This document shows positions 1-64,000 of a stretch of 64,000 bases of DNA, in pieces. The notes beneath the pieces were generated by a model. The model saw nothing but the letters and a program-made list of their open reading frames with translations. It was not told where the DNA came from and made no database searches. The stretch covers positions 112,637-176,636 of the forward strand of contig CAKPOF010000003.1 in the NCBI GenBank assembly GCA_934169725.1. Reading direction: 5' to 3'. The translations under genes and the position numbers were made by a program. How positions within the stretch are numbered: the stretch's first letter is position 1; each line of letters starts with the position of its first letter. The DNA is from an uncultured Clostridia bacterium (GTDB lineage Bacteria; Bacillota; Clostridia; TANB77; CAG-508).

Positions 1-657
1 AGTATTGCATATATTCCAACTGGTACAACAAATGATTTAGCTAAAAGTCTAAATATGCCAGAAAAAGATATATCTATTACTAAAAAATTGTTAGAATCTA
101 AAGCGAGAAGATTAGATGTAGGACAATTTAATGAAAATAAATATTTTTGTTATATAGCAGCCTTTGGAGTTGTAACAGATGTGGCATATAAAACATCACA
201 TAAAGCTAAAAATAAATATGGAAAATTTGCATATTATATAAGAGCATTGTTTGAATTAATAAAAATTCCAACATATAAAACTAAAATAACATTTGACGAA
301 GAAGAATTAGAAGGAGAATTTGTATATGGAGGAATAAGTAATTCTGAGTCAATAGCAGGATTTAAATGGTTTGATAAAGAAGATGTAGATTTGTCAGATG
401 GAAAATTTGAAGCATTATTTATACGAAAACCAAAAAAACTTTCAGGATATTTTAGATTAATAAGTGATTTTAGAAATAAAGATTATATGTCTAATAGAGA
501 TTTTGTTTATTTTAAAGCTAATAAAATTACTGTAACAACAGCACAAAAGGTAGATTGGACAATAGATGGCGAATTTGCAGGAAATATGAATTTTGCAAAT
601 ATAGAAAATAAAAATAAAGCTATAGAATTAGTGGTATGTGATAAAGATAATAAATAA
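1..657 (+). CDS. Diacylglycerol kinase family (DagK/YegS-type) lipid kinase, C-terminal part; 5' end lies outside the window
   Basis: Frame 1 is open from position 1 (SIAYIPTGTTNDLAKSL... is the DAGK catalytic motif region) and continues into the listed ORF 55..657. Confidence 0.75.
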   Translation, partial: SIAYIPTGTTNDLAKSLNMPEKDISITKKLLESKARRLDVGQFNENKYFCYIAAFGVVTDVAYKTSHKAKNKYGKFAYYIRALFELIKIPTYKTKITFDEEELEGEFVYGGISNSESIAGFKWFDKEDVDLSDGKFEALFIRKPKKLSGYFRLISDFRNKDYMSNRDFVYFKANKITVTTAQKVDWTIDGEFAGNMNFANIENKNKAIELVVCDKDNK

Positions 658-700
658 GTAGTATTTTTAAAAATTACAGTTTGTTATATCATTTAATATT

Positions 701-816
701 ATATTGTTTTTTATACCTTGTGTGTCGCAATCTTTATAAAAAATAAAAATGAAGATTGCTCCAAATCGCACTCACTGTCGTTCGTTTGGTCGCTTACGCG
801 GTATTTCAAACAATAT
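701..816 (+). repeat. Intergenic palindromic repeat family A, copy 1. Conserved ends atattgtttt / aaacaatat. Internal hairpin gcaatctt...aagattgc. The perfect inverted repeat (27 bp in total, 18 bp of it copy-specific) extends into the flanks
   Basis: Direct comparison with the copies at 29314 and 52987. The shared core is tccaa(a/t)tcgcactcac...gttcgttt(g/a)(g/a)tcgcttacgcggtatttcaaa. Confidence 0.8.
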
Positions 817-988
817 AATATTAAATGATATAACTAGTGAAAATCATATATCCATAAATAGTAATATAAAATAAAGAATTTATAATAAAATTTTATTAAA
901 AAAGTTGCAATATTTTGCCAATAATAGTATAATATAAAAGGTAGCATAATAATATATAAGAAAATATTATTTAAAGAGAGGTAAAAAA

Positions 989-2251
989 ATGGATTATTTA
1001 TATATATTAAGAGAAGCTTTAGTATGGACTGTAACAATATTTTGGTTATACCAAGTAGTAGTTAGTTTATGTTCTTTAATAAAATTAAAAGATAAACCAT
1101 TAAAAGTAAACAAAGATCACAGATTTATGGCAATTATACCTGCACATAATGAAGAAGCGGTAGTTGCTAATTTAGTAGAAAGTTTAAAAAATCAAACATA
1201 TAATAAAGACTTATATGATATATATGTAATTGCTGATAATTGTACAGATAATACAGCAAAAGTAGCAAGAGATGCTGGAGCAATAGTATATGAAAGATTT
1301 GATGAAACTAAAAAAACAAAAGGATATGCATTAAATTGGTTTTTACAACAAAAAATCAAAGAAAATGCACCATATGATGCATTTTTCGTATTTGATGCTG
1401 ATAATATAGTAGACAAAAATTTCATAAAAAATATGAATAAAAAATTATGTCAAGGTGAAGATGTAGTACAAGGATATAGAGATATAAAAAATCCTTCTGA
1501 CAACTGGATTACAGCAGGATATGCAATATTCTATTGGCAAATGCATAGATTTTATCATTTAGCTAGATACAATATTGGATTATCACCATTACTAAATGGT
1601 ACAGGTTTTATGGTTAAATTTGATGTTATAAAACCACAAGGATGGGATACAGAAACTTTAACAGAAGATATAGAGTTTTCTTTAAAAAGAATTATAAAAG
1701 GTAAAAAATTAGGTTGGGCAACAGATGCTATTGTTTATGATGAACAACCAACAGGATTTAGACAAAGTTGGTCACAAAGAAGCAGATGGACAGTAGGACA
1801 TATTCAATGTATAAAAAAATATACAAAGGATTTAGCAATTGCTGCAAAAGAAAATAAAAAAATGATTAATATAGATGGATTATTTTATATAGTAGGAAGT
1901 ATTCCAATGTTTGTAATAACAATGTTATTATTATTTTCTAATTTTGTAATGTATAATTCATCAGCTATAACATCAGCAGAATTAATAAAAAATATATTAT
2001 TCTATTTACTTCCAACATTTGTATTACCAATATTTATAGGAATGTTTGCTATGTGGTTAGATGGAAGAAAAATTAAACCAATGGCAAAAGGATTACTTTG
2101 TTATCCATTATTCCTATTAACATGGATATTTATCAATTTTAAATGTTTATTTATAAGAAATACTTCATGGGAAAAGATAGACCATGTAAGAAGCATAAAA
2201 ATATCAGATGTTTCTGATGATGAAAATAAGACTGAAAAAGAATTAATTTAA
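989..2251 (+). CDS. Family 2 glycosyltransferase, processive PgaC/IcaA-like exopolysaccharide synthase
   Basis: N-terminal transmembrane segment, FDAD (DxD) motif, QRSRW (QxxRW) motif and four C-terminal transmembrane segments. RBS agagagg. Confidence 0.8.
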   Translation: MDYLYILREALVWTVTIFWLYQVVVSLCSLIKLKDKPLKVNKDHRFMAIIPAHNEEAVVANLVESLKNQTYNKDLYDIYVIADNCTDNTAKVARDAGAIVYERFDETKKTKGYALNWFLQQKIKENAPYDAFFVFDADNIVDKNFIKNMNKKLCQGEDVVQGYRDIKNPSDNWITAGYAIFYWQMHRFYHLARYNIGLSPLLNGTGFMVKFDVIKPQGWDTETLTEDIEFSLKRIIKGKKLGWATDAIVYDEQPTGFRQSWSQRSRWTVGHIQCIKKYTKDLAIAAKENKKMINIDGLFYIVGSIPMFVITMLLLFSNFVMYNSSAITSAELIKNILFYLLPTFVLPIFIGMFAMWLDGRKIKPMAKGLLCYPLFLLTWIFINFKCLFIRNTSWEKIDHVRSIKISDVSDDENKTEKELI

Positions 2252-2327
2252 TATATATAACATATAAGTGGACGTTTAAACTGTTATTTCTTGAAATGAC
2301 AATTCATAATGCTCCACTTATATTATT

Positions 2328-3881
2328 ATGAGTAAGTTGAATTTGAAAGGGACGAATAAAAATATGGAAAAATTAAAAAAAATAAATAAAAAATATTTAC
2401 ATATAGCAATTATTATAATAGGAGTTATATTTTTATTTTTATCATCTTTTCATGAAGATATATGGTTTGATGAAAGTTATTCAGTTGCTATAGCAAAACA
2501 CAATTTTATAGATATTTGGCAAATAACTGGACATGATGTGCATCCACCTTTATATTATTGGATGTTACATATAGTATGGATGATTTTTGGAAATAATGTA
2601 ATTGCATTTAGATTATTTTCAGTTTTAGCAATTGTATTATTGGGGATATTAGGATATACTCACATAAGAAAAGATTTTGGAGATAAAGCTGGTATTTTAT
2701 TTTCTTACTTGGTGTATTTTTTACCAGTAATGTGTACATATAGTCAAGAAATAAGAATGTATTCATGGTCATGTTTATTAATAACACTTTTAGCAATATA
2801 TGCATATAGATTATACAAAAAAATAAAAAACAAAGAAGAAAAAAATGTAAATAGAAATATAATATTGTTTGGTATACTTAGTATATTATCATGTTATATT
2901 CACTACTACGCTTTAGTTTCAGCAGGTTTAATAAATTTTGTGTTATTAATATATATAATAAAAAATAGGAAAAATGTACCTCATATATTAAGAAACTTTT
3001 TGATTTTAGCTTTTGTACAAATAATTTTATATGTTCCATGGTTGATTTACCTAAAAGGTCAAGTATCTCATGTAGAAAGTGGTTTTTGGATATATTTGGG
3101 AATGAGTACATTAGTTGAAGTGCCTAGCTTCCAATTTAGAAGACAATTAGATACTAATTTTTCATTTGATCTAAATACAATAATTGCACTTGTTTCGGCT
3201 TTAGCTATGTATATATATATAGGTTTAAAAATGTATAAAGCTAAAAAAGAAAAAAGTGAAATGTTACCAGGTGTATTAGCTTGGGTTTTGTATGTTGCAG
3301 TTATAGCATCTGTTTTAGTAGTGTCTCTAGTTATGAAACAATCAATATTGTTTGCAAGATACTTACTAGTTATTACTGGGTTATATATATTTGGAATAGC
3401 ATTTTTTATGGCAAAAGAAAAGAAAAATTGGTTAATTATATTAATATGTTCAATAATATTGATTTTAGGATGTATTAGTAATATTACTAACATACAAATA
3501 AATTATGATAGTAGTAATATGAAACAAATAGAATATTTAAGAGAAAATATAAAACAAGATGACATTATAATATATTCTAATATTGGAAATGGTGGAGTAA
3601 TAGCTGCATTTTTCCCAGAAAACAAGCAATATTTTTACAATGGTGAATATTGGGATGTAGAAGAAGCATATAAGGCTTATGGGCCAGCGATGGAAACAAT
3701 TTATAATTATGAAGATGTATTAAAAGATTATCATGGAAGAATATGGTTAATTGATTCAGAAGGTTGTGGATTGTATAATGAAATTCCGAAGGATGGATTA
3801 AAAACTATAGTAGAACCAACTGAATTTGTAACTAGATATCAAAATTACATATATACAATTGTATTGTTAGAAAAAGAATAA
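2328..3881 (+). CDS. Polytopic membrane protein, GT39/ArnT/PMT-like glycosyltransferase fold (the start may instead be the ATG at 2364)
   Basis: More than ten predicted transmembrane helices followed by a soluble C-terminal domain. Sits immediately downstream of the GT2 gene. Confidence 0.55.
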   Translation: MSKLNLKGTNKNMEKLKKINKKYLHIAIIIIGVIFLFLSSFHEDIWFDESYSVAIAKHNFIDIWQITGHDVHPPLYYWMLHIVWMIFGNNVIAFRLFSVLAIVLLGILGYTHIRKDFGDKAGILFSYLVYFLPVMCTYSQEIRMYSWSCLLITLLAIYAYRLYKKIKNKEEKNVNRNIILFGILSILSCYIHYYALVSAGLINFVLLIYIIKNRKNVPHILRNFLILAFVQIILYVPWLIYLKGQVSHVESGFWIYLGMSTLVEVPSFQFRRQLDTNFSFDLNTIIALVSALAMYIYIGLKMYKAKKEKSEMLPGVLAWVLYVAVIASVLVVSLVMKQSILFARYLLVITGLYIFGIAFFMAKEKKNWLIILICSIILILGCISNITNIQINYDSSNMKQIEYLRENIKQDDIIIYSNIGNGGVIAAFFPENKQYFYNGEYWDVEEAYKAYGPAMETIYNYEDVLKDYHGRIWLIDSEGCGLYNEIPKDGLKTIVEPTEFVTRYQNYIYTIVLLEKE

Positions 3882-3900
3882 TAAAAGGATACATAAGAAT

Positions 3901-5253
3901 ATGAATAATAAGATAGATATAAAAAAAAGCATATCTAATTTAATATTTACAATAATTTTATTTTTAGCGTTATATTTTGCGTATAGATTTTATCAAATTC
4001 ATAATTTTAATGAATTTATTAGAAGTGAAGCAAATATGGGATGTACAGAATTTAAAAGAGATAACAAAGAAAAATATTCAAAAATGAAGAGTTATGAAAT
4101 TAATTCAAACGATTTTAATGATGCCATGTTTTCTAAAGATATACAAGTAGAAAGAGATACACCATATAAAGTATCTTGTATGGTAAAAACGAAGAATGTA
4201 ATAGGAGATAAAGATACATCAGATATAGGTGCTCAAATTTCAATAAGTGATACTACTGAGAGATCAATATCTGTAAAAGGAGATAGTGAGTGGCAAAAAA
4301 TTGAATTGATATTTAATTCAAAAAATAGAACAAGTGTAAATATAGCATTTCGCTTAGGAGGAAGTGATGGATATGCTAAGGGAAATGCATGGTTTTCTGA
4401 CTTTTCTATAGAACAAGGAGAAAAAGATGATAATAATAACTGGAAATTTGCATGTTTAATATTTGACAATACAAGTGTAACTATAAATAATAATCCAGTT
4501 GATATACAAATTACAAGTAATGATATTGTAGATATAAAAAATACAATAAATAGGTTTGAAAAATCATGTAATACTTTATCAGAAAATAAAATGACTGCTG
4601 ATTGTGATATATATGAAATACAAGATCCAATCACATCTTTATCATATGATGATCAATTTGGATATTATGTTTCACCAGAAGATATTGAAAAACAAATAAA
4701 TAATGTTATAAATAAAAATGATTATGATCATATTTTTGCAATTATAAGATTAGGAAATGATGAACACAAAGATGATATTGAAATAAAAGATTGGATAGGT
4801 CTTGGGTCTATGGATTATTACGGTGTAGGATTTTCTAATATTAGATTGCCAAACAGTTCAAAAAGTTATATATATAAATATAATACTAGGGTTAACCAAT
4901 TTCCAGAGGAAGTTTTTTTACATGAATTTTTACATTCTTTAGAAAGAACGGCTAAAGAATATGGTTATCAAATTCCAGAACTACATGGATATAAAGAATA
5001 TGGATATCAAAATGAAGTTATTATTGGGCAAAAAAAATGGTATACAGATTATATGAATAAAAATATAAAAACAGCTGATGGATATACAGGCTTGCCAAAT
5101 GAAATATATACTATGAAACCAGCCAAAAAGTCTAATTTTGATTTTCCAATAGCATTAGATGTTTATGAAGAACCGCAAAACGTTATAGAAGAAATAAGAG
5201 GAATATTTGGTAATTTATTTAGAAATGCAAAAATCATAATTGGAAAAATATAA
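3901..5253 (+). CDS. Membrane-anchored secreted protein with an HExxH (HEFLHSLE) motif, a putative zinc metallopeptidase-like domain
   Basis: N-terminal transmembrane anchor. The HEFLH motif resembles the M64/M60-like HEFGH motif. RBS aaagga. Confidence 0.5.
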   Translation: MNNKIDIKKSISNLIFTIILFLALYFAYRFYQIHNFNEFIRSEANMGCTEFKRDNKEKYSKMKSYEINSNDFNDAMFSKDIQVERDTPYKVSCMVKTKNVIGDKDTSDIGAQISISDTTERSISVKGDSEWQKIELIFNSKNRTSVNIAFRLGGSDGYAKGNAWFSDFSIEQGEKDDNNNWKFACLIFDNTSVTINNNPVDIQITSNDIVDIKNTINRFEKSCNTLSENKMTADCDIYEIQDPITSLSYDDQFGYYVSPEDIEKQINNVINKNDYDHIFAIIRLGNDEHKDDIEIKDWIGLGSMDYYGVGFSNIRLPNSSKSYIYKYNTRVNQFPEEVFLHEFLHSLERTAKEYGYQIPELHGYKEYGYQNEVIIGQKKWYTDYMNKNIKTADGYTGLPNEIYTMKPAKKSNFDFPIALDVYEEPQNVIEEIRGIFGNLFRNAKIIIGKI

Positions 5254-5271
5254 AAATAAGGAGCAAATAAA

Positions 5272-6294
5272 TTGAAAGTATCAGAGTTTAATTATAATTT
5301 ACCAGAAGAATTAATAGCACAAACACCATTAGAAAAAAGAGATGAATCAAGATTAATGGTTTTAGATAGAGAAAAACAAACAATAGAAAATAAAACATTT
5401 AAAGATATAATAGATTATTTAGAACCAGGAGATTGTTTAGTAAGAAATAATACAAAAGTTATACCAGCAAGAATATATGGAAAAAAAGAAACAGGAGCAA
5501 ATGTAGAATTTTTATTACTAAATAATATAGAAGGTGATATTTGGGAGAGTATTGTTAGACCTGGAAATAAATTACATGTAGGAACAAAAGTAATATTTGG
5601 AGACGGACTATTAACTGCAGAGATTTTAGAAATCATGCCAGGAGGAACAAGAAAGGTTAAATTTTTCTATGAAGGGATATTTAATGAAATATTGGATCAA
5701 ATAGGATTAATGCCACTACCTCCATATATTCATGAAGAATTAAAGGACAGGGATAGATATCAAACTGTTTATGCAAAATATAAAGGATCAGCAGCAGCTC
5801 CTACTGCAGGATTACATTTTACACCAGAATTATTAAAAAAAATAGAAGAAAAAGGTGTAAAAATTGCTAATGTAACATTACATGTTGGAATTGGTACATT
5901 TAGACCAGTAAAGGAAGATACAGTAGAAAAACATGAAATGCATACAGAACATTTTTATATAAAACAAGAAGATGTTGAAAAAATAAATGGAACAAAATTA
6001 AATGGAAAAAAAGTAATAGCAGTAGGTACAACATCATGTAGAGTTTTAGAAACAATAGCAGATGAAAAAGGGTTAGTAAAAGTAACAGAAGGAGATACAA
6101 AGATATTTATTTATCCAGGATATAAATTTAAATGTTTAGATGGACTAATAACAAATTTTCATTTACCACAATCAACTTTATTAATGTTAGTATCTGCTTT
6201 AGCAGGTAAAGAATATATTATGAAAGCATATAATCAAGCAGTAAAAGAAAAATATAGATTTTTTAGCTTTGGAGATGCAATGTTTATTAAATAA
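5272..6294 (+). CDS. queA: S-adenosylmethionine:tRNA ribosyltransferase-isomerase
   Basis: N-terminus [31 protein letters not shown] is typical QueA. TTG start. Confidence 0.92.
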
Positions 6295-6306
6295 TGAAAG
6301 GAATAG

Positions 6307-7434
<1,128 letters not shown>

Positions 7435-7445
7435 GGGGATTACAA

Positions 7446-8987
7446 ATGAATTTATTGGATGAAGATTTTCAAGATAAAAAAGAAACAGGAAATAAAAAAA
7501 TATTGAGAGTTGTATTAGTTTTGATAATATTAATAGTATTTTCAATTATTGGAATAATTAGTTATTTAATGTATTTAGAAAGTACAAACTTAAAAGTTTC
7601 ATTAAATGATCAAATAAATAACGATGTAAAAAATTTAATAGTATTTGAGCAAGATGGAAGTATATATTTGCCGGTAAGAGCAATGTCATCATTTTTAGGG
7701 TATAATTGTTATAATGGTGAATATTCAAATAAATCAGAAGAAAGCAGTAAATGTTATGTACAATGTGAAGGTGAAATAGCAAATTTAGTTTTAAATTCTA
7801 ATAAAATTTATAAATTAAATTTAGAGGAATCAGATGATAACTACACATATATTTTTATGGATAAACCAGTAAAAGCTATTAATGGAGAACTATATGTAAC
7901 TGCAGATGGATTTGAAAAAGTTTTTAATACAAGTTTTAATTATGATAAAGATAAAAATAGAATTTCTATGTATACAACAAATTATTTGGTAAGTATATAC
8001 GAAAATAAAGTTTTAGATTATGGATATACAAAATTAAGTGATAAATTTGAAAATACTAAAACAGCTATAAAAGATATGCTTGTAGTAACAAATGACAAGG
8101 CATTTGGAGTTGTGAATGCAACAGATGGTACAGAAATTTTAGAGTGTAAATATGATGATATAAAATATCAAGAAACAACAGGAGATTTTATAGTATCTAG
8201 TGATGGAAAATATGGTATTATTGGTGCAGATAAAAAAACAAAGATAAATTTAGCATATGATGAAATTAAATTGATGGATTATGAAGAAGGACAAAACTCA
8301 GGATTATATGTAGTAAAAAGAAACAATAAATATGGAGTTATAGACTTTAAAGGAAATGATAAAATATATGCAGAAAATGATCAAATTGGTGTAGATATAT
8401 CAAAATTTGAAGAGAATGATTTAAAATCTGGATATGTTTTAGTAGATAATTTAATACCAGTTAAGAAAAATGATAAATGGGGATTATTTGATAAAAGTGG
8501 TAAAAAAATAGTTGATTTTGAATATGATGATTTAGGATATATAGCAAATAATAATAAAGATGCAACAAATTTATTGGTTATACCTAATTATAATGTAATA
8601 GTAGCTTGTTTAGATGGAAGATATACATTATTAAATGCTTCTGGGGAACAACCATTTAAAGCATTTGTTGATGATATATATATGACAATAAGTGGTGGCG
8701 TAAAACATTATACTATGATAGCAAATAATAAATCTTATGATGTAGAAGAATATTTAGATAAATTAGGAGTAAGAACAACTAAAAACAGTAGTAATCAATC
8801 AAAAAATAACACCAATACAAATAATAATACAGAAAGCAATACAACAAATACAAACGAACAACAAGCAGATGAAAACAGCGAAGATAATAATAATCAAGAT
8901 CAAAATGATAACCAAGAACAAAATAACAATGAAGACAATAATGATCAAGAAAACAATCAAGATAATCAATCAGATGAAGAGGAATAA
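7446..8987 (+). CDS. Membrane-anchored protein with a copper-amine-oxidase-N-like domain, WG repeats and an acidic N/Q/D/E-rich low-complexity tail
   Basis: N-terminal transmembrane segment. Repeats of the KYGVIDFKGN.. / KWGLFDKSGKKIVDFEYDDLGY type. C-terminal low-complexity tail NTNNNTESNTTNTNEQQADENSEDNNNQDQ... Confidence 0.55.
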   Translation: MNLLDEDFQDKKETGNKKILRVVLVLIILIVFSIIGIISYLMYLESTNLKVSLNDQINNDVKNLIVFEQDGSIYLPVRAMSSFLGYNCYNGEYSNKSEESSKCYVQCEGEIANLVLNSNKIYKLNLEESDDNYTYIFMDKPVKAINGELYVTADGFEKVFNTSFNYDKDKNRISMYTTNYLVSIYENKVLDYGYTKLSDKFENTKTAIKDMLVVTNDKAFGVVNATDGTEILECKYDDIKYQETTGDFIVSSDGKYGIIGADKKTKINLAYDEIKLMDYEEGQNSGLYVVKRNNKYGVIDFKGNDKIYAENDQIGVDISKFEENDLKSGYVLVDNLIPVKKNDKWGLFDKSGKKIVDFEYDDLGYIANNNKDATNLLVIPNYNVIVACLDGRYTLLNASGEQPFKAFVDDIYMTISGGVKHYTMIANNKSYDVEEYLDKLGVRTTKNSSNQSKNNTNTNNNTESNTTNTNEQQADENSEDNNNQDQNDNQEQNNNEDNNDQENNQDNQSDEEE

Positions 8988-8992
8988 GAACA

Positions 8993-9026
8993 AAGAATAC
9001 TTGGGGGTAACAAGTATTCTTTTTTT
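8993..9026 (+). terminator. Rho-independent terminator
   Basis: aagaatacttg-ggggtaa-caagtattctt followed by a T7 run. Confidence 0.7.
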
Positions 9027-9113
9027 GACCAGTCATACTAATAGAAAAAAATAAAAAAATAGTATATAAATATATAGAGGAAAAATTATATATTAACTAG
9101 AAAGAGGTATATA

Positions 9114-10040
9114 ATGTGTAATATAAAAATTATAGAAAATGGAATATATCTTCCTAAAAAACAAGTAAAAAACAATGAATTAGAAAAATATTTAAATTTA
9201 GAAAATGGATATATAGAAAAAAGAACAGGAATAAAGCAAAGATATTATAGTATTGAAGAATCAATAGAAGATATGGCTCTAAATGCTGTAAACAATATAA
9301 AAAATATTTTAAAAGAAAAAGATAGTATTGGTCTTATAATAACAGCAACGACAAGTACAGATAAGATAATGCCTGGAATTTCAAACTATATTCAAAAAAA
9401 GTTAGATATAAAATCATGTATATGTTTAGATATATTAGCAGGATGTAGTGGATATATAAATGCTTTTGATATTGCTAAACTATATATAACTTCAGGGAAA
9501 GTAGATAAAGCATTAGTGATTGGAGTAGATAAATTATCACAAGTAATTGATAAAGATGATATTGGAACAGCAATTGTTTTATCAGATGGTGCAGGTGCAA
9601 CACTTCTAGGGAAGATTGATGAAGAAAAAGAATACAAAGTAAATATTACAGCAACAGGAAAAGGAAATGAAATTTTAACATACAATTATGGTGAAAATCT
9701 ATATATGAATGGTAAAGAAGTATATAAATATGCAGTCACAAAAACAATAGAAAATATAAAAGAGTTATTAAAAAATTCAAATTTAAAGCTTGAGGATATA
9801 AAATATATAATTCCACATCAGTCAAATTTAAAAATAATAAAATCAATAGCTTCGAGATTGCATATTGAATTAAACAAAATGTATATAGATATAGAAAATA
9901 ATGGAAATACATTTTGTGCAAGTATACCAATTGCTTTATATGATATAAATAAAGAAAATCTAATACAAAAAGGTGATAAGATAATTTTTTTAGGTTACGG
10001 CGGAGGATTAAATACAGGAAGTATATTAATTGAATTTTAA
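9114..10040 (+). CDS. fabH: 3-oxoacyl-ACP synthase III
   Basis: Active-site Cys (LAGCSGY), HQSNLKII motif and C-terminal GYGGGLN. Confidence 0.85.
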   Translation: MCNIKIIENGIYLPKKQVKNNELEKYLNLENGYIEKRTGIKQRYYSIEESIEDMALNAVNNIKNILKEKDSIGLIITATTSTDKIMPGISNYIQKKLDIKSCICLDILAGCSGYINAFDIAKLYITSGKVDKALVIGVDKLSQVIDKDDIGTAIVLSDGAGATLLGKIDEEKEYKVNITATGKGNEILTYNYGENLYMNGKEVYKYAVTKTIENIKELLKNSNLKLEDIKYIIPHQSNLKIIKSIASRLHIELNKMYIDIENNGNTFCASIPIALYDINKENLIQKGDKIIFLGYGGGLNTGSILIEF

Positions 10041-10056
10041 GAAAGGAAAATAAAAA

Positions 10057-10995
10057 ATGAAAAGAGTATTTTTATTCCCTGGTCAAGGGGCACAAGTTGT
10101 AGGAATGGGAAAAGATATATATGAAAAATATGAAGAAGCAAGAAAAATATATGACAAAGCTTCTGAAATATCAGGGATAGATGTGAAAAAAATTTGTTTT
10201 GATGGACCAGAAGAAGAATTAAATAAAACAGAAAATACACAAATAGCAATATTAACAACAAGCTTAGCAATATTGGAAGTTTTAAAGTCAAAAAATATAA
10301 ATGCAGAAATAGCTACAGGACTAAGTTTAGGTGAATATGGTGCATTGATATATTCTGGCATAATAAGTTTTGAAGATGGAATAAAATTGATACAAAAAAG
10401 AGGATATTATATGGGAAATATGTTACCAAAGGAAAAATATTCTATGGCAGCTGTAATAGGGTTAGATTCAAAAAAGATTGAAAAAGTTTGCGATGAAATT
10501 TCAAAACAAGATTTATTTATAGCAATAGCAAATTATAATTATAGTAAACAAACAGTTATATCAGGAGAAGAAAAAGCAATAAATATTGCGATGGAAAAAT
10601 TAAAAACATCTGGAGCTAAAAGAGTGATAAAATTAAATACAAGTGGACCATTTCATACAATAAAATTAGAAAAAGCTAGAATTCAATATGAAAAGGAATT
10701 AGAAAAAGTTAAATTTAATTTAAATACTAAGATAAAAGTAATAAAAAATATAGATGGTACATATTATGACATAAATGATAACATTAAGAAAATTTTATCG
10801 AAACATATAGTTAGTCCTGTTAGATTTGATAAAACAATAGAATTGCTAAAAGAAGCAAAAGCAGAAGAATATGTTGAGATTGGACCAGGAAAAACCTTAA
10901 CAGGATTTATAAAAAAAGAAAATAAAGAAGCAAACGTTGTAAATATAAACAATGTTGAAAGTTTGGAAAATTATTTAGAAAAAGGATTGGTGTAA
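10057..10995 (+). CDS. fabD: Malonyl-CoA:ACP transacylase
   Basis: FLFPGQGAQ motif and GLSLGEY (the GHSLGE-type nucleophile elbow). Confidence 0.88.
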   Translation: MKRVFLFPGQGAQVVGMGKDIYEKYEEARKIYDKASEISGIDVKKICFDGPEEELNKTENTQIAILTTSLAILEVLKSKNINAEIATGLSLGEYGALIYSGIISFEDGIKLIQKRGYYMGNMLPKEKYSMAAVIGLDSKKIEKVCDEISKQDLFIAIANYNYSKQTVISGEEKAINIAMEKLKTSGAKRVIKLNTSGPFHTIKLEKARIQYEKELEKVKFNLNTKIKVIKNIDGTYYDINDNIKKILSKHIVSPVRFDKTIELLKEAKAEEYVEIGPGKTLTGFIKKENKEANVVNINNVESLENYLEKGLV

Positions 10996-10996
10996 A

Positions 10997-11737
10997 ATGG
11001 AAGAAAATAAAACTGTATTTGTAACAGGTGGCTCTAGAGGGATAGGTAAAGAAGTAGCTTTGAAATTTGCAGAAAAAGGATATAATGTTGTAATAAACTA
11101 TGTTTCAGAAAAGACAAATATAGATAAATTAAAAGAAGAATTTGAAAGTAAAGGAATAAAATCATTAATAGTTAGAGCAGATGTAACAAACAAAGACGAA
11201 ATTGAAATATTAGTAAAAAAAGCAATAGAAGAATTTGGTTCAATTGATGTTTTAGTAAATAATGCTGGAATAACAAGAGATGGATTATTAATGAGAATGA
11301 ACGAAGAAGACTTTGATAAAGTTATTGAAATAAATTTAAAAGGAACATATATAGTGACAAAAGCTGTTACTAAATATATGATGAAAAAAAGAAGAGGAAG
11401 TATAATAAATTTATCATCAGTGGTTGGTGTTTCAGGAAATGCAGGACAATGTAATTATTCTGCATCAAAAGCAGGAATAATAGGATTTACAAAAAGTATA
11501 GCAAAAGAACTTGCATCAAGAAATATAAGAGCAAATGCAGTTGCACCTGGATTTATAGAAACAGATATGACAGCAGTATTATCAGAAGAAGTAAAAGAAA
11601 ATATATATAATCAAATACCATTAAAAAGAATGGGAACAGCAAAAGAAGTAGCAGAATTAATTTACTTTTTAGGGTCTGAAAAAAGTTCATACATAACAGG
11701 ACAAGTAATTAATGTAGATGGCGGAATGGTAATGTAA
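10997..11737 (+). CDS. fabG: 3-oxoacyl-ACP reductase
   Basis: SDR motifs TGGSRGIG, NNAG and YSASK. Confidence 0.9.
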   Translation: MEENKTVFVTGGSRGIGKEVALKFAEKGYNVVINYVSEKTNIDKLKEEFESKGIKSLIVRADVTNKDEIEILVKKAIEEFGSIDVLVNNAGITRDGLLMRMNEEDFDKVIEINLKGTYIVTKAVTKYMMKKRRGSIINLSSVVGVSGNAGQCNYSASKAGIIGFTKSIAKELASRNIRANAVAPGFIETDMTAVLSEEVKENIYNQIPLKRMGTAKEVAELIYFLGSEKSSYITGQVINVDGGMVM

Positions 11738-11756
11738 AAAAGAAAGGATGAATAAA

Positions 11757-12998
11757 ATGGAAAGAAGAGTTGTTATAACAGGATTAGGAGCTATAACTCC
11801 AATAGGAAATAATACAAAGGAATTTTGGGAAGGAATAAAAAAAGGAACATGTGGAATAGATGAAATTACAAGATTTGATACATCAACATTTAAAGTAAAA
11901 TTGGCAGCAGAGGTTAAAGGATATAACCCAGAAGAATATTTTGATAGAAGAGAGTCAAAAAGATTAGATAAATATTCTCAATATGCAATTGTAGCATCAA
12001 GAGAAGCATGGAAAGACAGTGGATTAGACAGAGAAAAAGAAAATATGGAAAGAGTAGGAGTTGTAGTTGGATCTGGAATTGGCGGGATTCAAACAATAGA
12101 AACAGAAAATCAAAAATGTGTAGTTAAAGGACCAGACAGAGTATCACCTATGTATATTCCAATGGCAATTATAAATATGGCAACAGGAAATGTAGCAATA
12201 GATATAGGAGCAAAAGGAGAATCTATGGCAATGGTTACAGCATGTGCTTCAGGAACACATTGTATAGGAGAAAGCTATAGAATGATAAAACATGGATATC
12301 AAGATATTATGTTGGCAGGAGGAACAGAAGCAAGTGTAACACCTTTGAGTATAGCTGGATTTTCAAATATTAAAGCATTAACTAAAACAGAAGATAAAAC
12401 AAGGGCAAGTATTCCTTTTGACAAAGAAAGAAGCGGATTTGTTATGGGAGAAGGAGCAGGAATAGTTGTATTAGAAGAATTGGAACATGCACAAAAAAGA
12501 GGAGCAAAAATATATGCAGAAGTAGTTGGTTATGGAGCAACATCAGATGCTTATCATATAACATCACCAGCACCAGGTGGAGAAGGTGGAGCAAGAGCAA
12601 TGAAATTAGCTATGCAAGATGGTAATGTAAAACCAGAAGAAATAACATACATAAATGCTCATGGTACATCTACACATTTAAATGATTCTTGTGAAACACA
12701 AGCTATTAAAGTAGCTCTAGGAGAAAAAATAGCTAAAGAAGTAATGATAAGCTCAACAAAGGGACATACAGGTCATCTATTAGGAGCAGCTGGAGGTGTA
12801 GAAGCAATTGTGTGTGCTAAAGCAATTGAAGAAGGATTTGCACCAGCAACAATAAATTACAAAGTACCAGATGAAGAATGTGATTTAGATATAATACCAA
12901 ATGAAGGAAGAAAAGCAGATATACAATGTGCAATGTCTAACTCATTAGGATTTGGAGGACATAATAGTAGTATAATATTAAAAAAATATGTGAAATAA
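11757..12998 (+). CDS. fabF: 3-oxoacyl-ACP synthase II
   Basis: KAS-II motifs (ACASG, HGTSTHLND, GHLLGAAG). The start is placed at the Met after the RBS aaagga. Confidence 0.9.
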   Translation: MERRVVITGLGAITPIGNNTKEFWEGIKKGTCGIDEITRFDTSTFKVKLAAEVKGYNPEEYFDRRESKRLDKYSQYAIVASREAWKDSGLDREKENMERVGVVVGSGIGGIQTIETENQKCVVKGPDRVSPMYIPMAIINMATGNVAIDIGAKGESMAMVTACASGTHCIGESYRMIKHGYQDIMLAGGTEASVTPLSIAGFSNIKALTKTEDKTRASIPFDKERSGFVMGEGAGIVVLEELEHAQKRGAKIYAEVVGYGATSDAYHITSPAPGGEGGARAMKLAMQDGNVKPEEITYINAHGTSTHLNDSCETQAIKVALGEKIAKEVMISSTKGHTGHLLGAAGGVEAIVCAKAIEEGFAPATINYKVPDEECDLDIIPNEGRKADIQCAMSNSLGFGGHNSSIILKKYVK

Positions 12999-13022
12999 AT
13001 TTTAGAGGAAGGAGAAATTGTA

Positions 13023-13487
13023 ATGGATTATAAAGATATAAAAAAATTAATGGATGATATGGGAAATTCAAAATTAGAGGAATTAGAAATTGAATTTCCT
13101 GATGGAGTAAAAATAAGCATGAAGAAAAAAGATAACAAAGAAGTTATTATGCCAACAACAGTAATAGAAGCAGGTGCGCCAATGACAGTTCCAGTAGTAA
13201 AACCAAAAAAAGAAAAAAGTATGATTACTGTTGATTCAAAAAATGAGGAAAATTATAAAATAATAAAATCACCAATGGTTGGAACATTTTATTCAAGTTC
13301 ATCACCAGATAAAGAACCATTCGTAAAAATTGGTGATAAAGTAAAAAAAGGACAAGTTGTTTGTATATTAGAAGCAATGAAATTAATGAATGAAATTGAA
13401 TCAGAATTTGATGGAGAAATAGTAGAAATTTGTGCTAAAAATGAAGATATTATAGAATATGGAGCACCATTATTTAAAATAAAATAA
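13023..13487 (+). CDS. accB: Biotin carboxyl carrier protein of acetyl-CoA carboxylase
   Basis: Biotinyl-lysine motif EAMKLMN near the C-terminus. Confidence 0.85.
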
Positions 13488-13509
13488 GTTAGAAAGAAAG
13501 GATTTTTTT

Positions 13510-13932
13510 ATGTTAAATAAAGAACAAATAAAAGAAATTATACCACAAAGAGAACCGTTTTTAATGATAGATGAGGTAGAAGAATATATTCCTGGAGAAA
13601 GTTGTATTGCATACAAAAATGTAAATGAAAATGAGTATTATTTTAAAGGTCATTTTCCAGGAAATCCTATAATGCCAGGAGTATTAATTGTAGAAGCATT
13701 GGCACAAACAGGTGCAGTAGCAATATTATCAATGAAAGAAAATAAAGGGAAAAATGCTCTTTTTGGAGGAATTGATAAGTTAAGATTTAAAAGACAAGTT
13801 GTTCCTGGAGATAAATTGAAATTAGAGATGAAAATTATAAAGAAAAAAGGACCTATAGGAATAGGAGAAGCAATAGCAACTGTAGATGGAAAAATAGCTG
13901 TTAAAGGAGAGTTAACATTTGCATTAGTATAA
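13510..13932 (+). CDS. fabZ: 3-hydroxyacyl-ACP dehydratase
   Basis: [19 protein letters not shown] hot-dog motif. Confidence 0.9.
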
Positions 13933-13994
13933 GAGTGAAATATTTCTTGAATGTGTTTTAAGTTGGAATTATTGTTAAAAACACTGAATTTATT

Positions 13995-14060
13995 ACTAGT
14001 CAGTCATAAAAGTAAAATAATGATGTTTTAAAATTACAATTTGTATTTTAAGACATCATT
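13995..14060. other. Long inverted repeat / hairpin (aataatgatgtYttaaaat arms) downstream of fabZ
   Basis: About 20-bp complementary arms around a short loop. Read directly from the sequence. Confidence 0.5.
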
Positions 14061-14193
14061 ATTAAATTTTGGAATTTATATTGATAAAAATTTAGTAAAA
14101 TATATTGATTTAATTAATGTAAAAATATATAATGTTAATGAAAAATATAGTATTTTATACTAAACATTAGATGAAATTATGGGAGGACGAAGG

Positions 14194-15765
14194 ATGAAAA
14201 AAATGAAGTGTGATAATTTTATGGAATCAAAAGGTATAACATTAATAGCTTTAGTTATAACTATAATTGTGCTTTTAATATTAGCAGGAGTTACTATAAC
14301 GAGTATAACTGGAGAAAATGGAATATTATCAAAATCAACAGAAGCTAAAGCAAAGACAATAGTTGGTCAAGAAAAAGAACAGATAAGTTCAGCATATAGT
14401 GCAGCAGTAGCTAATAGATTAGGTGATGATTCAGTAACAGCAAGTGAAATACAAACAGAATTAGATAATATTGCTGGAAGTGGAAAAACTACAGTGTCTG
14501 GAGGAAACTCTTTTAAAATAAGATTTATAGATACTAATAATACGTATACAATATCAAAAAGTAAAGGTGTAGAAGAATATAAAAAAGAAGAGGTAACACC
14601 AGTATATGCTTTTTTATGTGATACAGATGGAAATGGAGAAGGAGAAACTTTAGTTTTAAGCAGTACAGATACAATAGATGGATATACAATTATAAAAAGC
14701 TATGGAGATAGTGAGGCATATGAAAGTAATGAAGATAATGCGGAAAAAAATTATGGAAATATATATTATTATCCAATTTGGAAAGATGATTTGAATGCAA
14801 TAAAAAATGCTGTTATATATAATAAAGTTGTTCCAACAATAACAGAGAGATGGTTTAACTGTTCAAATTTAACAGACATAAAAAATATAGAAAACGTAGA
14901 TACGTCAAATGTTACAAATATGACTTGTATGTTTTTAGATTGTTCTAATATAACTAATTTGGATTTAAGCAATTTTGATACGAGCAATGTTAAAAAAATG
15001 ATTAGTATGTTTAATAACTGTAAAAAGTTAACTAATTTAAATGTAGATAATTTTGATATAAGTAATGTTGAAGATATGAATAGTATGTTTTCAGGATGTT
15101 CTAGTTTAACAAGTTTAAACTTAAGTAGCTTTAAAGATAATAAAGTTGAAAGGATGAATAGTATTTTTATGGGTTGTGAAAATTTAACAAATTTAAATTT
15201 GACAAATTTAAAAACGAATAATGCTACATGGATGGGTTTAATGTTTTATAATTGTAAAAAATTATCGAATTTGGATTTAAAAAGTTTTGATACAAGTAAT
15301 GTTACAGATATGGATAATATGTTTAGGGAGTGCTCAAGTTTAACTAGTTTAGATTTATCTAATTTTAATACAAGTAATGTTACGAAGATGGATAGTATGT
15401 TTTCTGGCTGTACAAATTTGAAAAATTTAGATATAAGTAATTTTAATACAAGCAATGTTTACGATATGAGTGATATGTTTTATGGGTGTCAAAATTTAAC
15501 AAGTGTAGATTTGAGTGGCTTTGAATTAAATAGTTCAAAGCATGTAAATGTAAGGTCAATGTTCGAAAAATGTACACAACTAAAAACAATTTATGTAAAT
15601 TCGAAATGGGCAATGAAAGATGATTGGTATGGAGATAGTATGTTTAAAAATTGTACTAGTTTAGTTGGAGGTGCAGGAACAACATTTGATTCTTCTCATA
15701 CTGGACTTGAATATGCACATATAGATGGAGGAACAAGCAATCCTGGATATTTAACTGAAAAATAA
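14194..15765 (+). CDS. Surface protein with a prepilin-like (class III signal) N-terminus fused to BspA-type 26-residue repeats (TIGR02167-like)
   Basis: MKKMKCDNFMESKG|ITLIALVITIIVLLILAGV is pilin-like but has no Glu at +5. About ten repeats of the form MF.gC..LtsLdLSNFdTSNVt.M. RBS gggagga. Confidence 0.75.
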   Translation: MKKMKCDNFMESKGITLIALVITIIVLLILAGVTITSITGENGILSKSTEAKAKTIVGQEKEQISSAYSAAVANRLGDDSVTASEIQTELDNIAGSGKTTVSGGNSFKIRFIDTNNTYTISKSKGVEEYKKEEVTPVYAFLCDTDGNGEGETLVLSSTDTIDGYTIIKSYGDSEAYESNEDNAEKNYGNIYYYPIWKDDLNAIKNAVIYNKVVPTITERWFNCSNLTDIKNIENVDTSNVTNMTCMFLDCSNITNLDLSNFDTSNVKKMISMFNNCKKLTNLNVDNFDISNVEDMNSMFSGCSSLTSLNLSSFKDNKVERMNSIFMGCENLTNLNLTNLKTNNATWMGLMFYNCKKLSNLDLKSFDTSNVTDMDNMFRECSSLTSLDLSNFNTSNVTKMDSMFSGCTNLKNLDISNFNTSNVYDMSDMFYGCQNLTSVDLSGFELNSSKHVNVRSMFEKCTQLKTIYVNSKWAMKDDWYGDSMFKNCTSLVGGAGTTFDSSHTGLEYAHIDGGTSNPGYLTEK

Positions 15766-15772
15766 AAATAAA

Positions 15773-15816
15773 AAATCTTAGATTTTGTGTAAAACAATAA
15801 TCTAAGATTTTTTTGT
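15773..15816 (+). terminator. Rho-independent terminator
   Basis: aatcttagatt...aatctaagatt followed by a T7 run. Confidence 0.8.
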
Positions 15817-16061
15817 ATGCTAATATTTAAATCAAAAAAGAATAAAAATACCTCTTGAAAATATATTGCACAGAAAATTTGCTTTGCAATTTCGTGCACA
15901 AACAAAGACACGGGCTTAAAGAAGTTAAAATAAATAAAAATGTTATCAATGTCCGCTTTTGTTCTATCAAATTTAAGAATAATTATTGTATTTTTTTAAA
16001 TTATTGTTATAATAAGTAAGAAACTTATTATAATATCATAATAAAAAGAGGAGGATTTTTT

Positions 16062-17204
16062 ATGTTAAAAAAAGTAGCGATATTAGCAAATGGTGGAGAT
16101 GTAGCTGGATTTAATGCAGTTATAAGAGCTATAAAGAAAACATGTGAAACACATGGGATAGAGTGTTATGGATATATTGATGGATATAGAGGTTTAGTAG
16201 AAAATAATTATATAAGATTAGATGGAAATGAAAAAGCATCAGGAATATTACCTAAAGGTGGTTCTATAATTGGTTCTTCAACAAATGCAATTGTATTTCA
16301 CTATAAAGTAAAACATGAAGATGGAACTATAACATATGAGGATTTATCAGATAAATGTGTTCAAAATGTAAAAGATGCAGGTTTTGATTGTGTGTTTACA
16401 TTAGGTGGTGATAGTACTCAAAAATCAGCAAGAGATTTGTTTTTAAAAGGAATAAATACAATAGGTGTACCAAAAACGATAGATAATGATGTAGCATGTA
16501 CTGATGTTACATTTGGTTATAATACTGCTGTTCATGTTGCAACAGAGGCTATAGATAGATTACATACAACAGCAGAAACACATGATAGAATTATGGTTCT
16601 AGAAGTTATGGGAAGGTTTGCTGGATGGATTGCATTAGAATCTGCAATATCAGGTGGAGCAGATGTTGCTTTAATACCAGAAATTCCATATGATATTAAT
16701 AAAGCAGCAGAGACAATAAATAAAAGAAAACAATCAGGGAAAAAATTCAGTGTTGTTGTTGTATCAGAGGGAGCACATCCTAAAAATGAAGAGGCAACAA
16801 CACATTCAGCAGAAGGTATAGATAATCAAGCAGGAATTAGTATAAAATTTGGTGGCGAAGGAACAAGAGTTGCAAAAGAGCTTCAAGAATTAACAGGATT
16901 AGAGGCAAGATGTACTACATTAGGATATATGCAAAGAGGTGGGACACCAACTGCATATGATAGAGTTTTATCTACTAAATATGGTGCTAAAGCAATGGAA
17001 TTAGCAATGGATGGTAAATTTGGTGTCTTAACTGTTATTAAAAATGGAAAATTAGATTCTGTACCATTGGAAATAGTGGTTGGAAAGAATAAAGAGTTAG
17101 GAGCTGTACAAGGTGGTACTGCTGAAAGTAATGTAAGGTATGTAACAATGGATCATGATTTAGTAAAAACTGCAAGAGATATTGGTATTTGTTTAGGTGA
17201 TTAA
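16062..17204 (+). CDS. pfk: 6-phosphofructokinase (PfkA family; ATP- or PPi-dependent cannot be decided)
   Basis: ANGGDVAGFNAVIRA, GGDST and MGRFAGWIALESA motifs. Confidence 0.85.
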   Translation: MLKKVAILANGGDVAGFNAVIRAIKKTCETHGIECYGYIDGYRGLVENNYIRLDGNEKASGILPKGGSIIGSSTNAIVFHYKVKHEDGTITYEDLSDKCVQNVKDAGFDCVFTLGGDSTQKSARDLFLKGINTIGVPKTIDNDVACTDVTFGYNTAVHVATEAIDRLHTTAETHDRIMVLEVMGRFAGWIALESAISGGADVALIPEIPYDINKAAETINKRKQSGKKFSVVVVSEGAHPKNEEATTHSAEGIDNQAGISIKFGGEGTRVAKELQELTGLEARCTTLGYMQRGGTPTAYDRVLSTKYGAKAMELAMDGKFGVLTVIKNGKLDSVPLEIVVGKNKELGAVQGGTAESNVRYVTMDHDLVKTARDIGICLGD

Positions 17205-17428
17205 TAGAATAAACATATAGAAAAAAGAATATATTAAACGTTTCATATTTATTTATGAGACGTTTTTATATTATATGTTATGCAGAGAATTTATGAAATA
17301 AATTTTCATGTGTAAACAAACTTGAATTATATAATGTTACATTTATGTTACATTTTTTTGTTTTTGTTGTTATAAAAAAATATTATTGGTATAATTTGGG
17401 TATAATAAAATACGAAGGAGGAATAGTT

Positions 17429-18595
17429 ATGTTAAAATCAAATGTGGCATGGAGTACAAATGAGGATAGTTATACACAAGGGAGAGAAGCTGCTGAAAAA
17501 GCAGTAGTAGATCTAGTACAAACAAAGGTAGCATTTTTATATACATCTGTAGACTGTGATGTCAAAAAAGTATTAGAAGGAGCAAAATCAGAATTAGGTA
17601 CAGCACCTATTATAGGATGTACATCAAGTGCTGGAATTATAGTTCCAGATGGTTTTATTTCTTCAGAAAATGGATTTACTGGAATTCTTGCATTAGGTGA
17701 TCCAGAAACAGAAGTTGGAGTTGCAAGTTCTGAAAGAGGAAATGACCCAAGAGAAACAGGTAGAAAAGTTGCTTTAGAAGCAATGAAAAAAGCAGGAAGA
17801 ACAGATGCACCAGCGTATTTTTATATGGTTGCTTCACCAGCAGAGGAAGAATTTTACATTAAAGGAATTGAAGATGTAATAGGAAGAGTGCCTGTATTTG
17901 GTGGAAGTGCAGCAGATAATACTGTAGAAGGAAAATGGAGTATATATACAAATGATAAAATATTTGCAGATGGTGTTGCAGTAGCATTTTTCTACACAGA
18001 TAAAGAAATGAAAAATGTGTATACAGGTGAATATCACGAAACAACAAATTCAGGAGTTATTACAAAAATCAAAGGAAATAGAACTTTGGTTGAAATAGAT
18101 GGAACTCCAGCTTTGAAAAAATATTCTTCATGGACTGGAAAGAAAATGAAAGATCTTGAAGAAAATAATTTATTAGTATCAACAATAACGGCACCTTTAG
18201 GTGTAAAAGATAGATTAGGAGATTTAATTGCAATTCGTCATCCAATGTATGGTAATCCAGATGGATCAATGAATATAGGTGCTAATTTAGCAGTTAATAC
18301 AGCTGTTATACAAATGGAGGCATCAGTTGATGAATTAATTAGTTCTACAGGAAGAACAATGAAAGAACTAAATAAAGAAATGAGCAGTGATATTGGAGCA
18401 TATTTATTAGTTCATTGTGGTGGTAGAAGATTAGGTATTGGAGATAGAATTGATGAAGTGGCTAAACAATTGAAAAAAGAAGCAAATGGTGTACCATTTA
18501 TGACTATATTTACTTTTGGAGAATATGGTGTAAAAGATCATGGTGCAAATACAACAGGAGGTTTAATGCTTTCATTCACAGCGTTTGGTAAATGA
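17429..18595 (+). CDS. FIST-domain (FIST_N/FIST_C) signal-transduction-like protein
   Basis: The domain call is from memory of FIST proteins. RBS gaaggagg sits upstream of the internal Met. A sigma-A-like promoter and an 11-bp tandem repeat lie upstream. Confidence 0.5.
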   Translation: MLKSNVAWSTNEDSYTQGREAAEKAVVDLVQTKVAFLYTSVDCDVKKVLEGAKSELGTAPIIGCTSSAGIIVPDGFISSENGFTGILALGDPETEVGVASSERGNDPRETGRKVALEAMKKAGRTDAPAYFYMVASPAEEEFYIKGIEDVIGRVPVFGGSAADNTVEGKWSIYTNDKIFADGVAVAFFYTDKEMKNVYTGEYHETTNSGVITKIKGNRTLVEIDGTPALKKYSSWTGKKMKDLEENNLLVSTITAPLGVKDRLGDLIAIRHPMYGNPDGSMNIGANLAVNTAVIQMEASVDELISSTGRTMKELNKEMSSDIGAYLLVHCGGRRLGIGDRIDEVAKQLKKEANGVPFMTIFTFGEYGVKDHGANTTGGLMLSFTAFGK

Positions 18596-18631
18596 AGAGC
18601 TCAAGAAATAAAAGTAAAAAAGGAGGAAAGT

Positions 18632-20065
18632 ATGAAAAATTTAATAGGGTATGAATGGAAAGAGGCTTCAAATGGAGCTAAAATAGAAGTTGTAAATCCT
18701 GCAACTCAAGAATTGATTGATACAGTTCCAAATGTTACAGAAGAAGATGTTGATGAAGCAGTAAAAGTTGCTGTTGAAGAGCAAAAAAAATGGGAAAAAG
18801 TATCAATTTATGAAAGAGCAGAAATTTTATACAAATTTGTCAATTTAGTAGAAGAAAATAAAGAAAGATTGGCAATACTTTTATCAAATGAGACAGGAAA
18901 GCCAATAAAAGAGGCAAGAGGAGAAATAGCAAATGTACGAATAGGAATTAGAGGTTTTGTTGAAAAAGCAAAACATTTATATGGAAAAAGTATTCCAGCA
19001 GGTGCGGAAGCTGGACAAGAAACAACAATGCAAATAACTAAAAGATATCCAATAGGTGTAATTGCAGCAATTATACCATTCAACTTTCCAAGTGATTTGT
19101 TCTGCCAAAAAGTACCACCAGCATTAATGATGGGAAATAGTATTATTGTAAAACCATCAAATTATAATCCGTTAACATTAATTGAATATGTAAAATTAAT
19201 GATTGAAGCAGGAGTGCCAGCAGGATGTATACAAATATTAACAGGAGATGGACCAACAGTTGGGCAAGCATTAGCAAGACATCCGGGAGTTCACTTGGTA
19301 TCATTAACAGGTGGAACAGCTGCAGGTATTCAAACAATGGGAACAGCTTCTAAAAATTTAACACATGTTATGTTAGAATTAGGTGGTAATGATGCATTTA
19401 TTTTCTTAGAAGATGGAGATATGGATTTAGCTGTAAAAGAAACTATATGGGGAAGATTATATAATGGTGGACAAGTTTGTTGTGCAAGTAAAAGATTTTT
19501 AATCCATAATTCTAGAAAACAAGAATTTATTGATAGAATGAAAGAAGTTATAAGCAATTTAAAAGTTGGAGATCCAATGCAAGAAGATACAGATATGGGA
19601 CCAATGATAAATATTAATGCTGCTAAAAGGATAGAAGAACAAGTTAATCAAATGGTTGAAAAAGGCGCAAAAGTAGTGTGTGGTGGAAAAAGAGAAGATG
19701 CATACTATTATCCAACTATTTTAGACAATGTAACTAAAGATATGGATGTTGCAAAAGATATGGAAATATTTGGACCAGTAATTTCTGTAATTGGTTTTGA
19801 CACTGTTGAAGAAGCAATAGAAATAGCAAATCAATCTTCATATGGTTTATGTGGTTGTGTTATATCTAAAGATTATTCAAGAGCAATGAAGATAGCAGAT
19901 AAACTAGAATGTGGTGGGGCTATTGTAAATGGTGCAAGCTTCTATCGTTCATTTGAAATGCCATTTGGAGGATGGAAACATTCTGGAATTGGAAATGAAG
20001 GAGTTATGACAACACTACAAGAAATGTCAAGAGTAAAAACAATAGTGTTAAAAAATATATTATAA
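18632..20065 (+). CDS. NAD(P)-dependent aldehyde dehydrogenase
   Basis: ELGGN motif, catalytic Cys in GQVCCASKR, and glycine-rich NAD-binding motifs. Confidence 0.85.
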   Translation: MKNLIGYEWKEASNGAKIEVVNPATQELIDTVPNVTEEDVDEAVKVAVEEQKKWEKVSIYERAEILYKFVNLVEENKERLAILLSNETGKPIKEARGEIANVRIGIRGFVEKAKHLYGKSIPAGAEAGQETTMQITKRYPIGVIAAIIPFNFPSDLFCQKVPPALMMGNSIIVKPSNYNPLTLIEYVKLMIEAGVPAGCIQILTGDGPTVGQALARHPGVHLVSLTGGTAAGIQTMGTASKNLTHVMLELGGNDAFIFLEDGDMDLAVKETIWGRLYNGGQVCCASKRFLIHNSRKQEFIDRMKEVISNLKVGDPMQEDTDMGPMININAAKRIEEQVNQMVEKGAKVVCGGKREDAYYYPTILDNVTKDMDVAKDMEIFGPVISVIGFDTVEEAIEIANQSSYGLCGCVISKDYSRAMKIADKLECGGAIVNGASFYRSFEMPFGGWKHSGIGNEGVMTTLQEMSRVKTIVLKNIL

Positions 20066-20087
20066 AATAATAAAAGGATGAATAAAA

Positions 20088-20747
20088 ATGGATAAAAAAA
20101 GAAACATAATTATTATTTCAATATGTGTAATAATTGCTATTGCAATTATTATAGTAGCTGTATGTGTTTCAAAAAATAAAAAAACTGATCAAGATAACAC
20201 AGATGAAAATAATACAAAATTAGATAAAGTTTATGAAAAAATGATGAAAAATTCAACATATAGTATATCAATTGAATTAGATGAAAATAATAAATATACA
20301 GTATCTAGAAAAAATGATAAAGCATGTACAGACACATATGCTGATGGTAATCATACTACAAGTATTGTAAAAGACGGAAAAACAATTTTATTAATGTACT
20401 CAAACAATACTTATTATGAATATCAAAACAATGAAACAGGACTAACAGAATTATCTGATGAATTAGATGAAATAATTAAGAGTGGTTCACCTGAAAAAGG
20501 AGAAGAACAAATAGAAGGAAAAACATATAAATATGAGGAATATAAAGATTATTCATATTTTGCTATGAATATAAATAGTGGTAATTCAAATTCTTCAAAT
20601 GTTAGTACAAGATTTTATTTTAAGGGAGATAAATTACAATATATAAAAACAATAGTTGGAGATAAATCAGAACTGTTAAAAGTAGATGTATCTTATGATG
20701 TAAAAGATAATATATTTAATATACCTTCAGAGTTTAAAGAAGGATAA
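20088..20747 (+). CDS. Hypothetical membrane-anchored protein
   Basis: N-terminal transmembrane helix with a polar extracytoplasmic domain. No recognised motif. Confidence 0.5.
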   Translation: MDKKRNIIIISICVIIAIAIIIVAVCVSKNKKTDQDNTDENNTKLDKVYEKMMKNSTYSISIELDENNKYTVSRKNDKACTDTYADGNHTTSIVKDGKTILLMYSNNTYYEYQNNETGLTELSDELDEIIKSGSPEKGEEQIEGKTYKYEEYKDYSYFAMNINSGNSNSSNVSTRFYFKGDKLQYIKTIVGDKSELLKVDVSYDVKDNIFNIPSEFKEG

Positions 20748-20789
20748 TGAAATAAATGGAGATGTTAAAAATAAGGAGGATATAAAAAA

Positions 20790-21941
20790 ATGTCAGAAAG
20801 ATTTGTTTTAAATGAAACATCATATTTTGGAAAGGGAGCAAGAGAAGAACTTGCTGGAGAAATAAAAAAAAGAGGATTTAAAAAAGTATTTTTAGTAAGT
20901 GATAAATCATTAGTAGAAGCTGGAGTAACAAGCAAAGTTGAGGAAGTTCTAAAAAATGCTGGTATACCATATGATCTATATGATGAAATAAAACCAAATC
21001 CAACAATAAAAAATGTAACAGATGGTGTACAAGCTTGTAAAAATTCAGGAGCAGATGTAATTGTTGCTGTAGGTGGAGGATCAAGTATTGATACTTCTAA
21101 AGGAATATCAATAGTTATGACAAACCCAGATAGAGCAGATATAAAATCATTAAATGGGGTATCAAACACAGTAAATAGAGGTATGCCTATAATAGCACTT
21201 CCAACAACAGCAGGAACAGCTGCAGAAGTTACAATAAATTATGTTATAACAGATGAAGAAGCAGAAATAAAGATGGTATGTGTTGATCCTAACGATATTC
21301 CAATCTTAGCTATAGTTGATTCAGAATTAATGGCATCTATGCCAAAAGGATTAGCTGCAGCTACTGGAATGGATGCATTAACACATGCATTAGAAGGATA
21401 TATAACATTAGCACATAATGAAATGTCAGATATGTTTCATATTAAAGCAATGAAAATGATTTTTAAATATTTAGCAGAAGCTGTAAATGATAAAGACCCA
21501 GAAGCAGTAGAAAAAATGGGAATGGCTCAATATATAGCAGGTATGGGATTTTCAAATGTTGGTTTAGGAATATGCCATTCTATGGCACACCAATTAGGTG
21601 CTGTATATGATACACCACATGGAATTGCTAATGCTATGTTATTACCATTAGTATTAGAATACAATGGAGAAGTTTGCTATGAAAGATATAGAGAAATTTT
21701 AAAAGAATTAGGATATCCAGCAGAAAGATATACTAAAGAAGAAGTTATAAAAACATTGGTAAATAAAGTAAAAGACTTATCAGAAGAAGTTGGAATTACT
21801 ACAACAATAAAAGATTATGGAGCTAAAGAAGAAGATTTTGAAATGCTTGCAGAAAAAGCAATGAAAGATCCATGTAAACCAGGTAATCCAAGAGAAACAA
21901 ACAAAGAAGAATTTATTGAATTATTTAGAAAAGCAATGTAA
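20790..21941 (+). CDS. Iron-containing alcohol dehydrogenase (FucO/DhaT-like)
   Basis: GGGSSIDTSK motif and metal-binding His residues (HALE, CHSMAHQLG). Confidence 0.88.
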   Translation: MSERFVLNETSYFGKGAREELAGEIKKRGFKKVFLVSDKSLVEAGVTSKVEEVLKNAGIPYDLYDEIKPNPTIKNVTDGVQACKNSGADVIVAVGGGSSIDTSKGISIVMTNPDRADIKSLNGVSNTVNRGMPIIALPTTAGTAAEVTINYVITDEEAEIKMVCVDPNDIPILAIVDSELMASMPKGLAAATGMDALTHALEGYITLAHNEMSDMFHIKAMKMIFKYLAEAVNDKDPEAVEKMGMAQYIAGMGFSNVGLGICHSMAHQLGAVYDTPHGIANAMLLPLVLEYNGEVCYERYREILKELGYPAERYTKEEVIKTLVNKVKDLSEEVGITTTIKDYGAKEEDFEMLAEKAMKDPCKPGNPRETNKEEFIELFRKAM

Positions 21942-22064
21942 TAAAAATCTCAAAATGCACATATTAAGTCAATTTGGTACAATCCTGATGAAGTGAAAAA
22001 CACAACACAAATAATTTCGGATTCTATGGACAAAATTAGTAAAAGGATGTATAATGTATAACAT

Positions 22065-22345
22065 ATAAAACATAAAATAATTTTAATAAATAAAAACGAA
22101 GAAAAAGAGAAGTACATTTAAAACTAATTTAAAGAGAATAGAAGTCGATGGCTGTGAGCTTCTAAAATAAAGATAAATGGAAAGTAACTTTAGAGTTGAT
22201 AATCCGAAAATAAACTTAAGATTATCCGTAATACTGCGTTAAAGTAAAAAGAGATATCATCTAATTAATTAGATGATAATTAAGGTGGTACCGTGAGAAT
22301 AGCTCGCCCTTATGCTTAGTAAATAGCATATTGGCGAGTTTTTAT
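22065..22345 (+). promoter_or_regulatory. T-box riboswitch leader, probably valine-specific, with an intrinsic terminator
   Basis: T-box sequence aattaaggtggtaccgtg at 22277-22294. Terminator ctcgcc...ggcgag plus a T-run at about 22301-22345. Candidate specifier codons GUA (22183-85) and GUC (22143-45). Upstream promoter tggaca-N17-tataat at about 22029-22058. Confidence 0.8.
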
Positions 22346-22376
22346 ATATTTGTTCTATATTAGGAGGGATGAAAAA

Positions 22377-23231
22377 ATGTTAAAAATACAGACAAAAAAA
22401 CTAGGAGCTGAGCTAACTAGTATACAATGTAATGGCAAAGAGATGTTGTTTCAAGGCAAAGAAATATTAGATGATACGGGGAATCCATATTGGAAAAGAC
22501 AAGCACCCATATTGTTTCCAATTGTTGGTCAACTAAAGGATTCAAAAACTCAAATAGATGGAAATTTATACGAGATGACACAACATGGATTTGCAAGAGA
22601 TATGGAGTTTGAAGAGGTATCAAAATCAGAAAATAAACATCATTATGTATTAAAATATAATGAAGATACATTAAAACGATATCCTTATAAATTTGAATTG
22701 CACATTATATATGAAATTGTTGAAAATACATTAATAGTAAAATATGAAGTAAAAAATATAGATGACAAGACAATATATTTTGGATTAGGAGGTCATCCAG
22801 CATTTAACTGTGCTTATAGCAATGAGGAATATGAAATTGTATTTCCACAAGAAGAAAATATTGAATTTTTAAAATTAAAAAATGGATTAGTGGATACAGA
22901 AAAAGCTCAAAATATTTTAGTAGATAAAAAAATTCATTTGAAAGAAGATACATTTGATAATGATGCAGTAATAATGAAAAATATAAAGTCAAATACAATA
23001 ATATTGCAAAATAAAAAAACAAATAAAAAAATATTAGAATTTGATTTTACAGGATTTCCATATTTGGCATTATGGTCAAAAAGAGGAGCCCCATTTGTCT
23101 GCATTGAACCATGGCAAAATACAGCAGATAGAATTGATAGTACACAAGTTTATAAAGATAAAGAAAATATTATTAAACTAGAAAAAAATAATATGTTTGA
23201 ATGTAAATATTCAATTAAATTTTATGATTAA
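22377..23231 (+). CDS. Aldose 1-epimerase family protein (galactose mutarotase-like)
   Basis: WKRQAPILFPIVGQL...HGFAR motifs. The start is placed at the ATG after the RBS aggaggg. Confidence 0.7.
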   Translation: MLKIQTKKLGAELTSIQCNGKEMLFQGKEILDDTGNPYWKRQAPILFPIVGQLKDSKTQIDGNLYEMTQHGFARDMEFEEVSKSENKHHYVLKYNEDTLKRYPYKFELHIIYEIVENTLIVKYEVKNIDDKTIYFGLGGHPAFNCAYSNEEYEIVFPQEENIEFLKLKNGLVDTEKAQNILVDKKIHLKEDTFDNDAVIMKNIKSNTIILQNKKTNKKILEFDFTGFPYLALWSKRGAPFVCIEPWQNTADRIDSTQVYKDKENIIKLEKNNMFECKYSIKFYD

Positions 23232-23244
23232 GGAGGATTATTTT

Positions 23245-25917
23245 ATGAGTGAAAAATTAAGTAATAAATATAACCCACAGGAATTTGAAGAAAAATTATA
23301 TCAAGAATGGGAAGAAAAAGGCTATTTTAAACCAAGCATGGACAAAACAAAAGAAAGTTTTTGTATTATGATGCCACCACCAAATGTAACAGGTAAATTA
23401 CACATGGGGCATGCATTAGATGATACAATTCAAGATATATTAATTCGTTTCAAAAGAATGCAAGGATATAATACTTTATGGTTGCCAGGTAGTGATCATG
23501 CGGCGATTTCTACAGAAATGAAAGTAGTTGAAAAATTAAGAAATGAAGGAAAAACAAAACAAGAATTAGGAAGAGAAAAATTTTTAGAAGAAGCATGGGA
23601 ATGGACTAAACTTTATGGTGGTACTATAGAAATGCAACAAAAAAAATTAGGATGTTCTTGTGATTGGGAAAGAAGAAGATTTACATTAGATGAAGGTTTA
23701 TCAGATGCGGTATTAGAACAATTTGTTGATTTATATAAAAAAGGTTTAATATATAAAGGAACAAGAATGATAAATTATTGCCCAAATTGTAAAACTTCAA
23801 TATCAGATGCAGAAGTAGAATATAAAGAAGAAGCTTCTCATTTATGGCATATTAGATACAAAGTATCTGGTGAAGAAAATAGATATATTATTGTTGCAAC
23901 AACAAGACCTGAAACAATGCTGGGAGATACGGCTGTTGCTGTCCATCCAGAAGATGATAGATATAAGGATTTAGTTGGAAAAACATGTATATTACCAATT
24001 ATGAACAAAGAAATTCCTATTATAGCAGATAAGTTTGTTGAAAAAGAATTTGGGACAGGTTGTGTTAAAATCACACCTGCACATGATATAAACGATTATC
24101 AAGCTGGATTAAGACATAATCTTGAAATTATAGAAGTTTTTGACGAAAACAATAAGATGAAAGATTTAGTTCCTGAGTATAAAGGAATGGATATATTAGA
24201 AGCAAGAAATTTAATTGTAAAAAAATTAGATGAATTAGGAGATTTAGTAAAAACAGAAGATTATACACATAATGTCGGAAAATGTGAAAGATGTAAAACA
24301 ACAATAGAACCTAAAATATCAGAGCAATGGTTTGTATCAATGAAACAATTAGCACAAAGAGCAGCTGATTCTGTAAGAAATGAAGAAGCTAAATTTATAC
24401 CAAAAAAATACGAAAAGCAATATTTTAACTGGTTAGATAATATTCAAGATTGGTGTATCTCTAGACAATTGTGGTGGGGACATCAAATACCTGCGTATTA
24501 TTGTGATGAATGTGGACATATAAATGTTGATAAAAAAGCACCAGAAAAATGCGAAAAATGTGGAAGCACTAAATTACATCAAGATCCAGATACATTAGAC
24601 ACTTGGTTTAGTTCAGCATTATGGCCATTTTCAACACTAGGTTGGCCAAATAAAGAATCAGAGGATTATAAAATGTTTTATCCTACAAATGTATTGGTAA
24701 CAGGGTTTGATATTATTACATTCTGGGTATCAAGAATGATGTCACAAGGATTGGAATTCACAGGAAAAGCACCATTTAAAGATATATTGATACATGGTAT
24801 GGTACGTGATAGCCAAGGAAGAAAAATGTCAAAAACTCTAGGAAATGGAATAGACCCAATTGAAATAATAGATAAATATGGAGCTGATAGTTTAAGATTT
24901 GCTGTTATTTCAGGAACAACAATGGGAAATGATATAAGATATATGCCAGAAAAATTAGAACAAGCGTCAAATTTTGCTAACAAAATATGGAATGCTACAA
25001 AATTCATAAGAAACAATGATGTAAAAGATGAAGACATTGTTAATTTCCATAAAAAAGTCTATAATAATGGCAAATATAAATCAGAATTATTAAATATAGA
25101 AGATAAATGGATTATAACTAAAATAGAAAAACTAATTGTAGAAGTTACTAACAATATTGAAAATTATGATTTAGGTGTTGCGTTAGATAAAATTTATAAC
25201 TTCATTTGGAATGAGTTTTGCGATTGGTATATAGAAATGGTAAAAACAAGATTATATAGTGAAGATTATCAAGAAAAAGTAAAAGTATCGTATATGTTAA
25301 ATTATGAATTTAGTATATTAATGAAATTATTACATCCTTTTATGCCATTTGTTACGACAGAAATATATAGAAATTTAGTTAAATATGATGATAAAGATTT
25401 AATCATTTCTGAATGGCCTAAATCAAATAATCAAGATTTTTCAAAAGATTTTGAATTTGTAGAAAGATTAAAAAGAATTATTACTGAAATAAGAAATACA
25501 AGAGCTAATATGAATGTACATCCATCAAAAAAAGCAAATTTAATTTTTGTTACAAAAGAGTATGATAATCAACTAAATGAAGCCAAGGAATTTTTATTAA
25601 AACTTGGATTTGGAAACAAAATAATTATTCAAAATGATAAAACAGGAATTAAAGATAATGCTATTAGTATAGTAGAGGATGGAATAGAACTATATATGCC
25701 GTTTGAAGGATTGGTTGATATAGAGCAAGAAATAAAAAGATTAGAAGAGGAAAAGAAAAAATTAGAGGGTGAAGTAGCAAGATGTGAAAAAATGTTATCA
25801 AACCCTGGTTTTATGAATAAAGCACCACAAAATAAGATTGATGAAGAAAAAGGAAAATTAAATAAGTATCAACAGATGTTAGAAAAAATAAATGAAAATT
25901 TGAGAAAAATTTCATAA
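23245..25917 (+). CDS. valS: Valyl-tRNA synthetase
   Basis: HMGH motif, KMSKT motif and a C-terminal coiled coil. RBS aaggagga. The listed upstream extension to 23197 overlaps the preceding gene and is rejected. Confidence 0.93.
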   Translation: MSEKLSNKYNPQEFEEKLYQEWEEKGYFKPSMDKTKESFCIMMPPPNVTGKLHMGHALDDTIQDILIRFKRMQGYNTLWLPGSDHAAISTEMKVVEKLRNEGKTKQELGREKFLEEAWEWTKLYGGTIEMQQKKLGCSCDWERRRFTLDEGLSDAVLEQFVDLYKKGLIYKGTRMINYCPNCKTSISDAEVEYKEEASHLWHIRYKVSGEENRYIIVATTRPETMLGDTAVAVHPEDDRYKDLVGKTCILPIMNKEIPIIADKFVEKEFGTGCVKITPAHDINDYQAGLRHNLEIIEVFDENNKMKDLVPEYKGMDILEARNLIVKKLDELGDLVKTEDYTHNVGKCERCKTTIEPKISEQWFVSMKQLAQRAADSVRNEEAKFIPKKYEKQYFNWLDNIQDWCISRQLWWGHQIPAYYCDECGHINVDKKAPEKCEKCGSTKLHQDPDTLDTWFSSALWPFSTLGWPNKESEDYKMFYPTNVLVTGFDIITFWVSRMMSQGLEFTGKAPFKDILIHGMVRDSQGRKMSKTLGNGIDPIEIIDKYGADSLRFAVISGTTMGNDIRYMPEKLEQASNFANKIWNATKFIRNNDVKDEDIVNFHKKVYNNGKYKSELLNIEDKWIITKIEKLIVEVTNNIENYDLGVALDKIYNFIWNEFCDWYIEMVKTRLYSEDYQEKVKVSYMLNYEFSILMKLLHPFMPFVTTEIYRNLVKYDDKDLIISEWPKSNNQDFSKDFEFVERLKRIITEIRNTRANMNVHPSKKANLIFVTKEYDNQLNEAKEFLLKLGFGNKIIIQNDKTGIKDNAISIVEDGIELYMPFEGLVDIEQEIKRLEEEKKKLEGEVARCEKMLSNPGFMNKAPQNKIDEEKGKLNKYQQMLEKINENLRKIS

Positions 25918-25995
25918 TAAAGCAAATTTAATTATGATGTTTAATATAAATTCGTCAAGAGGCATAAAAATTTCATAATTATAAACTGGAAAAAA

Positions 25996-26024
25996 TTGAA
26001 AATTTACATAAAATGTGATATAAT
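25996..26024 (+). promoter_or_regulatory. Near-consensus sigma-A promoter (TTGAAA-N17-TGaTATAAT)
   Basis: -35 box at 25996-26001, 17-nt spacer, extended -10 box at 26016-26024. Confidence 0.6.
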
Positions 26025-26067
26025 ATAAGATGTAACCAGTAAAAACTGTTATAGAAAGGAGTGGACG

Positions 26068-27042
26068 TTGAAATTTACTAAGAAGACGGCCGACCAACTT
26101 GGAGTAGTAAAACTTCCATCGAGTAACAATGTTGTAATGTTTAATTGTATAAGATTAACAATAGCTGTAGTATCTGTAACAACAGTAATATATAGTTATG
26201 TTAGGCATGAAAGATTGAAAGAACAATTAAGCAGTTTACAAAACCAGTTAACGAGAGAAGAAATGATTGCATCTTCTTTGTATCGGGATTTAAATTCTGA
26301 TGTCGATACTACAGGAGAGCATCAAAAAACTGCTCAAGAAAATTCTTGCAAAGCTTTAAATGCTAAGGTGTGTAGTGATGCTAATCGCTATAATAATAAA
26401 GCACAAAAAGCAATAAAGAGTTATAATATAACTTTTAGAAAATTGCAAGAAGAGTTACCAGCGTATAAGAAACGCTATGATAAATGTAGTACCTTAGAAA
26501 AGAAAATTAGACAAATTCAAAAAGAATTGAATTTGGATGAAGAAAGTTTTTCAGAAGTTACTATAAACAATTATAGTAAATTGGAATTAAAAGTAAATTT
26601 GATTTCAAAAAAAGATACGATGGTAAAATTAAAAGTGCAAAAAGCACAGAAATATGCGAATGCACTTTATGATGAATATTATCGATTAATGCTGTTGATA
26701 GTAACTGGAGAATGTGGAGACACATATTATCCTAGTATTGACCAATATTATGTTATGAACGTAATAGAGAATAGGATAAAAAGTAAATATTATCCAGATA
26801 CAGTAAGAGAGGTAATATTCCAACCTGGGCAATATCAGCCTACGTGGGATGGTTCTTGGAGTAAAACTCCAAACAATAGAACCAAGAAAAATGTAAAAAA
26901 ATATTTAAGAGGAAAGATTGAAACAGATATGCCAGAAAATGTGGTTTATCAAGCAATGTTTACTCAAGGGGACTATGTTTGGAGACATGTTTCTAATCCT
27001 GTTGATAGTGGTCACTGGTATTGCGTACAGGCAACAAAATAA
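26068..27042 (+). CDS. SleB/CwlJ-family cell-wall hydrolase (Hydrolase_2 domain) with an N-terminal transmembrane segment and a coiled-coil region
   Basis: C-terminal VMNVIENRIKSKYYPDTVREVIFQPGQYQP matches the SleB domain motif. TTG start with RBS aaaggagtgg. Confidence 0.7.
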   Translation: MKFTKKTADQLGVVKLPSSNNVVMFNCIRLTIAVVSVTTVIYSYVRHERLKEQLSSLQNQLTREEMIASSLYRDLNSDVDTTGEHQKTAQENSCKALNAKVCSDANRYNNKAQKAIKSYNITFRKLQEELPAYKKRYDKCSTLEKKIRQIQKELNLDEESFSEVTINNYSKLELKVNLISKKDTMVKLKVQKAQKYANALYDEYYRLMLLIVTGECGDTYYPSIDQYYVMNVIENRIKSKYYPDTVREVIFQPGQYQPTWDGSWSKTPNNRTKKNVKKYLRGKIETDMPENVVYQAMFTQGDYVWRHVSNPVDSGHWYCVQATK

Positions 27043-27066
27043 GGGGATTTTCCCCTTATTTTGTTT
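27041..27066. terminator. Bidirectional terminator hairpin aaggggaTTTTcccctt
   Basis: Perfect hairpin between convergent genes, with T/A runs on both sides. Confidence 0.8.
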
Positions 27067-27085
27067 TGTAGATATAAAAATTTAT

Positions 27086-27940
27086 TTAATTTATTAAATT
27101 ATAAAAATTTTCGAAAGTATATCCTTCATTTTTTAAATAATTAATAGAATCAGCCAATACATTGTAAGAACTATTTACATCAGAAGTATCATGCATTAAA
27201 ATTACCAACGTACCTTTATTTTTAGATGATTTTTTTAAATTATTTAATAGTTGATTATTAGAATATTTTCTTTCTGAATCTCGATTTAAACAATTCCAAT
27301 CAATATATGTATAATTCATATCTACAAGTAATTTTGCAGCTTCTTTTTTCTTTGATTTATTATTAGGGGACATATATCCATTAGGAAAACGAAAAACATG
27401 AGATGAATAGTTTTTAATTCCAATAGCGGTGCCTATTTCTATATCTGTATTCTTAATTTCGTTTATAAAATTTTCAGGACTTGAATATAAAGTTTTATTA
27501 TTATGATCATATCCATGATTAGCAATAAAATGTCCTTCATCAAATGCACGTTTAACAAGATCTGGATGATTTTTTACATACTTACCAATAACAAAAAATG
27601 ATGCTTTAACGTTTTCTTGTGCTAAGATATCAAGAATTTTAGGTGTTGATTTTAATGTAGGTCCATCATCAAATGTCAAATATGCTACTTTTTCTTTATT
27701 ATTTGTAAGATTAGAAATTTTTTCAAAAAAACTTGATTGTATTGTGGGACTCAAATTTGTAAAAAAATCTAAATTATTATAATTAATAACGCTTGATGTA
27801 ATCATAAGCTTAGAATTTTGGGGATTATCACTTAATGTATTAATAACAAAAATATTATTAAATAATGAAAGAGCAATAATACAAAATAAAATAGAAAATG
27901 TAATAAAAAAATATTTTTTTCTAAAAAATATGAAATGCAT
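27086..27940 (-). CDS. Polysaccharide deacetylase (NodB-type; PdaA-like)
   Basis: TFDDGP motif and HGYDH. N-terminal signal/anchor. Confidence 0.85.
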   Translation of the reverse strand: MHFIFFRKKYFFITFSILFCIIALSLFNNIFVINTLSDNPQNSKLMITSSVINYNNLDFFTNLSPTIQSSFFEKISNLTNNKEKVAYLTFDDGPTLKSTPKILDILAQENVKASFFVIGKYVKNHPDLVKRAFDEGHFIANHGYDHNNKTLYSSPENFINEIKNTDIEIGTAIGIKNYSSHVFRFPNGYMSPNNKSKKKEAAKLLVDMNYTYIDWNCLNRDSERKYSNNQLLNNLKKSSKNKGTLVILMHDTSDVNSSYNVLADSINYLKNEGYTFENFYNLIN

Positions 27941-27953
27941 ATAATCACCTTTA

Positions 27954-29227
27954 TTATCTTAATAAATTAAACCAGTTAGAGTATATTTTTCTGCTCATAG
28001 AGACAACATTAATTTTATCAACTGAAATTTGTGAAACTAAATTTACAGATAATAATATATTACCATCCAATGAAAAAGAAATTTCGCCAACTTTTTCACC
28101 AGCAGAAATAGGAGCAGATATATTTTTATTTAATGTAATAGTTTGTTCAATATTTTTTTCATTTCCTTTTGCAAGAAGTACTCCTGCATCTTTTTCAAGA
28201 ACTATAGGTATATCTGAACTTATACCTTTGCTAATATTTAAAGATTGAATTATATCTCCGTTTTTTTCCGAAAGCTTTGATAAGAAAATGTATTGAAACC
28301 ATAATCTAATAATTTTTCTGCTTCAGCAAATCTAATTTTTGTGGATGGAGCTTTCATAACAACAGCTATAAGAGACAGATTATTTCTTGTTGCACTTGCT
28401 GATAAGTTATATAAAGCTAATGAAGTTGAACCAGTTTTTAATCCAGTAGCACCACTATAATTCTTTATTAATTTATTAGTATTAGAAAGTTGTGTTTTTC
28501 CATCTCTTAAGGTATCCATCCAAATTGTTGTATAATTTGTTATATTGGGATGTTTAGTTAATAATTCTCTAGACATTATAGCAATATCATAACTAGAAGA
28601 AACATGGTCATCTTCATCTAAACCATGGCAATTTTTAAAATGTGTATCACTCATTCCTAATTCATAAGCTTTATCATTCATCATTTGAACAAATGCGTCT
28701 TCAGAACCAGCAATAAATTCAGCCATAGCAACGACACAATCATTTGCAGAGTTTACACAAATAGCTTTTAACATATCATCTACAGTTAAAGATTCTTTGG
28801 TATCTAACCAAATTTGAGATCCACCCATAGAAGCTGCATTTTCACTACAAGGAACTTTATCTGTTAAAGCAATTTTTCCAGATTCTATAGATTCCATTAT
28901 TAATAAAATACTCATAACTTTAGTTACAGAAGCAGGCCTTAATTTTTCATGTACATTATGAGAATACAATACTTGACCAGTAGATTGCTCTATTAAGATA
29001 GCTGATGCAGATTCTAGACCTAAAGAATTAGATGTGTCTGTAGATGTTTCGGCCGTAGTTGGAATAACATCTGGGTTAGTAGTCCACTCATATGAATTTA
29101 AAGCATAAGATGAGAGAGAATATAGAAATAAAAATTGAAATACGGTAAATATAGAAAGAAAAGATAATAACATTTTCATAAATAAATTTTTCATTAAAGT
29201 ACCTCCGATTGTTAGATTTTTATTCAA
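27954..29227 (-). pseudogene. D-alanyl-D-alanine carboxypeptidase (DacF/PBP5-like) interrupted by a -1 frameshift in a T7/A7 homopolymer (28251-28257)
   Basis: SVTK active site. The listed ORF stops at 28250, but the PBP5 C-terminal domain continues in another frame to 27954. Adding one A to the run restores a single reading frame of about 425 aa. Confidence 0.8.
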
Positions 29228-29313
29228 ATGTTAAAAAAATATGATAAATAAAATATATATTTTATTGTCACAATTCACAGTGTATGAAATAAATTCTTTT
29301 TAAAATTGATAAT

Positions 29314-29433
29314 ATATTGTTTTTTATACTTTGCTGTCGCAAACCACATATTAAAATTACTAGTATGTAGTTTGCTCCAATTCGCACTCACTATCGTTCG
29401 TTTGATCGCTTACGCGGTATTTCAAAACAATAT
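29314..29433 (+). repeat. Palindromic repeat family A, copy 2
   Basis: Nearly identical to copy 3. Internal hairpin gcaaac...gtttgc. Flank extension ttgataa/ttatcaa. Confidence 0.85.
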
Positions 29434-29576
29434 GTTATCAAATTTTTAAGTTAACTATTATAAACTATGAATTGTGGCTAATTAATTGTAAATGCTACTT
29501 ATTTTTATAAATTGGTTGAAAAAAATATTATTTTGAAATATAATAGCAATGATTTTAGTAGATGGGAGGAATACAA

Positions 29577-30296
29577 ATGCCAACATGGGCAATGCATTTA
29601 TTAACGGCCAAAAAAATATCAAAAAAAATAAATATAGACGCAAACTTATTTGAATTTGGAAATATATTACCAGATATACCAAATGGATATGTAATACAAA
29701 ATTTAGCACATCCTATATCTCATAAAAAAACACATTTTGAGGTAAATGTGTTAGTATTAGAACATATAGAAAAAAGATATAATTTAAAAAAATTTGCAGA
29801 AAAATATAAAAATATGTTTTCTAATCCACTAATGTTGGGATATTATACACATTTATTAACCGATTATTACTGGAATGCAAAAACATATGATGAATATGGT
29901 ATATTTGATGATGAGAAAAATAGAATAGGCTTAGTTTTAAATAACGGAGAAAAGTTAATATGTTCATCAGAAGAATCAAGAAAAATAAAAGTAAGAGATT
30001 TTATGATATATTCTGAATATATTTATGAAAATAAATTAATAGATAAATTAATATATGATAAGAAAATAAAGAAGTTTTTAAAACAAATAGAGTTTATAGA
30101 ATTAAATGTAGAAGAAATTAACAGGTCAATACAGCATGTAATGGATAATTATACAGGGAAAACTCAAATATTACCAGAAGGAATAAATAAAGATTATAAA
30201 TTATATAGTAAAGAACAAATAAGTGAGTCGATAGATGATTGTGTAATATTTATATTAAAAATGATAAAAAAACATGCAGAATATTTATTAAAATAA
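29577..30296 (+). CDS. Hypothetical protein. There is a weak resemblance to zinc-dependent phospholipase C-like / DUF4184 N-termini (MP.W..H)
   Basis: RBS ggaggaa. Function uncertain. Confidence 0.45.
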   Translation: MPTWAMHLLTAKKISKKINIDANLFEFGNILPDIPNGYVIQNLAHPISHKKTHFEVNVLVLEHIEKRYNLKKFAEKYKNMFSNPLMLGYYTHLLTDYYWNAKTYDEYGIFDDEKNRIGLVLNNGEKLICSSEESRKIKVRDFMIYSEYIYENKLIDKLIYDKKIKKFLKQIEFIELNVEEINRSIQHVMDNYTGKTQILPEGINKDYKLYSKEQISESIDDCVIFILKMIKKHAEYLLK

Positions 30297-30391
30297 CTGA
30301 AAATTCAAATTTTTATATTGAAAAAAAATAAAATAAAATGTATAATACAAATCAGCATAATACAAAAGTAAATCAAGAAAGGATACAGAAA

Positions 30392-31399
30392 ATGATACAA
30401 ATAGAAAATAAAGATGGAAATAATTTTGGGAAAATATATGGGGACACAAAAACTGCTATTCCAAAAATAAAAGCAATAGGAATAGGCGGTGGTGGAAATA
30501 ATGCTGTCAGACAGATGATAGAAGACAATGTAAAAGATGTTGAATTTTATTTTATAAATACAGAACTTGCTATGTTAAACAAAACAAGAATGGATAATGT
30601 TTTACAAATAGGTAAAGAAACTACCAAAGGATTAGGAGCAGGAGCTAATCCAGCAATGGGAGAAAAAGCAGCATTAGAAAGCAAAGAAGATATAAAACAA
30701 TTATTACAAGGTACAAGTTTATTATTTTTAACTGCAGGAATGGGCGGAGGCACTGGAACAGGTGCAATACCAGTTGTTGCAGAAGTAGCTCAAGAAATGG
30801 GAATCCAAACAATTGCAATTGTAACAAAACCATTTATATTTGAGGGGAAAATGAGAGCGAGCAGAGCTGAAAATGGAATTGAAAAATTAAAACAACATGT
30901 AAATAGTTTGATTTTAATTTCAAATGATAAATTATTACAAATTGCTGGAAATAAAAAAATGAGTATTATAGATGCTTTTAAAATGGCAGATAATGTTTTA
31001 GAACAAGGAATAAAAAGTATAACTGATTTAATTACATCTGTAGGAGATGTTAATGTTGACTTTGCTGATATTTCTACAATGCTTAGATATAAAGGAATGG
31101 CTTATATGGGAATAGGTGAAGCGTCTGGAGAACTTAGAATTATTGATGCAGTAAATCAAGCGATTAATAATCCGCTTACAGAAAATAAAATTAATAATGC
31201 AAAAGGTGTAATATTTAATGTTAGAGGAAGTTCAAATTTGGCATTAAGTGAAATTAGTGATGGAATTGCTAAAATAAATGATTTAATTAGTGCAGAAGCA
31301 AATGTTGTTTTTGGTACAACTACAGATGAATCTTTAGATGACAAAGTAGTTGTTACAGTCATTGCTACAGGCGTTGATGAAGGATACAATAATAATTAA
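30392..31399 (+). CDS. FtsZ-family tubulin-like GTPase that lacks the C-terminal linker and conserved tail peptide (a paralog of ftsZ?)
   Basis: [17 protein letters not shown] and NxDFAD motifs. It ends right after the core (..[12 protein letters not shown]). It is not in a dcw cluster context. Confidence 0.75.
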
Positions 31400-31513
31400 A
31401 ATATGATTACTATTTTGCTTGATAATAAAGTAATTCAATATATATTTATTGAAACTAAACGAACATTAGAGAGAGCAAATTGGAGCAAAATAGAAAGGTA
31501 TAAAGGGATGTTT

Positions 31514-32065
31514 ATGAATGAAGAAGTAATATTAGCAAAATCCGCAAAAGATAAAATAATAGAGTATGTGACATATTTTTTTATATATTCATTTCTTGGT
31601 TGGATAATAGAAACAATTTATGCAATATTTGTGCATGGACATTTTGTAAAAAGAGGTTTTTTATATGGTTCAATATGTCCAATATATGGTTTTGGTGCTG
31701 TCTTATTAATAATTGTAACAAAAAAATTATATAAAAATGCTTTTTTAAGATTTTTGATAGCAACAATAGCATTTACAACATTTGAGTATATTGTATCTGT
31801 TGTTTTAGAATTAGTATTTCAATTAAGATGGTGGGATTATTCAAATGATTTTTTAAATATAAATGGAAGAGTAAGTTTACCATATGCAGTTTTCTGGGGA
31901 TTTATAGGAATAGTAATGTTAGAAAAAATACATCCACATGTACAAAATAAAATACAAAAAATAACTAAAAAGAGTAATAAAGTACAATTAATATCAAGTA
32001 TTATATTTGTTATTCTGTTGATATTAGATACTGTATTATCTACAATAAAATATTTAGAAATATAA
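31514..32065 (+). CDS. Polytopic membrane protein (PF06541/'putative ABC-transporter type IV'-like), a paralog of the gene at 35153
   Basis: FLGWIIETIYAIF...RWWDYSN...NINGRVSL is shared with the 35153..36085 product. Confidence 0.6.
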   Translation: MNEEVILAKSAKDKIIEYVTYFFIYSFLGWIIETIYAIFVHGHFVKRGFLYGSICPIYGFGAVLLIIVTKKLYKNAFLRFLIATIAFTTFEYIVSVVLELVFQLRWWDYSNDFLNINGRVSLPYAVFWGFIGIVMLEKIHPHVQNKIQKITKKSNKVQLISSIIFVILLILDTVLSTIKYLEI

Positions 32066-32124
32066 AAGAACAAAGAAGAGGAATTTTTTCCATTTCTTTG
32101 CTCTTTTATTATATACTAGAAAAT

Positions 32125-32175
32125 TAGTCGAAAACTTAAATCGGCAAGAACAAAGGGCGACCTAAAGTCACTTTG
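32125..32175 (+). repeat. Repeat family B, copy 1 (51 nt)
   Basis: tagtcgaaaacttaaatcggcaagaacaaagggcgacctaaagtcactttg. It is 47/51 identical to the reverse complement of 49475..49525. Confidence 0.75.
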
Positions 32176-32238
32176 TTGTGTATACATATTTTACATAAAA
32201 ACATATTATATATAAAATGTAATAAAGGAGGGAGATTT

Positions 32239-32817
32239 TTGGAATTAACGGGAAAAAAGGTAGGTTTTGTATTAACAGGATCATTTTGTACATTTAAGAA
32301 AGTGATACCCAAAATAAAAGAAATGATAAAATTAGGAGCTGATATTTTGCCAATAATGTCATTTAATAGTTACAATTTGGATACAAAATTTGGAAAAGCG
32401 GAAGATTTTATAAATGAAATAGAAGAAATAACTAATAAAAAAATAATTCATACTATAACCGAAGCTGAACCAATAGGACCTAAAAAAATGACAGATATTA
32501 TGGTTATAGCACCATGTTCAGGAAATACTATGGCAAAATTATCATGTGATATTATAGATACACCAGCTGTGATGGCTGCAAAATCACACTTAAGAAATAA
32601 TAGGCCTTTGGTTATAGCACCGTCAACAAATAATGGATTGAGTGGAAATGCAGAAAATATTGGGAAGTTATTAAATAGAAAAAATTATTATTTTGTTCCA
32701 TTTAGACAAGATAACCCAATTACTAAGCCGCGTTCTATTGTTTTTGATGCTGAATATATAATAAAAACTATTAAATATGCATTAGATGGAGAACAAATAA
32801 GTCCAATATTGATATAA
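32239..32817 (+). CDS. dpaB: Dipicolinate synthase subunit B (SpoVFB/DpaB flavoprotein)
   Basis: GKKVGFVLTGSFCT...IAPCSGNTMAKL...YFVPFRQDNP closely matches Bacillus SpoVFB. TTG start after RBS aaggaggga. No dpaA gene is adjacent. Confidence 0.8.
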   Translation: MELTGKKVGFVLTGSFCTFKKVIPKIKEMIKLGADILPIMSFNSYNLDTKFGKAEDFINEIEEITNKKIIHTITEAEPIGPKKMTDIMVIAPCSGNTMAKLSCDIIDTPAVMAAKSHLRNNRPLVIAPSTNNGLSGNAENIGKLLNRKNYYFVPFRQDNPITKPRSIVFDAEYIIKTIKYALDGEQISPILI

Positions 32818-32908
32818 GCAAACATTTTTTTGCAAAACATATTGACAAAGAAAAAATGTTCGTATATAATACAAACATAAGCGAACAAGTATTCTTTGGA
32901 GGTGTGTT

Positions 32909-33202
32909 ATGAAAAGAATTAAAAATAAATTTATAAAAAATGTGGTAATATTAATGTTAATCATTATAAGTATGGTTATTATATTGATAAACAAAACATA
33001 TTCTGAATGTAAAGAAAATTATAAATTATCATATATAACTAAAGGAGATACATTATGGAAAATAGCAGAAACCGAAGTTAAAAATAACCAATATTTTAAA
33101 AATAAGGATGTTAGAAATGTAATATTAGAAATAAAAAAAGTAAATAATTTGACTAATAGTAATTTGTCAGAGGGAATGCAAATAAAAATTCCAACATATT
33201 AA
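32909..33202 (+). CDS. Small membrane-anchored LysM domain protein
   Basis: N-terminal transmembrane segment. LysM-like ITKGDTLWKIA...MQIKIP. Confidence 0.6.
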   Translation: MKRIKNKFIKNVVILMLIIISMVIILINKTYSECKENYKLSYITKGDTLWKIAETEVKNNQYFKNKDVRNVILEIKKVNNLTNSNLSEGMQIKIPTY

Positions 33203-33326
33203 AATAAATTTGAAACCTTTTATTTCATAAGATAAAAGGTTTTTCGATTTGTTCTATATTTATTAACTATTGTACAAAAAAAACACTTATGATAAAATAC
33301 AAGAAAAAAGAGAGGAGAATATTGTT

Positions 33327-35102
33327 ATGAGTGATAAAACCAATAAATATGACTGGGATTTAACAGAATTATTTAAAGATAAAGAAGATTTTTATAGAGC
33401 AATAAATATAGTAAGTGAAAAGATTGAAACAATAAAAAAATATAAAGGAGTTTTATGTAATAGTTCAGACAATTTATATAATTGTTATAAAATCTATGAA
33501 GATATATTAATTGATTTTGATAAAATATATTCATATGGAATGTTTTCATATCACTTAAATATGGCAGATCAAGATGGAATAAAATTATTTAAAGAAGTAG
33601 AAAAATTATCTACAAATTTTGGAACAGCTATTTCTTTTATAACACCTGAAATTACATCAGCAGAAGAAAATGTAATAAATAAATACATAAATGAAGATAA
33701 TAGACTTGAGAAATACAAAAGAGATATAAAAGATATATTGGAAAAGAAAAAACATATTTTAAGTAAAGAAGAGGAAAATTTATTAGCAAGTTATTCTGAA
33801 GTATTTTCAGCCCCTGAAAACATTTTTGATATATTAACAAATGCAGAATTTAAATTTGGAAAGCTAATAGATGAAGACGGAAAAAGTGTAGAAATGACAG
33901 ATGCAACATATACAAAATATTTAAAAAGCAGTAATGTAGAAGTTAGAAAACAAGCTTTTGAATTAATGTATAAAAAATACAAAGAATATATAAATACAAT
34001 TACAGAAATATATTTAGCAAATGTAAAACAAACAGCAATAACATCAAAATTAAGAAAATATAAATCTTCATTAGAAAAAGCAACAGTATATGATGATTCA
34101 AGTATAAAAGTATATGAGGTATTAATGCAAGGTGTAAATGAAGGAATAAATATTAATTATAGTTTTATTGAATTAAAGAAAAAATTATTAAAGAAAAAAG
34201 AATTTCATATGTATGATTTATATGTAAACCCATTTGAAGTAAAAAAAGATAGTATATCATTTGAAGATGCAAAAGAAGAAGTGAAAAAAGCATTAGCTAT
34301 ATTAGGAGAAGAATATAGTCAAATGTTAGAAAAAGCTTTTGAAAATAATTGGATAGATGTATATGAAAAACCAAATAAAAGAGGAGGAGCTTATAGTTCA
34401 GGTGTCTATGGAGTACATCCATTTGTTTTAATGAGTTTTACAAATAATAAAAGAGATGTAAGTACTATTGCTCATGAATTAGGGCACAGTATGCATTCAT
34501 ATTATTCTAGTAAAAATCAAAATATAATTGATTCCAATTACACAATAATGGTTGCAGAAGTTGCATCAACAGTAAATGAAATATTACTTAGCGAATATCA
34601 AATAAAAAATGAAACAAATAAACAAAAAAAGGCAGAACTAATTTATGAGATATTAGAGATGATACGAGCTACATTTTATAGACAATCAATGTTTGCTGAA
34701 TTTGAAAAAAAAGTACATGAAAAAATTGAAAAGGGAGAAATGTTATCAGCTGAAGATTTAAATAATATATATTATAAATTAAATCAAAAATATTTTGGAA
34801 ACAGTATACATATAGATGATGAAATTAAATATGAATGGGCTAGAATACCACATTTTTATTCTGATTTTTATGTATATAAATATGCTACAGGAATATCAGC
34901 TGCTATATGTATAGCAACAAAAATTTTGAATAAAGAAGAAGGATTTGTAGAAAAATATATAAATATGTTAAGTCAAGGATGTACAAAAAAGTCAATAGAA
35001 TTATTAAAAATGGTAGATGTAGATTTAGAAAATATAAATACATATAGGATAGTATCACAATATTATAAAGATAAAATATCAGAACTAGAATCTTTGATTT
35101 AA
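33327..35102 (+). CDS. pepF: Oligoendopeptidase F (M3B family)
   Basis: HELGHSMH zinc motif. Start at the ATG after RBS agaggagaa. Confidence 0.88.
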   Translation: MSDKTNKYDWDLTELFKDKEDFYRAINIVSEKIETIKKYKGVLCNSSDNLYNCYKIYEDILIDFDKIYSYGMFSYHLNMADQDGIKLFKEVEKLSTNFGTAISFITPEITSAEENVINKYINEDNRLEKYKRDIKDILEKKKHILSKEEENLLASYSEVFSAPENIFDILTNAEFKFGKLIDEDGKSVEMTDATYTKYLKSSNVEVRKQAFELMYKKYKEYINTITEIYLANVKQTAITSKLRKYKSSLEKATVYDDSSIKVYEVLMQGVNEGININYSFIELKKKLLKKKEFHMYDLYVNPFEVKKDSISFEDAKEEVKKALAILGEEYSQMLEKAFENNWIDVYEKPNKRGGAYSSGVYGVHPFVLMSFTNNKRDVSTIAHELGHSMHSYYSSKNQNIIDSNYTIMVAEVASTVNEILLSEYQIKNETNKQKKAELIYEILEMIRATFYRQSMFAEFEKKVHEKIEKGEMLSAEDLNNIYYKLNQKYFGNSIHIDDEIKYEWARIPHFYSDFYVYKYATGISAAICIATKILNKEEGFVEKYINMLSQGCTKKSIELLKMVDVDLENINTYRIVSQYYKDKISELESLI

Positions 35103-35152
35103 ATTGGTTTATAGGTATCCAAAAAACCTAAATAATAAAAAAGGGATAAAAT

Positions 35153-36085
35153 ATGAGCGAGAAAGAATTAGAAAAGGATAGGACAAATGTTAAAGAAAAA
35201 ATTGAAAAAATAAATGAAGCACAAAATAATAGTTCAGAAATAAAGGTAAAGAATAAATTAAATATAAATGGGATAAGTATATGGAGAATTTTGGCATATT
35301 TTATAATATATAGTGTAGCTGGATATGTTATTGAAACAGTTTATGGAATGGTAACAAAAGGTGTTTGGGAAAGTAGACAAAGTTTTTTATATGGACCTTT
35401 TTGTGGAATATATGGACTAGGTGCAGTGGTAATGATTGTATGTCTGCACAAAATTCCTAAAAAATTTAATGCATTATTTTTGGGAGGTTTTATTGTTGGA
35501 TCAATTGTTGAGTATATCGTAAGTTTTGTAGGAGAAATGTTACTTGGATTAAAATGGTGGGATTATTCTAATATGCCACTTAATATTAATGGAAGAATTT
35601 GCGTGTATTATTCAATATTTTGGGGATTTTTAGGTATATATTTGATAGCATCTCTAAATCCTAAAATAGATAAAATAATAGACTGGACAAAGAGTAAATT
35701 TAAAACATATAAGGGATTAAAAACATTTGTAACGACAGTATGTATATTGTTATTAATTGATTGTATATCTACAGCATTTGCACTTGAATTTTTCTTGGTA
35801 AGAATGATAGTTAAATATGATTTAAATGTTGAAAATAGAGATATTATCCAGCAACAATATGATAAAATTTATAATAATGAGAAATTATCTAATTTTATTT
35901 ATAAATTTTGGGGAGATAAGAAGATGATACGAACATTTCCCAATATAAAGATAACAGATAAAGAACAAGAAATTATATATATGGATAGTTTATTACCTGA
36001 TATACAACCATATTATACAAAAGTGCATGTAAAAAATTTTAAAAATAGTGAAGAAGTTGAAAAAATAATACAAGATTTGATGTAA
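35153..36085 (+). CDS. Polytopic membrane protein (PF06541-like), a paralog of 31514..32065 with N- and C-terminal extensions
   Basis: Shared core YSVAGYVIETVYG...LKWWDYSNMPLNINGRI. Confidence 0.6.
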   Translation: MSEKELEKDRTNVKEKIEKINEAQNNSSEIKVKNKLNINGISIWRILAYFIIYSVAGYVIETVYGMVTKGVWESRQSFLYGPFCGIYGLGAVVMIVCLHKIPKKFNALFLGGFIVGSIVEYIVSFVGEMLLGLKWWDYSNMPLNINGRICVYYSIFWGFLGIYLIASLNPKIDKIIDWTKSKFKTYKGLKTFVTTVCILLLIDCISTAFALEFFLVRMIVKYDLNVENRDIIQQQYDKIYNNEKLSNFIYKFWGDKKMIRTFPNIKITDKEQEIIYMDSLLPDIQPYYTKVHVKNFKNSEEVEKIIQDLM

Positions 36086-36151
36086 AGTTTGACACTGAAG
36101 TGTTTAGTGGTGTATAATTTTATGAGTTTTTAAGAGTAAAGGAATGTAAAA

Positions 36152-36916
36152 ATGTTAAATCAATTTTCAAGAACAGAATTATTAATAGGAAAAGAAGAAA
36201 TAGAAAATTTAAAAAATAAAAAAGTTGCCATCTTTGGTATTGGAGGAGTTGGTTCTTTTGTTGTAGAAGGACTTGTAAGAGCTGGAATAGAAAAATTTGT
36301 ATTAATTGATGATGATAAAATTTGCTTAACAAATTTAAACAGACAAATAATTGCAACAAGAAAAACAATAGGAAAATATAAAGTTGAAGTAGCAAAAGAA
36401 AGAATATTAGATATTAATCCAAATGCAAGTGTTGAAATATACAAAGAATTTTATATGCCAAGTTCAAATGTAGAGATTATTAAAGATGATTTATCATATG
36501 TAGTTGATTGTGTGGATACAGTTACAGCTAAAATAGAAATAATAAAAAAGGCTAAAGAATTAAATATTCCAGTTATATCAGCAATGGGGACAGGAAATAA
36601 AATGGATCCATCAAAATTTGAAATAACAGATATATACAAAACAAGTGTATGTCCATTAGCCAAAGTAATGAGAAAAGAACTAAGAAAAAGAAATATAAAG
36701 AATTTAAAAGTTATTTATTCTAAGGAAGAACCAATAAAACCAAACAATGAATCTAATAGCAGTTGCAAAACAAATTGTATATGTCCACCAGGAACAAAAA
36801 GAAAATGTTCGATAAGAAATCAAGTTCCTGGTAGCATATCATTTGTTCCTTCTGTAGCAGGATTGATGATTGCTGGAGAAATTATAAGAGAATTTATAGG
36901 AAAGAGTGGTAAATAA
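36152..36916 (+). CDS. tcdA: ThiF/MoeB-family E1-like protein, tRNA threonylcarbamoyladenosine dehydratase TcdA/CsdL-like
   Basis: GIGGVGSF Rossmann motif, ...LIDDD...NLNRQ. Confidence 0.8.
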   Translation: MLNQFSRTELLIGKEEIENLKNKKVAIFGIGGVGSFVVEGLVRAGIEKFVLIDDDKICLTNLNRQIIATRKTIGKYKVEVAKERILDINPNASVEIYKEFYMPSSNVEIIKDDLSYVVDCVDTVTAKIEIIKKAKELNIPVISAMGTGNKMDPSKFEITDIYKTSVCPLAKVMRKELRKRNIKNLKVIYSKEEPIKPNNESNSSCKTNCICPPGTKRKCSIRNQVPGSISFVPSVAGLMIAGEIIREFIGKSGK

Positions 36917-38074
36917 ATGAACAAAAAAAGCATTTATTTGGATTATGCTGCCAATACACCAGTAGATAAAGAAGTATTAGAAGTATTTAATGATAATACT
37001 TTGAAATATTTTGCTAATCCAAATTCAACTCATCCATTAGGAATAGAAGCTAATAAAAAAATACAAGAAACAACTGAAAATATAATGCAAATGTTGCAGA
37101 AAGAAACTAATTTGGATAAAGATACAGAAATTATATATACATCTGGTTCAAGCGAATCAAATAATTTAGCAATAAAAGGCATAGCTAATACATATAAAGA
37201 AAATGGAAGACACATTATATCAACTTTTTTGGAGCATTCTTCTGTTAGTAGTCCATTAACATATTTAAAAGAGCAAGGATATGAAATTGATATTGTAAAT
37301 ATAACTAGTGATGGAAAAATAGATATAAATCATCTTAAAAGTTTATTAAGAGAAGATACAATTTTGGTTTCGATTTGTTATGTTGATAGTGAACTAGGTA
37401 ATGTGCAACCAATTGAAAAAATAAAAAATATAATTAAAGATTATCCAAATTGTTTTTTACATATAGATGCAACTCAAGCTATTGGAAAAATAAAGGTAGA
37501 TTTAAAAGATATTGATTTAATATCATTTGCTCCCCATAAATTTTATGGGATAAATGGTTCAGGTGTACTTATAAAGAAAAAATCAATAGTATTAGAACCA
37601 TTAATTAATGGTGGAGCAAGTACAAGTATATATAGAAGTGGAACACCAGTAATTGGACAAATATGTGCATTAGATAAAGCATTAGAAAAAACATTTGATA
37701 AATTCAATGAACGTTATGAATATGTAAAAATGTTAAATAAGAAAGTAAGAGAAAATTTATTAAAATATGAAAATGTTCAAATAAACACAATTACAGAAGA
37801 AAATCCATTTATATTAAATGTAAGTGTTAATAATATAAAAGCAGTAGATTTTAAAACTAAATTAGAAGAGTATGGTATATGTGTTTCTATAAAATCTGCA
37901 TGTACTGTAACAATTACACCATCAAGAATTGTAATGTCAATGACACATAATAGAAAAAGGGCATTATCATCTTGGAGAATTAGTTTTAGTCATTTAACAA
38001 CAGAAGAGGAAATTGAAGAATTTTTAAATATTTTTGAAAAAAGTTATAATTTTTTTAAGAATAATAATTCATAG
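36917..38074 (+). CDS. Cysteine desulfurase (class V aminotransferase, NifS/IscS-like)
   Basis: IYLDYAANTP N-terminus and a PLP-lysine region (FAPHKFYG). Confidence 0.82.
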   Translation: MNKKSIYLDYAANTPVDKEVLEVFNDNTLKYFANPNSTHPLGIEANKKIQETTENIMQMLQKETNLDKDTEIIYTSGSSESNNLAIKGIANTYKENGRHIISTFLEHSSVSSPLTYLKEQGYEIDIVNITSDGKIDINHLKSLLREDTILVSICYVDSELGNVQPIEKIKNIIKDYPNCFLHIDATQAIGKIKVDLKDIDLISFAPHKFYGINGSGVLIKKKSIVLEPLINGGASTSIYRSGTPVIGQICALDKALEKTFDKFNERYEYVKMLNKKVRENLLKYENVQINTITEENPFILNVSVNNIKAVDFKTKLEEYGICVSIKSACTVTITPSRIVMSMTHNRKRALSSWRISFSHLTTEEEIEEFLNIFEKSYNFFKNNNS

Positions 38075-38107
38075 TATAGAATTTTAGCAATTATTGAGGT
38101 AAGGAAT

Positions 38108-38932
38108 ATGGAAAGATATAAGGAAATAGAAAAAAGTATAATTACAACATATAGAAAAAAGATATGGAGCAAATTTATAAAAGGAATTAAAGAATTTGAA
38201 ATGGTACAAGAAGGAGATAAAATTGCTGTATGCATTTCTGGAGGAAAAGATTCAATGTTACTAGCAAAGTGCATGCAAGAACTAAAAAAACATAGACAAG
38301 TTAATTTTGATTTGGTTTTTCTTGTAATGGACCCAGGATATAATCCAATAAATAGGCAAAAAGTAATTAGTAATGCGCAATTATTAAATATTCCAATAAC
38401 AATATTTGAAAGTAACATATTTGAAGTTGTAGAAAAAATAGATGATCACCCATGTTATGTATGTGCAAGAATGAGAAGAGGATATTTATATAAAAAAGCT
38501 CAAGAATTAGGTTGTAATAAAATAGCATTAGGACATCACTTTGATGATGTTGTAGAAACAATTTTAATGGGAATGCTATATGGTGCACAAATGCAAACAA
38601 TGATGCCAAAATTACATAGTACATATCATGAAGGAATGGAATTGATAAGACCATTATATTATGTTAAAGAAGCAGATATTATAAGATGGAAAGAAAGAAA
38701 TGATTTACATTTTATACAATGTGCTTGTAGATTTACTGAACATTGTACTATGTGTGATAATGGTGGTGGAGGCTCAAAAAGAGAAGAAATGAAAAAACTC
38801 CTAAAACAATTGAGAAGCGTTTATGATAAAGTTGATATGAATATATATAATAGTACCAAAAATGTAAACTTAAATACAATTATTTCATATGTAAAAGATG
38901 GAAAAACACATCATTTTATGGATAATTATTAA
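38108..38932 (+). CDS. PP-loop ATPase, TtcA-like tRNA 2-thiocytidine synthetase family
   Basis: SGGKDS PP-loop plus two CxxC motifs (CYVCARM, CTMCDNGGG). Confidence 0.75.
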   Translation: MERYKEIEKSIITTYRKKIWSKFIKGIKEFEMVQEGDKIAVCISGGKDSMLLAKCMQELKKHRQVNFDLVFLVMDPGYNPINRQKVISNAQLLNIPITIFESNIFEVVEKIDDHPCYVCARMRRGYLYKKAQELGCNKIALGHHFDDVVETILMGMLYGAQMQTMMPKLHSTYHEGMELIRPLYYVKEADIIRWKERNDLHFIQCACRFTEHCTMCDNGGGGSKREEMKKLLKQLRSVYDKVDMNIYNSTKNVNLNTIISYVKDGKTHHFMDNY

Positions 38933-39018
38933 AAAAGTATTGGAATTTAGGCTTTTTTGTTATATAATCTAAAAAAATAAATGAAATATTGCTTAAATAA
39001 ATAGATGGTGGTAAATAT

Positions 39019-39660
39019 ATGAACAATAAAGAAATGTTTGAAGAAAAGACAGATGAAGAATTAATCAAATTAATACATGATGGGGATAATGATGCATTAG
39101 AAACATTGATTACAAGATATGAAAGTATAGTAAAAAAATTATCAAATAATTTTTTTATAACAGGTGCAGAACAAAGTGATGTTTTTCAGGAAGGGCAAAT
39201 TGGACTATATTCTGCTATAAAAAATTTCAAAATTGAAAATAATGCAAAATTTAAAACTTTTGCAATTTTATGTATAAAAAGAAAATTAATAACAGCATTA
39301 AAAAACTCAAATAGACAAAAACAAGTTATTTTAAATGATGCAATATCATTAAATGCTTCTACAGGAAATGGATGTGAAGAAAATCCAGAAATGATTGAAT
39401 TTATTAAAGATAGTGTTGTAAAAGATCCATTAGATATTATCGTTGATTATGAATATCAAAATGCGATGAAAAATGCTATTTATAACAAATTAAGTGCAAA
39501 AGAGAAAGATGTTCTTAACGAATACATAAAAGGAAAGTCATATAGTGAAATTGCTACTACATTAAATTGTAAAGAAAAATCAGTAGATACAGCATTAACT
39601 CGAATCAGAAGAAAAGCTAATGAAATACAAAAAGATGTAAATTCAAAATTTTTAAAATAA
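39019..39660 (+). CDS. sigH: RNA polymerase sigma factor SigH (sporulation/stationary phase)
   Basis: Region 2 (FQEGQIGLYSAIKNF) and a region 4 helix-turn-helix. Size and sequence are typical of Firmicutes SigH. Confidence 0.8.
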   Translation: MNNKEMFEEKTDEELIKLIHDGDNDALETLITRYESIVKKLSNNFFITGAEQSDVFQEGQIGLYSAIKNFKIENNAKFKTFAILCIKRKLITALKNSNRQKQVILNDAISLNASTGNGCEENPEMIEFIKDSVVKDPLDIIVDYEYQNAMKNAIYNKLSAKEKDVLNEYIKGKSYSEIATTLNCKEKSVDTALTRIRRKANEIQKDVNSKFLK

Positions 39661-39808
39661 ATAATAAAGTAAAAATAAAGAACTTATTTTTTATAATATA
39701 GAGAGAAATACATATGAAAAAAAGAGTCTATGTTTATCATATAAAAATGTATTAGAATTCAAAAAAGGAATAAATTTAATATTTCTAATTAAGTTTTATG
39801 GGAGAAAT

Positions 39809-40678
39809 TTGAAAATGAATAAAAATATAAATAAGATAATAGAAGAAATATGTAGAAAGGAAATAAAAGGAAAAAAAATAAATGATGAGCCATTATGTGT
39901 ATTATTAGGAGGTCTACCAGGTTCAGGAAAGACAAATCTTGTAAAACAAATACAAGAAGAATATAAGGAGCGTGATTTTGTGATTATAGATACGGATAAT
40001 TACAGAAAACTACATCCAGATTATGAATTATTAAAAAAAATACCTGAAAAAGCGATAAATGAAACAAGTAAATTTTCTAACATAATAGAAGCTGAATTGA
40101 TAAAAAAAGCAATTAAAGAGCATTGTGATATTATAAGTGTAACAACATTGAGAGCTTCAGAAGCAATAAATAGAATTTTATATGAACCTGCTGTAAATGG
40201 GGGGTATAAAATGGAGGCATGTATTATGTCAGTTCCTATAAGTGAAAGTGGATTATCAGCGCAAAATAGATATGAAAAGCAAATTGCTGATGGAGAATGT
40301 CCACGATTTACACCAATGAGTTTTATAGAAACATCTTTTCAAGGAATAAAAGAAACAATACAAATGCTTCAAAGAAAAAACGATAATCCTATAATTAAAG
40401 TATATAATCGAGGGATAGGAGAAAAATCTATGCCAATAGAGTTTTACAATAGCCAAGAAAAAAATTCTAGATATAGTTGTGCTTTAGAAGCTTTTTTGGA
40501 TTCTATGAAATCTTTAGATAATAAAAAAGCAATTGAACAAATAAATGAATTATATAAGATAAAACAAAATCGAGATGCAAATAGTATAGAGTATTCTTCG
40601 TTAGAAAGACTAAAGGAACTTTTTGAAGTAGAAAAAAATAGAGAAAGAGAATATAAAAATTGTAATTTTGTAATATAA
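39809..40678 (+). CDS. Zeta-toxin family P-loop kinase (PezT/UNAG-kinase-like) with no adjacent epsilon antitoxin
   Basis: Walker A GGLPGSGKTN. Zeta-toxin-like ..FVIIDTDNYRK.. Confidence 0.7.
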   Translation: MKMNKNINKIIEEICRKEIKGKKINDEPLCVLLGGLPGSGKTNLVKQIQEEYKERDFVIIDTDNYRKLHPDYELLKKIPEKAINETSKFSNIIEAELIKKAIKEHCDIISVTTLRASEAINRILYEPAVNGGYKMEACIMSVPISESGLSAQNRYEKQIADGECPRFTPMSFIETSFQGIKETIQMLQRKNDNPIIKVYNRGIGEKSMPIEFYNSQEKNSRYSCALEAFLDSMKSLDNKKAIEQINELYKIKQNRDANSIEYSSLERLKELFEVEKNREREYKNCNFVI

Positions 40679-40784
40679 TAATATAGACATTAAATGCTGT
40701 CTAGTCTATGTCTGCGACTAGATGGTATTTTTTCGCTTTTAAGAGAAAATACCGAGAACTTTTTAAAGAGAGGAGGAGGTATAA

Positions 40785-41293
40785 ATGCCTAAAACAAAGT
40801 TTCAAAATTTTATATTCACTTTAATGACTGCTGTTTTAATGGCTTATTGTATGATTGTTTACAGTGTATCTATAAATTCAACTGAAGGGTTAGTAAATCA
40901 AACTTTTTTAATAGCATTAAAAGAATTTGCAATAGAGGGGGTATTGTCTTTTTATTAGCATTTTTTGTTGCAAGTCCTATTGCTAAAAAATTAGCATTTA
41001 GAATAGTAAATCCTAAAGAAGATAATAAAATGTTTATTATTCTATCTATTCAAACATTTACGGTTTTGACTATGGTAGGTCTAATGAGTGCGTATGCTTT
41101 ATTTGCACAACATTTAATAAATAGTAATATTATATGTAATTATATAGTTTTATATTGTAAAAATTTTATAATTGCTTATCCACTACAAATACTTTTGGTA
41201 GGGCCATTTGTAAGAAATGTTTTTAGAATAGTATTAAAAAAATACAAAAGTTTACAACTTGGTAATATTTTTTTAATCAGTAGTAATGAATAA
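40785..41293 (+). pseudogene. DUF2798-family membrane protein with a -1 frameshift in a T5 homopolymer (40949-40953)
   Basis: MPKTKFQNFIFTLMTAVLMAY.. stops at 40958. The sequence continues in another frame as ..LAFFVASPIAKKLAF.. to 41293. Adding one T joins the two frames. Confidence 0.7.
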
Positions 41294-41612
41294 AAAATAA
41301 ATTAAATTCAGACCTTTGTTTCTATAGAGGAATAAAGGGCGACTACGTTGCTGTGTTCTAATATAATGAGAAATGCATATGGAAATAAAAGAAGAGCTGA
41401 ATGGAATGAACTTGAAAATGTAAGATATTTTTATAAGTAGAAAAGATGAGTTTAACAAGTAAAAAATTCAGAAATTATGGTGTTAAAATATATGTTTAAA
41501 ATTGATATAAATATAAAATTATGATAGTATATGATTGTTAAATATAAAGATCTTGTTCTAATATGAACAGTTTAGTATAAATGCAACTATTGAATAATTA
41601 TTAGATAGCCAA

Positions 41613-41876
41613 ATGGCAGGAGGGATGACTATGACTATGAGTGATTTTTTATTATTTTGTGTAAAATTTTTTTGTTTTATGTTTGTACTTGTAATAGTAA
41701 TCGGGAAAATTAAAGTTCGGTACGACAAGAAAAATAAAATAAAAAAAGAACTAAAAGAAAGTACTGAGTCAGTCAAATATACTTTTTCGTCAGTGTTTCC
41801 CAATAAAGAGGTTATGGATGAGGTATTTGAAATAATAAAACAAAACAAAGAAACAGAAAAGAATGAGAAACAATAA
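41613..41876 (+). CDS. Small hypothetical membrane protein
   Basis: N-terminal hydrophobic helix and a charged C-terminus. RBS ggaggga. Confidence 0.45.
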   Translation: MAGGMTMTMSDFLLFCVKFFCFMFVLVIVIGKIKVRYDKKNKIKKELKESTESVKYTFSSVFPNKEVMDEVFEIIKQNKETEKNEKQ

Positions 41877-41917
41877 TTATTACTGTTAAGGAACTATACA
41901 AAAAAATTAGTAGTCTA

Positions 41918-41947
41918 GAATACAAGGATTAATTCCTTGTATTTTTT
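41918..41947 (+). terminator. Rho-independent terminator
   Basis: aatacaaggattaattccttgtatt followed by a T-run. Confidence 0.8.
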
Positions 41948-41999
41948 ATATAAAAGTGATAAACTATAAAAGTAAACACATCTAATTTTAGGAGGAAAA

Positions 42000-43955
42000 A
42001 TGTTTAAATTAGTATCTGATTATAAGCCAACAGGAGACCAACCTAAGGCAATAGATTATCTAGTAAAAGGAATAGAAAAAGGTGAGAAATACCAGACTCT
42101 TTTGGGAGTGACAGGTTCTGGTAAAACATTTACTATGGCAAATATAATAGCAAAAACACAGAAGCCAACTCTTGTTTTGGCACACAACAAAACACTAGCA
42201 GGACAATTATATTCTGAATTCAAAGAATTTTTTCCAGAAAATCATGTTGAATATTTTGTATCATATTATGATTATTATCAACCTGAAAGTTATATTCCAC
42301 AGTCTGATACATATATCGAAAAAGATTCTTCGATGAATGAAGAAATAGATAAATTAAGACATTCTGCTACATTATCATTATTTGAAACTAGAGAGGTTAT
42401 TATAATTGCATCAGTATCATGTATATATGGATTGGGAGATCCAGAAGATTATCAAGAAATGATGTTGTCTTTAAGACCGGGAATGCAGAAAGGAAGAGAT
42501 GAGGTTTTAAGAAAATTAATATCAATGCAATATGCAAGAAATGAAATTGATTTTCAAAGAGGAACTTTTAGAGCCAAAGGTGATGTTTTAGAAGTTTATC
42601 CATCAAGCCAATCAGAATCTGCTGTCAGAGTTGATTTTTGGGGAGATGAAATAGAAAAAATAACAGAAATAAATCCTGTAACAGGTAAAAATATTGGAGT
42701 AAGAAATCATATTTTAATTTCACCAGCTTCACATTATGTTACAACTAAAAATAAAATGGAAAAAGCCATAATGACTATAGAACAAGAGTTAGATGAAAGA
42801 GTTAAATATTTTAAAGAAAATAATAAATTGATAGAAGCACAAAGAATAGAAGAGAGAACAAATTTTGATATAGAAATGATGAAAGAAACTGGTTTTTGTT
42901 CAGGAATTGAAAATTATTCAAGACATATAAGTGGAAGAAAGCCTGGAAGTCCACCATATACTTTACTGGATTATTTTCCAGATGATTTTCTTTTATTAAT
43001 AGATGAATCTCATGCAACAATTCCACAGGTAAAGGCAATGTATAATGGAGATCATTCAAGAAAGGAATCTTTAATAAACTATGGTTTTAGATTACCATCA
43101 GCTTTTGATAATAGGCCATTAAAATTTGAAGAATTTGAAAAGAAATTGAATCAAGTTATTTTTGTGAGTGCAACTCCTGGAGATTATGAAAAACAACATA
43201 GCAATGAAAATGTTGTGGAACAAATAATTAGGCCCACAGGGTTATTAGATCCTAAAATTGATGTAAAACCAGTATCAAACCAAATTGATGATTTATTAGA
43301 ACAAATTAGAATTAGAATAGAAAAAAATGAAAGAGTTCTTGTAACTACATTAACTAAAAAAATGGCGGAAGACTTAACAGATTATCTAAAAGGATTGGAT
43401 ATTAAAGTAAGTTATATTCATTCTGATACAAAAACTTTAGAAAGAATGGAAATAATACGAAAACTTAGATTAGGAGAATATGATGTTTTAGTTGGAATAA
43501 ATTTATTAAGAGAAGGATTAGATATACCGGAAGTTTCTTTAGTTGCAATATTAGATGCTGATAAGGAAGGTTTTTTAAGGTCAGAAAGAGCTCTAATTCA
43601 AACAATAGGTAGAGCTGCGAGAAATACAAATGGAACTGTAATTATGTATGCTGATGAGTTAACAGAAAGTATGGAAAAAGCAATAACAGAAACTAATAGA
43701 AGAAGAAAGATTCAGGAAGATTATAACAAAAAAAATAATATTATACCAAAGACAATTAAAAAATCAGTTAGAGATTCAATTAAAGCAACATTGACTGAAG
43801 ATATTGGTGTTGAATATAAATTGGAGAAAGAAGAAGATATAAAAGATGTAATTACTAAGTTGACAGATGAAATGTTAAAACATGCAACAGATATGGAATT
43901 TGAAAAAGCAGCTGAATTACGTGATAAAATTAAAGAACTAGAAAAACTTTTGTAA
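42000..43955 (+). CDS. uvrB: Excinuclease ABC subunit B
   Basis: [10 protein letters not shown] Walker A, helicase motifs and a C-terminal UVR domain. Confidence 0.93.
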
Positions 43956-43981
43956 CATATAATATATTGTAGGTGAGGTTT

Positions 43982-44501
43982 ATGAAAGTTTTAAAAGAAC
44001 TCTATATAGATGCTAAAAATATAAAGGAACATGATCCAGCATGTAGAAGCATATTGGAAGTTATTATGTTATACCCAGGATTTCATATTTTAGTTTTTTA
44101 CAAATTATCTCATTTTTTATATAAACGCAGATTGTTATTTTGTGCAAGATTAATTTCACAAATTGGAAGGTTTTTAACTGGAATAGAAATACATCCTGGT
44201 GCACAAATAGGAAAAAAATTATTTATAGATCATGGTATGGGAATAGTTATAGGAGAAACAGCAACTATAGGAAATAATTGTACGATATATCATAATAGTA
44301 CATTAGGTGGAACAGGAAAAGACAAATATAAAAGACATCCTGATATAGGAAATAATGTTATGATTGGTGCAGGTTCGAAAGTATTGGGACCAATAAAGGT
44401 AGGAAATAATGTAAAAATACGGTGCAAATAGTACAGTTTTAAAAGATATACCAGATAATGTGACTGTGGTTGAATGTAATAGAATAATATCAAAAAAATA
44501 A
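43982..44501 (+). pseudogene. cysE: Serine O-acetyltransferase (CysE, hexapeptide repeat). It is truncated at 44431 by an apparent 1-nt insertion near 44420. The true C-terminus ([18 protein letters not shown]...) continues in the +1 frame to 44501
   Basis: Hexapeptide repeats. The out-of-frame continuation matches the canonical CysE C-terminus. Confidence 0.75.
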
Positions 44502-44522
44502 TCCTTGCTCAGGATTATTTTA
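44497..44522. terminator. Bidirectional terminator hairpin aataatccttgctcaggattatt
   Basis: Lies between convergent genes. Confidence 0.7.
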
Positions 44523-44527
44523 TGCTT

Positions 44528-45075
44528 TTATACATTGGCATCTGTTGATGCTTTATTTCCTACATATTCAGCATTACCAAATGCTAATATTAGATAGAAA
44601 ATAAATGGTACAAATATTAAACCAACAGTATAACCTATGTCTTTTCCAAAAGATTTAGCCAAACCGTTTGCTTGATATATTGCAATACCTAAGCAAACAA
44701 TTATTCCAACAATAGGTATAAATGAAGTTAAATAACCACAGATAACCCATGGTGAAATTCCAGAAATTTTGAATAATATAACGAGATTTAAATAGGTATT
44801 ATACTTTTCCATCCTTTTTCTCCTGCCTTAGTAAATAATTTCCACATTGCTATTATTTGCAAAATAGCAATTATCAAAGAAATAGTTACAAACACTCCAC
44901 CAAACAAAGCAATTGCAGATGTTATATCAGAATTTAATGAAGTCATTGAAGAATAATCAGAACTGCCTGAAAAATAGTCTGGCGAAGGCATTGAAGAGTA
45001 ATCAGAACCTCCTGAAAAAGAGTCTGGTGATATTGCAGCATATTTTAAATAGTTCATATAAAGTCCCCCTTTCAT
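44528..45075 (-). pseudogene. Small membrane protein with a Ser/Tyr-rich SDYSSM repeat N-terminus. It is split into two overlapping ORFs by a frameshift in an A4 run (44805-44808 on the + strand)
   Basis: ORFs 44788..45075 and 44528..44812 overlap. Adding one A gives ...KAGEKGWKKYNTYLNLVILFKISGISPW... Confidence 0.6.
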
Positions 45076-45206
45076 ATTTTCATATATAAATTTTCACATT
45101 TTTCGACAAAAAAGTCAATATAAAATAAAAAAATTATTGTATAAAAAAATTTGATTTGATATAATTTAGACAATTATTAAATAAAGATAATAATGGAGGT
45201 ATCCAA

Positions 45207-45710
45207 ATGGAAAAAAATAAATGCAATTGTGGAAATATAAAAAAGGATATATTTATGGAAAATTTATTTAAAACATATAAGCCAGAAAAGGATAATTTAA
45301 TTCAAATGTTAAATGATATACAAGAACATTATGGATATATTACAATTCAAGCACAACAAGAAATTTCAGAATTTTTAAATATACCAATGGCTGAAATATA
45401 TGGTGTTGTTACTTTTTATTCTAGATTTTCTTTAAAACCTAAAGGTAAGTATAATATATCAGTTTGTCTAGGAACAGCTTGTTTTGTAAAAGGCTCTCAG
45501 AAAATAATGGATAGATTAAAAGAAAAATTGAAGATTGAACCGGGAGAAACCACAAAAGATGGGCTATTTTCAATAGAAGAAACAAGATGTGTTGGAGCTT
45601 GTGGTTTAGCACCTGTTTTTACTGTTAATGGTGAAGTATATGGAAAAGCGACAGTAAAAAAATTAGATGAAGTTTTGGAAGAAATTATAAATAAAGAAAA
45701 TAATTGTTAA
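45207..45710 (+). CDS. hydC: [FeFe]-hydrogenase small subunit, NuoE-like thioredoxin-fold [2Fe-2S] protein
   Basis: NuoE-type CxxxxC...CxxxC cysteines (SVCLGTACFVKG ... CVGACGLAP). Confidence 0.85.
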   Translation: MEKNKCNCGNIKKDIFMENLFKTYKPEKDNLIQMLNDIQEHYGYITIQAQQEISEFLNIPMAEIYGVVTFYSRFSLKPKGKYNISVCLGTACFVKGSQKIMDRLKEKLKIEPGETTKDGLFSIEETRCVGACGLAPVFTVNGEVYGKATVKKLDEVLEEIINKENNC

Positions 45711-45771
45711 TAATCTATGAAGAAGGGAGAATATGAATATATACATATGTGATATATCATATAAATAAAAT

Positions 45772-47631
45772 ATGAAAACATTGTTAGAGATTCATGAAAT
45801 AAGAGATAAAAAGAGAAAAGAATTGGATTTAAGAATAAATAAAAATACAGATACAAGAGAAAAACATATTTTAATATGTCAAGGTACTGGATGTACTTCG
45901 TCAAAATCGCCAGAAATTCTAGAAAAATTCAAACAAATTATAGAAGAAAGAAAGATAGAAAATGTCAGAGTAATAAAAACAGGATGTTTTGGACTTTGTG
46001 CTAAAGGTCCAATTGTTATAATAAGACCGGAAGATACATTTTATTCTATGGTAAAACCAAGTGATTGTGAAGAAATTATAGATAGGCATATTTTAAAAGG
46101 AGAAAAAGTAAAAAGATTACTTTGTAAAGATATCGACGGAATAAAAGTAGAGTCTTTAGATGAACTTAATTTTTATAAAAAGCAAAAAAGAATTGTCTTA
46201 AGAAATTGTGGAGTTATAAATCCAGAAGAAATAGATGAATATATAGCATTTGATGGCTATAAGGCATTAGAAAGAGTATTAAAGGCATATACACAAAACG
46301 ACGTGATTGAAACAATAGAAAAATCAGGATTAAGAGGAAGAGGTGGAGCTGGTTTTTCAACAGGAAAAAAATGGCGTTTAACAAAAGAAATAGAAAGTAA
46401 ACAAAAATATGTAGTGTGTAATGCAGATGAAGGTGATCCAGGAGCTTTTATGGATAGAAGCATATTGGAAGGTGATCCACATAGTGTTTTAGAAGCAATG
46501 GCTATTGCTGGATATGCAATAGGAGCAAGTAAAGGATATATATATGTAAGAGCAGAATATCCAATAGCAGTAAAAAGATTGGAAATTGCAATAAAACAAG
46601 CCAAAGAATATGGAATATTAGGAAAAAATATTTTTGATACAAAATTTAATTTTGATATAGAAATAAGATTAGGTGCGGGAGCTTTTGTTTGTGGCGAAGA
46701 AACTGCTTTATTAGAATCAATTGAAGGGAAAAGGGGGCAACCACGAGTAAAACCACCATACCCAGCTCAAGCAGGATTATGGGGAAAACCAACATTGATA
46801 AATAATGTTGAAACATTTGCAAACATAGCTCAAATTATACTGAAAGGTGCAGAGTGGTATTGTTCTATAGGAACAGAAAATTCAAAAGGAACAAAAGTAT
46901 TTGCACTAGGAGGAAATGTAAATAATGTAGGATTAGTAGAAGTACCTATGGGGACGACATTAAGAGAAATAGTATATGATATAGGGGGAGGAATTCCAAA
47001 CGGAAGAGAGTTTAAAGCAGCACAAACAGGTGGACCGTCAGGGGGATGTATACCAAAAGAACATTTAGATACACCAATTGATTATGAATCATTAAAAGAA
47101 ATAGGTTCTATGATGGGATCAGGTGGATTAATTGTTATGGATGATACAAAATGTATGGTGTGTTTAGCTAAATTTTATTTGGATTTTACTGTAAGTGAAA
47201 GTTGTGGAAAATGTACACCATGTAGGATAGGGACTAAAAGAATGTTGGAAATATTAGATAAATTATGTTCAGGCGAAGGTGAAGAATATGATATTTACAA
47301 ATTAGAAAAATTAGCTGTAAATATACAAAAATCTAGTATTTGTGGACTAGGTCAAAGTGCTCCAAATCCGGTAATTAGTACATTAAAATATTTTAGAGAA
47401 GAATTTAGACAACATGCTATAGAAAAAGAATGTAAAACATTAGAATGTAAAGCGATTGCACAAATAAAAATTAATGAAGAATTATGCAAAGGATGTGGAT
47501 TATGTCAAAAACATTGTCCAGCAAATGCAATAGATGGTGAAGAAAGAAACAAAAGAAAAATAGATCAAAATAAATGCGTAAAATGTGGTACATGTATATC
47601 AGTATGTCCATTTCATGCAATAGGAAATTAA
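45772..47631 (+). CDS. hydB: [FeFe]-hydrogenase NuoF-like NAD(P)H-binding/FMN subunit with an N-terminal 2Fe-2S domain and C-terminal 2x[4Fe-4S] domain
   Basis: GRGGAGFSTGKKW. C-terminal CKGCGLCQKHCP..CVKCGTCISVCP. Confidence 0.88.
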   Translation: MKTLLEIHEIRDKKRKELDLRINKNTDTREKHILICQGTGCTSSKSPEILEKFKQIIEERKIENVRVIKTGCFGLCAKGPIVIIRPEDTFYSMVKPSDCEEIIDRHILKGEKVKRLLCKDIDGIKVESLDELNFYKKQKRIVLRNCGVINPEEIDEYIAFDGYKALERVLKAYTQNDVIETIEKSGLRGRGGAGFSTGKKWRLTKEIESKQKYVVCNADEGDPGAFMDRSILEGDPHSVLEAMAIAGYAIGASKGYIYVRAEYPIAVKRLEIAIKQAKEYGILGKNIFDTKFNFDIEIRLGAGAFVCGEETALLESIEGKRGQPRVKPPYPAQAGLWGKPTLINNVETFANIAQIILKGAEWYCSIGTENSKGTKVFALGGNVNNVGLVEVPMGTTLREIVYDIGGGIPNGREFKAAQTGGPSGGCIPKEHLDTPIDYESLKEIGSMMGSGGLIVMDDTKCMVCLAKFYLDFTVSESCGKCTPCRIGTKRMLEILDKLCSGEGEEYDIYKLEKLAVNIQKSSICGLGQSAPNPVISTLKYFREEFRQHAIEKECKTLECKAIAQIKINEELCKGCGLCQKHCPANAIDGEERNKRKIDQNKCVKCGTCISVCPFHAIGN

Positions 47632-47722
47632 TAGTATATATTTATATGTTTCTAACAAATTTAATATTTATTATTTTTCAATACCTTTATAAAAAGGTAA
47701 TAAGTACAAAAGGAGTTTTAAT

Positions 47723-49474
47723 ATGGAAAAAGAAATGATTAATTTAACTATAGATGGTCAAAAAATAACTGTAGAAAAAGGAACTACAATATTAAATGCA
47801 GCCAAAATTGCAGGAATAGATATACCTACATTATGTTTTTTAAAAGATATTAATGAAGTTGGAGATTGCAGGATGTGTATAGTTGAAGTTGAAGGACGAA
47901 AAGGATTTGCAACTTCATGTATCCAAACAGTTGAAGAAGGAATGATAGTTCATACACATACTCCTAACGTATTAGAAGCTCGACACGTAATATTGGATTT
48001 AATTATATCTAATCATGAAAAAAATTGTTTGACGTGTACACGTTCTGGAAATTGTGAGTTACAAACTTTAGCTGTGAAATTTAATGTTTTAAATGTAGAA
48101 TTCCCTGGAGAGGTAACCAAACATAAAGTAGATGATTTATCACCAGCGATTGTAAGAGATTTTAATAAATGCATTTTATGCAGAAGATGTGTTGCTGCAT
48201 GTAAAAACGTGCAAGGGATAGGAGCAATTGATTGTATTAACAGAGGATTTGATTCATGTATTTCAACAGTTGGAGATAAGAGTTTAAATGATGTAAATTG
48301 TACTTTTTGTGGACAATGCATAGAAGCTTGTCCAACAGGAGCATTACATGAAAAAGAAACTATTAACGATGTTTGGATAAAATTAAAAGATCCAAATACA
48401 GCTGTAATTGTTCAAACAGCACCTGCAGTTAGAGTAGCATTAGGAGAGGAATTTAAAATGCCAATAGGCACAAATGTTGCAGGGAAAATGATAACAGCGT
48501 TAAAAAGACTAGGTTTTGATAAAGTGTTTGATACAAATACAGGAGCAGATCTTACAATTATGGAAGAAGCAAGTGAATTTATTGATAGATTTAGTAAAAA
48601 TGAAAATTTGCCATTAATAACATCATGTTGTCCTGGATGGATAAAATATATAGAAATGAATTATCCAGAACTTTTACCACATTTATCAAGTTGTAAATCG
48701 CCACATCAAATGTTTGGGGCAATTTTAAAAACATATTATGCCCAAAAAGAGAAAATAGATCCAGAAAAAATATATGTAGTATCTGTTATGCCATGTATTG
48801 CGAAAAAATTTGAAAAACAAAGAGAAGAAATGAAAGAAGAAGATCTATATGATGTTGATAATGTTATAACAACACGAGAATTAGCAAGGATGATAAAACA
48901 AGCAAATATAGAATTTGAAAAATTGGAAGATAGTGAATTTGATACACCAATGGGAGAGGCAAGTGGTGCAGGAGCAATATTTGGAACAACAGGAGGAGTT
49001 ATGGAGGCAGCCTTAAGAACTGCACAGGATTTTTTAGTAAAAAAAGATTTAGATAGTATAGAATTTAAACAAGTAAGAGGAGAAAAAGAAATAAAAAAAG
49101 CTGTAATTAATATAGCAGAAAAAAATGTTAATGTAGTTGCTGCAAGTGGATTAAAAAATGCAAATAAAATTTTAGAAGAAATAAAATCAGGAAAAGCTGA
49201 TTATGATTTTGTAGAAATTATGGCTTGTCCAGGAGGCTGTATTATGGGTGGTGGGCAACCAATAAAAAGTTCAAAGATAAGGTCAGATGTTAATATAAAA
49301 AAACTAAGAGCAGATGCATTATATACAATTGATGAGAAAAGTACTATTAGAAAATCACATGAAAATCCTACTATAAAAAAGATATATGAAGAATTTTTAC
49401 AAAAACCAGAAAGTGATATAGCCAAAAAATTATTACATACTAAATATAGTCACAGAAATAAATACAATATATAA
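47723..49474 (+). CDS. hydA: [FeFe]-hydrogenase catalytic subunit (H-cluster)
   Basis: TSCCPGW, MPCIAKKFE and EIMACPGGCIMGGGQP H-cluster motifs. N-terminal 2Fe-2S and 4Fe-4S domains. Confidence 0.92.
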   Translation: MEKEMINLTIDGQKITVEKGTTILNAAKIAGIDIPTLCFLKDINEVGDCRMCIVEVEGRKGFATSCIQTVEEGMIVHTHTPNVLEARHVILDLIISNHEKNCLTCTRSGNCELQTLAVKFNVLNVEFPGEVTKHKVDDLSPAIVRDFNKCILCRRCVAACKNVQGIGAIDCINRGFDSCISTVGDKSLNDVNCTFCGQCIEACPTGALHEKETINDVWIKLKDPNTAVIVQTAPAVRVALGEEFKMPIGTNVAGKMITALKRLGFDKVFDTNTGADLTIMEEASEFIDRFSKNENLPLITSCCPGWIKYIEMNYPELLPHLSSCKSPHQMFGAILKTYYAQKEKIDPEKIYVVSVMPCIAKKFEKQREEMKEEDLYDVDNVITTRELARMIKQANIEFEKLEDSEFDTPMGEASGAGAIFGTTGGVMEAALRTAQDFLVKKDLDSIEFKQVRGEKEIKKAVINIAEKNVNVVAASGLKNANKILEEIKSGKADYDFVEIMACPGGCIMGGGQPIKSSKIRSDVNIKKLRADALYTIDEKSTIRKSHENPTIKKIYEEFLQKPESDIAKKLLHTKYSHRNKYNI

Positions 49475-49525
49475 CAAAGCGACTTTAGGTCGCCCTTTGT
49501 TTTTGCTGATTTGAGTTTTCGACTA
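49475..49525 (-). repeat. Repeat family B, copy 2 (inverted). Its 5' part forms the hydA terminator hairpin gcgac-ttta-ggtcgc followed by a T-run
   Basis: The reverse complement matches 32125..32175. Confidence 0.75.
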
Positions 49526-49566
49526 AAAGGAAAAAATCTCAAAGGCAATAGCGATTATAGAATTTT

Positions 49567-49601
49567 TATATACTAGGAAATGAAAAATTTCCTAGTATAT
49601 A
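49567..49601. other. Perfect 15-bp inverted repeat tatatactaggaaat-gaaaa-atttcctagtatata
   Basis: Read directly from the sequence. Lies between the hydA terminator and a minus-strand small-ORF terminator. Confidence 0.7.
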
Positions 49602-49649
49602 AAAAAGAGACAAATTGGATTTCTTCCAAGAGTCTCTTTTATAAAATAA

Positions 49650-49730
49650 TTATTTGTTGTTAGATTGTTTTTCTGTATTATTTTGATTATTAGAATTATT
49701 ATTTTTCTTTTCTTTGTTTTTCTTACTCAT
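49650..49730 (-). CDS. Predicted 26-aa basic Asn/Lys-rich peptide (MSKKNKEKKNNNSNNQNNTEKQSNNK)
   Basis: RBS ggagg about 10 nt upstream of the ATG. A terminator hairpin agagac..gtctct plus a T-run lies downstream on the minus strand (49606-49640). The peptide is below the size cutoff of the ORF track. Confidence 0.4.
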   Translation of the reverse strand: MSKKNKEKKNNNSNNQNNTEKQSNNK

Positions 49731-49905
49731 AAAAAATGCACCTCCTAAAACAAATTACAATTTCATATTAAAATATTGTAATTGAATGTTGATTTTAGTT
49801 TATACAAATATGAAAAAAATATTCATTACTATTTGTTTTTTTTATATAATTGAGATATAATACAAATGATAAAATAATAAATATCAATAATTTAGGAGGC
49901 TAAAA

Positions 49906-51324
49906 ATGAGTTTTGTAAATGAAAAATTGAATGAATTTAATGAATATATAAAATACAGAAAAGTGGCTATAATAGGATTAGGAGTTAGTAATCTACCGCT
50001 TTTAGATTATTTATACGAAAAGAAAGCAAATGTTACTATATTTGATGAAAGAAATTATGAAGAAATACCAAAAGATATTGCTGAAAAAATATCAAATTAT
50101 GGATATATATTTCATTATGGTAAAGATTGTTTGCAATATTTAAAAAATTTTAATGTTATTTTTAGATCACCAAGTTGTTTGCCAACAAAACTTGAATTGG
50201 TAGAAGAATCAAAAAGAGGAGCAATAGTTACAACAGAAGTTGAATTATTAATGGAAATGTCACCTGCAAAAATAATAGGTGTTACAGGTAGTGATGGAAA
50301 AACAACAACAACAAGTTTAATAAATTCAATTTTACAACAAGCTGGTTATAATACTTTTTTAGGTGGAAATATAGGGACACCATTATTTACTAAATTAGGA
50401 GAAATACAACCAGAAGATATTGTTGTTTTGGAATTAAGTAGTTTTCAATTGATGGGAATGCAAATAAGTCCACAAATTTCAGTTATTACTAATATAACAC
50501 CAAATCACTTGAATATACATAAAGACTACCAAGAATATATAGATGCTAAGAAAAATATATTTAAATATCAAGATGAAAAAGGAATATTAGTTTTAAATTA
50601 TGATAATGATATAACAAAAAAATGTGCTGAAGAAGCAAATGGAAAAGTGATTTTCTTTAGTAGTAAAGCTAAATTAGATAATGGATATATTGTTGATGAA
50701 GGAGTCATAAAAGAATGTGATGATAAAGTAAGAAAACATATCTTAGATACAAATGATGTAATATTGAGAGGAAATCACAACTATCAAAATATAGCAACTG
50801 CAATAGCTGCAACTTCAACATTGGTTGATATTGACACTGCATTAAAAGCAATAAAAAGCTTTAAACCAGTAGAGCATAGAATAGAATTTGTTAGAGAAAT
50901 TGATGGAGTAAAATGGTATAATGATTCAGCAAGTTCATCTCCATCTAGAACATTATCAGGATTAAATGCATTTGATGAAAAAATTGTTTTAATAGCTGGA
51001 GGATATGACAAAAATTTAGATTATACACCAATGGCTAAAACGGTTGTAGACAAGGTAAAAGCATTAATTTTAATAGGTCAAACATCTGGAAAAATATATG
51101 ATGCTGTAAAGCAAGAACTAGAAAATCAAGGTAAAAAAATGAATATCTATATGTGTAATACATTAGAAGATACAATTCCAATTGCAAAAAAGAATGCTAG
51201 TAAAGGTGATGTTGTATTATTTTCACCAGCAAGTGCAAGTTTTGACATGTTTAAAAATTTTGCAGATAGAGGAAATCAGTTTAAAGATTTAGTAAAAAAT
51301 ATTAAAAACGAAAAGAGTCTATAA
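49906..51324 (+). CDS. murD: UDP-N-acetylmuramoylalanine--D-glutamate ligase
   Basis: GVTGSDGKTTTTSL P-loop and a Mur ligase C-terminal domain. Confidence 0.85.
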   Translation: MSFVNEKLNEFNEYIKYRKVAIIGLGVSNLPLLDYLYEKKANVTIFDERNYEEIPKDIAEKISNYGYIFHYGKDCLQYLKNFNVIFRSPSCLPTKLELVEESKRGAIVTTEVELLMEMSPAKIIGVTGSDGKTTTTSLINSILQQAGYNTFLGGNIGTPLFTKLGEIQPEDIVVLELSSFQLMGMQISPQISVITNITPNHLNIHKDYQEYIDAKKNIFKYQDEKGILVLNYDNDITKKCAEEANGKVIFFSSKAKLDNGYIVDEGVIKECDDKVRKHILDTNDVILRGNHNYQNIATAIAATSTLVDIDTALKAIKSFKPVEHRIEFVREIDGVKWYNDSASSSPSRTLSGLNAFDEKIVLIAGGYDKNLDYTPMAKTVVDKVKALILIGQTSGKIYDAVKQELENQGKKMNIYMCNTLEDTIPIAKKNASKGDVVLFSPASASFDMFKNFADRGNQFKDLVKNIKNEKSL

Positions 51325-51372
51325 AAGGCTCTTTTCTCAAATACAGGACTATATAAAAATTTATGTATATTT

Positions 51373-51579
51373 TTATTTGTTATATTCTTCTTTCATTAAA
51401 AAAGCTTGAGCTTCTTTAATGACTTTTTTGTTGTTTTCAGTCAAATCTACTTTTAATTCGTTGATTTCGTTCTGCTGATAGAAATTACAAATATCATTAG
51501 CAACCTCTCTCTTTAATTCATCTGGTGCATTGTGTTCTTTTAAGAAAACCCATTGTAAAAATAAAGCGTTTAAATACAT
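51373..51579 (-). CDS. Small hypothetical cytosolic protein (69 aa)
   Basis: Strong RBS aaggagga upstream of the internal Met (MYLNALFLQW...). The listed longer ORF start is rejected. Confidence 0.5.
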   Translation of the reverse strand: MYLNALFLQWVFLKEHNAPDELKREVANDICNFYQQNEINELKVDLTENNKKVIKEAQAFLMKEEYNK

Positions 51580-51737
51580 GTTTTTGTCCTCCTTGTCTTT
51601 TGCCGTGTATATATATAGTCCCTTTTTTATTATATTTATATTATAACACAAATTTTCCCAAATGTTAAGTTTTATGTAAATAAATATTCACAATATTTCA
51701 AAAAATTCATATCATGTATAAAAAGGAGGAAAAATAA

Positions 51738-52307
51738 ATGTATAATCAAGAATATGATGAATATATAAGAAGCATTTTAGGATATCCAACTCAAGCAGAA
51801 CAATTGCATTTTCAAAATAATACATACCAAGAAACATATATTGAAAATGGTAGAAATGAAGAAAGAAAGGTTTTAGAAGAATCTTATCCTGAAATATATC
51901 AGATAATATATCCAATGGTAAAAAAAGCGTGTGATAGCAATAATATAAATAGTAGTGAAGAAATAAACAGATTAACAGATGAAATATATGTAGCTTTAGA
52001 AGGAAATAATGAAATAAATGTAAATATTAATTTAAGAAATGAAGTAGGAAAGGAAGGTAGAGCAGAAAATATAATCAAAAAAACAAGTAAAACTGAAAGT
52101 GAAAAAATATCAAATGAAACTAGGAGAAGTCAGTCCAACAATAATTTGAGGGATTTAATAAAAATATTACTTATAAGAGAATTGCTAAGAAAACCTAATT
52201 TGCCTCCGCCGATGCCACCACACGGAAGACCACCAATGCCACTACCAATGAGGCCACCGATAAGACCAAGGGAATTTCAATCATTTTATGATATATATGA
52301 ATATTAA
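51738..52307 (+). CDS. Hypothetical protein with a proline-rich C-terminus (PPPMPPHGRPPMPLPMRPPIRP)
   Basis: RBS aaaaggagga. No recognised domain. Confidence 0.5.
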   Translation: MYNQEYDEYIRSILGYPTQAEQLHFQNNTYQETYIENGRNEERKVLEESYPEIYQIIYPMVKKACDSNNINSSEEINRLTDEIYVALEGNNEINVNINLRNEVGKEGRAENIIKKTSKTESEKISNETRRSQSNNNLRDLIKILLIRELLRKPNLPPPMPPHGRPPMPLPMRPPIRPREFQSFYDIYEY

Positions 52308-52419
52308 ATAATATTAATTGTTAAATGAAAATTTTACCATTTTTTCAAATTAAAGATTGAATATAAAATTCAAAAAGGCAAATAATAATTACGAGAAAAT
52401 TTGAAAGGTGGTATATAAA

Positions 52420-52866
52420 ATGAAAGTAAAAGATTGTATGTGTACAGAAGTATGTTGCGTAAAACCAGAAACTAAGGTGAGTGATGTTGCAAAATTGATG
52501 TGTGAAAATCATGTTGGTTCAATTCCAATATGTGATAAAAATAATTGTATATGTGGTATTGTAACTGATAGGGATATTATATTAAGAACTGTAGCTTGTG
52601 AAAAAGATTTAAAAAATACACCTGTAAGTGAAGTAATGAGCTCACAAGTATGTACTTGTAATGAAAATGAAGATGTTTCAAATGCAGAAAATATAATGGG
52701 GATAAATAAAATTAGAAGATTGCCTGTATGTGACAATAATAATAAAGTGATTGGAATGTTAACATTGGGAGATATTGCACAAAACAGGGATAAACTAGAT
52801 GAAAATCAAATTTGTATGACTTTTGAAGATATTTGTGACTGTAACACTCAAAAAAATGCGGAATAG
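52420..52866 (+). CDS. CBS-domain pair protein, Cys-rich
   Basis: Two CBS motifs (VGSIPICDKNN..GIVTDRD; IRRLPVCDNNNKVIGMLTLGD). RBS gaaaggtgg. Confidence 0.75.
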   Translation: MKVKDCMCTEVCCVKPETKVSDVAKLMCENHVGSIPICDKNNCICGIVTDRDIILRTVACEKDLKNTPVSEVMSSQVCTCNENEDVSNAENIMGINKIRRLPVCDNNNKVIGMLTLGDIAQNRDKLDENQICMTFEDICDCNTQKNAE

Positions 52867-52986
52867 CTTATAATAATGGAATATTAGTATTAAACAATAT
52901 TATATGATATGTATAATATTGTTTAATATGTTATATATAGTTACAATTTACAATTCAAAATATTTAACTTATAAAAATTTAATAAT

Positions 52987-53107
52987 ATATTGTTTTTTTA
53001 TACCTTGGTGTCGCAAACCACATATTAAAATTACTAGTATGTAGTTTGCTCCAATTCGCACTCACTTTTGTTCGTTTAATCGCTTACGCGGTATTTCAAA
53101 ACAATAT
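52987..53107 (+). repeat. Palindromic repeat family A, copy 3
   Basis: Includes a 23-bp perfect terminal inverted repeat aaaatttaataatatattgtttt / aaaacaatatattattaaatttt. Confidence 0.85.
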
Positions 53108-53210
53108 ATTATTAAATTTTAAAATGAGATTTATTTCATAAATTGTAAATTGTAACTATATATAAGTATATAATAAAGTACAATACATATAATAAAGTAG
53201 GAGGGAGTAC

Positions 53211-54308
53211 ATGACAATAAATGTATCATATTGGACTAAAGTAGCCAAAAACATAATTTATGTAGTATTGTTGATAATAGGGCTTTTTCTTACTTTAAAA
53301 TTATCAATATTTTATATGCCTTTTTTAGTAGCATTTATAATATCATTAATAATAGAACCATTAATAAAATTAATAATGAAAAAAACAAAACTTACTAGAA
53401 GGACAAGTTCTATTATTATTTTTGCAATTGTATCTCTTATTATACTAGGAATTTTAACATGGATAATAATTACATTATTTTCAGAATCTTCGAATTTGTT
53501 ACAGAGTTTAAATGAATATGTTGATAAAGCTTATATACAAGTAAATAATTTTATAAAACAATTTGATTTTGATAAAATAAAAATATCTAATGAAATTTTA
53601 AATATTATACAAGAATCTAGTGGAGAATTTTTACAAACAATATCGAATTGGGTAAGAAATGCTTTAAATGGATTAATAAATATTATTACTAAATTGCCTG
53701 AAATAGCAATATGTGTAGGTATAACAATTTTAGCGTTATATTTTATATGTGTAGATAAAATATATATTTTAGATCAAATAGAGTATCATTTACCTAAATT
53801 ATGGGTAAAAAAAATAAGTAATCATTTAAGAGATTTAATAAAAACTTTAGGAGGATATTTAAAAGCTGAAGCAACTTTGATATTAGTGTCTTTTATTATA
53901 TCTTTGGTTGGATTATATATATTATCCTTTTTAAATTTTAATGTGAAATATCCATTATTGATGGCTTTATTTATTGGATTTGTAGATGCTTTGCCTATAT
54001 TGGGATCTGGTTCAGTTATGATTCCTTGGGCTATTATTTCATCATTAAATGGAGACTTAACATTGGGAATAGCTATAATAACATTATTGATTATTATGTC
54101 AATAGTTAGACAATTTTTAGAACCTAAAATAGTAAGCAAAAATATTGGTGTTCATCCTATATTCACTTTAATTGCTATGTATACAGGTTTCAAAATTACA
54201 GGCATAATAGGATTATTATTAGGACCAATTATATTAATAATTGTTAAAAATATATTTTCAAATCTAATAGATCAGGGTGTATTTAAAGCGATTTTTGAAA
54301 AAAAATAA
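53211..54308 (+). CDS. AI-2E family transporter (UPF0118; YtvI/PerM-like)
   Basis: Eight-transmembrane topology. Sequence pattern is typical of the family (..FIGFVDALPILGSG..). Confidence 0.7.
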   Translation: MTINVSYWTKVAKNIIYVVLLIIGLFLTLKLSIFYMPFLVAFIISLIIEPLIKLIMKKTKLTRRTSSIIIFAIVSLIILGILTWIIITLFSESSNLLQSLNEYVDKAYIQVNNFIKQFDFDKIKISNEILNIIQESSGEFLQTISNWVRNALNGLINIITKLPEIAICVGITILALYFICVDKIYILDQIEYHLPKLWVKKISNHLRDLIKTLGGYLKAEATLILVSFIISLVGLYILSFLNFNVKYPLLMALFIGFVDALPILGSGSVMIPWAIISSLNGDLTLGIAIITLLIIMSIVRQFLEPKIVSKNIGVHPIFTLIAMYTGFKITGIIGLLLGPIILIIVKNIFSNLIDQGVFKAIFEKK

Positions 54309-54380
54309 TTTTTTCTTTTAATTAGTTGAAATAAAAATTGTTAAATGATAAAATCATACCAAAGGGAGAGAGTAATACAT

Positions 54381-56726
54381 ATGAAAAATGAAAATGAAGA
54401 ATACAAAGAGTTTGAAAGGTTTAAGCAAAAAGCTTTACCTGGTGACAATTATTATATAACAATATTTTATGACGGTAATTTAAATACTATAAATCTTTCT
54501 GAATATAAAAGAAATTTATTTACATTTGGGAAAGATCCGGAAAATGATATAGTAATTGAATCAGAAGAAATTGATGATGAGCAAGGATATTTTGAAATAA
54601 CTGAACATGGAGTATTAGCAGTAAACACAAGTAAAAATTTTCCAATGATAGGAAATAATGATAAAGCTTTTGATGATATTTATTTATCAGAAGGAAGTTT
54701 TATAAAAATAATTAATCCAAATACAGAGGATAGGACACATAGCATATTATTTATGATGTCTATAGGTTCTAATTTGGATGAATGGAAAGGGTATCCAATA
54801 CAAATAGGTGCAACTAGCTTGGGGACTGGAGGAGGATGTGATTTAGTATTACCACCTAAGGGAGTTGCTAAAAGACATGCTACAGTTCATAAAATTGGAA
54901 ATAAATATACAATAAAAGATGATGGAAGTTTAAATGGAACATTTGTAAATGGAAGACAGATACCTTCTGAAAAAGAAGTCCCATTAAAAAATTTTGATAT
55001 TATATTAATAGGAAATTCAAAAATTATTTTATACAATAATAAGTTGATATATCAAATTTATCAACGTGGTATACAGTTGGATGCAATAGATATAGTAAAA
55101 CGTGTTAAAATAAAATTTAAAACTAGAGAAATATCTTCACATGTTACTATGCATGTAAAACCATCAGAATTTGTTGCGTTTGTTGGAGGATCTGGAGCAG
55201 GTAAAACAACTTTTATGAAATGTATTAGTGGTGTTAATGAACCGACATCAGGAAAAGTATATATTAATGGAGAAGATTTATTTGAAAATTATGAAACATT
55301 AAAATATAATATCGGATATGTACCACAAGAAGATATAGTATACTCAAATTTAACATTGCATGATATGTTAAAATATACAGCAAAACTAAGAATGCCAGAT
55401 AATGCAACTAAAAAGGAGAGACAACAAAGAATTAAAGAAGTACTTGAAATAGTACAATTAACAGAGTTCGAAAATTCATATATTAGACAATTAAGTGGTG
55501 GTCAAAGAAAAAGGGCAAGTATTGCAACAGAATTAATTGCTGATCCCGGATTATTTTTCTTAGATGAACCAACAAGTGGATTAGACCCAGATACAGAGAG
55601 AAGTATAATGAAAACCTTGCAGAAAATGTCAAAAATGGGGAAAACAATAATCCTAGTAACACATAACACTTTAAACCTACATTTGTGTGATAAAGTAGCT
55701 TTTTTTGGAGCTGGTGGACACTTATGTTTTTATGGAAAACCACAAGAGGCTTTAGATTTTTTTGGAGTAGATGATTTTGTTGATATATATACATTGTTAA
55801 GTAAAAATCCTAAGGAATGGCAAGAAAAATTTGAATCAACAATAGGTGCAAAAGAAGTAAAAAAACCTACAGTGGAAAAAAGAAATAAAGTACCACATAA
55901 GAAAAAATCATTTATAAAACAACTGATAATTTTAATTAAGAGATATATAAAATTAATTTCAAATGATTTTCAACAAATGGTATTATTATTTGCTCAGGCA
56001 CCAATAGTAGGATTATTACTAACAACAGTAAAAACAGATGAACTATATTCTAGTTATGATGACACAAAAGCTCTTTTATTTTCTTTAGGATGTGCATCAA
56101 TTTGGCTTGGATTATTAAATTCTGTTCAAGAAATATGTAAGGAAAAAGTTATTTTACAAAAAGAACATATGTCAGATTTAAAATTGTCTGCATATCTAGC
56201 TTCAAAATTTATAGTACAAGGGATATTAGCTTTTATACAGGCAACAATAATGGTTGTCATATTTCAAGCAATTGCAGGAAAATCAGAAAATAACATATTA
56301 ATAGATTCATTCTGGGATATACAAATAATATGCTTCTTATCAATATTAGGTGCAGCTACATTAGGATTATTTATTTCTGCATTAGTTAAAAATTCTAATA
56401 TAGCAATGTCAATTATTCCACTAATTTTAGTGCCACAATTATTGTTTTCTGGTATGCTTTTTAAATTAGAGGGAATTGCAGATTTTGTATCAAATTTCGT
56501 ATTATGTAGATGGTCTGTTGAAGGATTAGGAACAAGTGCTAATTTGAATGATTTAACACATATGGTACAAACCATAAATCCATTAATAGAAGTGGAGGCA
56601 GAAGATTATTTTACATTTACAACAGAACATATGATACATGTGATATTAATTTTATTGCTTATGATATTGGTACAAATGTTAGCTAGCTATATAGCATTAA
56701 GAAAAAATGTTAATAAGAGTATGTAA
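54381..56726 (+). CDS. Fusion of two FHA domains, an ABC ATPase and an ABC-2 permease (Rv1747-like exporter architecture)
   Basis: One degenerate and one canonical FHA domain (GNKYTIKDDGSLNGTFVNG). Walker A GGSGAGKTT, LSGGQRKR, LFFLDEPTSGLD, then six transmembrane helices. RBS aagggagagag. Confidence 0.8.
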   Translation: MKNENEEYKEFERFKQKALPGDNYYITIFYDGNLNTINLSEYKRNLFTFGKDPENDIVIESEEIDDEQGYFEITEHGVLAVNTSKNFPMIGNNDKAFDDIYLSEGSFIKIINPNTEDRTHSILFMMSIGSNLDEWKGYPIQIGATSLGTGGGCDLVLPPKGVAKRHATVHKIGNKYTIKDDGSLNGTFVNGRQIPSEKEVPLKNFDIILIGNSKIILYNNKLIYQIYQRGIQLDAIDIVKRVKIKFKTREISSHVTMHVKPSEFVAFVGGSGAGKTTFMKCISGVNEPTSGKVYINGEDLFENYETLKYNIGYVPQEDIVYSNLTLHDMLKYTAKLRMPDNATKKERQQRIKEVLEIVQLTEFENSYIRQLSGGQRKRASIATELIADPGLFFLDEPTSGLDPDTERSIMKTLQKMSKMGKTIILVTHNTLNLHLCDKVAFFGAGGHLCFYGKPQEALDFFGVDDFVDIYTLLSKNPKEWQEKFESTIGAKEVKKPTVEKRNKVPHKKKSFIKQLIILIKRYIKLISNDFQQMVLLFAQAPIVGLLLTTVKTDELYSSYDDTKALLFSLGCASIWLGLLNSVQEICKEKVILQKEHMSDLKLSAYLASKFIVQGILAFIQATIMVVIFQAIAGKSENNILIDSFWDIQIICFLSILGAATLGLFISALVKNSNIAMSIIPLILVPQLLFSGMLFKLEGIADFVSNFVLCRWSVEGLGTSANLNDLTHMVQTINPLIEVEAEDYFTFTTEHMIHVILILLLMILVQMLASYIALRKNVNKSM

Positions 56727-56743
56727 AAAATATATTTAAAACA

Positions 56744-56786
56744 CAAAAAAACAATATAGACTTTAAAATCTATATTGTTTTTTATT
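56744..56786. terminator. Bidirectional terminator aacaatatagactttaaaatctatattgtt
   Basis: Lies between convergent genes. A and T runs flank it. Confidence 0.8.
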
Positions 56787-57415
56787 TATTTTACTTGTTT
56801 TAATTGTTTAGCTTTTATTATTGAAATAATTACACTTATAGTCAATAATAAAATAGTAAGTATTATTATAATATTATTTATACCAGCATAGGGTAAAATT
56901 TTATTAGCCAAATTGCTTTTATTATTTGTTATAGAAGAAGTAGGAGTAGAAGATGATGATGGATTTGGTTTGTTATTGTCATCGTTGTCATTATTAGATG
57001 ACGATTGAACCTGTTCATTTGTCCAATCCTTTATAGTAGTTATTTCATCTTGCATTTCACTTAAAGTATCATCATTTAAATCATTATTAACCTGAGATGT
57101 TAATTCTGATTTTAATACTTCTAAAACAAATGGATCCATATCTGAAACATTATCTAACATATTTATATCATTCATTAATGTTTCTTTTAGTTCATCAGTA
57201 ACTTTTGTAGCAGTATTAAGATCATTATAAGTTTTATCAACTACTGTTTTAAATTCATTTAGATTTCCTAACTGTTCTTTATATTCATTTAATAATTCAA
57301 CTAAATCTTCCTTGTCGCTGGTAGAGGTTTCTGCATAAGTAGGGAAACACATAGATAGAATAAAATATAATATTAATAATAATGTAATAATAATTTTTCT
57401 TGTATTTATATTCAT
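56786..57415 (-). CDS. Secreted acidic surface protein with a C-terminal LPYAG-hydrophobic-basic tail (sortase-substrate-like)
   Basis: Signal peptide. Motif LPYAG + INNIIIILTILLLTISVIISII + KAKQLKQVK. Start at the Met after RBS aaagga. Confidence 0.6.
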   Translation of the reverse strand: MNINTRKIIITLLLILYFILSMCFPTYAETSTSDKEDLVELLNEYKEQLGNLNEFKTVVDKTYNDLNTATKVTDELKETLMNDINMLDNVSDMDPFVLEVLKSELTSQVNNDLNDDTLSEMQDEITTIKDWTNEQVQSSSNNDNDDNNKPNPSSSSTPTSSITNNKSNLANKILPYAGINNIIIILTILLLTISVIISIIKAKQLKQVK

Positions 57416-57457
57416 AATAATTATTCCTTTCAATATTTTTCATTAGTGTATATTAAA

Positions 57458-58909
57458 TTAAACACCAAACATATTTTTTATTAGTTTTAATGCTTTAACT
57501 AATCCACCAATCATAGATGTTTTTTGTTCAGTTTTTTCTTTATAGTCTGATATTTTTTCTACTTGTATTCCATTTTTTACTTTTTCTGCTTGAGTAATAA
57601 AATTATCAACATGTCCTTCATAAACATTTTCTTTATTTCCTAAAATTATAAATGCGTGTTGTTCACCTTTAGCTTTGAATCTTTGTACATAAGGTATGTT
57701 TGCATTAGCATTTGCAGTGGCATAAATTTCATCACTATTTGTAAATGGAACAGTAGAATCTTCAGTTCCGTGAATGATTAGTAAAGGTGTTGAACTTTTC
57801 TTTAAGCTATTAACAGAACTTTGTAATTCGTCATATTTTTCTGGTGTTAAACCTACATCAACTTTTTCTATAATTAATTTTTTAATAGTAGCTTCACCAA
57901 CTACATCAGATAAATCTGTTTTGTTGAAAATTCCTAATATTTTTGCAACTAATTTATTATCACTATAAGAATTTAACATGTCTTTAACTATTCCTGTCAT
58001 AGAAGTATAACCACAATCTTCTACTAATCCAATTACATTTTGATCTTTAATTGTTTTATTATCAACAGTTAATCCTGATAGAAATACAGTTGTTGCACCA
58101 CCTAAAGATACACCATGTACAAATATTTCATCACAATTGTTAGGATATTTGTCATTTAGGTATGTAAGCCAATCCCATACGTCAAGACTTTCTAAGTATC
58201 CCATAGCAACACTACCTTTACTATTACCAAAGCCTCTTAAATCAGGAGCAAATACATTAAATCCTTGATCTAAATACATTTGACCTAGAGAATCAGCCAT
58301 TGCTTGTCCATTCATCATAAATCCATGTACTAAAACAACCCATTTTTTAGATGTTGGTTTTCCTTCAGAATCTGCATTTGCATAGTAGATATTACCACTT
58401 AAGCTTACTTTATACTTATCTCCAGATAATCTTCCAGCAGTAGTAGCTGATATTTCAACAACCTCATTTGGTTTCAAACTTTTTAATGCACTGTTACTAC
58501 TATTTTTAGATAGTGATTTTAAAGTTTCTACAATAGATGTTATTAAAGAAGATGAATCTTTAGCATTACTAGAAATTATTTTATTTAATATTTCAGTAGA
58601 TGAAGATGATATAATTGATGTATCTTTATATTTATTTTGAAGTTCAGTCATCTTATCAATAATATCTATTTTTGTATCAGAAACACTCTTGTTTTTATCA
58701 ATACTTTGAACATATTGATTAAGATCGCTTAAAAAGTTTTTATAGTTGCTTGCATCTCCATATTTTTTATTTAACATTGAGTTTGCATTATCCTTGTTTA
58801 AAAATGGCCAAAAATTAAAGGCAGCCTTTGAAGTTACAGGTATAAATACCATTCCTAATATAATTAATGATATTAGGAGTATCTTTGAAATTTTTAATAT
58901 TTTTCTCAT
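57458..58909 (-). CDS. Secreted alpha/beta-fold hydrolase
   Basis: Signal peptide. HGF..., GVSLGG nucleophile elbow, and the DCGYTS..IHGTEDS pattern. Start at the ATG after RBS aaagggtg. Confidence 0.7.
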   Translation of the reverse strand: MRKILKISKILLISLIILGMVFIPVTSKAAFNFWPFLNKDNANSMLNKKYGDASNYKNFLSDLNQYVQSIDKNKSVSDTKIDIIDKMTELQNKYKDTSIISSSSTEILNKIISSNAKDSSSLITSIVETLKSLSKNSSNSALKSLKPNEVVEISATTAGRLSGDKYKVSLSGNIYYANADSEGKPTSKKWVVLVHGFMMNGQAMADSLGQMYLDQGFNVFAPDLRGFGNSKGSVAMGYLESLDVWDWLTYLNDKYPNNCDEIFVHGVSLGGATTVFLSGLTVDNKTIKDQNVIGLVEDCGYTSMTGIVKDMLNSYSDNKLVAKILGIFNKTDLSDVVGEATIKKLIIEKVDVGLTPEKYDELQSSVNSLKKSSTPLLIIHGTEDSTVPFTNSDEIYATANANANIPYVQRFKAKGEQHAFIILGNKENVYEGHVDNFITQAEKVKNGIQVEKISDYKEKTEQKTSMIGGLVKALKLIKNMFGV

Positions 58910-58994
58910 AACAATCACCCTTTCTTATCTTATGTTTTTTCATAAGTTTTCATCTAATACTATTTTAACACAAATTAAAAAATAATCAAAAAAT

Positions 58995-60533
58995 TTATTC
59001 CCATTCAATTGTTGCTGGTGGTTTAGATGTAATATCATAAACAACTCTATTAACATGTTTTACTTCATTAACAATTCTAGAAGAAACTTTTTCTAATACT
59101 TCATATGGTATTTTGCTCCAAACACCAGTCATGAAATCTGTAGTTTCAACTGCGCGAAGAGCAACAGTATAATCATATGTTCTTTCATCACCCATAACAC
59201 CAACAGATTTCAGATTTGTTAGAACTGCAAAATATTGATTTATGTTTTTATGAAGTCCTGCTTTTGATATTTCAGTTCTAAAAATGCTATCAGCTTCTTT
59301 TAATATTTCTAATTTGTCGTCTGTAATTTCACCTATAATTCTTATTGCTAATCCTGGACCAGGGAAAGGTTGTCTAAATACTAAATTTTCAGGAATTCCT
59401 AATTCCAATCCAGTTTGTCTAACTTCATCTTTAAATAGATTTCTTAAAGGTTCTACAATTTCTTTGAAATCAACATAATCAGGTAGTCCACCAACATTAT
59501 GATGGCTTTTTATTACAGAACTTTTTCCTAAACCACTTTCTATAACATCAGGATAGATAGTTCCTTGAACTAAAAAGTCTACTGTACCAATTTTTTTAGC
59601 CTCTTCTTCAAAAACTCTTATAAATTCTTCACCTATAATTTTTCTTTTGGCTTCAGGATCTGCAACACCAGAAAGCTTTGATAAAAATCTATCTTTAGCA
59701 TTTACACGGATTAAATTTATATCAAATTGATTTCTAAATATCTCTTCAACTTCATCACCTTCATTTTTTCTAAGCAAACCATGATCAACGAAAATACATG
59801 TTAAATTTTTTCCAATAGCTTTATTTAATAAAACAGCAGCTACTGAAGAATCTACGCCTCCTGATAAAGCACATAAAGCTTTTTTATCACCGATTTTTTC
59901 TTTTAAGTTATGGATGCTTTCTTCTACAAATGAAGAAATTTTCCAATCAGCAGAACAATTACAAATATTAAATAGAAAATTTTTAATAACTTGAGTTCCG
60001 TTAACAGATAAATTTACTTCAGGATGAAATTGTATACCAAAAAGATTTTTTTCTGGATTTTCCATAGCAGCATTAGGACAATGTTCTGTAAAACCAATAT
60101 TTTTAAAACCATTAGGTACTTCTGAGACAAAATCAGTATGACTCATTAAAAAATTATTTTCGCTATCAAAATTTTTGAATAGGGAAGATGTATTATCTAT
60201 ATTAACCTTAGTTGTACCATATTCTCGCGTATCGGCTTTTGAAACTTTTCCTCCTAAAACATGTGTCATCAATTGCATTCCATAGCAAATTCCCAAAATA
60301 GGAATTCCTAATTCGAAAATCTCATTATTGCATTTAGGAGAATCTTCACCATATACACTTGCGGGTCCACCGGTGAATATAATACCTTTAGGATTTTTTT
60401 CTTTAATTTTATCAATAGATATGTCATAATGTACTACTTCAGAATATACATTACAATCTCTAACTCTTCTTGCAATTAATTGATTATATTGACCACCAAA
60501 GTCTAAAATCAAGATTAGTTCGTTTTTTTTCAT
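58995..60533 (-). CDS. guaA: GMP synthase (glutamine-hydrolysing)
   Basis: Class I glutamine amidotransferase domain (GICYGMQ) and an SGGVDSS PP-loop. Confidence 0.93.
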
Positions 60534-60657
60534 TTTTAACCTCCATATTAAATATTAAAACACAATATTATAATAACATAACAGATACCTAAAGTAAAGG
60601 AATAAAACTATATATTTAAAATTATAAAATAATAAAAAGCCATCTGGATTAATGGCT

Positions 60658-61206
60658 TTATACAATGTTTTCAGTAGGGATATAAGTGTTATCTGGAGGA
60701 TATACATATTCATCATTTGGCTTTTCGACATTATGTATTTCAGTAACCTTTATAATAGGCATATCGCCATGATAAAAACCTTTTGTTATTTCTCCAGAAA
60801 GTTCTACCCAACAATTATTGGGGAAACTTTGTGCATTATCAAATTCACACAAAAAACCGACGATAACATATTGAAAATCAGAAGATATTATCATATCTCT
60901 TGCTAAAATGAATTGTTTGTCTGATAAATCTGTAACTCTATATATATAACCTGTGAACTTTATGTTAGTACCAATATAATTATTAATATTTTCATGCACA
61001 GATTTTAGTATGTTAGTATAATTTTTGCTAGAAATTGTATTGACTTTATTTTGGGGTGTACAACCAGAACTGTTTTTCTCATTATTAGCACCATAAAATA
61101 GTTTAAATGTAACAAATATTAATATAGAAATTATAATAAGAACTATTAAAACAAAAAACAATTTAAATATTTTATTTCCATTGACTTTAAAATTATATAT
61201 AAACAT
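60658..61206 (-). CDS. Hypothetical membrane-anchored/lipoprotein-like protein
   Basis: N-terminal transmembrane segment and a Cys after the hydrophobic stretch. A terminator hairpin lies at 60634-60660. Confidence 0.5.
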   Translation of the reverse strand: MFIYNFKVNGNKIFKLFFVLIVLIIISILIFVTFKLFYGANNEKNSSGCTPQNKVNTISSKNYTNILKSVHENINNYIGTNIKFTGYIYRVTDLSDKQFILARDMIISSDFQYVIVGFLCEFDNAQSFPNNCWVELSGEITKGFYHGDMPIIKVTEIHNVEKPNDEYVYPPDNTYIPTENIV

Positions 61207-61505
61207 ATAAAAAATCCTTTCAAGAAAGTAATTACTAAAATATATGTAATATTGTATAAATTAATGACTAATAAATTTGAATTAGTTTATATATGTTACA
61301 ATATAAGTCTCAATTTAAAATATTTAACTTATATTATAAAAGTTTAACAATATATTATTAAATTTAAAAAATGATTTATTTTATAAGCTATGAATTTGTG
61401 ACATAAGTAGAAGAAATATAAAAAAATAAGAGTGTAAACTATTGCTAATTTTAAATATTAGTGATATAGTAACATGGAAAAATAAACTTAGGAGGACAGT
61501 TAATA

Positions 61506-64000
61506 ATGGGATTATTTAAAACATACAGTCAAAAAGAAGTAAAAAGAGTAAGGCCATTAGTAAATAAAATAAATGAGCTTGAAGAAGAAATATCAAAATT
61601 AAGTGATGCGGAATTAAGAGGAAAAACAGAGTATTTTAAAAAACAATTATCTGAAGGAAAAACATTAGATGATATATTACCAGAGGCTTTTGCAGTAGTT
61701 AGAGAGGCATCAAAAAGAGTTCTAGGTATGAGACATTTTGATGTTCAATTAATTGGTGGTATTATATTACATCAAGGAAGAATTGCTGAGATGAAAACAG
61801 GTGAAGGAAAAACATTAGTTGCTACATTACCTGTATATTTAAATGCACTTGAAGGAAAAGGTGTACATGTTATTACAGTAAATGATTATTTAGCTAAAAG
61901 AGATAGTGAATGGATGGGAAAATTATATAAATTTTTAGGATTATCTGTTGGGCTTGTAATTGCTGGAATGGAACCTAAAGAAAAACAAAAAGCATATAGT
62001 GCTGATGTTACATATGGTACAAATAATGAATTTGGATTTGATTACTTAAGAGATAACATGGTTATATATAAAGATCAATTAGTACAAAGAGGATTAAATT
62101 ATGCAATTGTCGATGAAATTGATAGTATCTTAATAGATGAAGCTAGAACACCACTTATAATTTCAGGAAGAGCAAATCAATCATCTGATTTATATAAAAA
62201 AGCAGACAATTTTGTAAGAAGGTTAACACCAAAAGTTATTGTTGAAGAAGATGTTAAAGATTTTGAACAAGCAGAAGATAATGAAAGATATGATTATATT
62301 GTTGATTTAAAAGCAAAATCAGCTTCACTTACACAAAAAGGAATAAAAAAAGCAGAAGAAGCTTTTGGATTAGATAATTTTAATGATTTAGAAAATTCAA
62401 CATTAGTTCATCATGTTAACCAAGCATTACGTGCACATGGAGTTATGAAAAAAGATATTGATTATATAGTCAAAGATGGTGAAGTTTTAATTGTAGATGA
62501 ATTTACTGGACGTATTATGTATGGAAGACGTTATAACAACGGATTGCATCAAGCAATTGAAGCTAAAGAACATGTAAAAATTGCAGATGAATCAAAAACA
62601 TTGGCTACAATAACATTTCAAAACTATTTTAGAATGTATGATAAATTATCAGGTATGACAGGTACAGCTATGACAGAAGAAGCTGAATTTGAAGAAATAT
62701 ACAATTTAGACGTTGTTGAAATACCAACAAATAAACCAATGGTACGTAAAGATGAGAATGATGTTATTTATAAAAATGAGAATGCTAAATTTAATGCTAT
62801 AGTAAATAGTATTAAAGAAAGTCATAAAAAAGGACAACCAGTGTTAGTTGGTACAGTTTCAATTGAAAAATCAGAAAAATTAAGTAAATTATTAAATAAA
62901 GAGGGAATTAAGCACGAAGTTTTAAATGCTAAATATCATGAAAAAGAAGCAGAGATAGTTGCTCAAGCAGGTAAATTTGGAGCTGTAACAATTGCGACAA
63001 ACATGGCAGGACGTGGTACAGATATTATTTTAGGTGGAAACAGTGAATTCTTAGCTAAAGAAGAAATGAGAAAAAGTAAGATATCTCATGAATTAATAGA
63101 AGAAGCCAATACATATTATGAAACAGACGACAAAGATATTTTGAATGCTAGAGAAACATTTAAAAAATTAGTAAGTAAATATGATGAACAAATAAAAGAA
63201 GAAAAAGAAAAAGTTATTAATGCAGGTGGACTAAAAATAATAGGAACAGAAAGACATGAATCAAGAAGAATTGATAACCAATTAAGAGGCCGTTCAGGAC
63301 GTCAAGGAGATAATGGTGAGTCTAAATTTTACATTGCATTAGATGATGATTTAATGAAAATATTTGGTGGAGACACAATTACAAAAGTATATAATTCAAT
63401 AGGTGCAGACGAAAATATGCCAATAGAATCTAGAATTATTTCAAAGGCAGTAGAAAATGCGCAAAAGAAAGTAGAAGGAAGAAACTTTTCAATACGTAAA
63501 AATGTATTGAAATATGATGATGTTATGAATGCACAAAGAGAAATTATCTATGCACAAAGAAGAGAAGTTCTTGATGGAGAAAATATTCATGATAATATAA
63601 TAAATATGATTGATACTGTTGCTGAAGCTACTGTTAACATGTATGTTGAAAATGAAAATGGAGATGTAAATGTAGAAGCTTTAAATCAAGAAATAATCAA
63701 TACATATGGAATAGAGATGTTAGACTACATTAAAGAAAATAATTCAGAAGCACAAAAAATTTCTGAAGAACTTATAAAAAAAGCAAACGAAAAATATGCA
63801 GAAAAAGAAGCAGAAATTGGCTCAGAAGAAATGAGAGAACTTGAAAGAGTAGTTATGCTTAAAGTTGTAGACGAAAAATGGATGAATCATATTGATAGTA
63901 TGGATGAATTAAAAAATGGTATAGGTTTACGTGCTTATGGACAACAAGATCCTGTTGTTAAATATAGAATTGAAGGAATGGACATGTTTGAAGAAATGAT
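61506..64000 (+). CDS. secA: Preprotein translocase ATPase SecA (3' end lies outside the window)
   Basis: N-terminus MGLFK..., Walker [15 protein letters not shown] and DEAD-like motifs. Confidence 0.93.

Follow-up and report, generated by a model that had tools for sequence, protein, structure and literature searches.

Undescribed small non-coding palindromic repeats situated just past genes in many uncultured gut Clostridia

The Correia elements (CREE/NEMIS) known from Neisseria and the ERIC/IRU elements known from enterobacteria are non-coding imperfect palindromes of 100-250 bp that occur in many intergenic copies, often past genes. Their arms form long hairpins in transcripts, and related bacteria are polymorphic for their presence or absence. 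Correia elements also carry a central binding site for the IHF protein and have terminal inverted repeats with a target duplication. REP/BIME sequences are RAYT-mobilised repeats of high copy number, extragenic at gene 3' ends or between convergent genes. Their stems stay complementary while the sequence drifts between species, they can be mosaic or nested with other repeats, and their proposed roles are termination, mRNA stability and protein binding. Single REPs are 20-40 nt long and have a conserved GTAG head, no large asymmetric centre and no target duplication. The bcr1-type, RUP, BOX and SPRITE sequences of Firmicutes are small interspersed intergenic repeats of low-GC Gram-positive bacteria with stable predicted folds and, in some cases, compensatory changes.

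The repeats described here (family A) are undescribed small non-coding palindromes sited just past genes in many uncultured gut Clostridia. They are like Correia and ERIC elements in size, in intergenic placement past genes, in their hairpin arms and in presence/absence polymorphism. They differ in that they have no sequence similarity to either, that their host is low-GC Clostridia, that no cognate transposase is known, that their arms are copy-specific and up to 70 bp long and that their direct repeats are 8 bp, not TA as in the Correia comparison. Conservation in family A is highest in the centre and lowest in the arms, which is the inverse of the usual MITE pattern. Family A shares with REP/BIME its placement at gene 3' ends and between convergent genes, its high copy number, its drifting complementary stems and its mosaic or nested combination with other repeats; assignment to that class was rejected because of the asymmetric centre of 85-140 nt, the lack of a GTAG head and the single large hairpins. 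The bcr1, RUP, BOX and SPRITE repeats are unrelated to family A in sequence and host, and most of them have short or no terminal inverted repeats. To our knowledge, none of these has both an asymmetric centre under constraint and arms of 30-70 bp that differ from copy to copy.

Copies in the 64-kb window

The window, which is the whole 64-kb stretch of DNA analysed here, has 27% G+C and a strongly positive GC skew, so that its + strand is probably the leading strand. The 18-mer TCGCTTACGCGGTATTTC occurs exactly three times in it (0.01 expected), and nhmmer with the family profile likewise returns exactly three copies, with a fourth approximately 1.1 kb to the left of the window start. All three are on the + strand, where a preliminary description of the window had placed them. 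Their positions were thus correct, but copies 2 and 3 reach further than had been proposed, to outer repeats ending GTCACAATT/GTTACAATT. The features are as follows.

683..834, + strand: copy 1, whole hairpin unit (left arm 683-717, right arm 800-834, centre 716-801)
727-759, + strand: copy 1, inner hairpin
760-801, + strand: copy 1, 3' conserved box
29267..29478, + strand: copy 2, full-length form with degenerate outer inverted repeat; termini GTCACAATT (29267-29275) and AATTGTGGC (29470-29478)
29302-29330 / 29416-29445, + strand: copy 2, arms, well paired
29329-29417, + strand: copy 2, centre
29339-29375, + strand: copy 2, inner hairpin
52932..52939: 8-mer TATATATA to the left of copy 3, matching its partner at 53157-53164 in 8/8 positions at the GTTAC termini
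52940..53156, + strand: copy 3, full-length form; termini GTTACAATT (52940-52948) and AATTGTAAC (53148-53156)
52974-53004 / 53090-53120, + strand: copy 3, arms, perfectly paired
53003-53091, + strand: copy 3, centre
53013-53049, + strand: copy 3, inner hairpin
53157..53164: 8-mer TATATATA to the right of copy 3, partner of 52932-52939

Copy 1 (nhmmer E-value: 1e-29 with the family profile) starts 26 nt past the stop codon of a YegS/DAGK-like ORF (55-657). Its arms are 35 nt long and 91% complementary, with mismatches confined to the internal loop of the family, and its predicted fold has an energy of -51.9 kcal/mol (z -10). For the three copies together, z-scores range from -6 to -10 on both strands; folding, one of the checks proposed in the preliminary description, thus shows the copies to be far stabler than shuffled sequences on either strand. 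That description had also reported perfect outer stems specific to each copy. The complement is exact in copy 1 (GTTATATCATTTAATATT at 683-700 pairs with 817-834) and in copy 3 (AAAATTTAATAAT / ATTATTAAATTTT), and in copy 2 (TTGATAA / TTATCAA) it includes one T.G position. The inner hairpin, as had been noted, differs in sequence between copy 1 (GCAATCTT/AAGATTGC) and copies 2 and 3 (GCAAAC/GTTTGC), and pairing is intact in all.

The copies lie between genes for a YegS/DAGK-like protein and a GT2 protein, a Peptidase_S11 protein and a Zn-dependent PLC-like protein, and a CBS protein and an AI-2E protein; the functions of these genes are unrelated to one another. The ORFs on either side of copy 2 diverge (Peptidase_S11 on the - strand, Zn_dep_PLPC on the + strand), and at the orthologous site L066 also has a family A copy. 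From copies 1, 2 and 3 it is 172, 128 and 103 nt, respectively, to the next start codon on the + strand. These distances agree with the earlier placement of the copies upstream of + strand genes, but closeness of the element to the preceding stop codon is the more consistent feature, and "upstream of genes" is a less apt description of family A than "immediately downstream of genes". Likely promoters of downstream genes are outside the element (905-933, a promoter-like site for the GT2 gene past copy 1, and 29516-29544). Scans of the three intergenic regions found no conventional terminator and no promoter-like site inside the centre. Across the window there is no enrichment of GTTACAATT as a motif, and the sister families B and C are absent from it.

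Copies 1 and 2 have no target duplication; in copy 2 the terminal motif is 62/61 nt from the centre and the flanking 8-mers are alike at 4/8 positions, with no direct repeat. The TATATATA pair of copy 3 may be an 8-bp target-site duplication, a reading that is ambiguous since the sequence is itself palindromic and might just as well belong to the stem.

Anatomy, hosts and genomic position

Complete copies have four parts: a 5' box, an inner hairpin, a 3' box and a closing inverted repeat. The first three form an asymmetric, sequence-conserved centre of 85-140 nt (approximately 90 nt). The 5' box is CCTTG(N2-3)GTCGC. The inner hairpin (GCAA...TTGC, 27-116 nt) is itself a variable palindrome. 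The 3' box is GCTCCA(A)TCGCACTCAC-N3-4-GTTCGTTT-RR-TCGCTTACGCGG, in short form GCTCCAATCGCACTCAC...GTTCGTTTRRTCGCTTACGCGG or GCTCCAATCGCACTCAC...GTTCGTTTGGTCGCTTACGCGG. By eye, the boxes have repeated TCGC/TTCG motifs at roughly helical spacing. The closing inverted repeat is 25-70 bp or more in length, copy-specific in sequence and self-complementary; beside the centre it is broken by a small conserved asymmetric loop (TTA vs TTTC), to allow for which stems were measured by gapped extension. Arms are unrelated across the distant genomes L042 (68 bp), L088 (55 bp), L022 (45 bp, perfect) and L086 (43 bp, G+C-richer), and within each of these they are almost perfectly complementary. Units are 135-250 bp long, and full-length forms of approximately 205-250 bp end in 5'-GTTAC(A/T)(A/G)T. 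At least three kinds of outer end, unrelated to one another, are found around the centre: GTTAC..., TTCAAGTYTCGAC... (from one MAG) and, in a mouse MAG, a larger repeat. This occurrence in at least three unrelated shells fits the entry of a module into other palindromes as well as it fits remodelling of the arms.

A scan with the pattern GTTCGTTTNNTCGCTTACGCGG, covering one genome per species, found at least 91 loci in at least 46 species-level MAGs. Family A is a genuine repeat family, as had been supposed, rather than a chance AT-rich palindrome. Within these loci nhmmer recognizes 103 copies, divergent ones included. Copies were gathered by an exact 20-nt core pattern, so the uniformity of the core partly reflects that pattern; divergent copies exist. 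Among the matches listed, all carriers are MAGs of uncultured gut Clostridia or Clostridium sp. from human, mouse, rabbit, goat and chicken. The family thereby adds a widespread repeat to small-genome uncultured gut Clostridia, whose non-coding DNA is essentially unexplored.

The repeat family appears to be previously undescribed, and a literature search with the core string turned up only an unrelated paper. Comparison with Rfam, another of the checks proposed earlier, gave no covariance-model match at gathering thresholds, and with permissive filters (E-values up to 10) only chance-level matches (E-value >= 1) were returned. A scan for tRNA and tmRNA found none, and blastn against plasmids and phages gave no match. 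The pattern scan of IMG/VR found one match in 2.9 million contigs, which argues that family A is not phage-borne. Resemblances of the core to cre boxes, to the ends of IS66 or IS6, to T-loops and to sso CS-6 motifs were partial and were set aside.

None of 86 copies is within an ORF, and 74 of the 86 face a gene 3' end, the median distances being 27 nt back to the stop codon of that gene and 77 nt on to the following start codon. With this median of 27 nt past the stop codon, family A sits where intrinsic terminators do, but no T tract follows the window copies. When orthologues are collapsed, 69 independent sites remain. In tandem contexts, 35 copies are co-oriented with the genes and 14 are opposed (71:29, p = 0.004); the 69 sites further include 6 convergent and 6 divergent contexts. 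Cores are intact to an equal degree in sense and antisense copies. The 71:29 orientation bias is not predicted by an orientation-free DNA function and counts against explaining the family as a MITE that acts at the DNA level.

Mobility, concerted arm change and inversion

The site of copy 3 lacks family A at 80 of 80 orthologous metagenome loci (60-95% protein identity), approximately 70 of which have the same upstream CBS gene. The empty sites by which mobility was to be checked according to the preliminary description thus exist. In the close relatives L093, L096 and L097 the slot holds an ordinary intrinsic terminator, and in L094/L095 and L132/L115 it holds different long-armed palindromic elements. 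Same-species contigs, which were found through downstream proteins, include no empty site and no flipped form. Those that span the element (L172, L174, L175 and L176) are identical in sequence and orientation among the matches listed, save for one unmirrored arm SNP in L176; of copy 3, L173 includes the right end alone, and L177 stops short of copy 1. L012 and L079 are syntenic with other parts of the window and were rejected as empty sites because their gene order differs.

Of 86 copies, 6 carry the terminal motif GYYRCWRTW (e.g. GTTACAATT) on both arms and another 4 carry it on a single arm (background: 3 of 152 windows). Copies 2 and 3 of the window are among these ten. The motif is 53-65 nt from the centre in most bearers and 39-40 nt from it in L057. 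The other 76 of the 86 copies have no GTTAC termini, and their ends are unrelated. The 8-mers that flank the GTTAC termini are identical in L010 (TATGATTC), L057 (AATATTTA) and copy 3 (TATATATA, palindromic), match at 7/8 positions in L072 and L088 and are unrelated in copy 2. A match of at least 7/8 is therefore found in 5 of 6 anchored copies (chance rate: 0.079; p = 1.7e-5). These 8-bp direct repeats at full-length ends would point to insertion by a DDE-type transposase. An unanchored scan for direct repeats at all stem bases did no better than a displaced-flank control, and the 8-mers TTCATGAA and TTTGCAAA were set aside as evidence of target-site duplication because they are palindromic.

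In a different 234-bp element (L053:5964-6197) the same GTTACAGTTCAG ends enclose a centre unrelated to that of family A, so the ends look like a recognition site common to one transposase. No cognate autonomous IS with matching ends was found in approximately 1.2 Mb searched. An autonomous parent, in which the core halves would be split by an ORF, was considered and rejected: the same approximately 1.2 Mb contains no split copies and no long GTTAC-ended element.

Family A elements are below approximately 300 bp, non-coding and dispersed in many copies, as MITEs are, and the copy-3 site shows the presence/absence polymorphism of a MITE. The family is best read as a MITE-like mobile repeat in the terminator slot, a subset of which has GTTACAAT-type termini and 8-bp direct repeats. 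A foldback element or MITE was one of three candidates in the preliminary description, and it fits best of the three, given the many genomes, the 80 empty orthologous loci and the GTTAC termini with 8-bp repeats in a subset.

The arms change in concert after insertion. Identity between the arms of one copy is approximately 0.9 (perfect save for the internal loop), and identity to the nearest non-orthologous copy is typically 0.6-0.9. L024 and L038, whose coding flanks are orthologous, both carry the rare core variant CCTTATG; their outer arms are unrelated to each other, each pair is self-complementary, and the nearby intergenic DNA is unalignable. Because the rare variant is common to both and the arms are different, the arms must have changed after insertion.

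The unit also inverts. The flanks of L020/L053 match those of L062 in reverse (93.6% and 89.7% over approximately 390 nt), and these copies have the rare core variant TCTGCAC in common, which indicates that the unit was inverted in place. Paralogues in the mouse MAG show both configurations within the larger repeat, and the asymmetric loop moves with the centre, which places the breakpoints inside the paired arms. A sister family that occupies the copy-3 slot behaves in the same way: in the centre, L094 matches the reverse complement of L095 at 88% identity and L095 read directly at 71%, and arm identity is 100% and 95% within the L094/L095 copies vs 80-83% between them.

Template switching between inverted-repeat arms homogenises the arms, inverts the spacer and expands the inverted repeats; it also creates or maintains perfect hairpins and produces "compensatory" changes without G-U (PMC8604942, PMC8794818, PMC13100816). 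The hairpins in those studies are like family A and the L094/L095 sister family in their homogenised arms, G-U-free multi-base changes, flank expansion and spacer inversion. Unlike family A, which is a mobile family with an inverted spacer of 85-140 nt, they represent a mutational process that acts on arbitrary inverted repeats in other organisms, with spacers that are mostly short. Judging from the pattern of change, template switching is likely to be the mechanism by which family A arms are homogenised.

Stem pairing, constraint on the centre and competing explanations

A strand-specific RNA helix should allow G.U and not A.C. Mismatches in the stems of family A show no such preference: there are 44 G.T and 39 A.C mismatches in the outer stems and 8 G.T and 7 A.C in the inner hairpin. 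An alignment of 39 sequences contains 13 covarying pairs and 75 cells with double changes, a score reached by 0 of 500 shuffles. The covarying pairs jump between Watson-Crick states, and one-sided (G-U) intermediates are nearly absent (one example column has UA 18, CG 15, AU 5 and GU 0). Covariation analysis, as proposed in the preliminary description, thus finds strong covariation in the outer helix and inner hairpin, but the two small helices predicted inside the conserved boxes do not covary in this alignment. The pairing of the stems is of a DNA type, Watson-Crick only. With no excess of G.T over A.C, with both orientations and with inversion at an orthologous site, the pattern argues for homogenisation at the DNA level and not for selection at the RNA level. 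The compensatory pattern had previously been taken as a sign of selection on secondary structure; the missing wobble bias, scarce G-U intermediates, occurrence in both orientations and orthologous inversion run counter to RNA structure as the thing selected. The matching stems resemble RNA covariation, yet their complementarity most likely stems from DNA copying errors. Family A is in this respect a clean natural case of near-perfect "compensatory covariation" arising at the DNA level, and it cautions against relying on covariation to find RNAs in genomes rich in repeats or in A+T, where a plain count of G.T vs A.C mismatches exposes the artefact.

Divergence was calculated from six orthologous species pairs. 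It is 13.0% (624/4800) in the flanks, which are mostly coding, 17.7% (80/451) in the arms, 4.1% (9/222) in the inner hairpin and 1.9% (6/322) in the conserved boxes; when the 20 pattern-fixed positions are removed from the boxes, it is 3.0% (6/202; p = 2e-6). At orthologous sites the centre therefore evolves approximately 4-7 times slower than the adjoining, mostly coding DNA, and the arms evolve faster. At orthologous loci, whichever way the unit lies, the centre is genuinely constrained. This constraint could in principle stem instead from gene conversion among the many copies. Rare locus-specific variants are common to orthologues and not to paralogues, which argues against frequent gene conversion between copies, and selection at each locus would be the simpler reading of the conservation. 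As the centre is conserved in either orientation, a DNA-level protein-binding module is favoured over an RNA; by analogy with Correia, ERIC and REP-type repeats, the centre is most likely a sequence-specific protein-binding site on DNA, held between self-pairing arms. The presence of a constrained centre in terminator slots suggests a function relevant to the host, e.g. termination, insulation or protein binding.

The explanation that we hold to be moderately probable is that family A is a MITE or foldback repeat in which the arms are kept complementary at the DNA level and the centre is constrained. A DDE-type transposase supplied in trans would insert the unit, as the GTTAC ends and 8-bp direct repeats suggest. 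Elements would be retained almost exclusively in the short gap that follows a stop codon, the place of an ordinary intrinsic terminator in relatives. Once the unit is inserted, its arms would be re-copied from each other in DNA, either by intramolecular template switching at replication or by recombination between arms. Such re-copying would yield perfect Watson-Crick arms, copy-specific change and lengthening of the arms and occasional inversion of the centre; the "covariation" and the copy-specific outer stems would be its by-products. A more specific proposal, which we offer tentatively and regard as doubtful, is that the centre is an exapted module, spread by the MITE and held by purifying selection locus by locus across dozens of species, with the arms left free to change through template switching. 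Such a centre could serve, in either orientation, as a binding platform for a host protein or the mobilising enzyme, or act through a single-stranded or cruciform DNA structure. A stronger version would be a structure-defined foldback transposon, the unit ends of which are set by where hairpin pairing stops and not by sequence.

Were the unit instead a structured non-coding RNA, acting as a small RNA or within a 3'-UTR or leader, its long closing helix and inner hairpin would be selected for RNA folding and the centre would be a functional RNA core. In favour of this, the folds predicted for either strand are very stable, covariation of the outer helix and the inner hairpin is statistically strong, the centre is constrained at orthologous loci, and copies tend to be co-oriented with neighbouring genes (35:14) in regions that are probably transcribed. 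An RNA is nevertheless unlikely, given stem mismatches without wobble bias, the near absence of G-U intermediates, and perfect helices of 30-68 bp, which are unusual for functional RNAs. Moreover, in tandem contexts 29% of copies run antisense to both of their neighbours and have cores that are just as intact, one orthologous site shows the unit inverted, the helices predicted in the conserved core are invariant and hence unsupported, Rfam has no match even at E-values up to 10, and the neighbouring genes are functionally unrelated. The copy-specific outer stems could instead be halves of a split target, if the centre with short inner arms were an independent element that enters the dyads of pre-existing palindromes. 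The slot is an intrinsic terminator in relatives, and some distal stems are terminator-like, with A and T tracts (L034 AAAAGCTGGG...CCCAGCTTTT and L019 AAACCTAGC...GCTAGGTTT); one centre is found in at least three unrelated shells, the repeat of the mouse MAG holds it both ways round, and a different GTTACAG-ended element exists without the family A centre. We nevertheless think this quite improbable. For none of the copies was a palindromic target recovered in its empty state, one would not expect perfect palindromes of 2 x 40-68 bp to exist beforehand, and the roughly similar distance of the terminal motif from the centre in most bearers across species (53-65 nt; 39-40 nt in L057) suggests one composite unit with a common origin. 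Orthologues with the same rare core variants but different arms indicate that arms change post-insertion, and since orthologous arms are remodelled in concert after insertion, palindrome targeting is not needed to account for the distal stems.

Invertons are common in gut bacteria, and family A might also be a phase-variable switch in which a site-specific recombinase acts at the centre or inner arms to control read-through or expression of the adjacent genes. Such a switch would explain why the unit can face either way among paralogues, and why it does so at orthologous sites of both family A and the sister family; an Xer-like tyrosine recombinase gene, recognized by eye, adjoins one copy in L079. 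This explanation is very unlikely. Dozens of copies per genome lie beside unrelated genes with no recurrent neighbouring recombinase found, the centre has no promoter-like site, and the downstream promoters are outside the unit. The arms are far more variable than usual recombinase sites, L172, L174, L175 and L176 have a single orientation among the matches listed, and both orientations are seen between species and between paralogues only.

Fourth and truncated copies of family A

A fourth copy of family A (the palindromic repeat with a conserved asymmetric centre between copy-specific inverted arms) is found in the same genome, at positions 2-109 of L174 and L175, approximately 1.1 kb to the left of window position 1. 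As this copy lies just beyond the window edge, the density of family A in this region is approximately one per 16-20 kb. The window species also includes a strain in which a lone C-to-A substitution has altered the left arm of copy 1, at L176:~50-62 (corresponding to window 690), and the right arm shows no matching change. Such a one-sided difference is an ordinary mutation, not yet "corrected".

The copies at loci L009, L016, L017, L035, L039 and L073 are truncated to the 3' box and right arm. The L009 copy is 5'-deleted, and complete copies are present at the same site in L027, L036 and L054. The truncated copies are consistent with deletion-prone palindromes.

Other palindromic elements

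Two further palindromic families and one element sharing its termini with family A were identified at the following loci.

L094:2179-2367 and L095:101-293: second long-armed palindromic family, unrelated to family A; orthologous to window ~52870-53200
L132 (~2290-2440), L115 (~2330-2440) and the right flanks of L070 and L045: third palindromic family, with ..TCAGCGGTCCCCACG.. in its centre
L053:5964-6197: element of 234 bp, flanked by a direct repeat (7/8); its 22-bp termini (GTTACAGTTCAGTAAGAAAAAT) are perfect

The second family, whose centre includes ..GGAGAATCTCAAACTTGCTTTGAGAGGTGCC.., fills the copy-3 terminator slot (the gap after the stop codon at the copy-3 site) in two relatives, L094 and L095. 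Between these two, the centre is in opposite orientation and the arms co-vary. In L132 this slot is taken by the third family, of which L115 has a version with an internal deletion; in the mouse MAG the palindromes of the third family adjoin family-A copies. Searches of the window for the second (L094/L095 type) and third (L132/L115 type) families found neither. The L053 element has the ends common to full-length family-A copies and an unrelated centre. It is possibly a further MITE that shares its transposase with family A.

A hairpin motif with TTTGGGGACGG(A/G)G recurs in several MAGs, near or within family-A arms (left of the copy in L081, in the outer flanks of L034 and L089 and in the arms of L042). 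The motif is possibly a small palindromic repeat in its own right.

Palindromes and genes of the window and a family-A neighbour

The window also holds the following structured features.

49563-49605: near-perfect palindrome, 19-bp arms, 5-nt gap
56746-56783: near-perfect palindrome, 19-bp arms, no gap; between convergent ORFs
22090-22314, plus strand: T-box leader (RF00230; 118 bits, E-value: 1.4e-25)

Both palindromes resemble hairpins of the bidirectional terminator type, or they may be "empty" palindromes. The T-box leader is upstream of ORF 22350-23231 and a 906-aa ORF (23197-25917). By eye, a hexapeptide-transferase-like ORF (43973-44431) has an apparent early stop and continues in another frame to ~44500; either a frameshift or an assembly error could explain this break.

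In L079, the gene adjoining the family-A copy (1058-1320, minus strand) ends in a XerC/XerD-type tyrosine recombinase motif (..LRHTAATLMYQYG..HASISTTEIYTHV..). Because it is a single occurrence, this proximity is probably a coincidence.

What the first reader, a model, noticed from the sequence alone, without database searches (positions are those of the whole stretch)
14194..15765. Chimeric surface protein: type IV pilin-like class III signal sequence fused to BspA-type 26-residue repeats
The N-terminus (basic leader ending in Gly, then ITLIALVITIIVLLILAGV) looks like a prepilin peptidase substrate, but it lacks the Glu at +5 that is needed for pilus assembly. The rest of the protein consists of about ten TIGR02167-like repeats (MF.gC..LtsLdLSNFdTSNVtdM), as found in BspA, Listeria and Mycoplasma adhesins. 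This could be a tip or minor pilin that carries an adhesin module, or a case where a pilin signal has been co-opted as a membrane anchor for an LRR-like adhesin.
Basis: partly seen in the sequence, partly recalled or inferred. Interest (0 to 1): 0.65.

Follow-up and report, generated by a model that had tools for sequence, protein, structure and literature searches.

The report
Glu5-less modular pilin carrying LRR adhesin
This gene of an uncultured gut Clostridia bacterium most likely encodes a modular type IV pilin, a complete small pilin joined to a leucine-rich-repeat-like binding domain, from a very large unannotated family whose pilins, including those in the pilus operons of related genomes, all lack the usual glutamate at position 5.

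Summary
ORF 14194-15765 (+, 523 aa) has a Lys-rich 14-residue leader ending in Gly. After it come 25 hydrophobic residues with Ala at +5, not Glu, and then 9 regular plus 2 degenerate 26-residue PARCEL/DUF285 repeats (TIGR02167 E 2.8e-65).

The N-terminus is more than a signal sequence. Residues 1-135 align along their whole length with 135-145-aa pilins of related low-GC Clostridia MAGs. Those pilins carry the same KG|ITLIALVITIIVLLILAGV N-terminus. They lie in a conserved operon: pilM/N-like genes, pilin(s), PilD-like gene, two minor pilins, pilB, pilT, pilC. The similarity is strong over helix alpha1 and weak over the beta-sheet head.

One 1.48-Mb contig carries this operon and, about 215 kb away, a 752-aa protein with the same pilin-plus-DUF285 architecture. 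Ala5 is therefore a trait of the lineage, not a mark of a tip pilin.

The family is very large: 20,724 50%-identity representatives match at E<=1e-10. Standard pilin signatures miss it.

Pilin-DUF285 fusions with canonical Glu5 signals are already catalogued (Raynaud 2021), so this is a new variant of a known kind.

Not shown: cleavage, pilus incorporation, or a pilus operon in this genome, of which only 64 kb is visible.

The parts
14105..14133 (+). Promoter-like site TTGATT-17-TATAAT, about 60 nt upstream of the start codon
   Evidence: 10 of 12 matches, the best site in the region. The number of sites found is not above chance, so this is only a candidate. The gene lies between fabZ (ends 13932) and pfk (starts 16062), with gaps of 261 and 296 nt.
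14181..14187 (+). Shine-Dalgarno sequence GGGAGGA
   Evidence: Read directly from the sequence. It lies 7 nt before ATG 14194, which supports that start over ATG 14179.
14194..15765 (+). Coding sequence of 523 aa plus stop: modular pilin-like protein
14194..14235 (+). Leader peptide MKKMKCDNFMESKG (aa 1-14). It is hydrophilic and net positive and ends in Gly, the predicted prepilin-peptidase cleavage site.
   Evidence: Position -1 is Gly in 114 and Ala in 5 of 119 homologs. Leaders vary from 5 to 56 residues.
14236..14310 (+). Hydrophobic alpha1N segment ITLIALVITIIVLLILAGVTITSIT (aa 15-39), with Ala at +5
   Evidence: near-invariant in the closest homologs retrieved. PDB profile hits to MshA, geopilin and PilA align exactly here. 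PF07963 scores 13.8 bits, below its cutoff of 21.2.
14236..14598 (+). Pilin module (aa 15-135): alpha1N, a GENG break, alpha1C (aa 44-74), a short helix (aa 83-94) and a 4-stranded beta-sheet (aa 99-128)
   Evidence: AF2 model, pLDDT 87. Whole-length alignment with the 136-aa operon pilin of L068. Head-only similarity is weak.
14599..14850 (+). Junction and N-terminal cap of the repeat domain (aa 136-219). It includes a low-confidence loop at aa 177-191.
   Evidence: Full-length AF2 model: strands at 138-172, pLDDT below 50 at 177-191
14851..15552 (+). Nine regular 26-residue PARCEL/DUF285 repeats (aa 220-453), with the pattern MFxxCxxLxxLxLSNFDTSNVxxMxx
   Evidence: The model has pLDDT around 90 here, and its Foldseek hits in the PDB are LRR proteins.
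15559..15717 (+). Two degenerate terminal repeat units (aa 456-508)
15718..15762 (+). C-terminal tail (AHIDGGTSNPGYLTEK), modelled with low confidence
   Evidence: pLDDT below 50 for aa 493-523

Best explanation
The ORF encodes a modular type IV pilin. It consists of a complete small pilin module (aa 1-135) joined to an LRR-like solenoid of 26-residue PARCEL/DUF285 repeats.

Proposed mechanism, all steps inferred:
1. The Lys-rich leader stays in the cytoplasm and the hydrophobic helix inserts into the membrane through Sec.
2. The lineage's PilD-like protein cleaves after Gly14. It may also N-methylate Ile+1, because its Cys4 methylase domain is conserved.
3. The type IV pilus machinery (PilB, PilC, PilM/N-like proteins) takes the subunit up by its alpha1 helix. 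The subunit enters the filament at low abundance, most likely at the tip because the attached module is bulky.
4. The LRR-like module is thereby held beyond the cell wall, where it binds a ligand and mediates adhesion.

Shown: the sequence anatomy, the homology to operon-encoded pilins in relatives, and the presence of the fusion and the operon on one chromosome in a relative.

Inferred: cleavage, methylation, polymerisation, tip location, the ligand, and the presence of the operon in this genome.
For: 1. The class III signal anatomy is present: a hydrophilic leader ending in Gly, then 25 hydrophobic residues. Across the family, position -1 is only Gly or Ala. That is the rule stated for type 4 prepilins (PMC10191384).
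2. N_methyl is the best Pfam match to the N-terminus, though below threshold (13.8 bits; 20.8 bits after an in-silico A5E change). Six of the 9 PDB profile hits are type IV pilins, and the printed alignments fall on KGxTLIxLvi..ILA.
3. Five related operons have the order pilM/N-like, pilin(s) with the identical KGITLIALVITIIVLLILAGV N-terminus, PilD-like gene (A24_N_bact E 3.9e-29), two minor pilins, PilB (T2SSE 1.7e-101 plus MshEN), PilT, PilC (T2SSF).
4. Residues 11-135 of the ORF align with residues 3-133 of a 136-aa operon pilin (40% identity, E 9e-22).
5. The fusion and the machinery occur in the same genome. Contig ERZ27273536 contig_259 (1,475,658 bp) holds the operon at 411-426 kb and a 752-aa pilin-module plus DUF285 protein at about 640 kb. 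MAGs CALXFF01 and CAUWGA01 each hold the operon and a separate long paralog.
6. The whole pilin module is kept in paralogs with unrelated C-terminal modules: FGE-sulfatase-like, LRR_5, DUF285, dockerin, Glug, RCC1. The alpha1N coding DNA is only 79% identical where the peptide is 93.5% identical, so selection acts on the protein.
7. Modular pilins act as tip-located adhesins in S. sanguinis (PMC8179133, PMC9934059). A DUF285 protein contributes to adhesion in L. lactis (PMC5071367).
Against: - No pil gene lies in the 64-kb window, and this genome's operon was not seen.
- The gene stands alone between fabZ and pfk.
- Glu5, which normally forms the inter-subunit salt bridge, is absent. PF07963 is below threshold and TIGR02532 does not hit.
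- Foldseek of the pilin-module model found no significant PDB pilin (best E 0.7).
- Outside alpha1 the similarity to operon pilins is weak: head-only BLASTP E 0.004, and the profile-profile comparison aligns only alpha1C.
- The PilD-like protein shows no Peptidase_A24 (PF01478) match in 30 of 30 members even at E<=10, so its protease activity is inferred only from two invariant Asp residues.
- Several paralogs per genome is many for tip subunits.
Confidence: 0.68

Rival explanations
1. Pilin-derived membrane anchor. The N-terminus descends from a pilin but now serves only as an uncleaved or cleaved N-in signal anchor. It holds the LRR adhesin on the cytoplasmic membrane, and the protein is never polymerised.
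For: There is no Glu5. The gene stands alone and is unlinked to pil genes. Several paralogs occur per genome: up to 6 were seen in partial data. The pilin signatures are below threshold.
Against: - A simple anchor would not need an invariant Gly/Ala at -1.
- It would not need a near-invariant 25-residue sequence that is identical to the one in operon pilins.
- It would not need the conserved alpha1C and beta-sheet module kept in thousands of paralogs.
- A membrane-tethered protein in a monoderm would also have to cross the cell wall to reach a ligand.
Confidence: 0.2
2. Pilus-machinery-dependent surface display without a true pilus. The class III signal routes many binding and enzymatic modules to a short pseudopilus or surface assembly. 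The analogues are the Sulfolobus bindosome and type II secretion pseudopili.
For: - The family shows many module types behind one constant N-terminus, including enzyme-like and dockerin modules.
- It is very large.
- There is an archaeal precedent: sugar-binding proteins with class III signals and no Glu5 (PMC3047682, listed).
Against: The operon includes a PilT-type retraction ATPase and one or two short pilins of typical major-pilin size. This fits a dynamic type IVa-like pilus. No dedicated second assembly system was seen.
Confidence: 0.1
3. Ordinary Sec signal peptide. Signal peptidase I removes the hydrophobic segment and a soluble LRR protein is released.
For: The N-terminus has the general shape of a signal peptide, with a positive n-region followed by a hydrophobic core.
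Against: Signal peptides do not keep a near-invariant sequence across proteins that are only 40-60% identical elsewhere. The same sequence heads pilins located beside a PilD-like gene. The conserved GENGIL and alpha1C continuation forms one module with it.
Confidence: 0.02

Closest known systems
Modular type IV pilins (S. sanguinis PilB and PilC; InterPro architectures IPR012902-IPR005046 and IPR012902-IPR026906 in Raynaud et al. 2021, PMC8179133)
   Same: Both have an N-terminal pilin module with a class III-type signal joined to a C-terminal binding module that is not specific to pili. The pilin-DUF285 architecture itself is already listed: 9 proteins with one copy and further proteins with several copies. 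Pilin-BspA-LRR is listed with 18 proteins and pilin-FGE-sulfatase (IPR005532) with 8. In S. sanguinis the role is tip-located adhesion.
   Different: - The catalogued proteins were found through IPR012902, that is, canonical signals. This protein has Ala5 and falls below the PF07963 threshold, with no TIGR02532 hit.
- It is not encoded in the pil operon.
- Its family has several scattered or tandem paralogs per genome, not two operon-encoded ones.
Minor pilins lacking Glu5 that cap the filament tip (GspK / PilK, S. sanguinis PilA)
   Same: They also lack Glu5. S. sanguinis PilA likewise has a degenerate class III signal that the bioinformatic tools miss (PMC9934059).
   Different: In those systems only the capping subunit lacks Glu5 and the major pilin keeps it. 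Here the operon's short, presumed major pilins and all modular paralogs have Ala5. One operon minor pilin (G|FTGID) carries the only acidic +5 residue.
Archaeal class III signal proteins (archaeal pilins, archaellins, Sulfolobus bindosome sugar-binding proteins)
   Same: They have a class III signal without Glu5, and they use that signal on large binding proteins as well as on filament subunits.
   Different: This is a bacterial system with PilB, PilT and PilC, and with a PilD-like protein that carries the bacterial A24_N_bact methylase domain. The alpha1N sequence resembles bacterial type IVa pilins position by position.
PARCEL / DUF285 / TIGR02167 surface proteins of Mycoplasma, Listeria and Lactococcus
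   Same: They share the 26-residue repeat family. They are surface-exposed proteins that vary between strains (PMC2996958), and one contributes to adhesion (PMC5071367).
   Different: Those proteins are attached by lipoprotein signals, transmembrane segments or cell-wall anchors. Here the carrier is a pilin module.

Membership tests
Type IV pilin (class III signal peptide; IPR012902 / PF07963 / TIGR02532) | Hydrophilic leader peptide ending in Gly or Ala | tested here: met
   The leader is MKKMKCDNFMESKG. Position -1 is Gly in 114 and Ala in 5 of 119 homologs, and Gly in 113 and Ala in 5 of 118.
Type IV pilin (class III signal peptide; IPR012902 / PF07963 / TIGR02532) | Stretch of 20-25 mainly hydrophobic residues directly after the cleavage site | tested here: met
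   ITLIALVITIIVLLILAGVTITSIT, 25 residues; helical in the model
Type IV pilin (class III signal peptide; IPR012902 / PF07963 / TIGR02532) | Glu (or Asp) at position +5. It is frequent but not obligatory according to PMC10191384. | tested here: not met
   Ala at +5 in this protein. In relatives +5 is Ala, Ser or Val, never Glu or Asp.
Type IV pilin (class III signal peptide; IPR012902 / PF07963 / TIGR02532) | Score above the curated cutoff of the signature models | tested here: not met
   PF07963 scores 13.8 bits against a cutoff of 21.2, and 20.8 bits after an in-silico A5E change. TIGR02532 gives no hit at E<=1. Ten of 86 family members reach E<=1e-3 for N_methyl.
Type IV pilin (class III signal peptide; IPR012902 / PF07963 / TIGR02532) | Pilin fold: long N-terminal alpha1 helix packed against a 4-stranded antiparallel beta-sheet | tested here: inconclusive
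Type IV pilin (class III signal peptide; IPR012902 / PF07963 / TIGR02532) | Homology to pilins encoded in an operon with pilD, pilB and pilC | tested here: met
   40% identity, E 9e-22, over the whole 136-aa pilin of L068. That operon was verified by Pfam. The same arrangement occurs in L054 and L086-L090. The similarity lies mainly in alpha1.
Type IV pilin (class III signal peptide; IPR012902 / PF07963 / TIGR02532) | Pilus machinery (prepilin peptidase, extension ATPase, platform protein) encoded in the same genome | not testable with these tools
   Only 64 kb of this genome is visible and it holds no pil genes. The feature is met in relatives, including one 1.48-Mb contig that holds both the operon and the same fusion.
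Type IV pilin (class III signal peptide; IPR012902 / PF07963 / TIGR02532) | Cleavage (and N-methylation) by a prepilin peptidase, and polymerisation into a filament | not testable with these tools
   This needs biochemistry. The candidate peptidase also has a divergent catalytic domain.
Modular type IV pilin (Raynaud et al. 2021) | Pilin module followed by a domain that is not specific to pilus biology | tested here: met
   Pilin module aa 1-135, then DUF285/TIGR02167 repeats aa 220-508
PARCEL / DUF285 / TIGR02167 repeat proteins | Tandem 26-residue repeats scoring above the curated cutoffs | tested here: met
   TIGR02167 scores 215 bits (cutoff 30) in 9 stretches. PF03382 scores 163.5 bits (cutoff 25). 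The spacing is exactly 26 residues.
BspA-type LRR (PF13306 LRR_5) | Match to the LRR_5 model | tested here: not met
   No PF13306 hit at E<=1. The similarity is structural only, to the LRR protein 4fs7. Eight of 86 paralogs in other genomes do carry LRR_5.

The most novel reading that the evidence does not exclude
A clade of uncultured low-GC gut Clostridia may run a bacterial type IV pilus system that has dispensed with Glu5 altogether. Its major pilins have Ala5. Its prepilin peptidase keeps the methylase domain but has a catalytic domain too divergent for Peptidase_A24 models. The pilin module would serve as a general display scaffold for a very large, exchangeable repertoire of binding and enzyme-like modules: PARCEL and BspA LRRs, FGE-sulfatase-like, dockerin, RCC1 and Glug. 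The family has tens of thousands of members and is invisible to current pilin annotation.
Probability: 0.35. Interest if true: 0.75.

Novelty: new variant of a known kind. Interest (0 to 1): 0.55.

Why it matters
Type IV pilins are found and annotated through a signature built around Glu5. This residue is thought to neutralise the N-terminal amine of the neighbouring subunit and to drive subunit docking.

A bacterial lineage whose operon-encoded pilins all carry Ala5 would make that rule directly testable. It would also show that pilin annotation has a large blind spot: 20,724 50%-identity representatives match this pilin-module profile at E<=1e-10, and none of the family members inspected carried a functional name.

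For gut microbiology, it points to pili that carry interchangeable LRR and other binding modules as a main adhesion system of abundant, uncultured, small-genome Clostridia of animal and human guts.

Tried and rejected
- **Phage origin.** tblastn of the pilin module against 50,697 phage records found no match. Rejected.
- **Canonical Glu5 pilins near family members.** A regex scan of 1.1 Mb of flanking DNA found none.
- **Pil genes in the window.** Reading all ORFs and a motif scan found none.
- **Recent gene conversion as the cause of N-terminal invariance.** Rejected, because the coding DNA is only 79% identical where the peptide is 93.5% identical.
- **Homology of the beta-sheet head to operon pilins.** It is only weak: BLASTP E 0.004, and hhalign aligns only alpha1C at 62% probability. 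I do not claim that head homology is established.
- **Identity of the PilD-like catalytic domain.** No PF01478 or NCBIfam hit. The PDB profile search returned only chance zinc-finger matches.
- **Literature search for the motif** (ITLIALV and similar): no paper found.
Full report
**1. What is in the sequence**

The window has 26.8% G+C. Its genes are housekeeping genes of a spore-forming Firmicute: queA, tgt, the fab operon, pfk, valS, ftsZ, uvrB, a hydrogenase, murD and guaA.

The finding's ORF lies alone between fabZ (ends 13932) and pfk (starts 16062). The mechanical ORF starts at 14179. A GGGAGGA ribosome-binding site at 14181-14187 precedes the ATG at 14194 by 7 nt. Independent gene calls on 8 metagenome contigs give exactly the 523-aa product starting at 14194.

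**2. The repeats**

The C-terminal half matches TIGR02167, annotated as 'PARCEL repeat-containing surface protein', in 9 stretches (E 2.8e-65). It also matches PF03382 DUF285 (E 2e-48). Tandem Repeats Finder reports a 78-nt period with 7.4 copies. Laying the protein out on its MFxxC anchors gives nine units spaced exactly 26 residues apart (aa 220-453), followed by two degenerate units.

A full-length AlphaFold model (pLDDT 79.5, about 90 over the repeats) has leucine-rich-repeat proteins as its best PDB matches. The top hits are the Bacteroides ovatus protein 4fs7 (E 8.8e-07) and the Eubacterium ventriosum protein 4h09, followed by TLRs and SHOC2.

**3. The N-terminus**

The sequence is MKKMKCDNFMESKG | ITLIALVITIIVLLILAGVTITSIT | GENGIL.

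- PF07963 N_methyl is the best Pfam match to the first 59 residues. It scores 13.8 bits against a cutoff of 21.2. Changing Ala5 to Glu in silico raises the score to 20.8.
- TIGR02532 does not hit.
- A profile of the first 135 residues was searched against all PDB sequences. It returned 9 weak hits, 6 of them type IV pilins: MshA, two geopilins, PilA, S. sanguinis PilE1 and Thermus PilA5 (E 0.04-2). The three printed alignments fall on KGxTLIxLvi..ILA.

On its own this evidence is suggestive and no more.

**4. The family**

A search with residues 1-221 found more than 7,400 proteins. None of the 120 listed carried a name or a Pfam domain over the N-terminal region.

In the top 119:
- position -1 is Gly (114) or Ala (5);
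- position +1 is Ile;
- position +5 is Ala in all;
- the 19 following residues are almost invariant;
- the leader varies from 5 to 56 residues;
- the rest of the protein is 40-60% identical.

The word-indexed search favours shared words. I therefore also ran a filter-free HMMER search of 1.84 billion 50%-identity representatives with the 133-position module profile. It found 32,170 hits at E<=1e-3, 20,724 at E<=1e-10 and 692 at E<=1e-30. In the 150 listed hits the match lies at the protein's N-terminus, and protein lengths run from 115 to 733 aa. Among 118 of the new top hits, +5 is Ala (112), Ser (5) or Val (1), never Glu or Asp.

The 63 nt that encode the motif are on average 79% identical between genomes where the peptide is 93.5% identical. 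The constraint therefore acts on the protein.

**5. The decisive context**

A scan of one genome per GTDB species found at least 476 relatives. The 80 loci kept all come from uncultured Clostridia MAGs of rabbit, sheep, chicken and human guts. Genes occur singly or in tandem arrays of 2-4, with up to 6 per MAG in this partial sample.

In two loci, L054 and L068, proteins of only 136-145 aa carry the same N-terminus and lie inside a type IV pilus operon. Pfam confirms the following for L068:
- a PilM/N-like protein;
- the two short pilins (N_methyl about 18 bits, below threshold);
- a 270-aa protein with the bacterial prepilin-peptidase N-terminal domain (A24_N_bact, E 3.9e-29);
- two further pilin-like genes, G|FTGID with Asp5 and G|ITLISL with Ser5;
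- PilB (T2SSE E 1.7e-101, plus MshEN);
- a PilT-type ATPase;
- PilC (T2SSF).

Looking up homologs of the PilD-like protein gave the same operon in four more places, L086-L090. Its position is conserved between spoVA-dodecin-rsmB on one side and a ROK kinase and a GH25 lysozyme on the other. Ala5 pilins are present in the four of these loci whose pilin genes were translated.

The window protein's residues 11-135 align with residues 3-133 of one such 136-aa pilin (40% identity, E 9e-22). The ORF therefore begins with a whole pilin, not just a signal sequence.

This similarity is concentrated in helix alpha1. With the first 45 residues removed, BLASTP gives E 0.004 over 76 residues. A profile-profile comparison aligns only alpha1C (62% probability). 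That is usual for pilins, but it means homology of the beta-sheet head is not established.

**6. Fusion and machinery in one genome**

Two MAGs, CALXFF01 and CAUWGA01, hold the operon and, on another contig, a 408- or 434-aa paralog with the same N-terminus.

The 1,475,658-bp contig ERZ27273536 contig_259 gives stronger evidence. It holds the operon at 411-426 kb. At 634-645 kb it holds a 752-aa protein with the pilin module followed by DUF285 repeats, the same architecture as the window ORF. Next to that gene lies a frameshifted pilin-Glug gene.

Loci carrying the operon have the same G+C as the window, 26-30%.

The window's own genome could not be checked. The closest GTDB relatives are CALXAE01 (90% identity on one protein) and CALXBY01 (68-91% identity, syntenic across fab and pfk). 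In CALXBY01 the fabZ-pfk gap holds an 8-kb island with three family members, so this site is variable.

**7. Modules across the family**

Among 86 complete family members from GTDB MAGs, the C-terminal parts match FGE-sulfatase-like (10), LRR_5 (8), DUF285 (7), Dockerin_1 (6), Glug (4), RCC1 (3) and others. Ten members reach E<=1e-3 for N_methyl.

**8. Mechanism**

The best reading is a modular type IV pilin. The proposed steps are Sec insertion with the leader in the cytoplasm, cleavage after Gly14 by the PilD-like protein, uptake by the pilus machinery through alpha1, and display of the LRR-like module, probably at the tip, for adhesion. All of these steps are inferred.

Three arguments favour assembly over a mere anchor:
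- position -1 is restricted to Gly or Ala, the stated rule for type 4 prepilins (PMC10191384);
- alpha1N is identical to that of the operon pilins;
- a full pilin module is retained in every paralog.

The missing Glu5 cannot be used to infer a tip position, because the operon's short pilins lack it too.

Caveats:
- The PilD-like protein has no detectable Peptidase_A24 domain in 30 of 30 members even at E<=10. NCBIfam does not recognise it.
- It does keep four invariant Cys residues and two invariant Asp residues, D126 and D176.
- Assigning the short pilins as 'major' rests only on their size and their position in the operon.

**9. Comparison with what is known**

Modular pilins are established in S. 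sanguinis, where PilB carries a vWA module and PilC a lectin module and both are located at the tip (PMC8179133, PMC9934059).

Raynaud et al. searched InterPro for IPR012902 combined with another domain. Their Dataset S1 already lists IPR012902-IPR005046 (DUF285; 9 proteins, plus multi-copy forms), IPR012902-IPR026906 (18 proteins) and IPR012902-IPR005532 (8 proteins). The architecture is therefore not new.

Three things are different here:
- the class III signal lacks Glu5 and so escapes IPR012902, TIGR02532 and PF07963;
- this trait is shared by an entire pilus system, including its presumed major pilins and a divergent PilD;
- the family is very large and its genes are scattered through the genome.

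No paper containing the motif was found.

**10. Verdict**

The novelty class is a new variant of a known kind, and interest is moderate to good.

The main open points are whether this genome carries the operon and whether Ala5 prepilins are cleaved and polymerised.

Noticed in passing
L068:10486-11298 (also L054:10556-11371, L086-L090:7001-7816; proteins P0121-P0240): The PilD-like protein of the pilus operons keeps the A24_N_bact methylase domain with four invariant Cys residues. It has no Peptidase_A24 (PF01478) match in 30 of 30 members even at E<=10, and no NCBIfam hit. Two Asp residues (D126, D176) are invariant in 120 homologs. The GxGD context usual around the second catalytic Asp (recalled from the literature, not tested here) is absent. 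The search found 3,753 homologs.
   Followed up: partly
L068:9574-12151, L054:10022-12299, L086-L089 equivalents: In the operons the one or two short pilins have Ala at +5. One minor pilin (G|F/YTG(I/V)D) has Asp at +5 and the other (G|(I/V)TLISL) has Ser. This is the reverse of the usual pattern, in which the major pilin has Glu5 and only the tip cap lacks it.
   Followed up: partly
L036:7500-15730 (CALXBY01, syntenic with window 13932-16062): In a related MAG the fabZ-pfk gap holds an 8-kb island in place of the window's single gene. The island has three family members (one apparently frameshifted), a GT2 glycosyltransferase and two large multi-pass membrane proteins. This looks like a variable hotspot and hints at pilin glycosylation.
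   Followed up: no
L091:5001-9164 (ERZ27273536 contig_259, about 634-645 kb): This is a tandem pair of family members. One has a Glug-like C-terminal part and appears to be split by a frameshift into products of 378 and 173 aa. The other is an intact 752-aa pilin-module plus DUF285 protein.
   Followed up: partly
86 family members in loci L006-L085 (alignment A2): Six members carry type I dockerin domains, ten carry FGE-sulfatase-like domains and three carry RCC1 beta-propellers behind the same pilin module. These modules suggest functions beyond simple adhesion.
   Followed up: no
window 56786-57433 (-): This 215-aa Asn/Ser-rich protein has an N-terminal signal. It ends in LPYAGINNIIIILTILLLTISVIISIIKAKQLKQVK, which looks like a sortase-type LPxAG sorting signal with a hydrophobic segment and a basic tail. 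The organism may therefore also have sortase-anchored surface proteins.
   Followed up: no
window 989-5253 (+); L027:998-3172 and 9529-10791: The window encodes a GT2 glycosyltransferase, a 517-aa multi-pass protein that looks like a PMT/ArnT-type glycosyltransferase (judged from the sequence, not scanned) and a 450-aa unknown protein. In the closest MAG (CALXAE01), a 724-aa family member with a variant N-terminus (G|ITLLVL, Val at +5) lies about 6 kb from the 90%-identical GT2 gene.
   Followed up: no
L019:13902-17188: Downstream of two family members lies a run of five small proteins, each with a single N-terminal transmembrane segment. Several of them have a conserved AKY motif. Their function is unknown.
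   Followed up: no
window 61207-64000: No ORF of 120 aa or more lies in the last 2.8 kb. The source contig ends about 300 bp after the window. This may be an rRNA or repeat region that broke the assembly.
   Followed up: no

Follow-up and report, generated by a model that had tools for sequence, protein, structure and literature searches.

The analysed stretch of DNA, 64,000 nucleotides long and referred to here as the window, contains on its + strand an open reading frame spanning 30338-31399, whose 335-aa product starts at the ATG at 30392. The features at and around this gene are the following:

30318..30346, + strand: sigma-A-type promoter, TTGAAA, 17 nt, TATAAT (scan; 11 of 12 consensus positions)
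30377..30383, + strand: ribosome-binding site GAAAGGA, 8 nt 5' of the start codon (read from the sequence)
30392..31399, + strand, stop codon included: tail-less ftsZ paralog, 335 aa, core only (ORF, profile searches, alignment, tree, model)
30485..30505, + strand: G1 nucleotide-binding motif GGGGNNA, residues 32-38 (columns invariant or nearly so in a 27-sequence family alignment)
30557..30565, + strand: NTE, residues 56-58 (E58 invariant in the short clade; Asp in canonical FtsZ)
30743..30763, + strand: T4 tubulin signature GGGTGTG, residues 118-124 (invariant in the alignments)
31052..31069, + strand: T7 synergy loop NVDFAD, residues 221-226 (N221, D223, F224, A225 and D226 invariant)
31370..31396, + strand: C-terminal end, with no linker and no conserved C-terminal peptide (alignments with canonical FtsZ)
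31403..32065, + strand: PF06541 (CmpB-like) membrane protein, directly downstream (Pfam; adjacency species-specific)
32173-32817: dpaB (profile match above cutoff)
32909-33202: LysM-like ORF, 97 aa
33270-35102: pepF
39019-39660: SigH-like sigma factor (169 bits, below curated cutoffs)

The assigned start codon is supported by the GAAAGGA before it and by the gene callers of public contigs, which choose the same position. Both the MIQIE N-terminus and the ribosome-binding site are kept in related loci, where AAGGAAGG or AAAGGA is conserved at the matching position; the more distant L034 and L035 begin with MVK or MVR. Further upstream, a TTGA(A/C)(A/T) element separated by 16 or 17 nt from TATAAT is kept in 31 of 32 related loci, 60-82 nt 5' of the start codon, and this promoter persists across loci although the gene further upstream varies.

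The protein core is that of a typical FtsZ. The Tubulin/FtsZ GTPase domain (PF00091) matches residues 25-185 with an E value of 1.7e-45, and FtsZ_C (PF12327) matches residues 235-329 with an E value of 7.6e-26. The NCBIfam equivalog TIGR00065 (ftsZ) covers residues 22-331 and, at 360.7 bits, lies well above its cutoff of 295.2. The AF2 model of the 335-aa protein has a pLDDT of 79.8, and its top Foldseek matches are B. subtilis FtsZ structures (TM 0.87-0.95, rmsd 1.7 Å, 48% identity). As the initial annotation had stated, the FtsZ GTPase motifs are present: G1, GGGTGTG and the T7 loop, the last of which is required for GTP hydrolysis within the polymer. A clade-specific substitution in the nucleotide pocket is NTE for NTD; numbered as in B. 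subtilis and S. aureus, the E58 site is D46, the residue mutated in PDB entry 7ojd, SaFtsZ(D46A). Collectively, the product is a bona fide FtsZ, and the intact motifs predict that it is GTPase-competent.

What distinguishes this FtsZ is its end. The protein stops 8 residues past the last core strand, which bears out the earlier observation that it ends after the core without linker or C-terminal peptide; in the alignments, canonical relatives have another 45-60 or more residues, leading up to a [DE]IP[SPA]FLR[KR] peptide. Nearly all of the best 120 database relatives (60-100% identity) share the core-proximal end point, with stop codons that fall 0-20 residues from VTVIATG in nearly all family members. 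The exceptions among these 120 are short extensions, fragments and assembly chimeras, the last two including P0021-23, P0035, P0102 and P0108. The chimeras P0021-23 and P0035 were considered as a link between paralogs and rejected, since they join FtsZ genes of different organisms and therefore prove nothing about paralogy. At the opposite end, the N-terminal peptide is longer, at about 24 residues, in the genus and its sister group. It is conserved inside the genus, predicted to be disordered and confined in its conservation to these two groups, and it could serve in partner binding.

The tail-less FtsZs are monophyletic in 100 of 100 neighbor-joining bootstraps, apart from canonical FtsZ, and sit on a long stem branch. 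Their status follows from a related gut contig (L091/L092, a single contig) on which both kinds of gene occur in the order murA-ftsQ-DUF881x2-sbp-ftsA-ftsZ(373 aa, ...DLDIPPFLRKNRNKNM)-spoIIGA-sigE-sigG-ylmC-PDDEXK-short ftsZ(322 aa). The short gene thus lies 4 kb downstream of a normal ftsQ-ftsA-ftsZ-spoIIGA-sigE-sigG cluster whose FtsZ carries the DLDIPPFLRK tail, and in the neighbor-joining tree the short clade excludes this canonical neighbor. Because a clade member and a canonical cluster share the contig, the tail-less family is a true paralog, and the category proposed initially, a specialised paralog, is the right one. With the two L091 copies, the window protein shares 62% identity (short) and 51% (canonical), the latter within the 47-51% range that it shows to canonical FtsZ from many phyla.

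A canonical ftsZ is very probably also encoded in the genome studied here. In Clostridia, the canonical gene stands next to ftsA, inside the dcw cluster or closing it, and is followed by spoIIGA-sigE-sigG, and an ftsA-ftsZ-spoIIGA-sigE-sigG cluster was found in two further lineages of the bacterial family (L099 and L200). No canonical ftsZ occurs in the 64-kb window or in the roughly 10 kb past its 3' end, where the stretch through guaA reads secA-prfB-yabP-yabQ-divIC-rho. The scan of the genome collection, run with patterns specific for the short protein, matched only MAG loci of the short clade and no second copy. A metagenome scan returned four relatives at 84-90% identity, none from this species. 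P0236 and P0169, the canonical variants of highest prevalence, sit in ftsA-ftsZ-spoIIGA loci, and the samples that hold them do not overlap with the 13 samples in which this species was seen.

The short gene is under purifying selection, with dN/dS values of 0.055-0.135 within the genus. Its evolution is nevertheless about 6 times faster than that of the canonical copy: between genera, dN reaches 0.27-0.30 for the short copy, compared with 0.048 for the canonical copy between genera whose FtsQ proteins share only 52% identity. The rate is close to that of SpoIIGA (about 61% identity between genera), and canonical FtsZ of the bacterial family retains at least 91% identity across genera. Relative to this co-familial canonical FtsZ, 28 positions are fixed differently, NTE for NTD and 27 others. 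They cluster at residues 45-104 and 285-304, with the G1, T3, T4, T5 and T7 loops kept.

The genomic neighborhood was found to be far less constant than the protein. The window holds no ftsA, ftsQ, spoIIGA or second ftsZ and no dcw cluster, with murD standing alone at 49906-51324, so the gene was correctly placed outside dcw. From the neighbors listed initially, dpaB, the LysM-like ORF and pepF are present, and the sigma factor gene can be called SigH-like only, given its score. The downstream set of PF06541, dpaB, LysM and pepF is absent from 31 related MAG loci, and the description of a sporulation-flavored neighborhood does not hold as a conserved property. A control gene of the same species, guaA, is likewise flanked by the sporulation genes yabP, yabQ and divIC, which indicates a high background rate of such neighbors. 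Since dpaB and pepF are not constant neighbors and these genomes are rich in sporulation genes throughout, the link to sporulation is circumstantial. An Rfam scan of the window returned a T-box leader only.

Several candidates for a dedicated partner were rejected. The PF06541 gene, whose real start probably lies about 110 nt further in because its homologs are 182-183 aa long (183 aa as called in L005), also occurs near the short ftsZ in L087, L033 and L094; the other loci of the genus lack it, and its product was discarded as a dedicated anchor or conserved partner because the adjacency is missing from nearly all of them. For the 227-aa membrane protein encoded after the short ftsZ of L091, L095 alone supplies a homolog (52% identity), and a 95-aa ORF of L087 recurs in just two other loci. 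In L093, a degenerate FtsZ N-domain gene adjoins the short ftsZ. A phage or plasmid origin was also rejected, taking into account that chromosomal synteny around the gene is kept within the genus and that no phage or plasmid counterpart exists at 60% identity or above; the best phage and plasmid matches reach at most 51% and are all ordinary ftsZ genes. The suggestion of a role in plasmid or phage partition is thus unsupported, the protein being a true FtsZ and not TubZ- or PhuZ-like.

With slightly better than even confidence, we regard the short protein as an accessory, GTPase-competent FtsZ that acts alongside a tailed FtsZ encoded elsewhere and tunes the Z-ring. In this scheme the canonical partner copy would be encoded elsewhere in the genome, beside ftsA and spoIIGA-sigE-sigG, and the short gene would be transcribed from its own strong, housekeeping-type promoter. 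Since the nucleotide pocket and the T7 loop are kept, the short FtsZ should polymerise; since linker and C-terminal peptide are missing, it should not bind FtsA, SepF, EzrA or other tail-binding partners and should not reach the membrane alone. The most likely mode is that it co-assembles, or associates laterally, with the tailed FtsZ, so that mixing it in would lower the tail density of the Z-ring and alter filament dynamics. The canonical copy in this genome, polymerisation, co-assembly and the modulatory role are all parts that we infer. A modulatory mode of this kind would parallel the proposals made for the truncated FtsZ1 of Agrobacterium and for chloroplast FtsZ1. An equally fair reading of the divergence at residues 45-104 and in H10, and of the invariant D-to-E change in the pocket, is that the protein forms a polymer of its own.

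Another reading is a filament independent of the Z-ring, which would, for example, position DNA, an organelle or a spore structure in the manner of TubZ, PhuZ or FtsZm. The long stem branch and the 28 fixed differences are in line with it, and the degenerate N-domain gene of L093 hints at a small paralog system. However, the protein scores above the FtsZ equivalog cutoff, retains 47-51% identity to canonical FtsZ and is no outlier of the TubZ or PhuZ type. Neither a conserved partner gene of the tubR kind beside it nor a similar gene on phages or plasmids was found, and we consider this reading improbable. Even more so is the proposal that the short protein is the sole FtsZ of the genus, the canonical copy having been lost and its anchoring taken over by a tail-independent tether, for instance the N-terminal peptide or a dedicated membrane protein. 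It would agree with the look-ups, which tied no canonical ftsZ to this species, with the scattered dcw genes and solitary murD, with the conserved N-terminal extension of about 24 residues, and with the PF06541 gene that adjoins here and lies near in L087, L033 and L094. Yet the genus is nested in a paralog clade in which the remaining members occur alongside a canonical FtsZ, and the extreme conservation of canonical FtsZ across genera of the family (at least 91% identity) argues that it is indispensable. The short copy moreover evolves at about the rate of SpoIIGA and not at that of canonical FtsZ, the PF06541 adjacency is missing from nearly all genus loci, and the N-terminal peptide is predicted to be disordered and is conserved only in the genus and its sister group. 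As for a duplicate in decay, or a truncation introduced by assembly or annotation, several database relatives are indeed chimeras or fragments, but 122 blocks of public assemblies contain the identical protein, ending at the same stop codon, and the core-proximal end is kept across 60-100% identity. Together with the low dN/dS, the invariant or nearly invariant catalytic motifs and the conserved promoter and ribosome-binding site, these data refute decay or artefact, whose probability we regard as negligible.

A role at the onset of sporulation is the least implausible of the alternatives, though we still judge it unlikely. Here, the short FtsZ, made or used as the cell enters sporulation, would help shift the Z-ring to the pole, form the asymmetric septum or assist engulfment, adding FtsZ subunits as the sigma-H-driven rise of ftsAZ does in B. 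subtilis. Sporulation genes lie nearby in every lineage that carries a short ftsZ: in L091, spoIIGA-sigE-sigG at a distance of 2-4 kb upstream; in L089 and L093, sigH directly before the gene and cotJABC close by; yabG, sipL, yunB and bofC in L094; ctpB-like and SPL genes in L095; and dpaB together with SigH-like sigma, SleB-, PdaA- and Dac-like genes in the window. A MurJ/SpoVB-type flippase neighbors the gene in relatives of the genus and in L096. Against this, no such adjacency holds throughout the clade, with linkage to sigH, sigE or sigG limited to L089, L093 and L091, and the guaA control has yabP, yabQ and divIC beside it as well. The conserved promoter fits sigma-A and not a sporulation sigma factor, in a scan that did not include sporulation-sigma matrices, and in L093 the short ftsZ is set apart from sigH by a terminator and a distinct sigma-A-like promoter. 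A more specific and somewhat more doubtful version holds that the short FtsZ is a "tail diluter" with which these Clostridia reprogram the Z-ring as sporulation begins, through co-polymerisation with tailed FtsZ. If true, it would loosen the FtsA- and SepF-dependent anchoring at mid-cell and permit polar asymmetric septation, as a protein-level counterpart of the sigma-H-driven FtsZ rise and of SpoIIE action in B. subtilis, and the recurring sigH, sigE and sigG neighborhood would be a trace of this role.

In Firmicutes, FtsZ is usually treated as single-copy. The locus described here belongs to a conserved, fast-evolving family of second-copy FtsZ in uncultured, spore-forming gut Clostridia, and a large survey lists FtsZ as a monogenic family (PMC8136486). 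Searches of the open literature turned up no account of a truncated clostridial FtsZ paralog. The accessory reading would add an independent example of the pairing of tailed and tail-less FtsZ, so far known from Alphaproteobacteria and chloroplasts, in hosts that, as endospore formers, must alternate between medial and polar division. The family is also a natural experiment for asking how Z-ring behavior depends on the density of tails and on GTPase tuning through the invariant D46E. All carriers so far are uncultured gut bacteria, which is a practical limit.

Among known systems, canonical Firmicutes FtsZ (B. subtilis and S. aureus; PDB 2vxy, 2rhj and 3voa) shares with the short protein the fold, the motifs and a passing TIGR00065 score. 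The short copy differs from it in lacking linker and C-terminal peptide, in not standing beside ftsA, in evolving about 6 times faster and in having NTE for NTD. The canonical C-terminal peptide, [DE]IPxFLR[KR], binds FtsA, SepF, EzrA and ZapD. Magnetospirillum FtsZm is likewise an FtsZ-like paralog without C-terminal tail; unlike the gene studied here, it resides in the magnetosome operon of an alphaproteobacterium, on the magnetosome island, and has a specialised non-division role. Plasmids, phages and membrane-remodelling loci encode the distant FtsZ/tubulin families TubZ, PhuZ and FtsZl-1/2 (PMC2875224). They resemble the short FtsZ as extra tubulin-superfamily GTPases outside division clusters, but are very divergent and tied to dedicated partners or mobile elements, whereas the present protein is a true chromosomal FtsZ.

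The two closest parallels are pairs. In chloroplasts, FtsZ2 carries the anchor-binding C-terminal peptide and forms the backbone, and FtsZ1, which lacks this peptide, is proposed to remodel the ring within heteropolymers (PMC3494859). That pair belongs to a eukaryotic organelle and is of cyanobacterial origin, and its co-assembly is demonstrated, whereas co-assembly in the present case is deduced. Chloroplast FtsZ1 still has a C-terminal extension, and ARC3 is its dedicated partner. Truncated FtsZ paralogs outside dcw recur in bacteria (bioRxiv 10.1101/2025.09.29.679267), and A. tumefaciens FtsZ1 is reported to be tail-less, GTPase-active, non-essential and able to co-polymerise with FtsZAT (bioRxiv 10.1101/412759). 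Like the protein described here, the truncated FtsZs of Rhizobiaceae and Phyllobacteraceae (A. tumefaciens FtsZ1, S. meliloti FtsZ2) combine a full GTPase core with the absence of linker and C-terminal peptide, lie outside dcw, form a clade apart from the canonical copy and have long been kept in evolution. The present family differs in belonging to another phylum with an anaerobic, spore-forming host, and in its clade-specific D46E. In a tree built without the FtsZ1 and FtsZ2 sequences, the short clade branches among Firmicutes FtsZs, away from the alphaproteobacterial canonical FtsZs, and this placement suggests that it arose by a duplication independent of the alphaproteobacterial truncated FtsZs.

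The gene under study and its promoter were located by ORF search and by promoter scan, respectively, in a window of 26-27% G+C:

30338-31399, + strand: ORF holding the short (tail-less) ftsZ
30318-30346, + strand: promoter TTGAAA-17-TATAAT, near-consensus housekeeping type

The start at ATG 30392 is supported by the GAAAGGA that precedes it, and public gene calls agree. In the related loci compared (loci carry L-numbers, database proteins P-numbers), the MIQIE N-terminus and the ribosome-binding site are kept, while the more distant L034 and L035 begin with MVK/MVR. Related loci have an equivalent promoter 60-82 nt 5' of the start in 31 of 32 cases, including those that diverge farther upstream; sigma-A-like promoters also precede the short ftsZ of L091, L093 and L094.

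The 335-aa product comprises the Pfam Tubulin/FtsZ GTPase (residues 25-185) and FtsZ_C (residues 235-329) domains, passes the NCBIfam equivalog TIGR00065 ftsZ (360.7 bits vs a cutoff of 295.2) and possesses all three of GGGGNNA, GGGTGTG and the T7 loop NVDFAD. Its AlphaFold model, built from a 27-sequence family alignment, has a pLDDT of 79.8, with low confidence only at residues 1-21, 217-221 and 332-335, and matches B. subtilis FtsZ with TM 0.87-0.95 and an rmsd of 1.7 Å at 48% identity. Just 8 residues follow the last core strand before the protein ends, whereas the aligned canonical FtsZs run on via a linker to a [DE]IPxFLR[KR] peptide. Because profile matches, motifs, model and end point agree, the initial annotation of a complete FtsZ core without a tail at 30392-31399 is correct. 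At the other end, residues 1-24 (window 30392-30463) form a peptide, predicted to be disordered, that in the genus (MIQIENK.GNNYGNIYGE.K..IPK) and its sister group (MV[KR]PELDDGIGAQRVIGGIP) is longer than in other short FtsZs and is kept within each.

Evidence for paralogy comes from a 229-kb Hadza gut contig (L091; again L092) with the order murA-ftsQ-DUF881-DUF881-DUF1290-ftsA-ftsZ(373 aa)-spoIIGA-sigE-sigG-ylmC-PDDEXK_5-short ftsZ. The short product, P0073 (322 aa), is 62-63% identical to the window protein, and the 373-aa FtsZ closes with ...SQNDLDIPPFLRKNRNKNM, a C-terminal peptide of textbook form. Identity to this canonical FtsZ is 51% for the window protein and 56% for the short copy of the same contig. 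In a neighbour-joining tree of 27 short and 17 canonical FtsZs over 315 core columns (the canonical ones being B. subtilis FtsZ and 16 from the L-numbered loci), the short clade is recovered in 100/100 bootstraps, and its long stem branches off among the FtsZs of Firmicutes. By this topology the short FtsZs are a paralog clade, and the suggestion of a specialised paralog apart from canonical FtsZ is borne out by both the bootstraps and the two copies of L091.

Two further lineages, L099 and L200, also have the canonical ftsA-ftsZ-spoIIGA-type cluster, followed by a putative rRNA operon. In L099 this is probably the 43% G+C stretch at 14200-19800, which is devoid of called genes and directly follows ftsZ-spoIIGA-sigE-sigG-ylmC; most short-read contigs stop there. 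In L200, L202, L203 and L207 (about 1-4700), an element encoding a 547-aa large serine recombinase, RhuM, an HTH protein and a metallophosphatase interrupts the 5' part of murA just upstream of ftsQ-ftsA-ftsZ, and resembles intervening elements excised during sporulation; murA is intact (418 aa) in L201 and L204-L206.

Within the genus, the dN/dS of the short ftsZ is 0.055-0.135, indicating a working gene. The possibility that it is an artefact or pseudogene is refuted by its conservation and is practically nil. Nearly all of the best 120 matches to the L091 canonical FtsZ are 91-98% identical, linker included, the few lower ones being assembly artefacts with internal duplications; judged by these matches, canonical FtsZ is extremely conserved in the family. 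Between L091 and L099, FtsZ is 92.5% identical, FtsQ 52% and SpoIIGA 61%. Short FtsZs of different genera share 60-66% identity, with dN 0.27-0.30 vs 0.048 for the canonical pair; the short copy would thus evolve roughly six times faster, with different organism pairs in the two comparisons. Co-familial canonical FtsZ and the short clade are separated by 28 fixed differences, concentrated at residues 45-104 and 285-304, and the G1, T3, T4, T5 and T7 loops are the same. Most striking among them is the NTD-to-NTE substitution: the short clade has an invariant E58 where canonical FtsZ has D46, a residue of the nucleotide pocket. PDB entry 7ojd is the S. aureus FtsZ D46A mutant.

Public metagenome assemblies contain 122 blocks that encode the identical protein. 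Its best 120 database relatives share 60-100% identity with it, and almost all of them terminate no more than about 20 residues from VTVIATG; full-length members have 300-352 aa, and the others are fragments or assembly chimeras. The species-representative genome collection yields relatives at 81-91% identity in about 30 MAGs of human (Hadza, Brazil) and chicken gut origin, which carry the labels uncultured Clostridia, Eubacteriales or Clostridium, and two more at 69-70%; the next match is an Oscillospiraceae canonical FtsZ at 54%, and ordinary FtsZs of many phyla follow at 43-49%. Searched against 1.84 billion cluster representatives, the family profile finds only about three single-domain representatives above 400 bits (one of them, P0259, another tail-less form) among the 8,939 FtsZ-like representatives with E < 1e-30. 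On these searches, the family is compact and confined to one lineage. Public 'FtsZ' proteins P0021, P0022, P0023, P0035, P0136, P0137 and P0150 are assembly artefacts, either short/canonical or short/short chimeras fused at conserved motifs or canonical copies with internal duplications.

Canonical ftsZ is absent from the 64-kb window and from about 10 kb past its 3' end, and samples of the two canonical variants looked up (P0236 and P0169, the most prevalent) share none with those of the window species. We infer that the window genome very probably has one, because its genus is nested in a short clade that co-exists with canonical FtsZ elsewhere, because constraint on the canonical protein is very strong across the family, and because the short copy evolves at an accessory-protein pace. 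That the short FtsZ is the sole FtsZ, acting through a novel tether, is accordingly very improbable.

The neighbourhood contains the following features:

22090-22314, + strand: T-box leader (RF00230, 118 bits)
31403-32065 and 35153-36085, + strand: PF06541 (CmpB-like, 'putative ABC-transporter type IV') membrane-protein genes (Pfam)
32173-32817, + strand: dpaB (TIGR02852, 245.7 bits vs cutoff 229)
39809-40678, + strand: zeta-toxin family gene, between SigH-like sigma and uvrB
61507-64000, + strand: secA, running off the window end

Upstream of the short ftsZ lie valS, a SleB-like hydrolase, a polysaccharide deacetylase (-), a D-Ala-D-Ala carboxypeptidase (-) and a Zn-PLC-like gene, an order recurring in a few relatives (L007, L025, L027, L031). 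Downstream follow a PF06541 gene, dpaB, a small LysM-like protein, pepF, the second PF06541 gene, tcdA/ThiF-like, aminotransferase and ttcA-like genes and the SigH-like sigma, an order that recurs in none of the related loci. No + strand terminator is seen in the window between the short ftsZ and the first PF06541 ORF, whose true start is probably about 110 nt further in, as homologs have 182-183 aa. In most genus loci the short ftsZ is a solitary gene, and a MurJ/SpoVB-type flippase and a VanW gene run towards it from the other strand.

Sporulation genes recur near the short ftsZ: sigH is directly 5' of it in L089 and L093, with cotJABC close by, yabG, sipL, yunB and bofC accompany it in L094, and ctpB-like and SPL genes in L095, while L096 has thioredoxin and a flippase. 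This repetition is suggestive of a link to sporulation, but no adjacency is conserved across the lineages compared, and the unrelated guaA-secA region of the window species is also adjoined by yabP, yabQ and divIC. What the related loci do share is the housekeeping-type promoter. Action of the short FtsZ at sporulation onset is unlikely; of the sporulation-flavoured neighbourhood first described, the genes themselves (dpaB, LysM-like, pepF, SigH-like) are present and their association is not maintained.

Several local observations may be added. The window dpaB (dipicolinate synthase subunit B) lacks an adjacent dpaA, and L090 also has a lone flavoprotein of this type. Neither PF06541 gene of the window is more than 5 kb from the short ftsZ; L087, L033 and L094 have a single one 1-4 kb away, and most genus loci have none. 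The zeta-toxin gene is strain-variable (in L002 and L006, not in L001 and L003-L005). The T-box leader lies upstream of an aldose-1-epimerase-like ORF (22350-23231) whose end overlaps the valS start (23197-25917). Beyond secA (L192-L199) come a strain-variable integrase or ToxN island, then prfB, an amino-acid kinase, yabP, yabQ, divIC and rho. L093, from another genus, opens with secA (82% nucleotide identity), followed 8 kb on by sigH and the short ftsZ, indicating a loose, rearranged macro-synteny of these three genes. It also holds a further ORF:

L093:11105-11815, + strand: 236-aa ORF directly 3' of the short ftsZ (P0069 lineage)

This ORF has no Pfam match, is a degenerate homolog of the FtsZ N-terminal domain (hhalign probability 93.5%, E 2.3e-7, 28% identity over 134 columns) and has lost the GGGTGTG loop, so that a third FtsZ-like gene, encoding a pseudo-GTPase, may be present there.

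An FtsZ with intact catalysis and no tail can polymerise but is unable to bind FtsA, SepF, EzrA or other tail-binding proteins. An independent filament of short FtsZ is improbable; the best-supported reading is that it would be an accessory subunit modifying tailed FtsZ assemblies, either co-assembling with tailed FtsZ or bundling beside it, and its presence in or beside tailed filaments would alter tether density and filament turnover. The clade would gain importance if linked to asymmetric division, or if it were the only FtsZ of the genus.

Truncated FtsZ paralogs are described in the open literature for Alphaproteobacteria, chloroplasts and archaea. Since a cell-division gene survey of 304 Firmicutes species lists FtsZ among monogenic families (PMC8136486), and no truncated paralog in Clostridia was found in the literature searched, the short clade is best filed as an independently evolved truncated accessory FtsZ, new for Clostridia. 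Three precedents underlie the accessory-subunit reading. Truncated ftsZ duplicates outside dcw have several origins in bacteria (bioRxiv 10.1101/2025.09.29.679267), and chloroplast FtsZ1 is a proposed remodeller of FtsZ2-built rings (PMC3494859). A. tumefaciens FtsZ1 is a tail-less, dispensable GTPase that co-polymerises with the essential FtsZ (bioRxiv 10.1101/412759), and its overexpression blocks division (bioRxiv 10.1101/2025.09.29.679267). Both A. tumefaciens FtsZ1 and the window protein are without a tail; co-polymerisation is shown for the former and proposed here for the latter.
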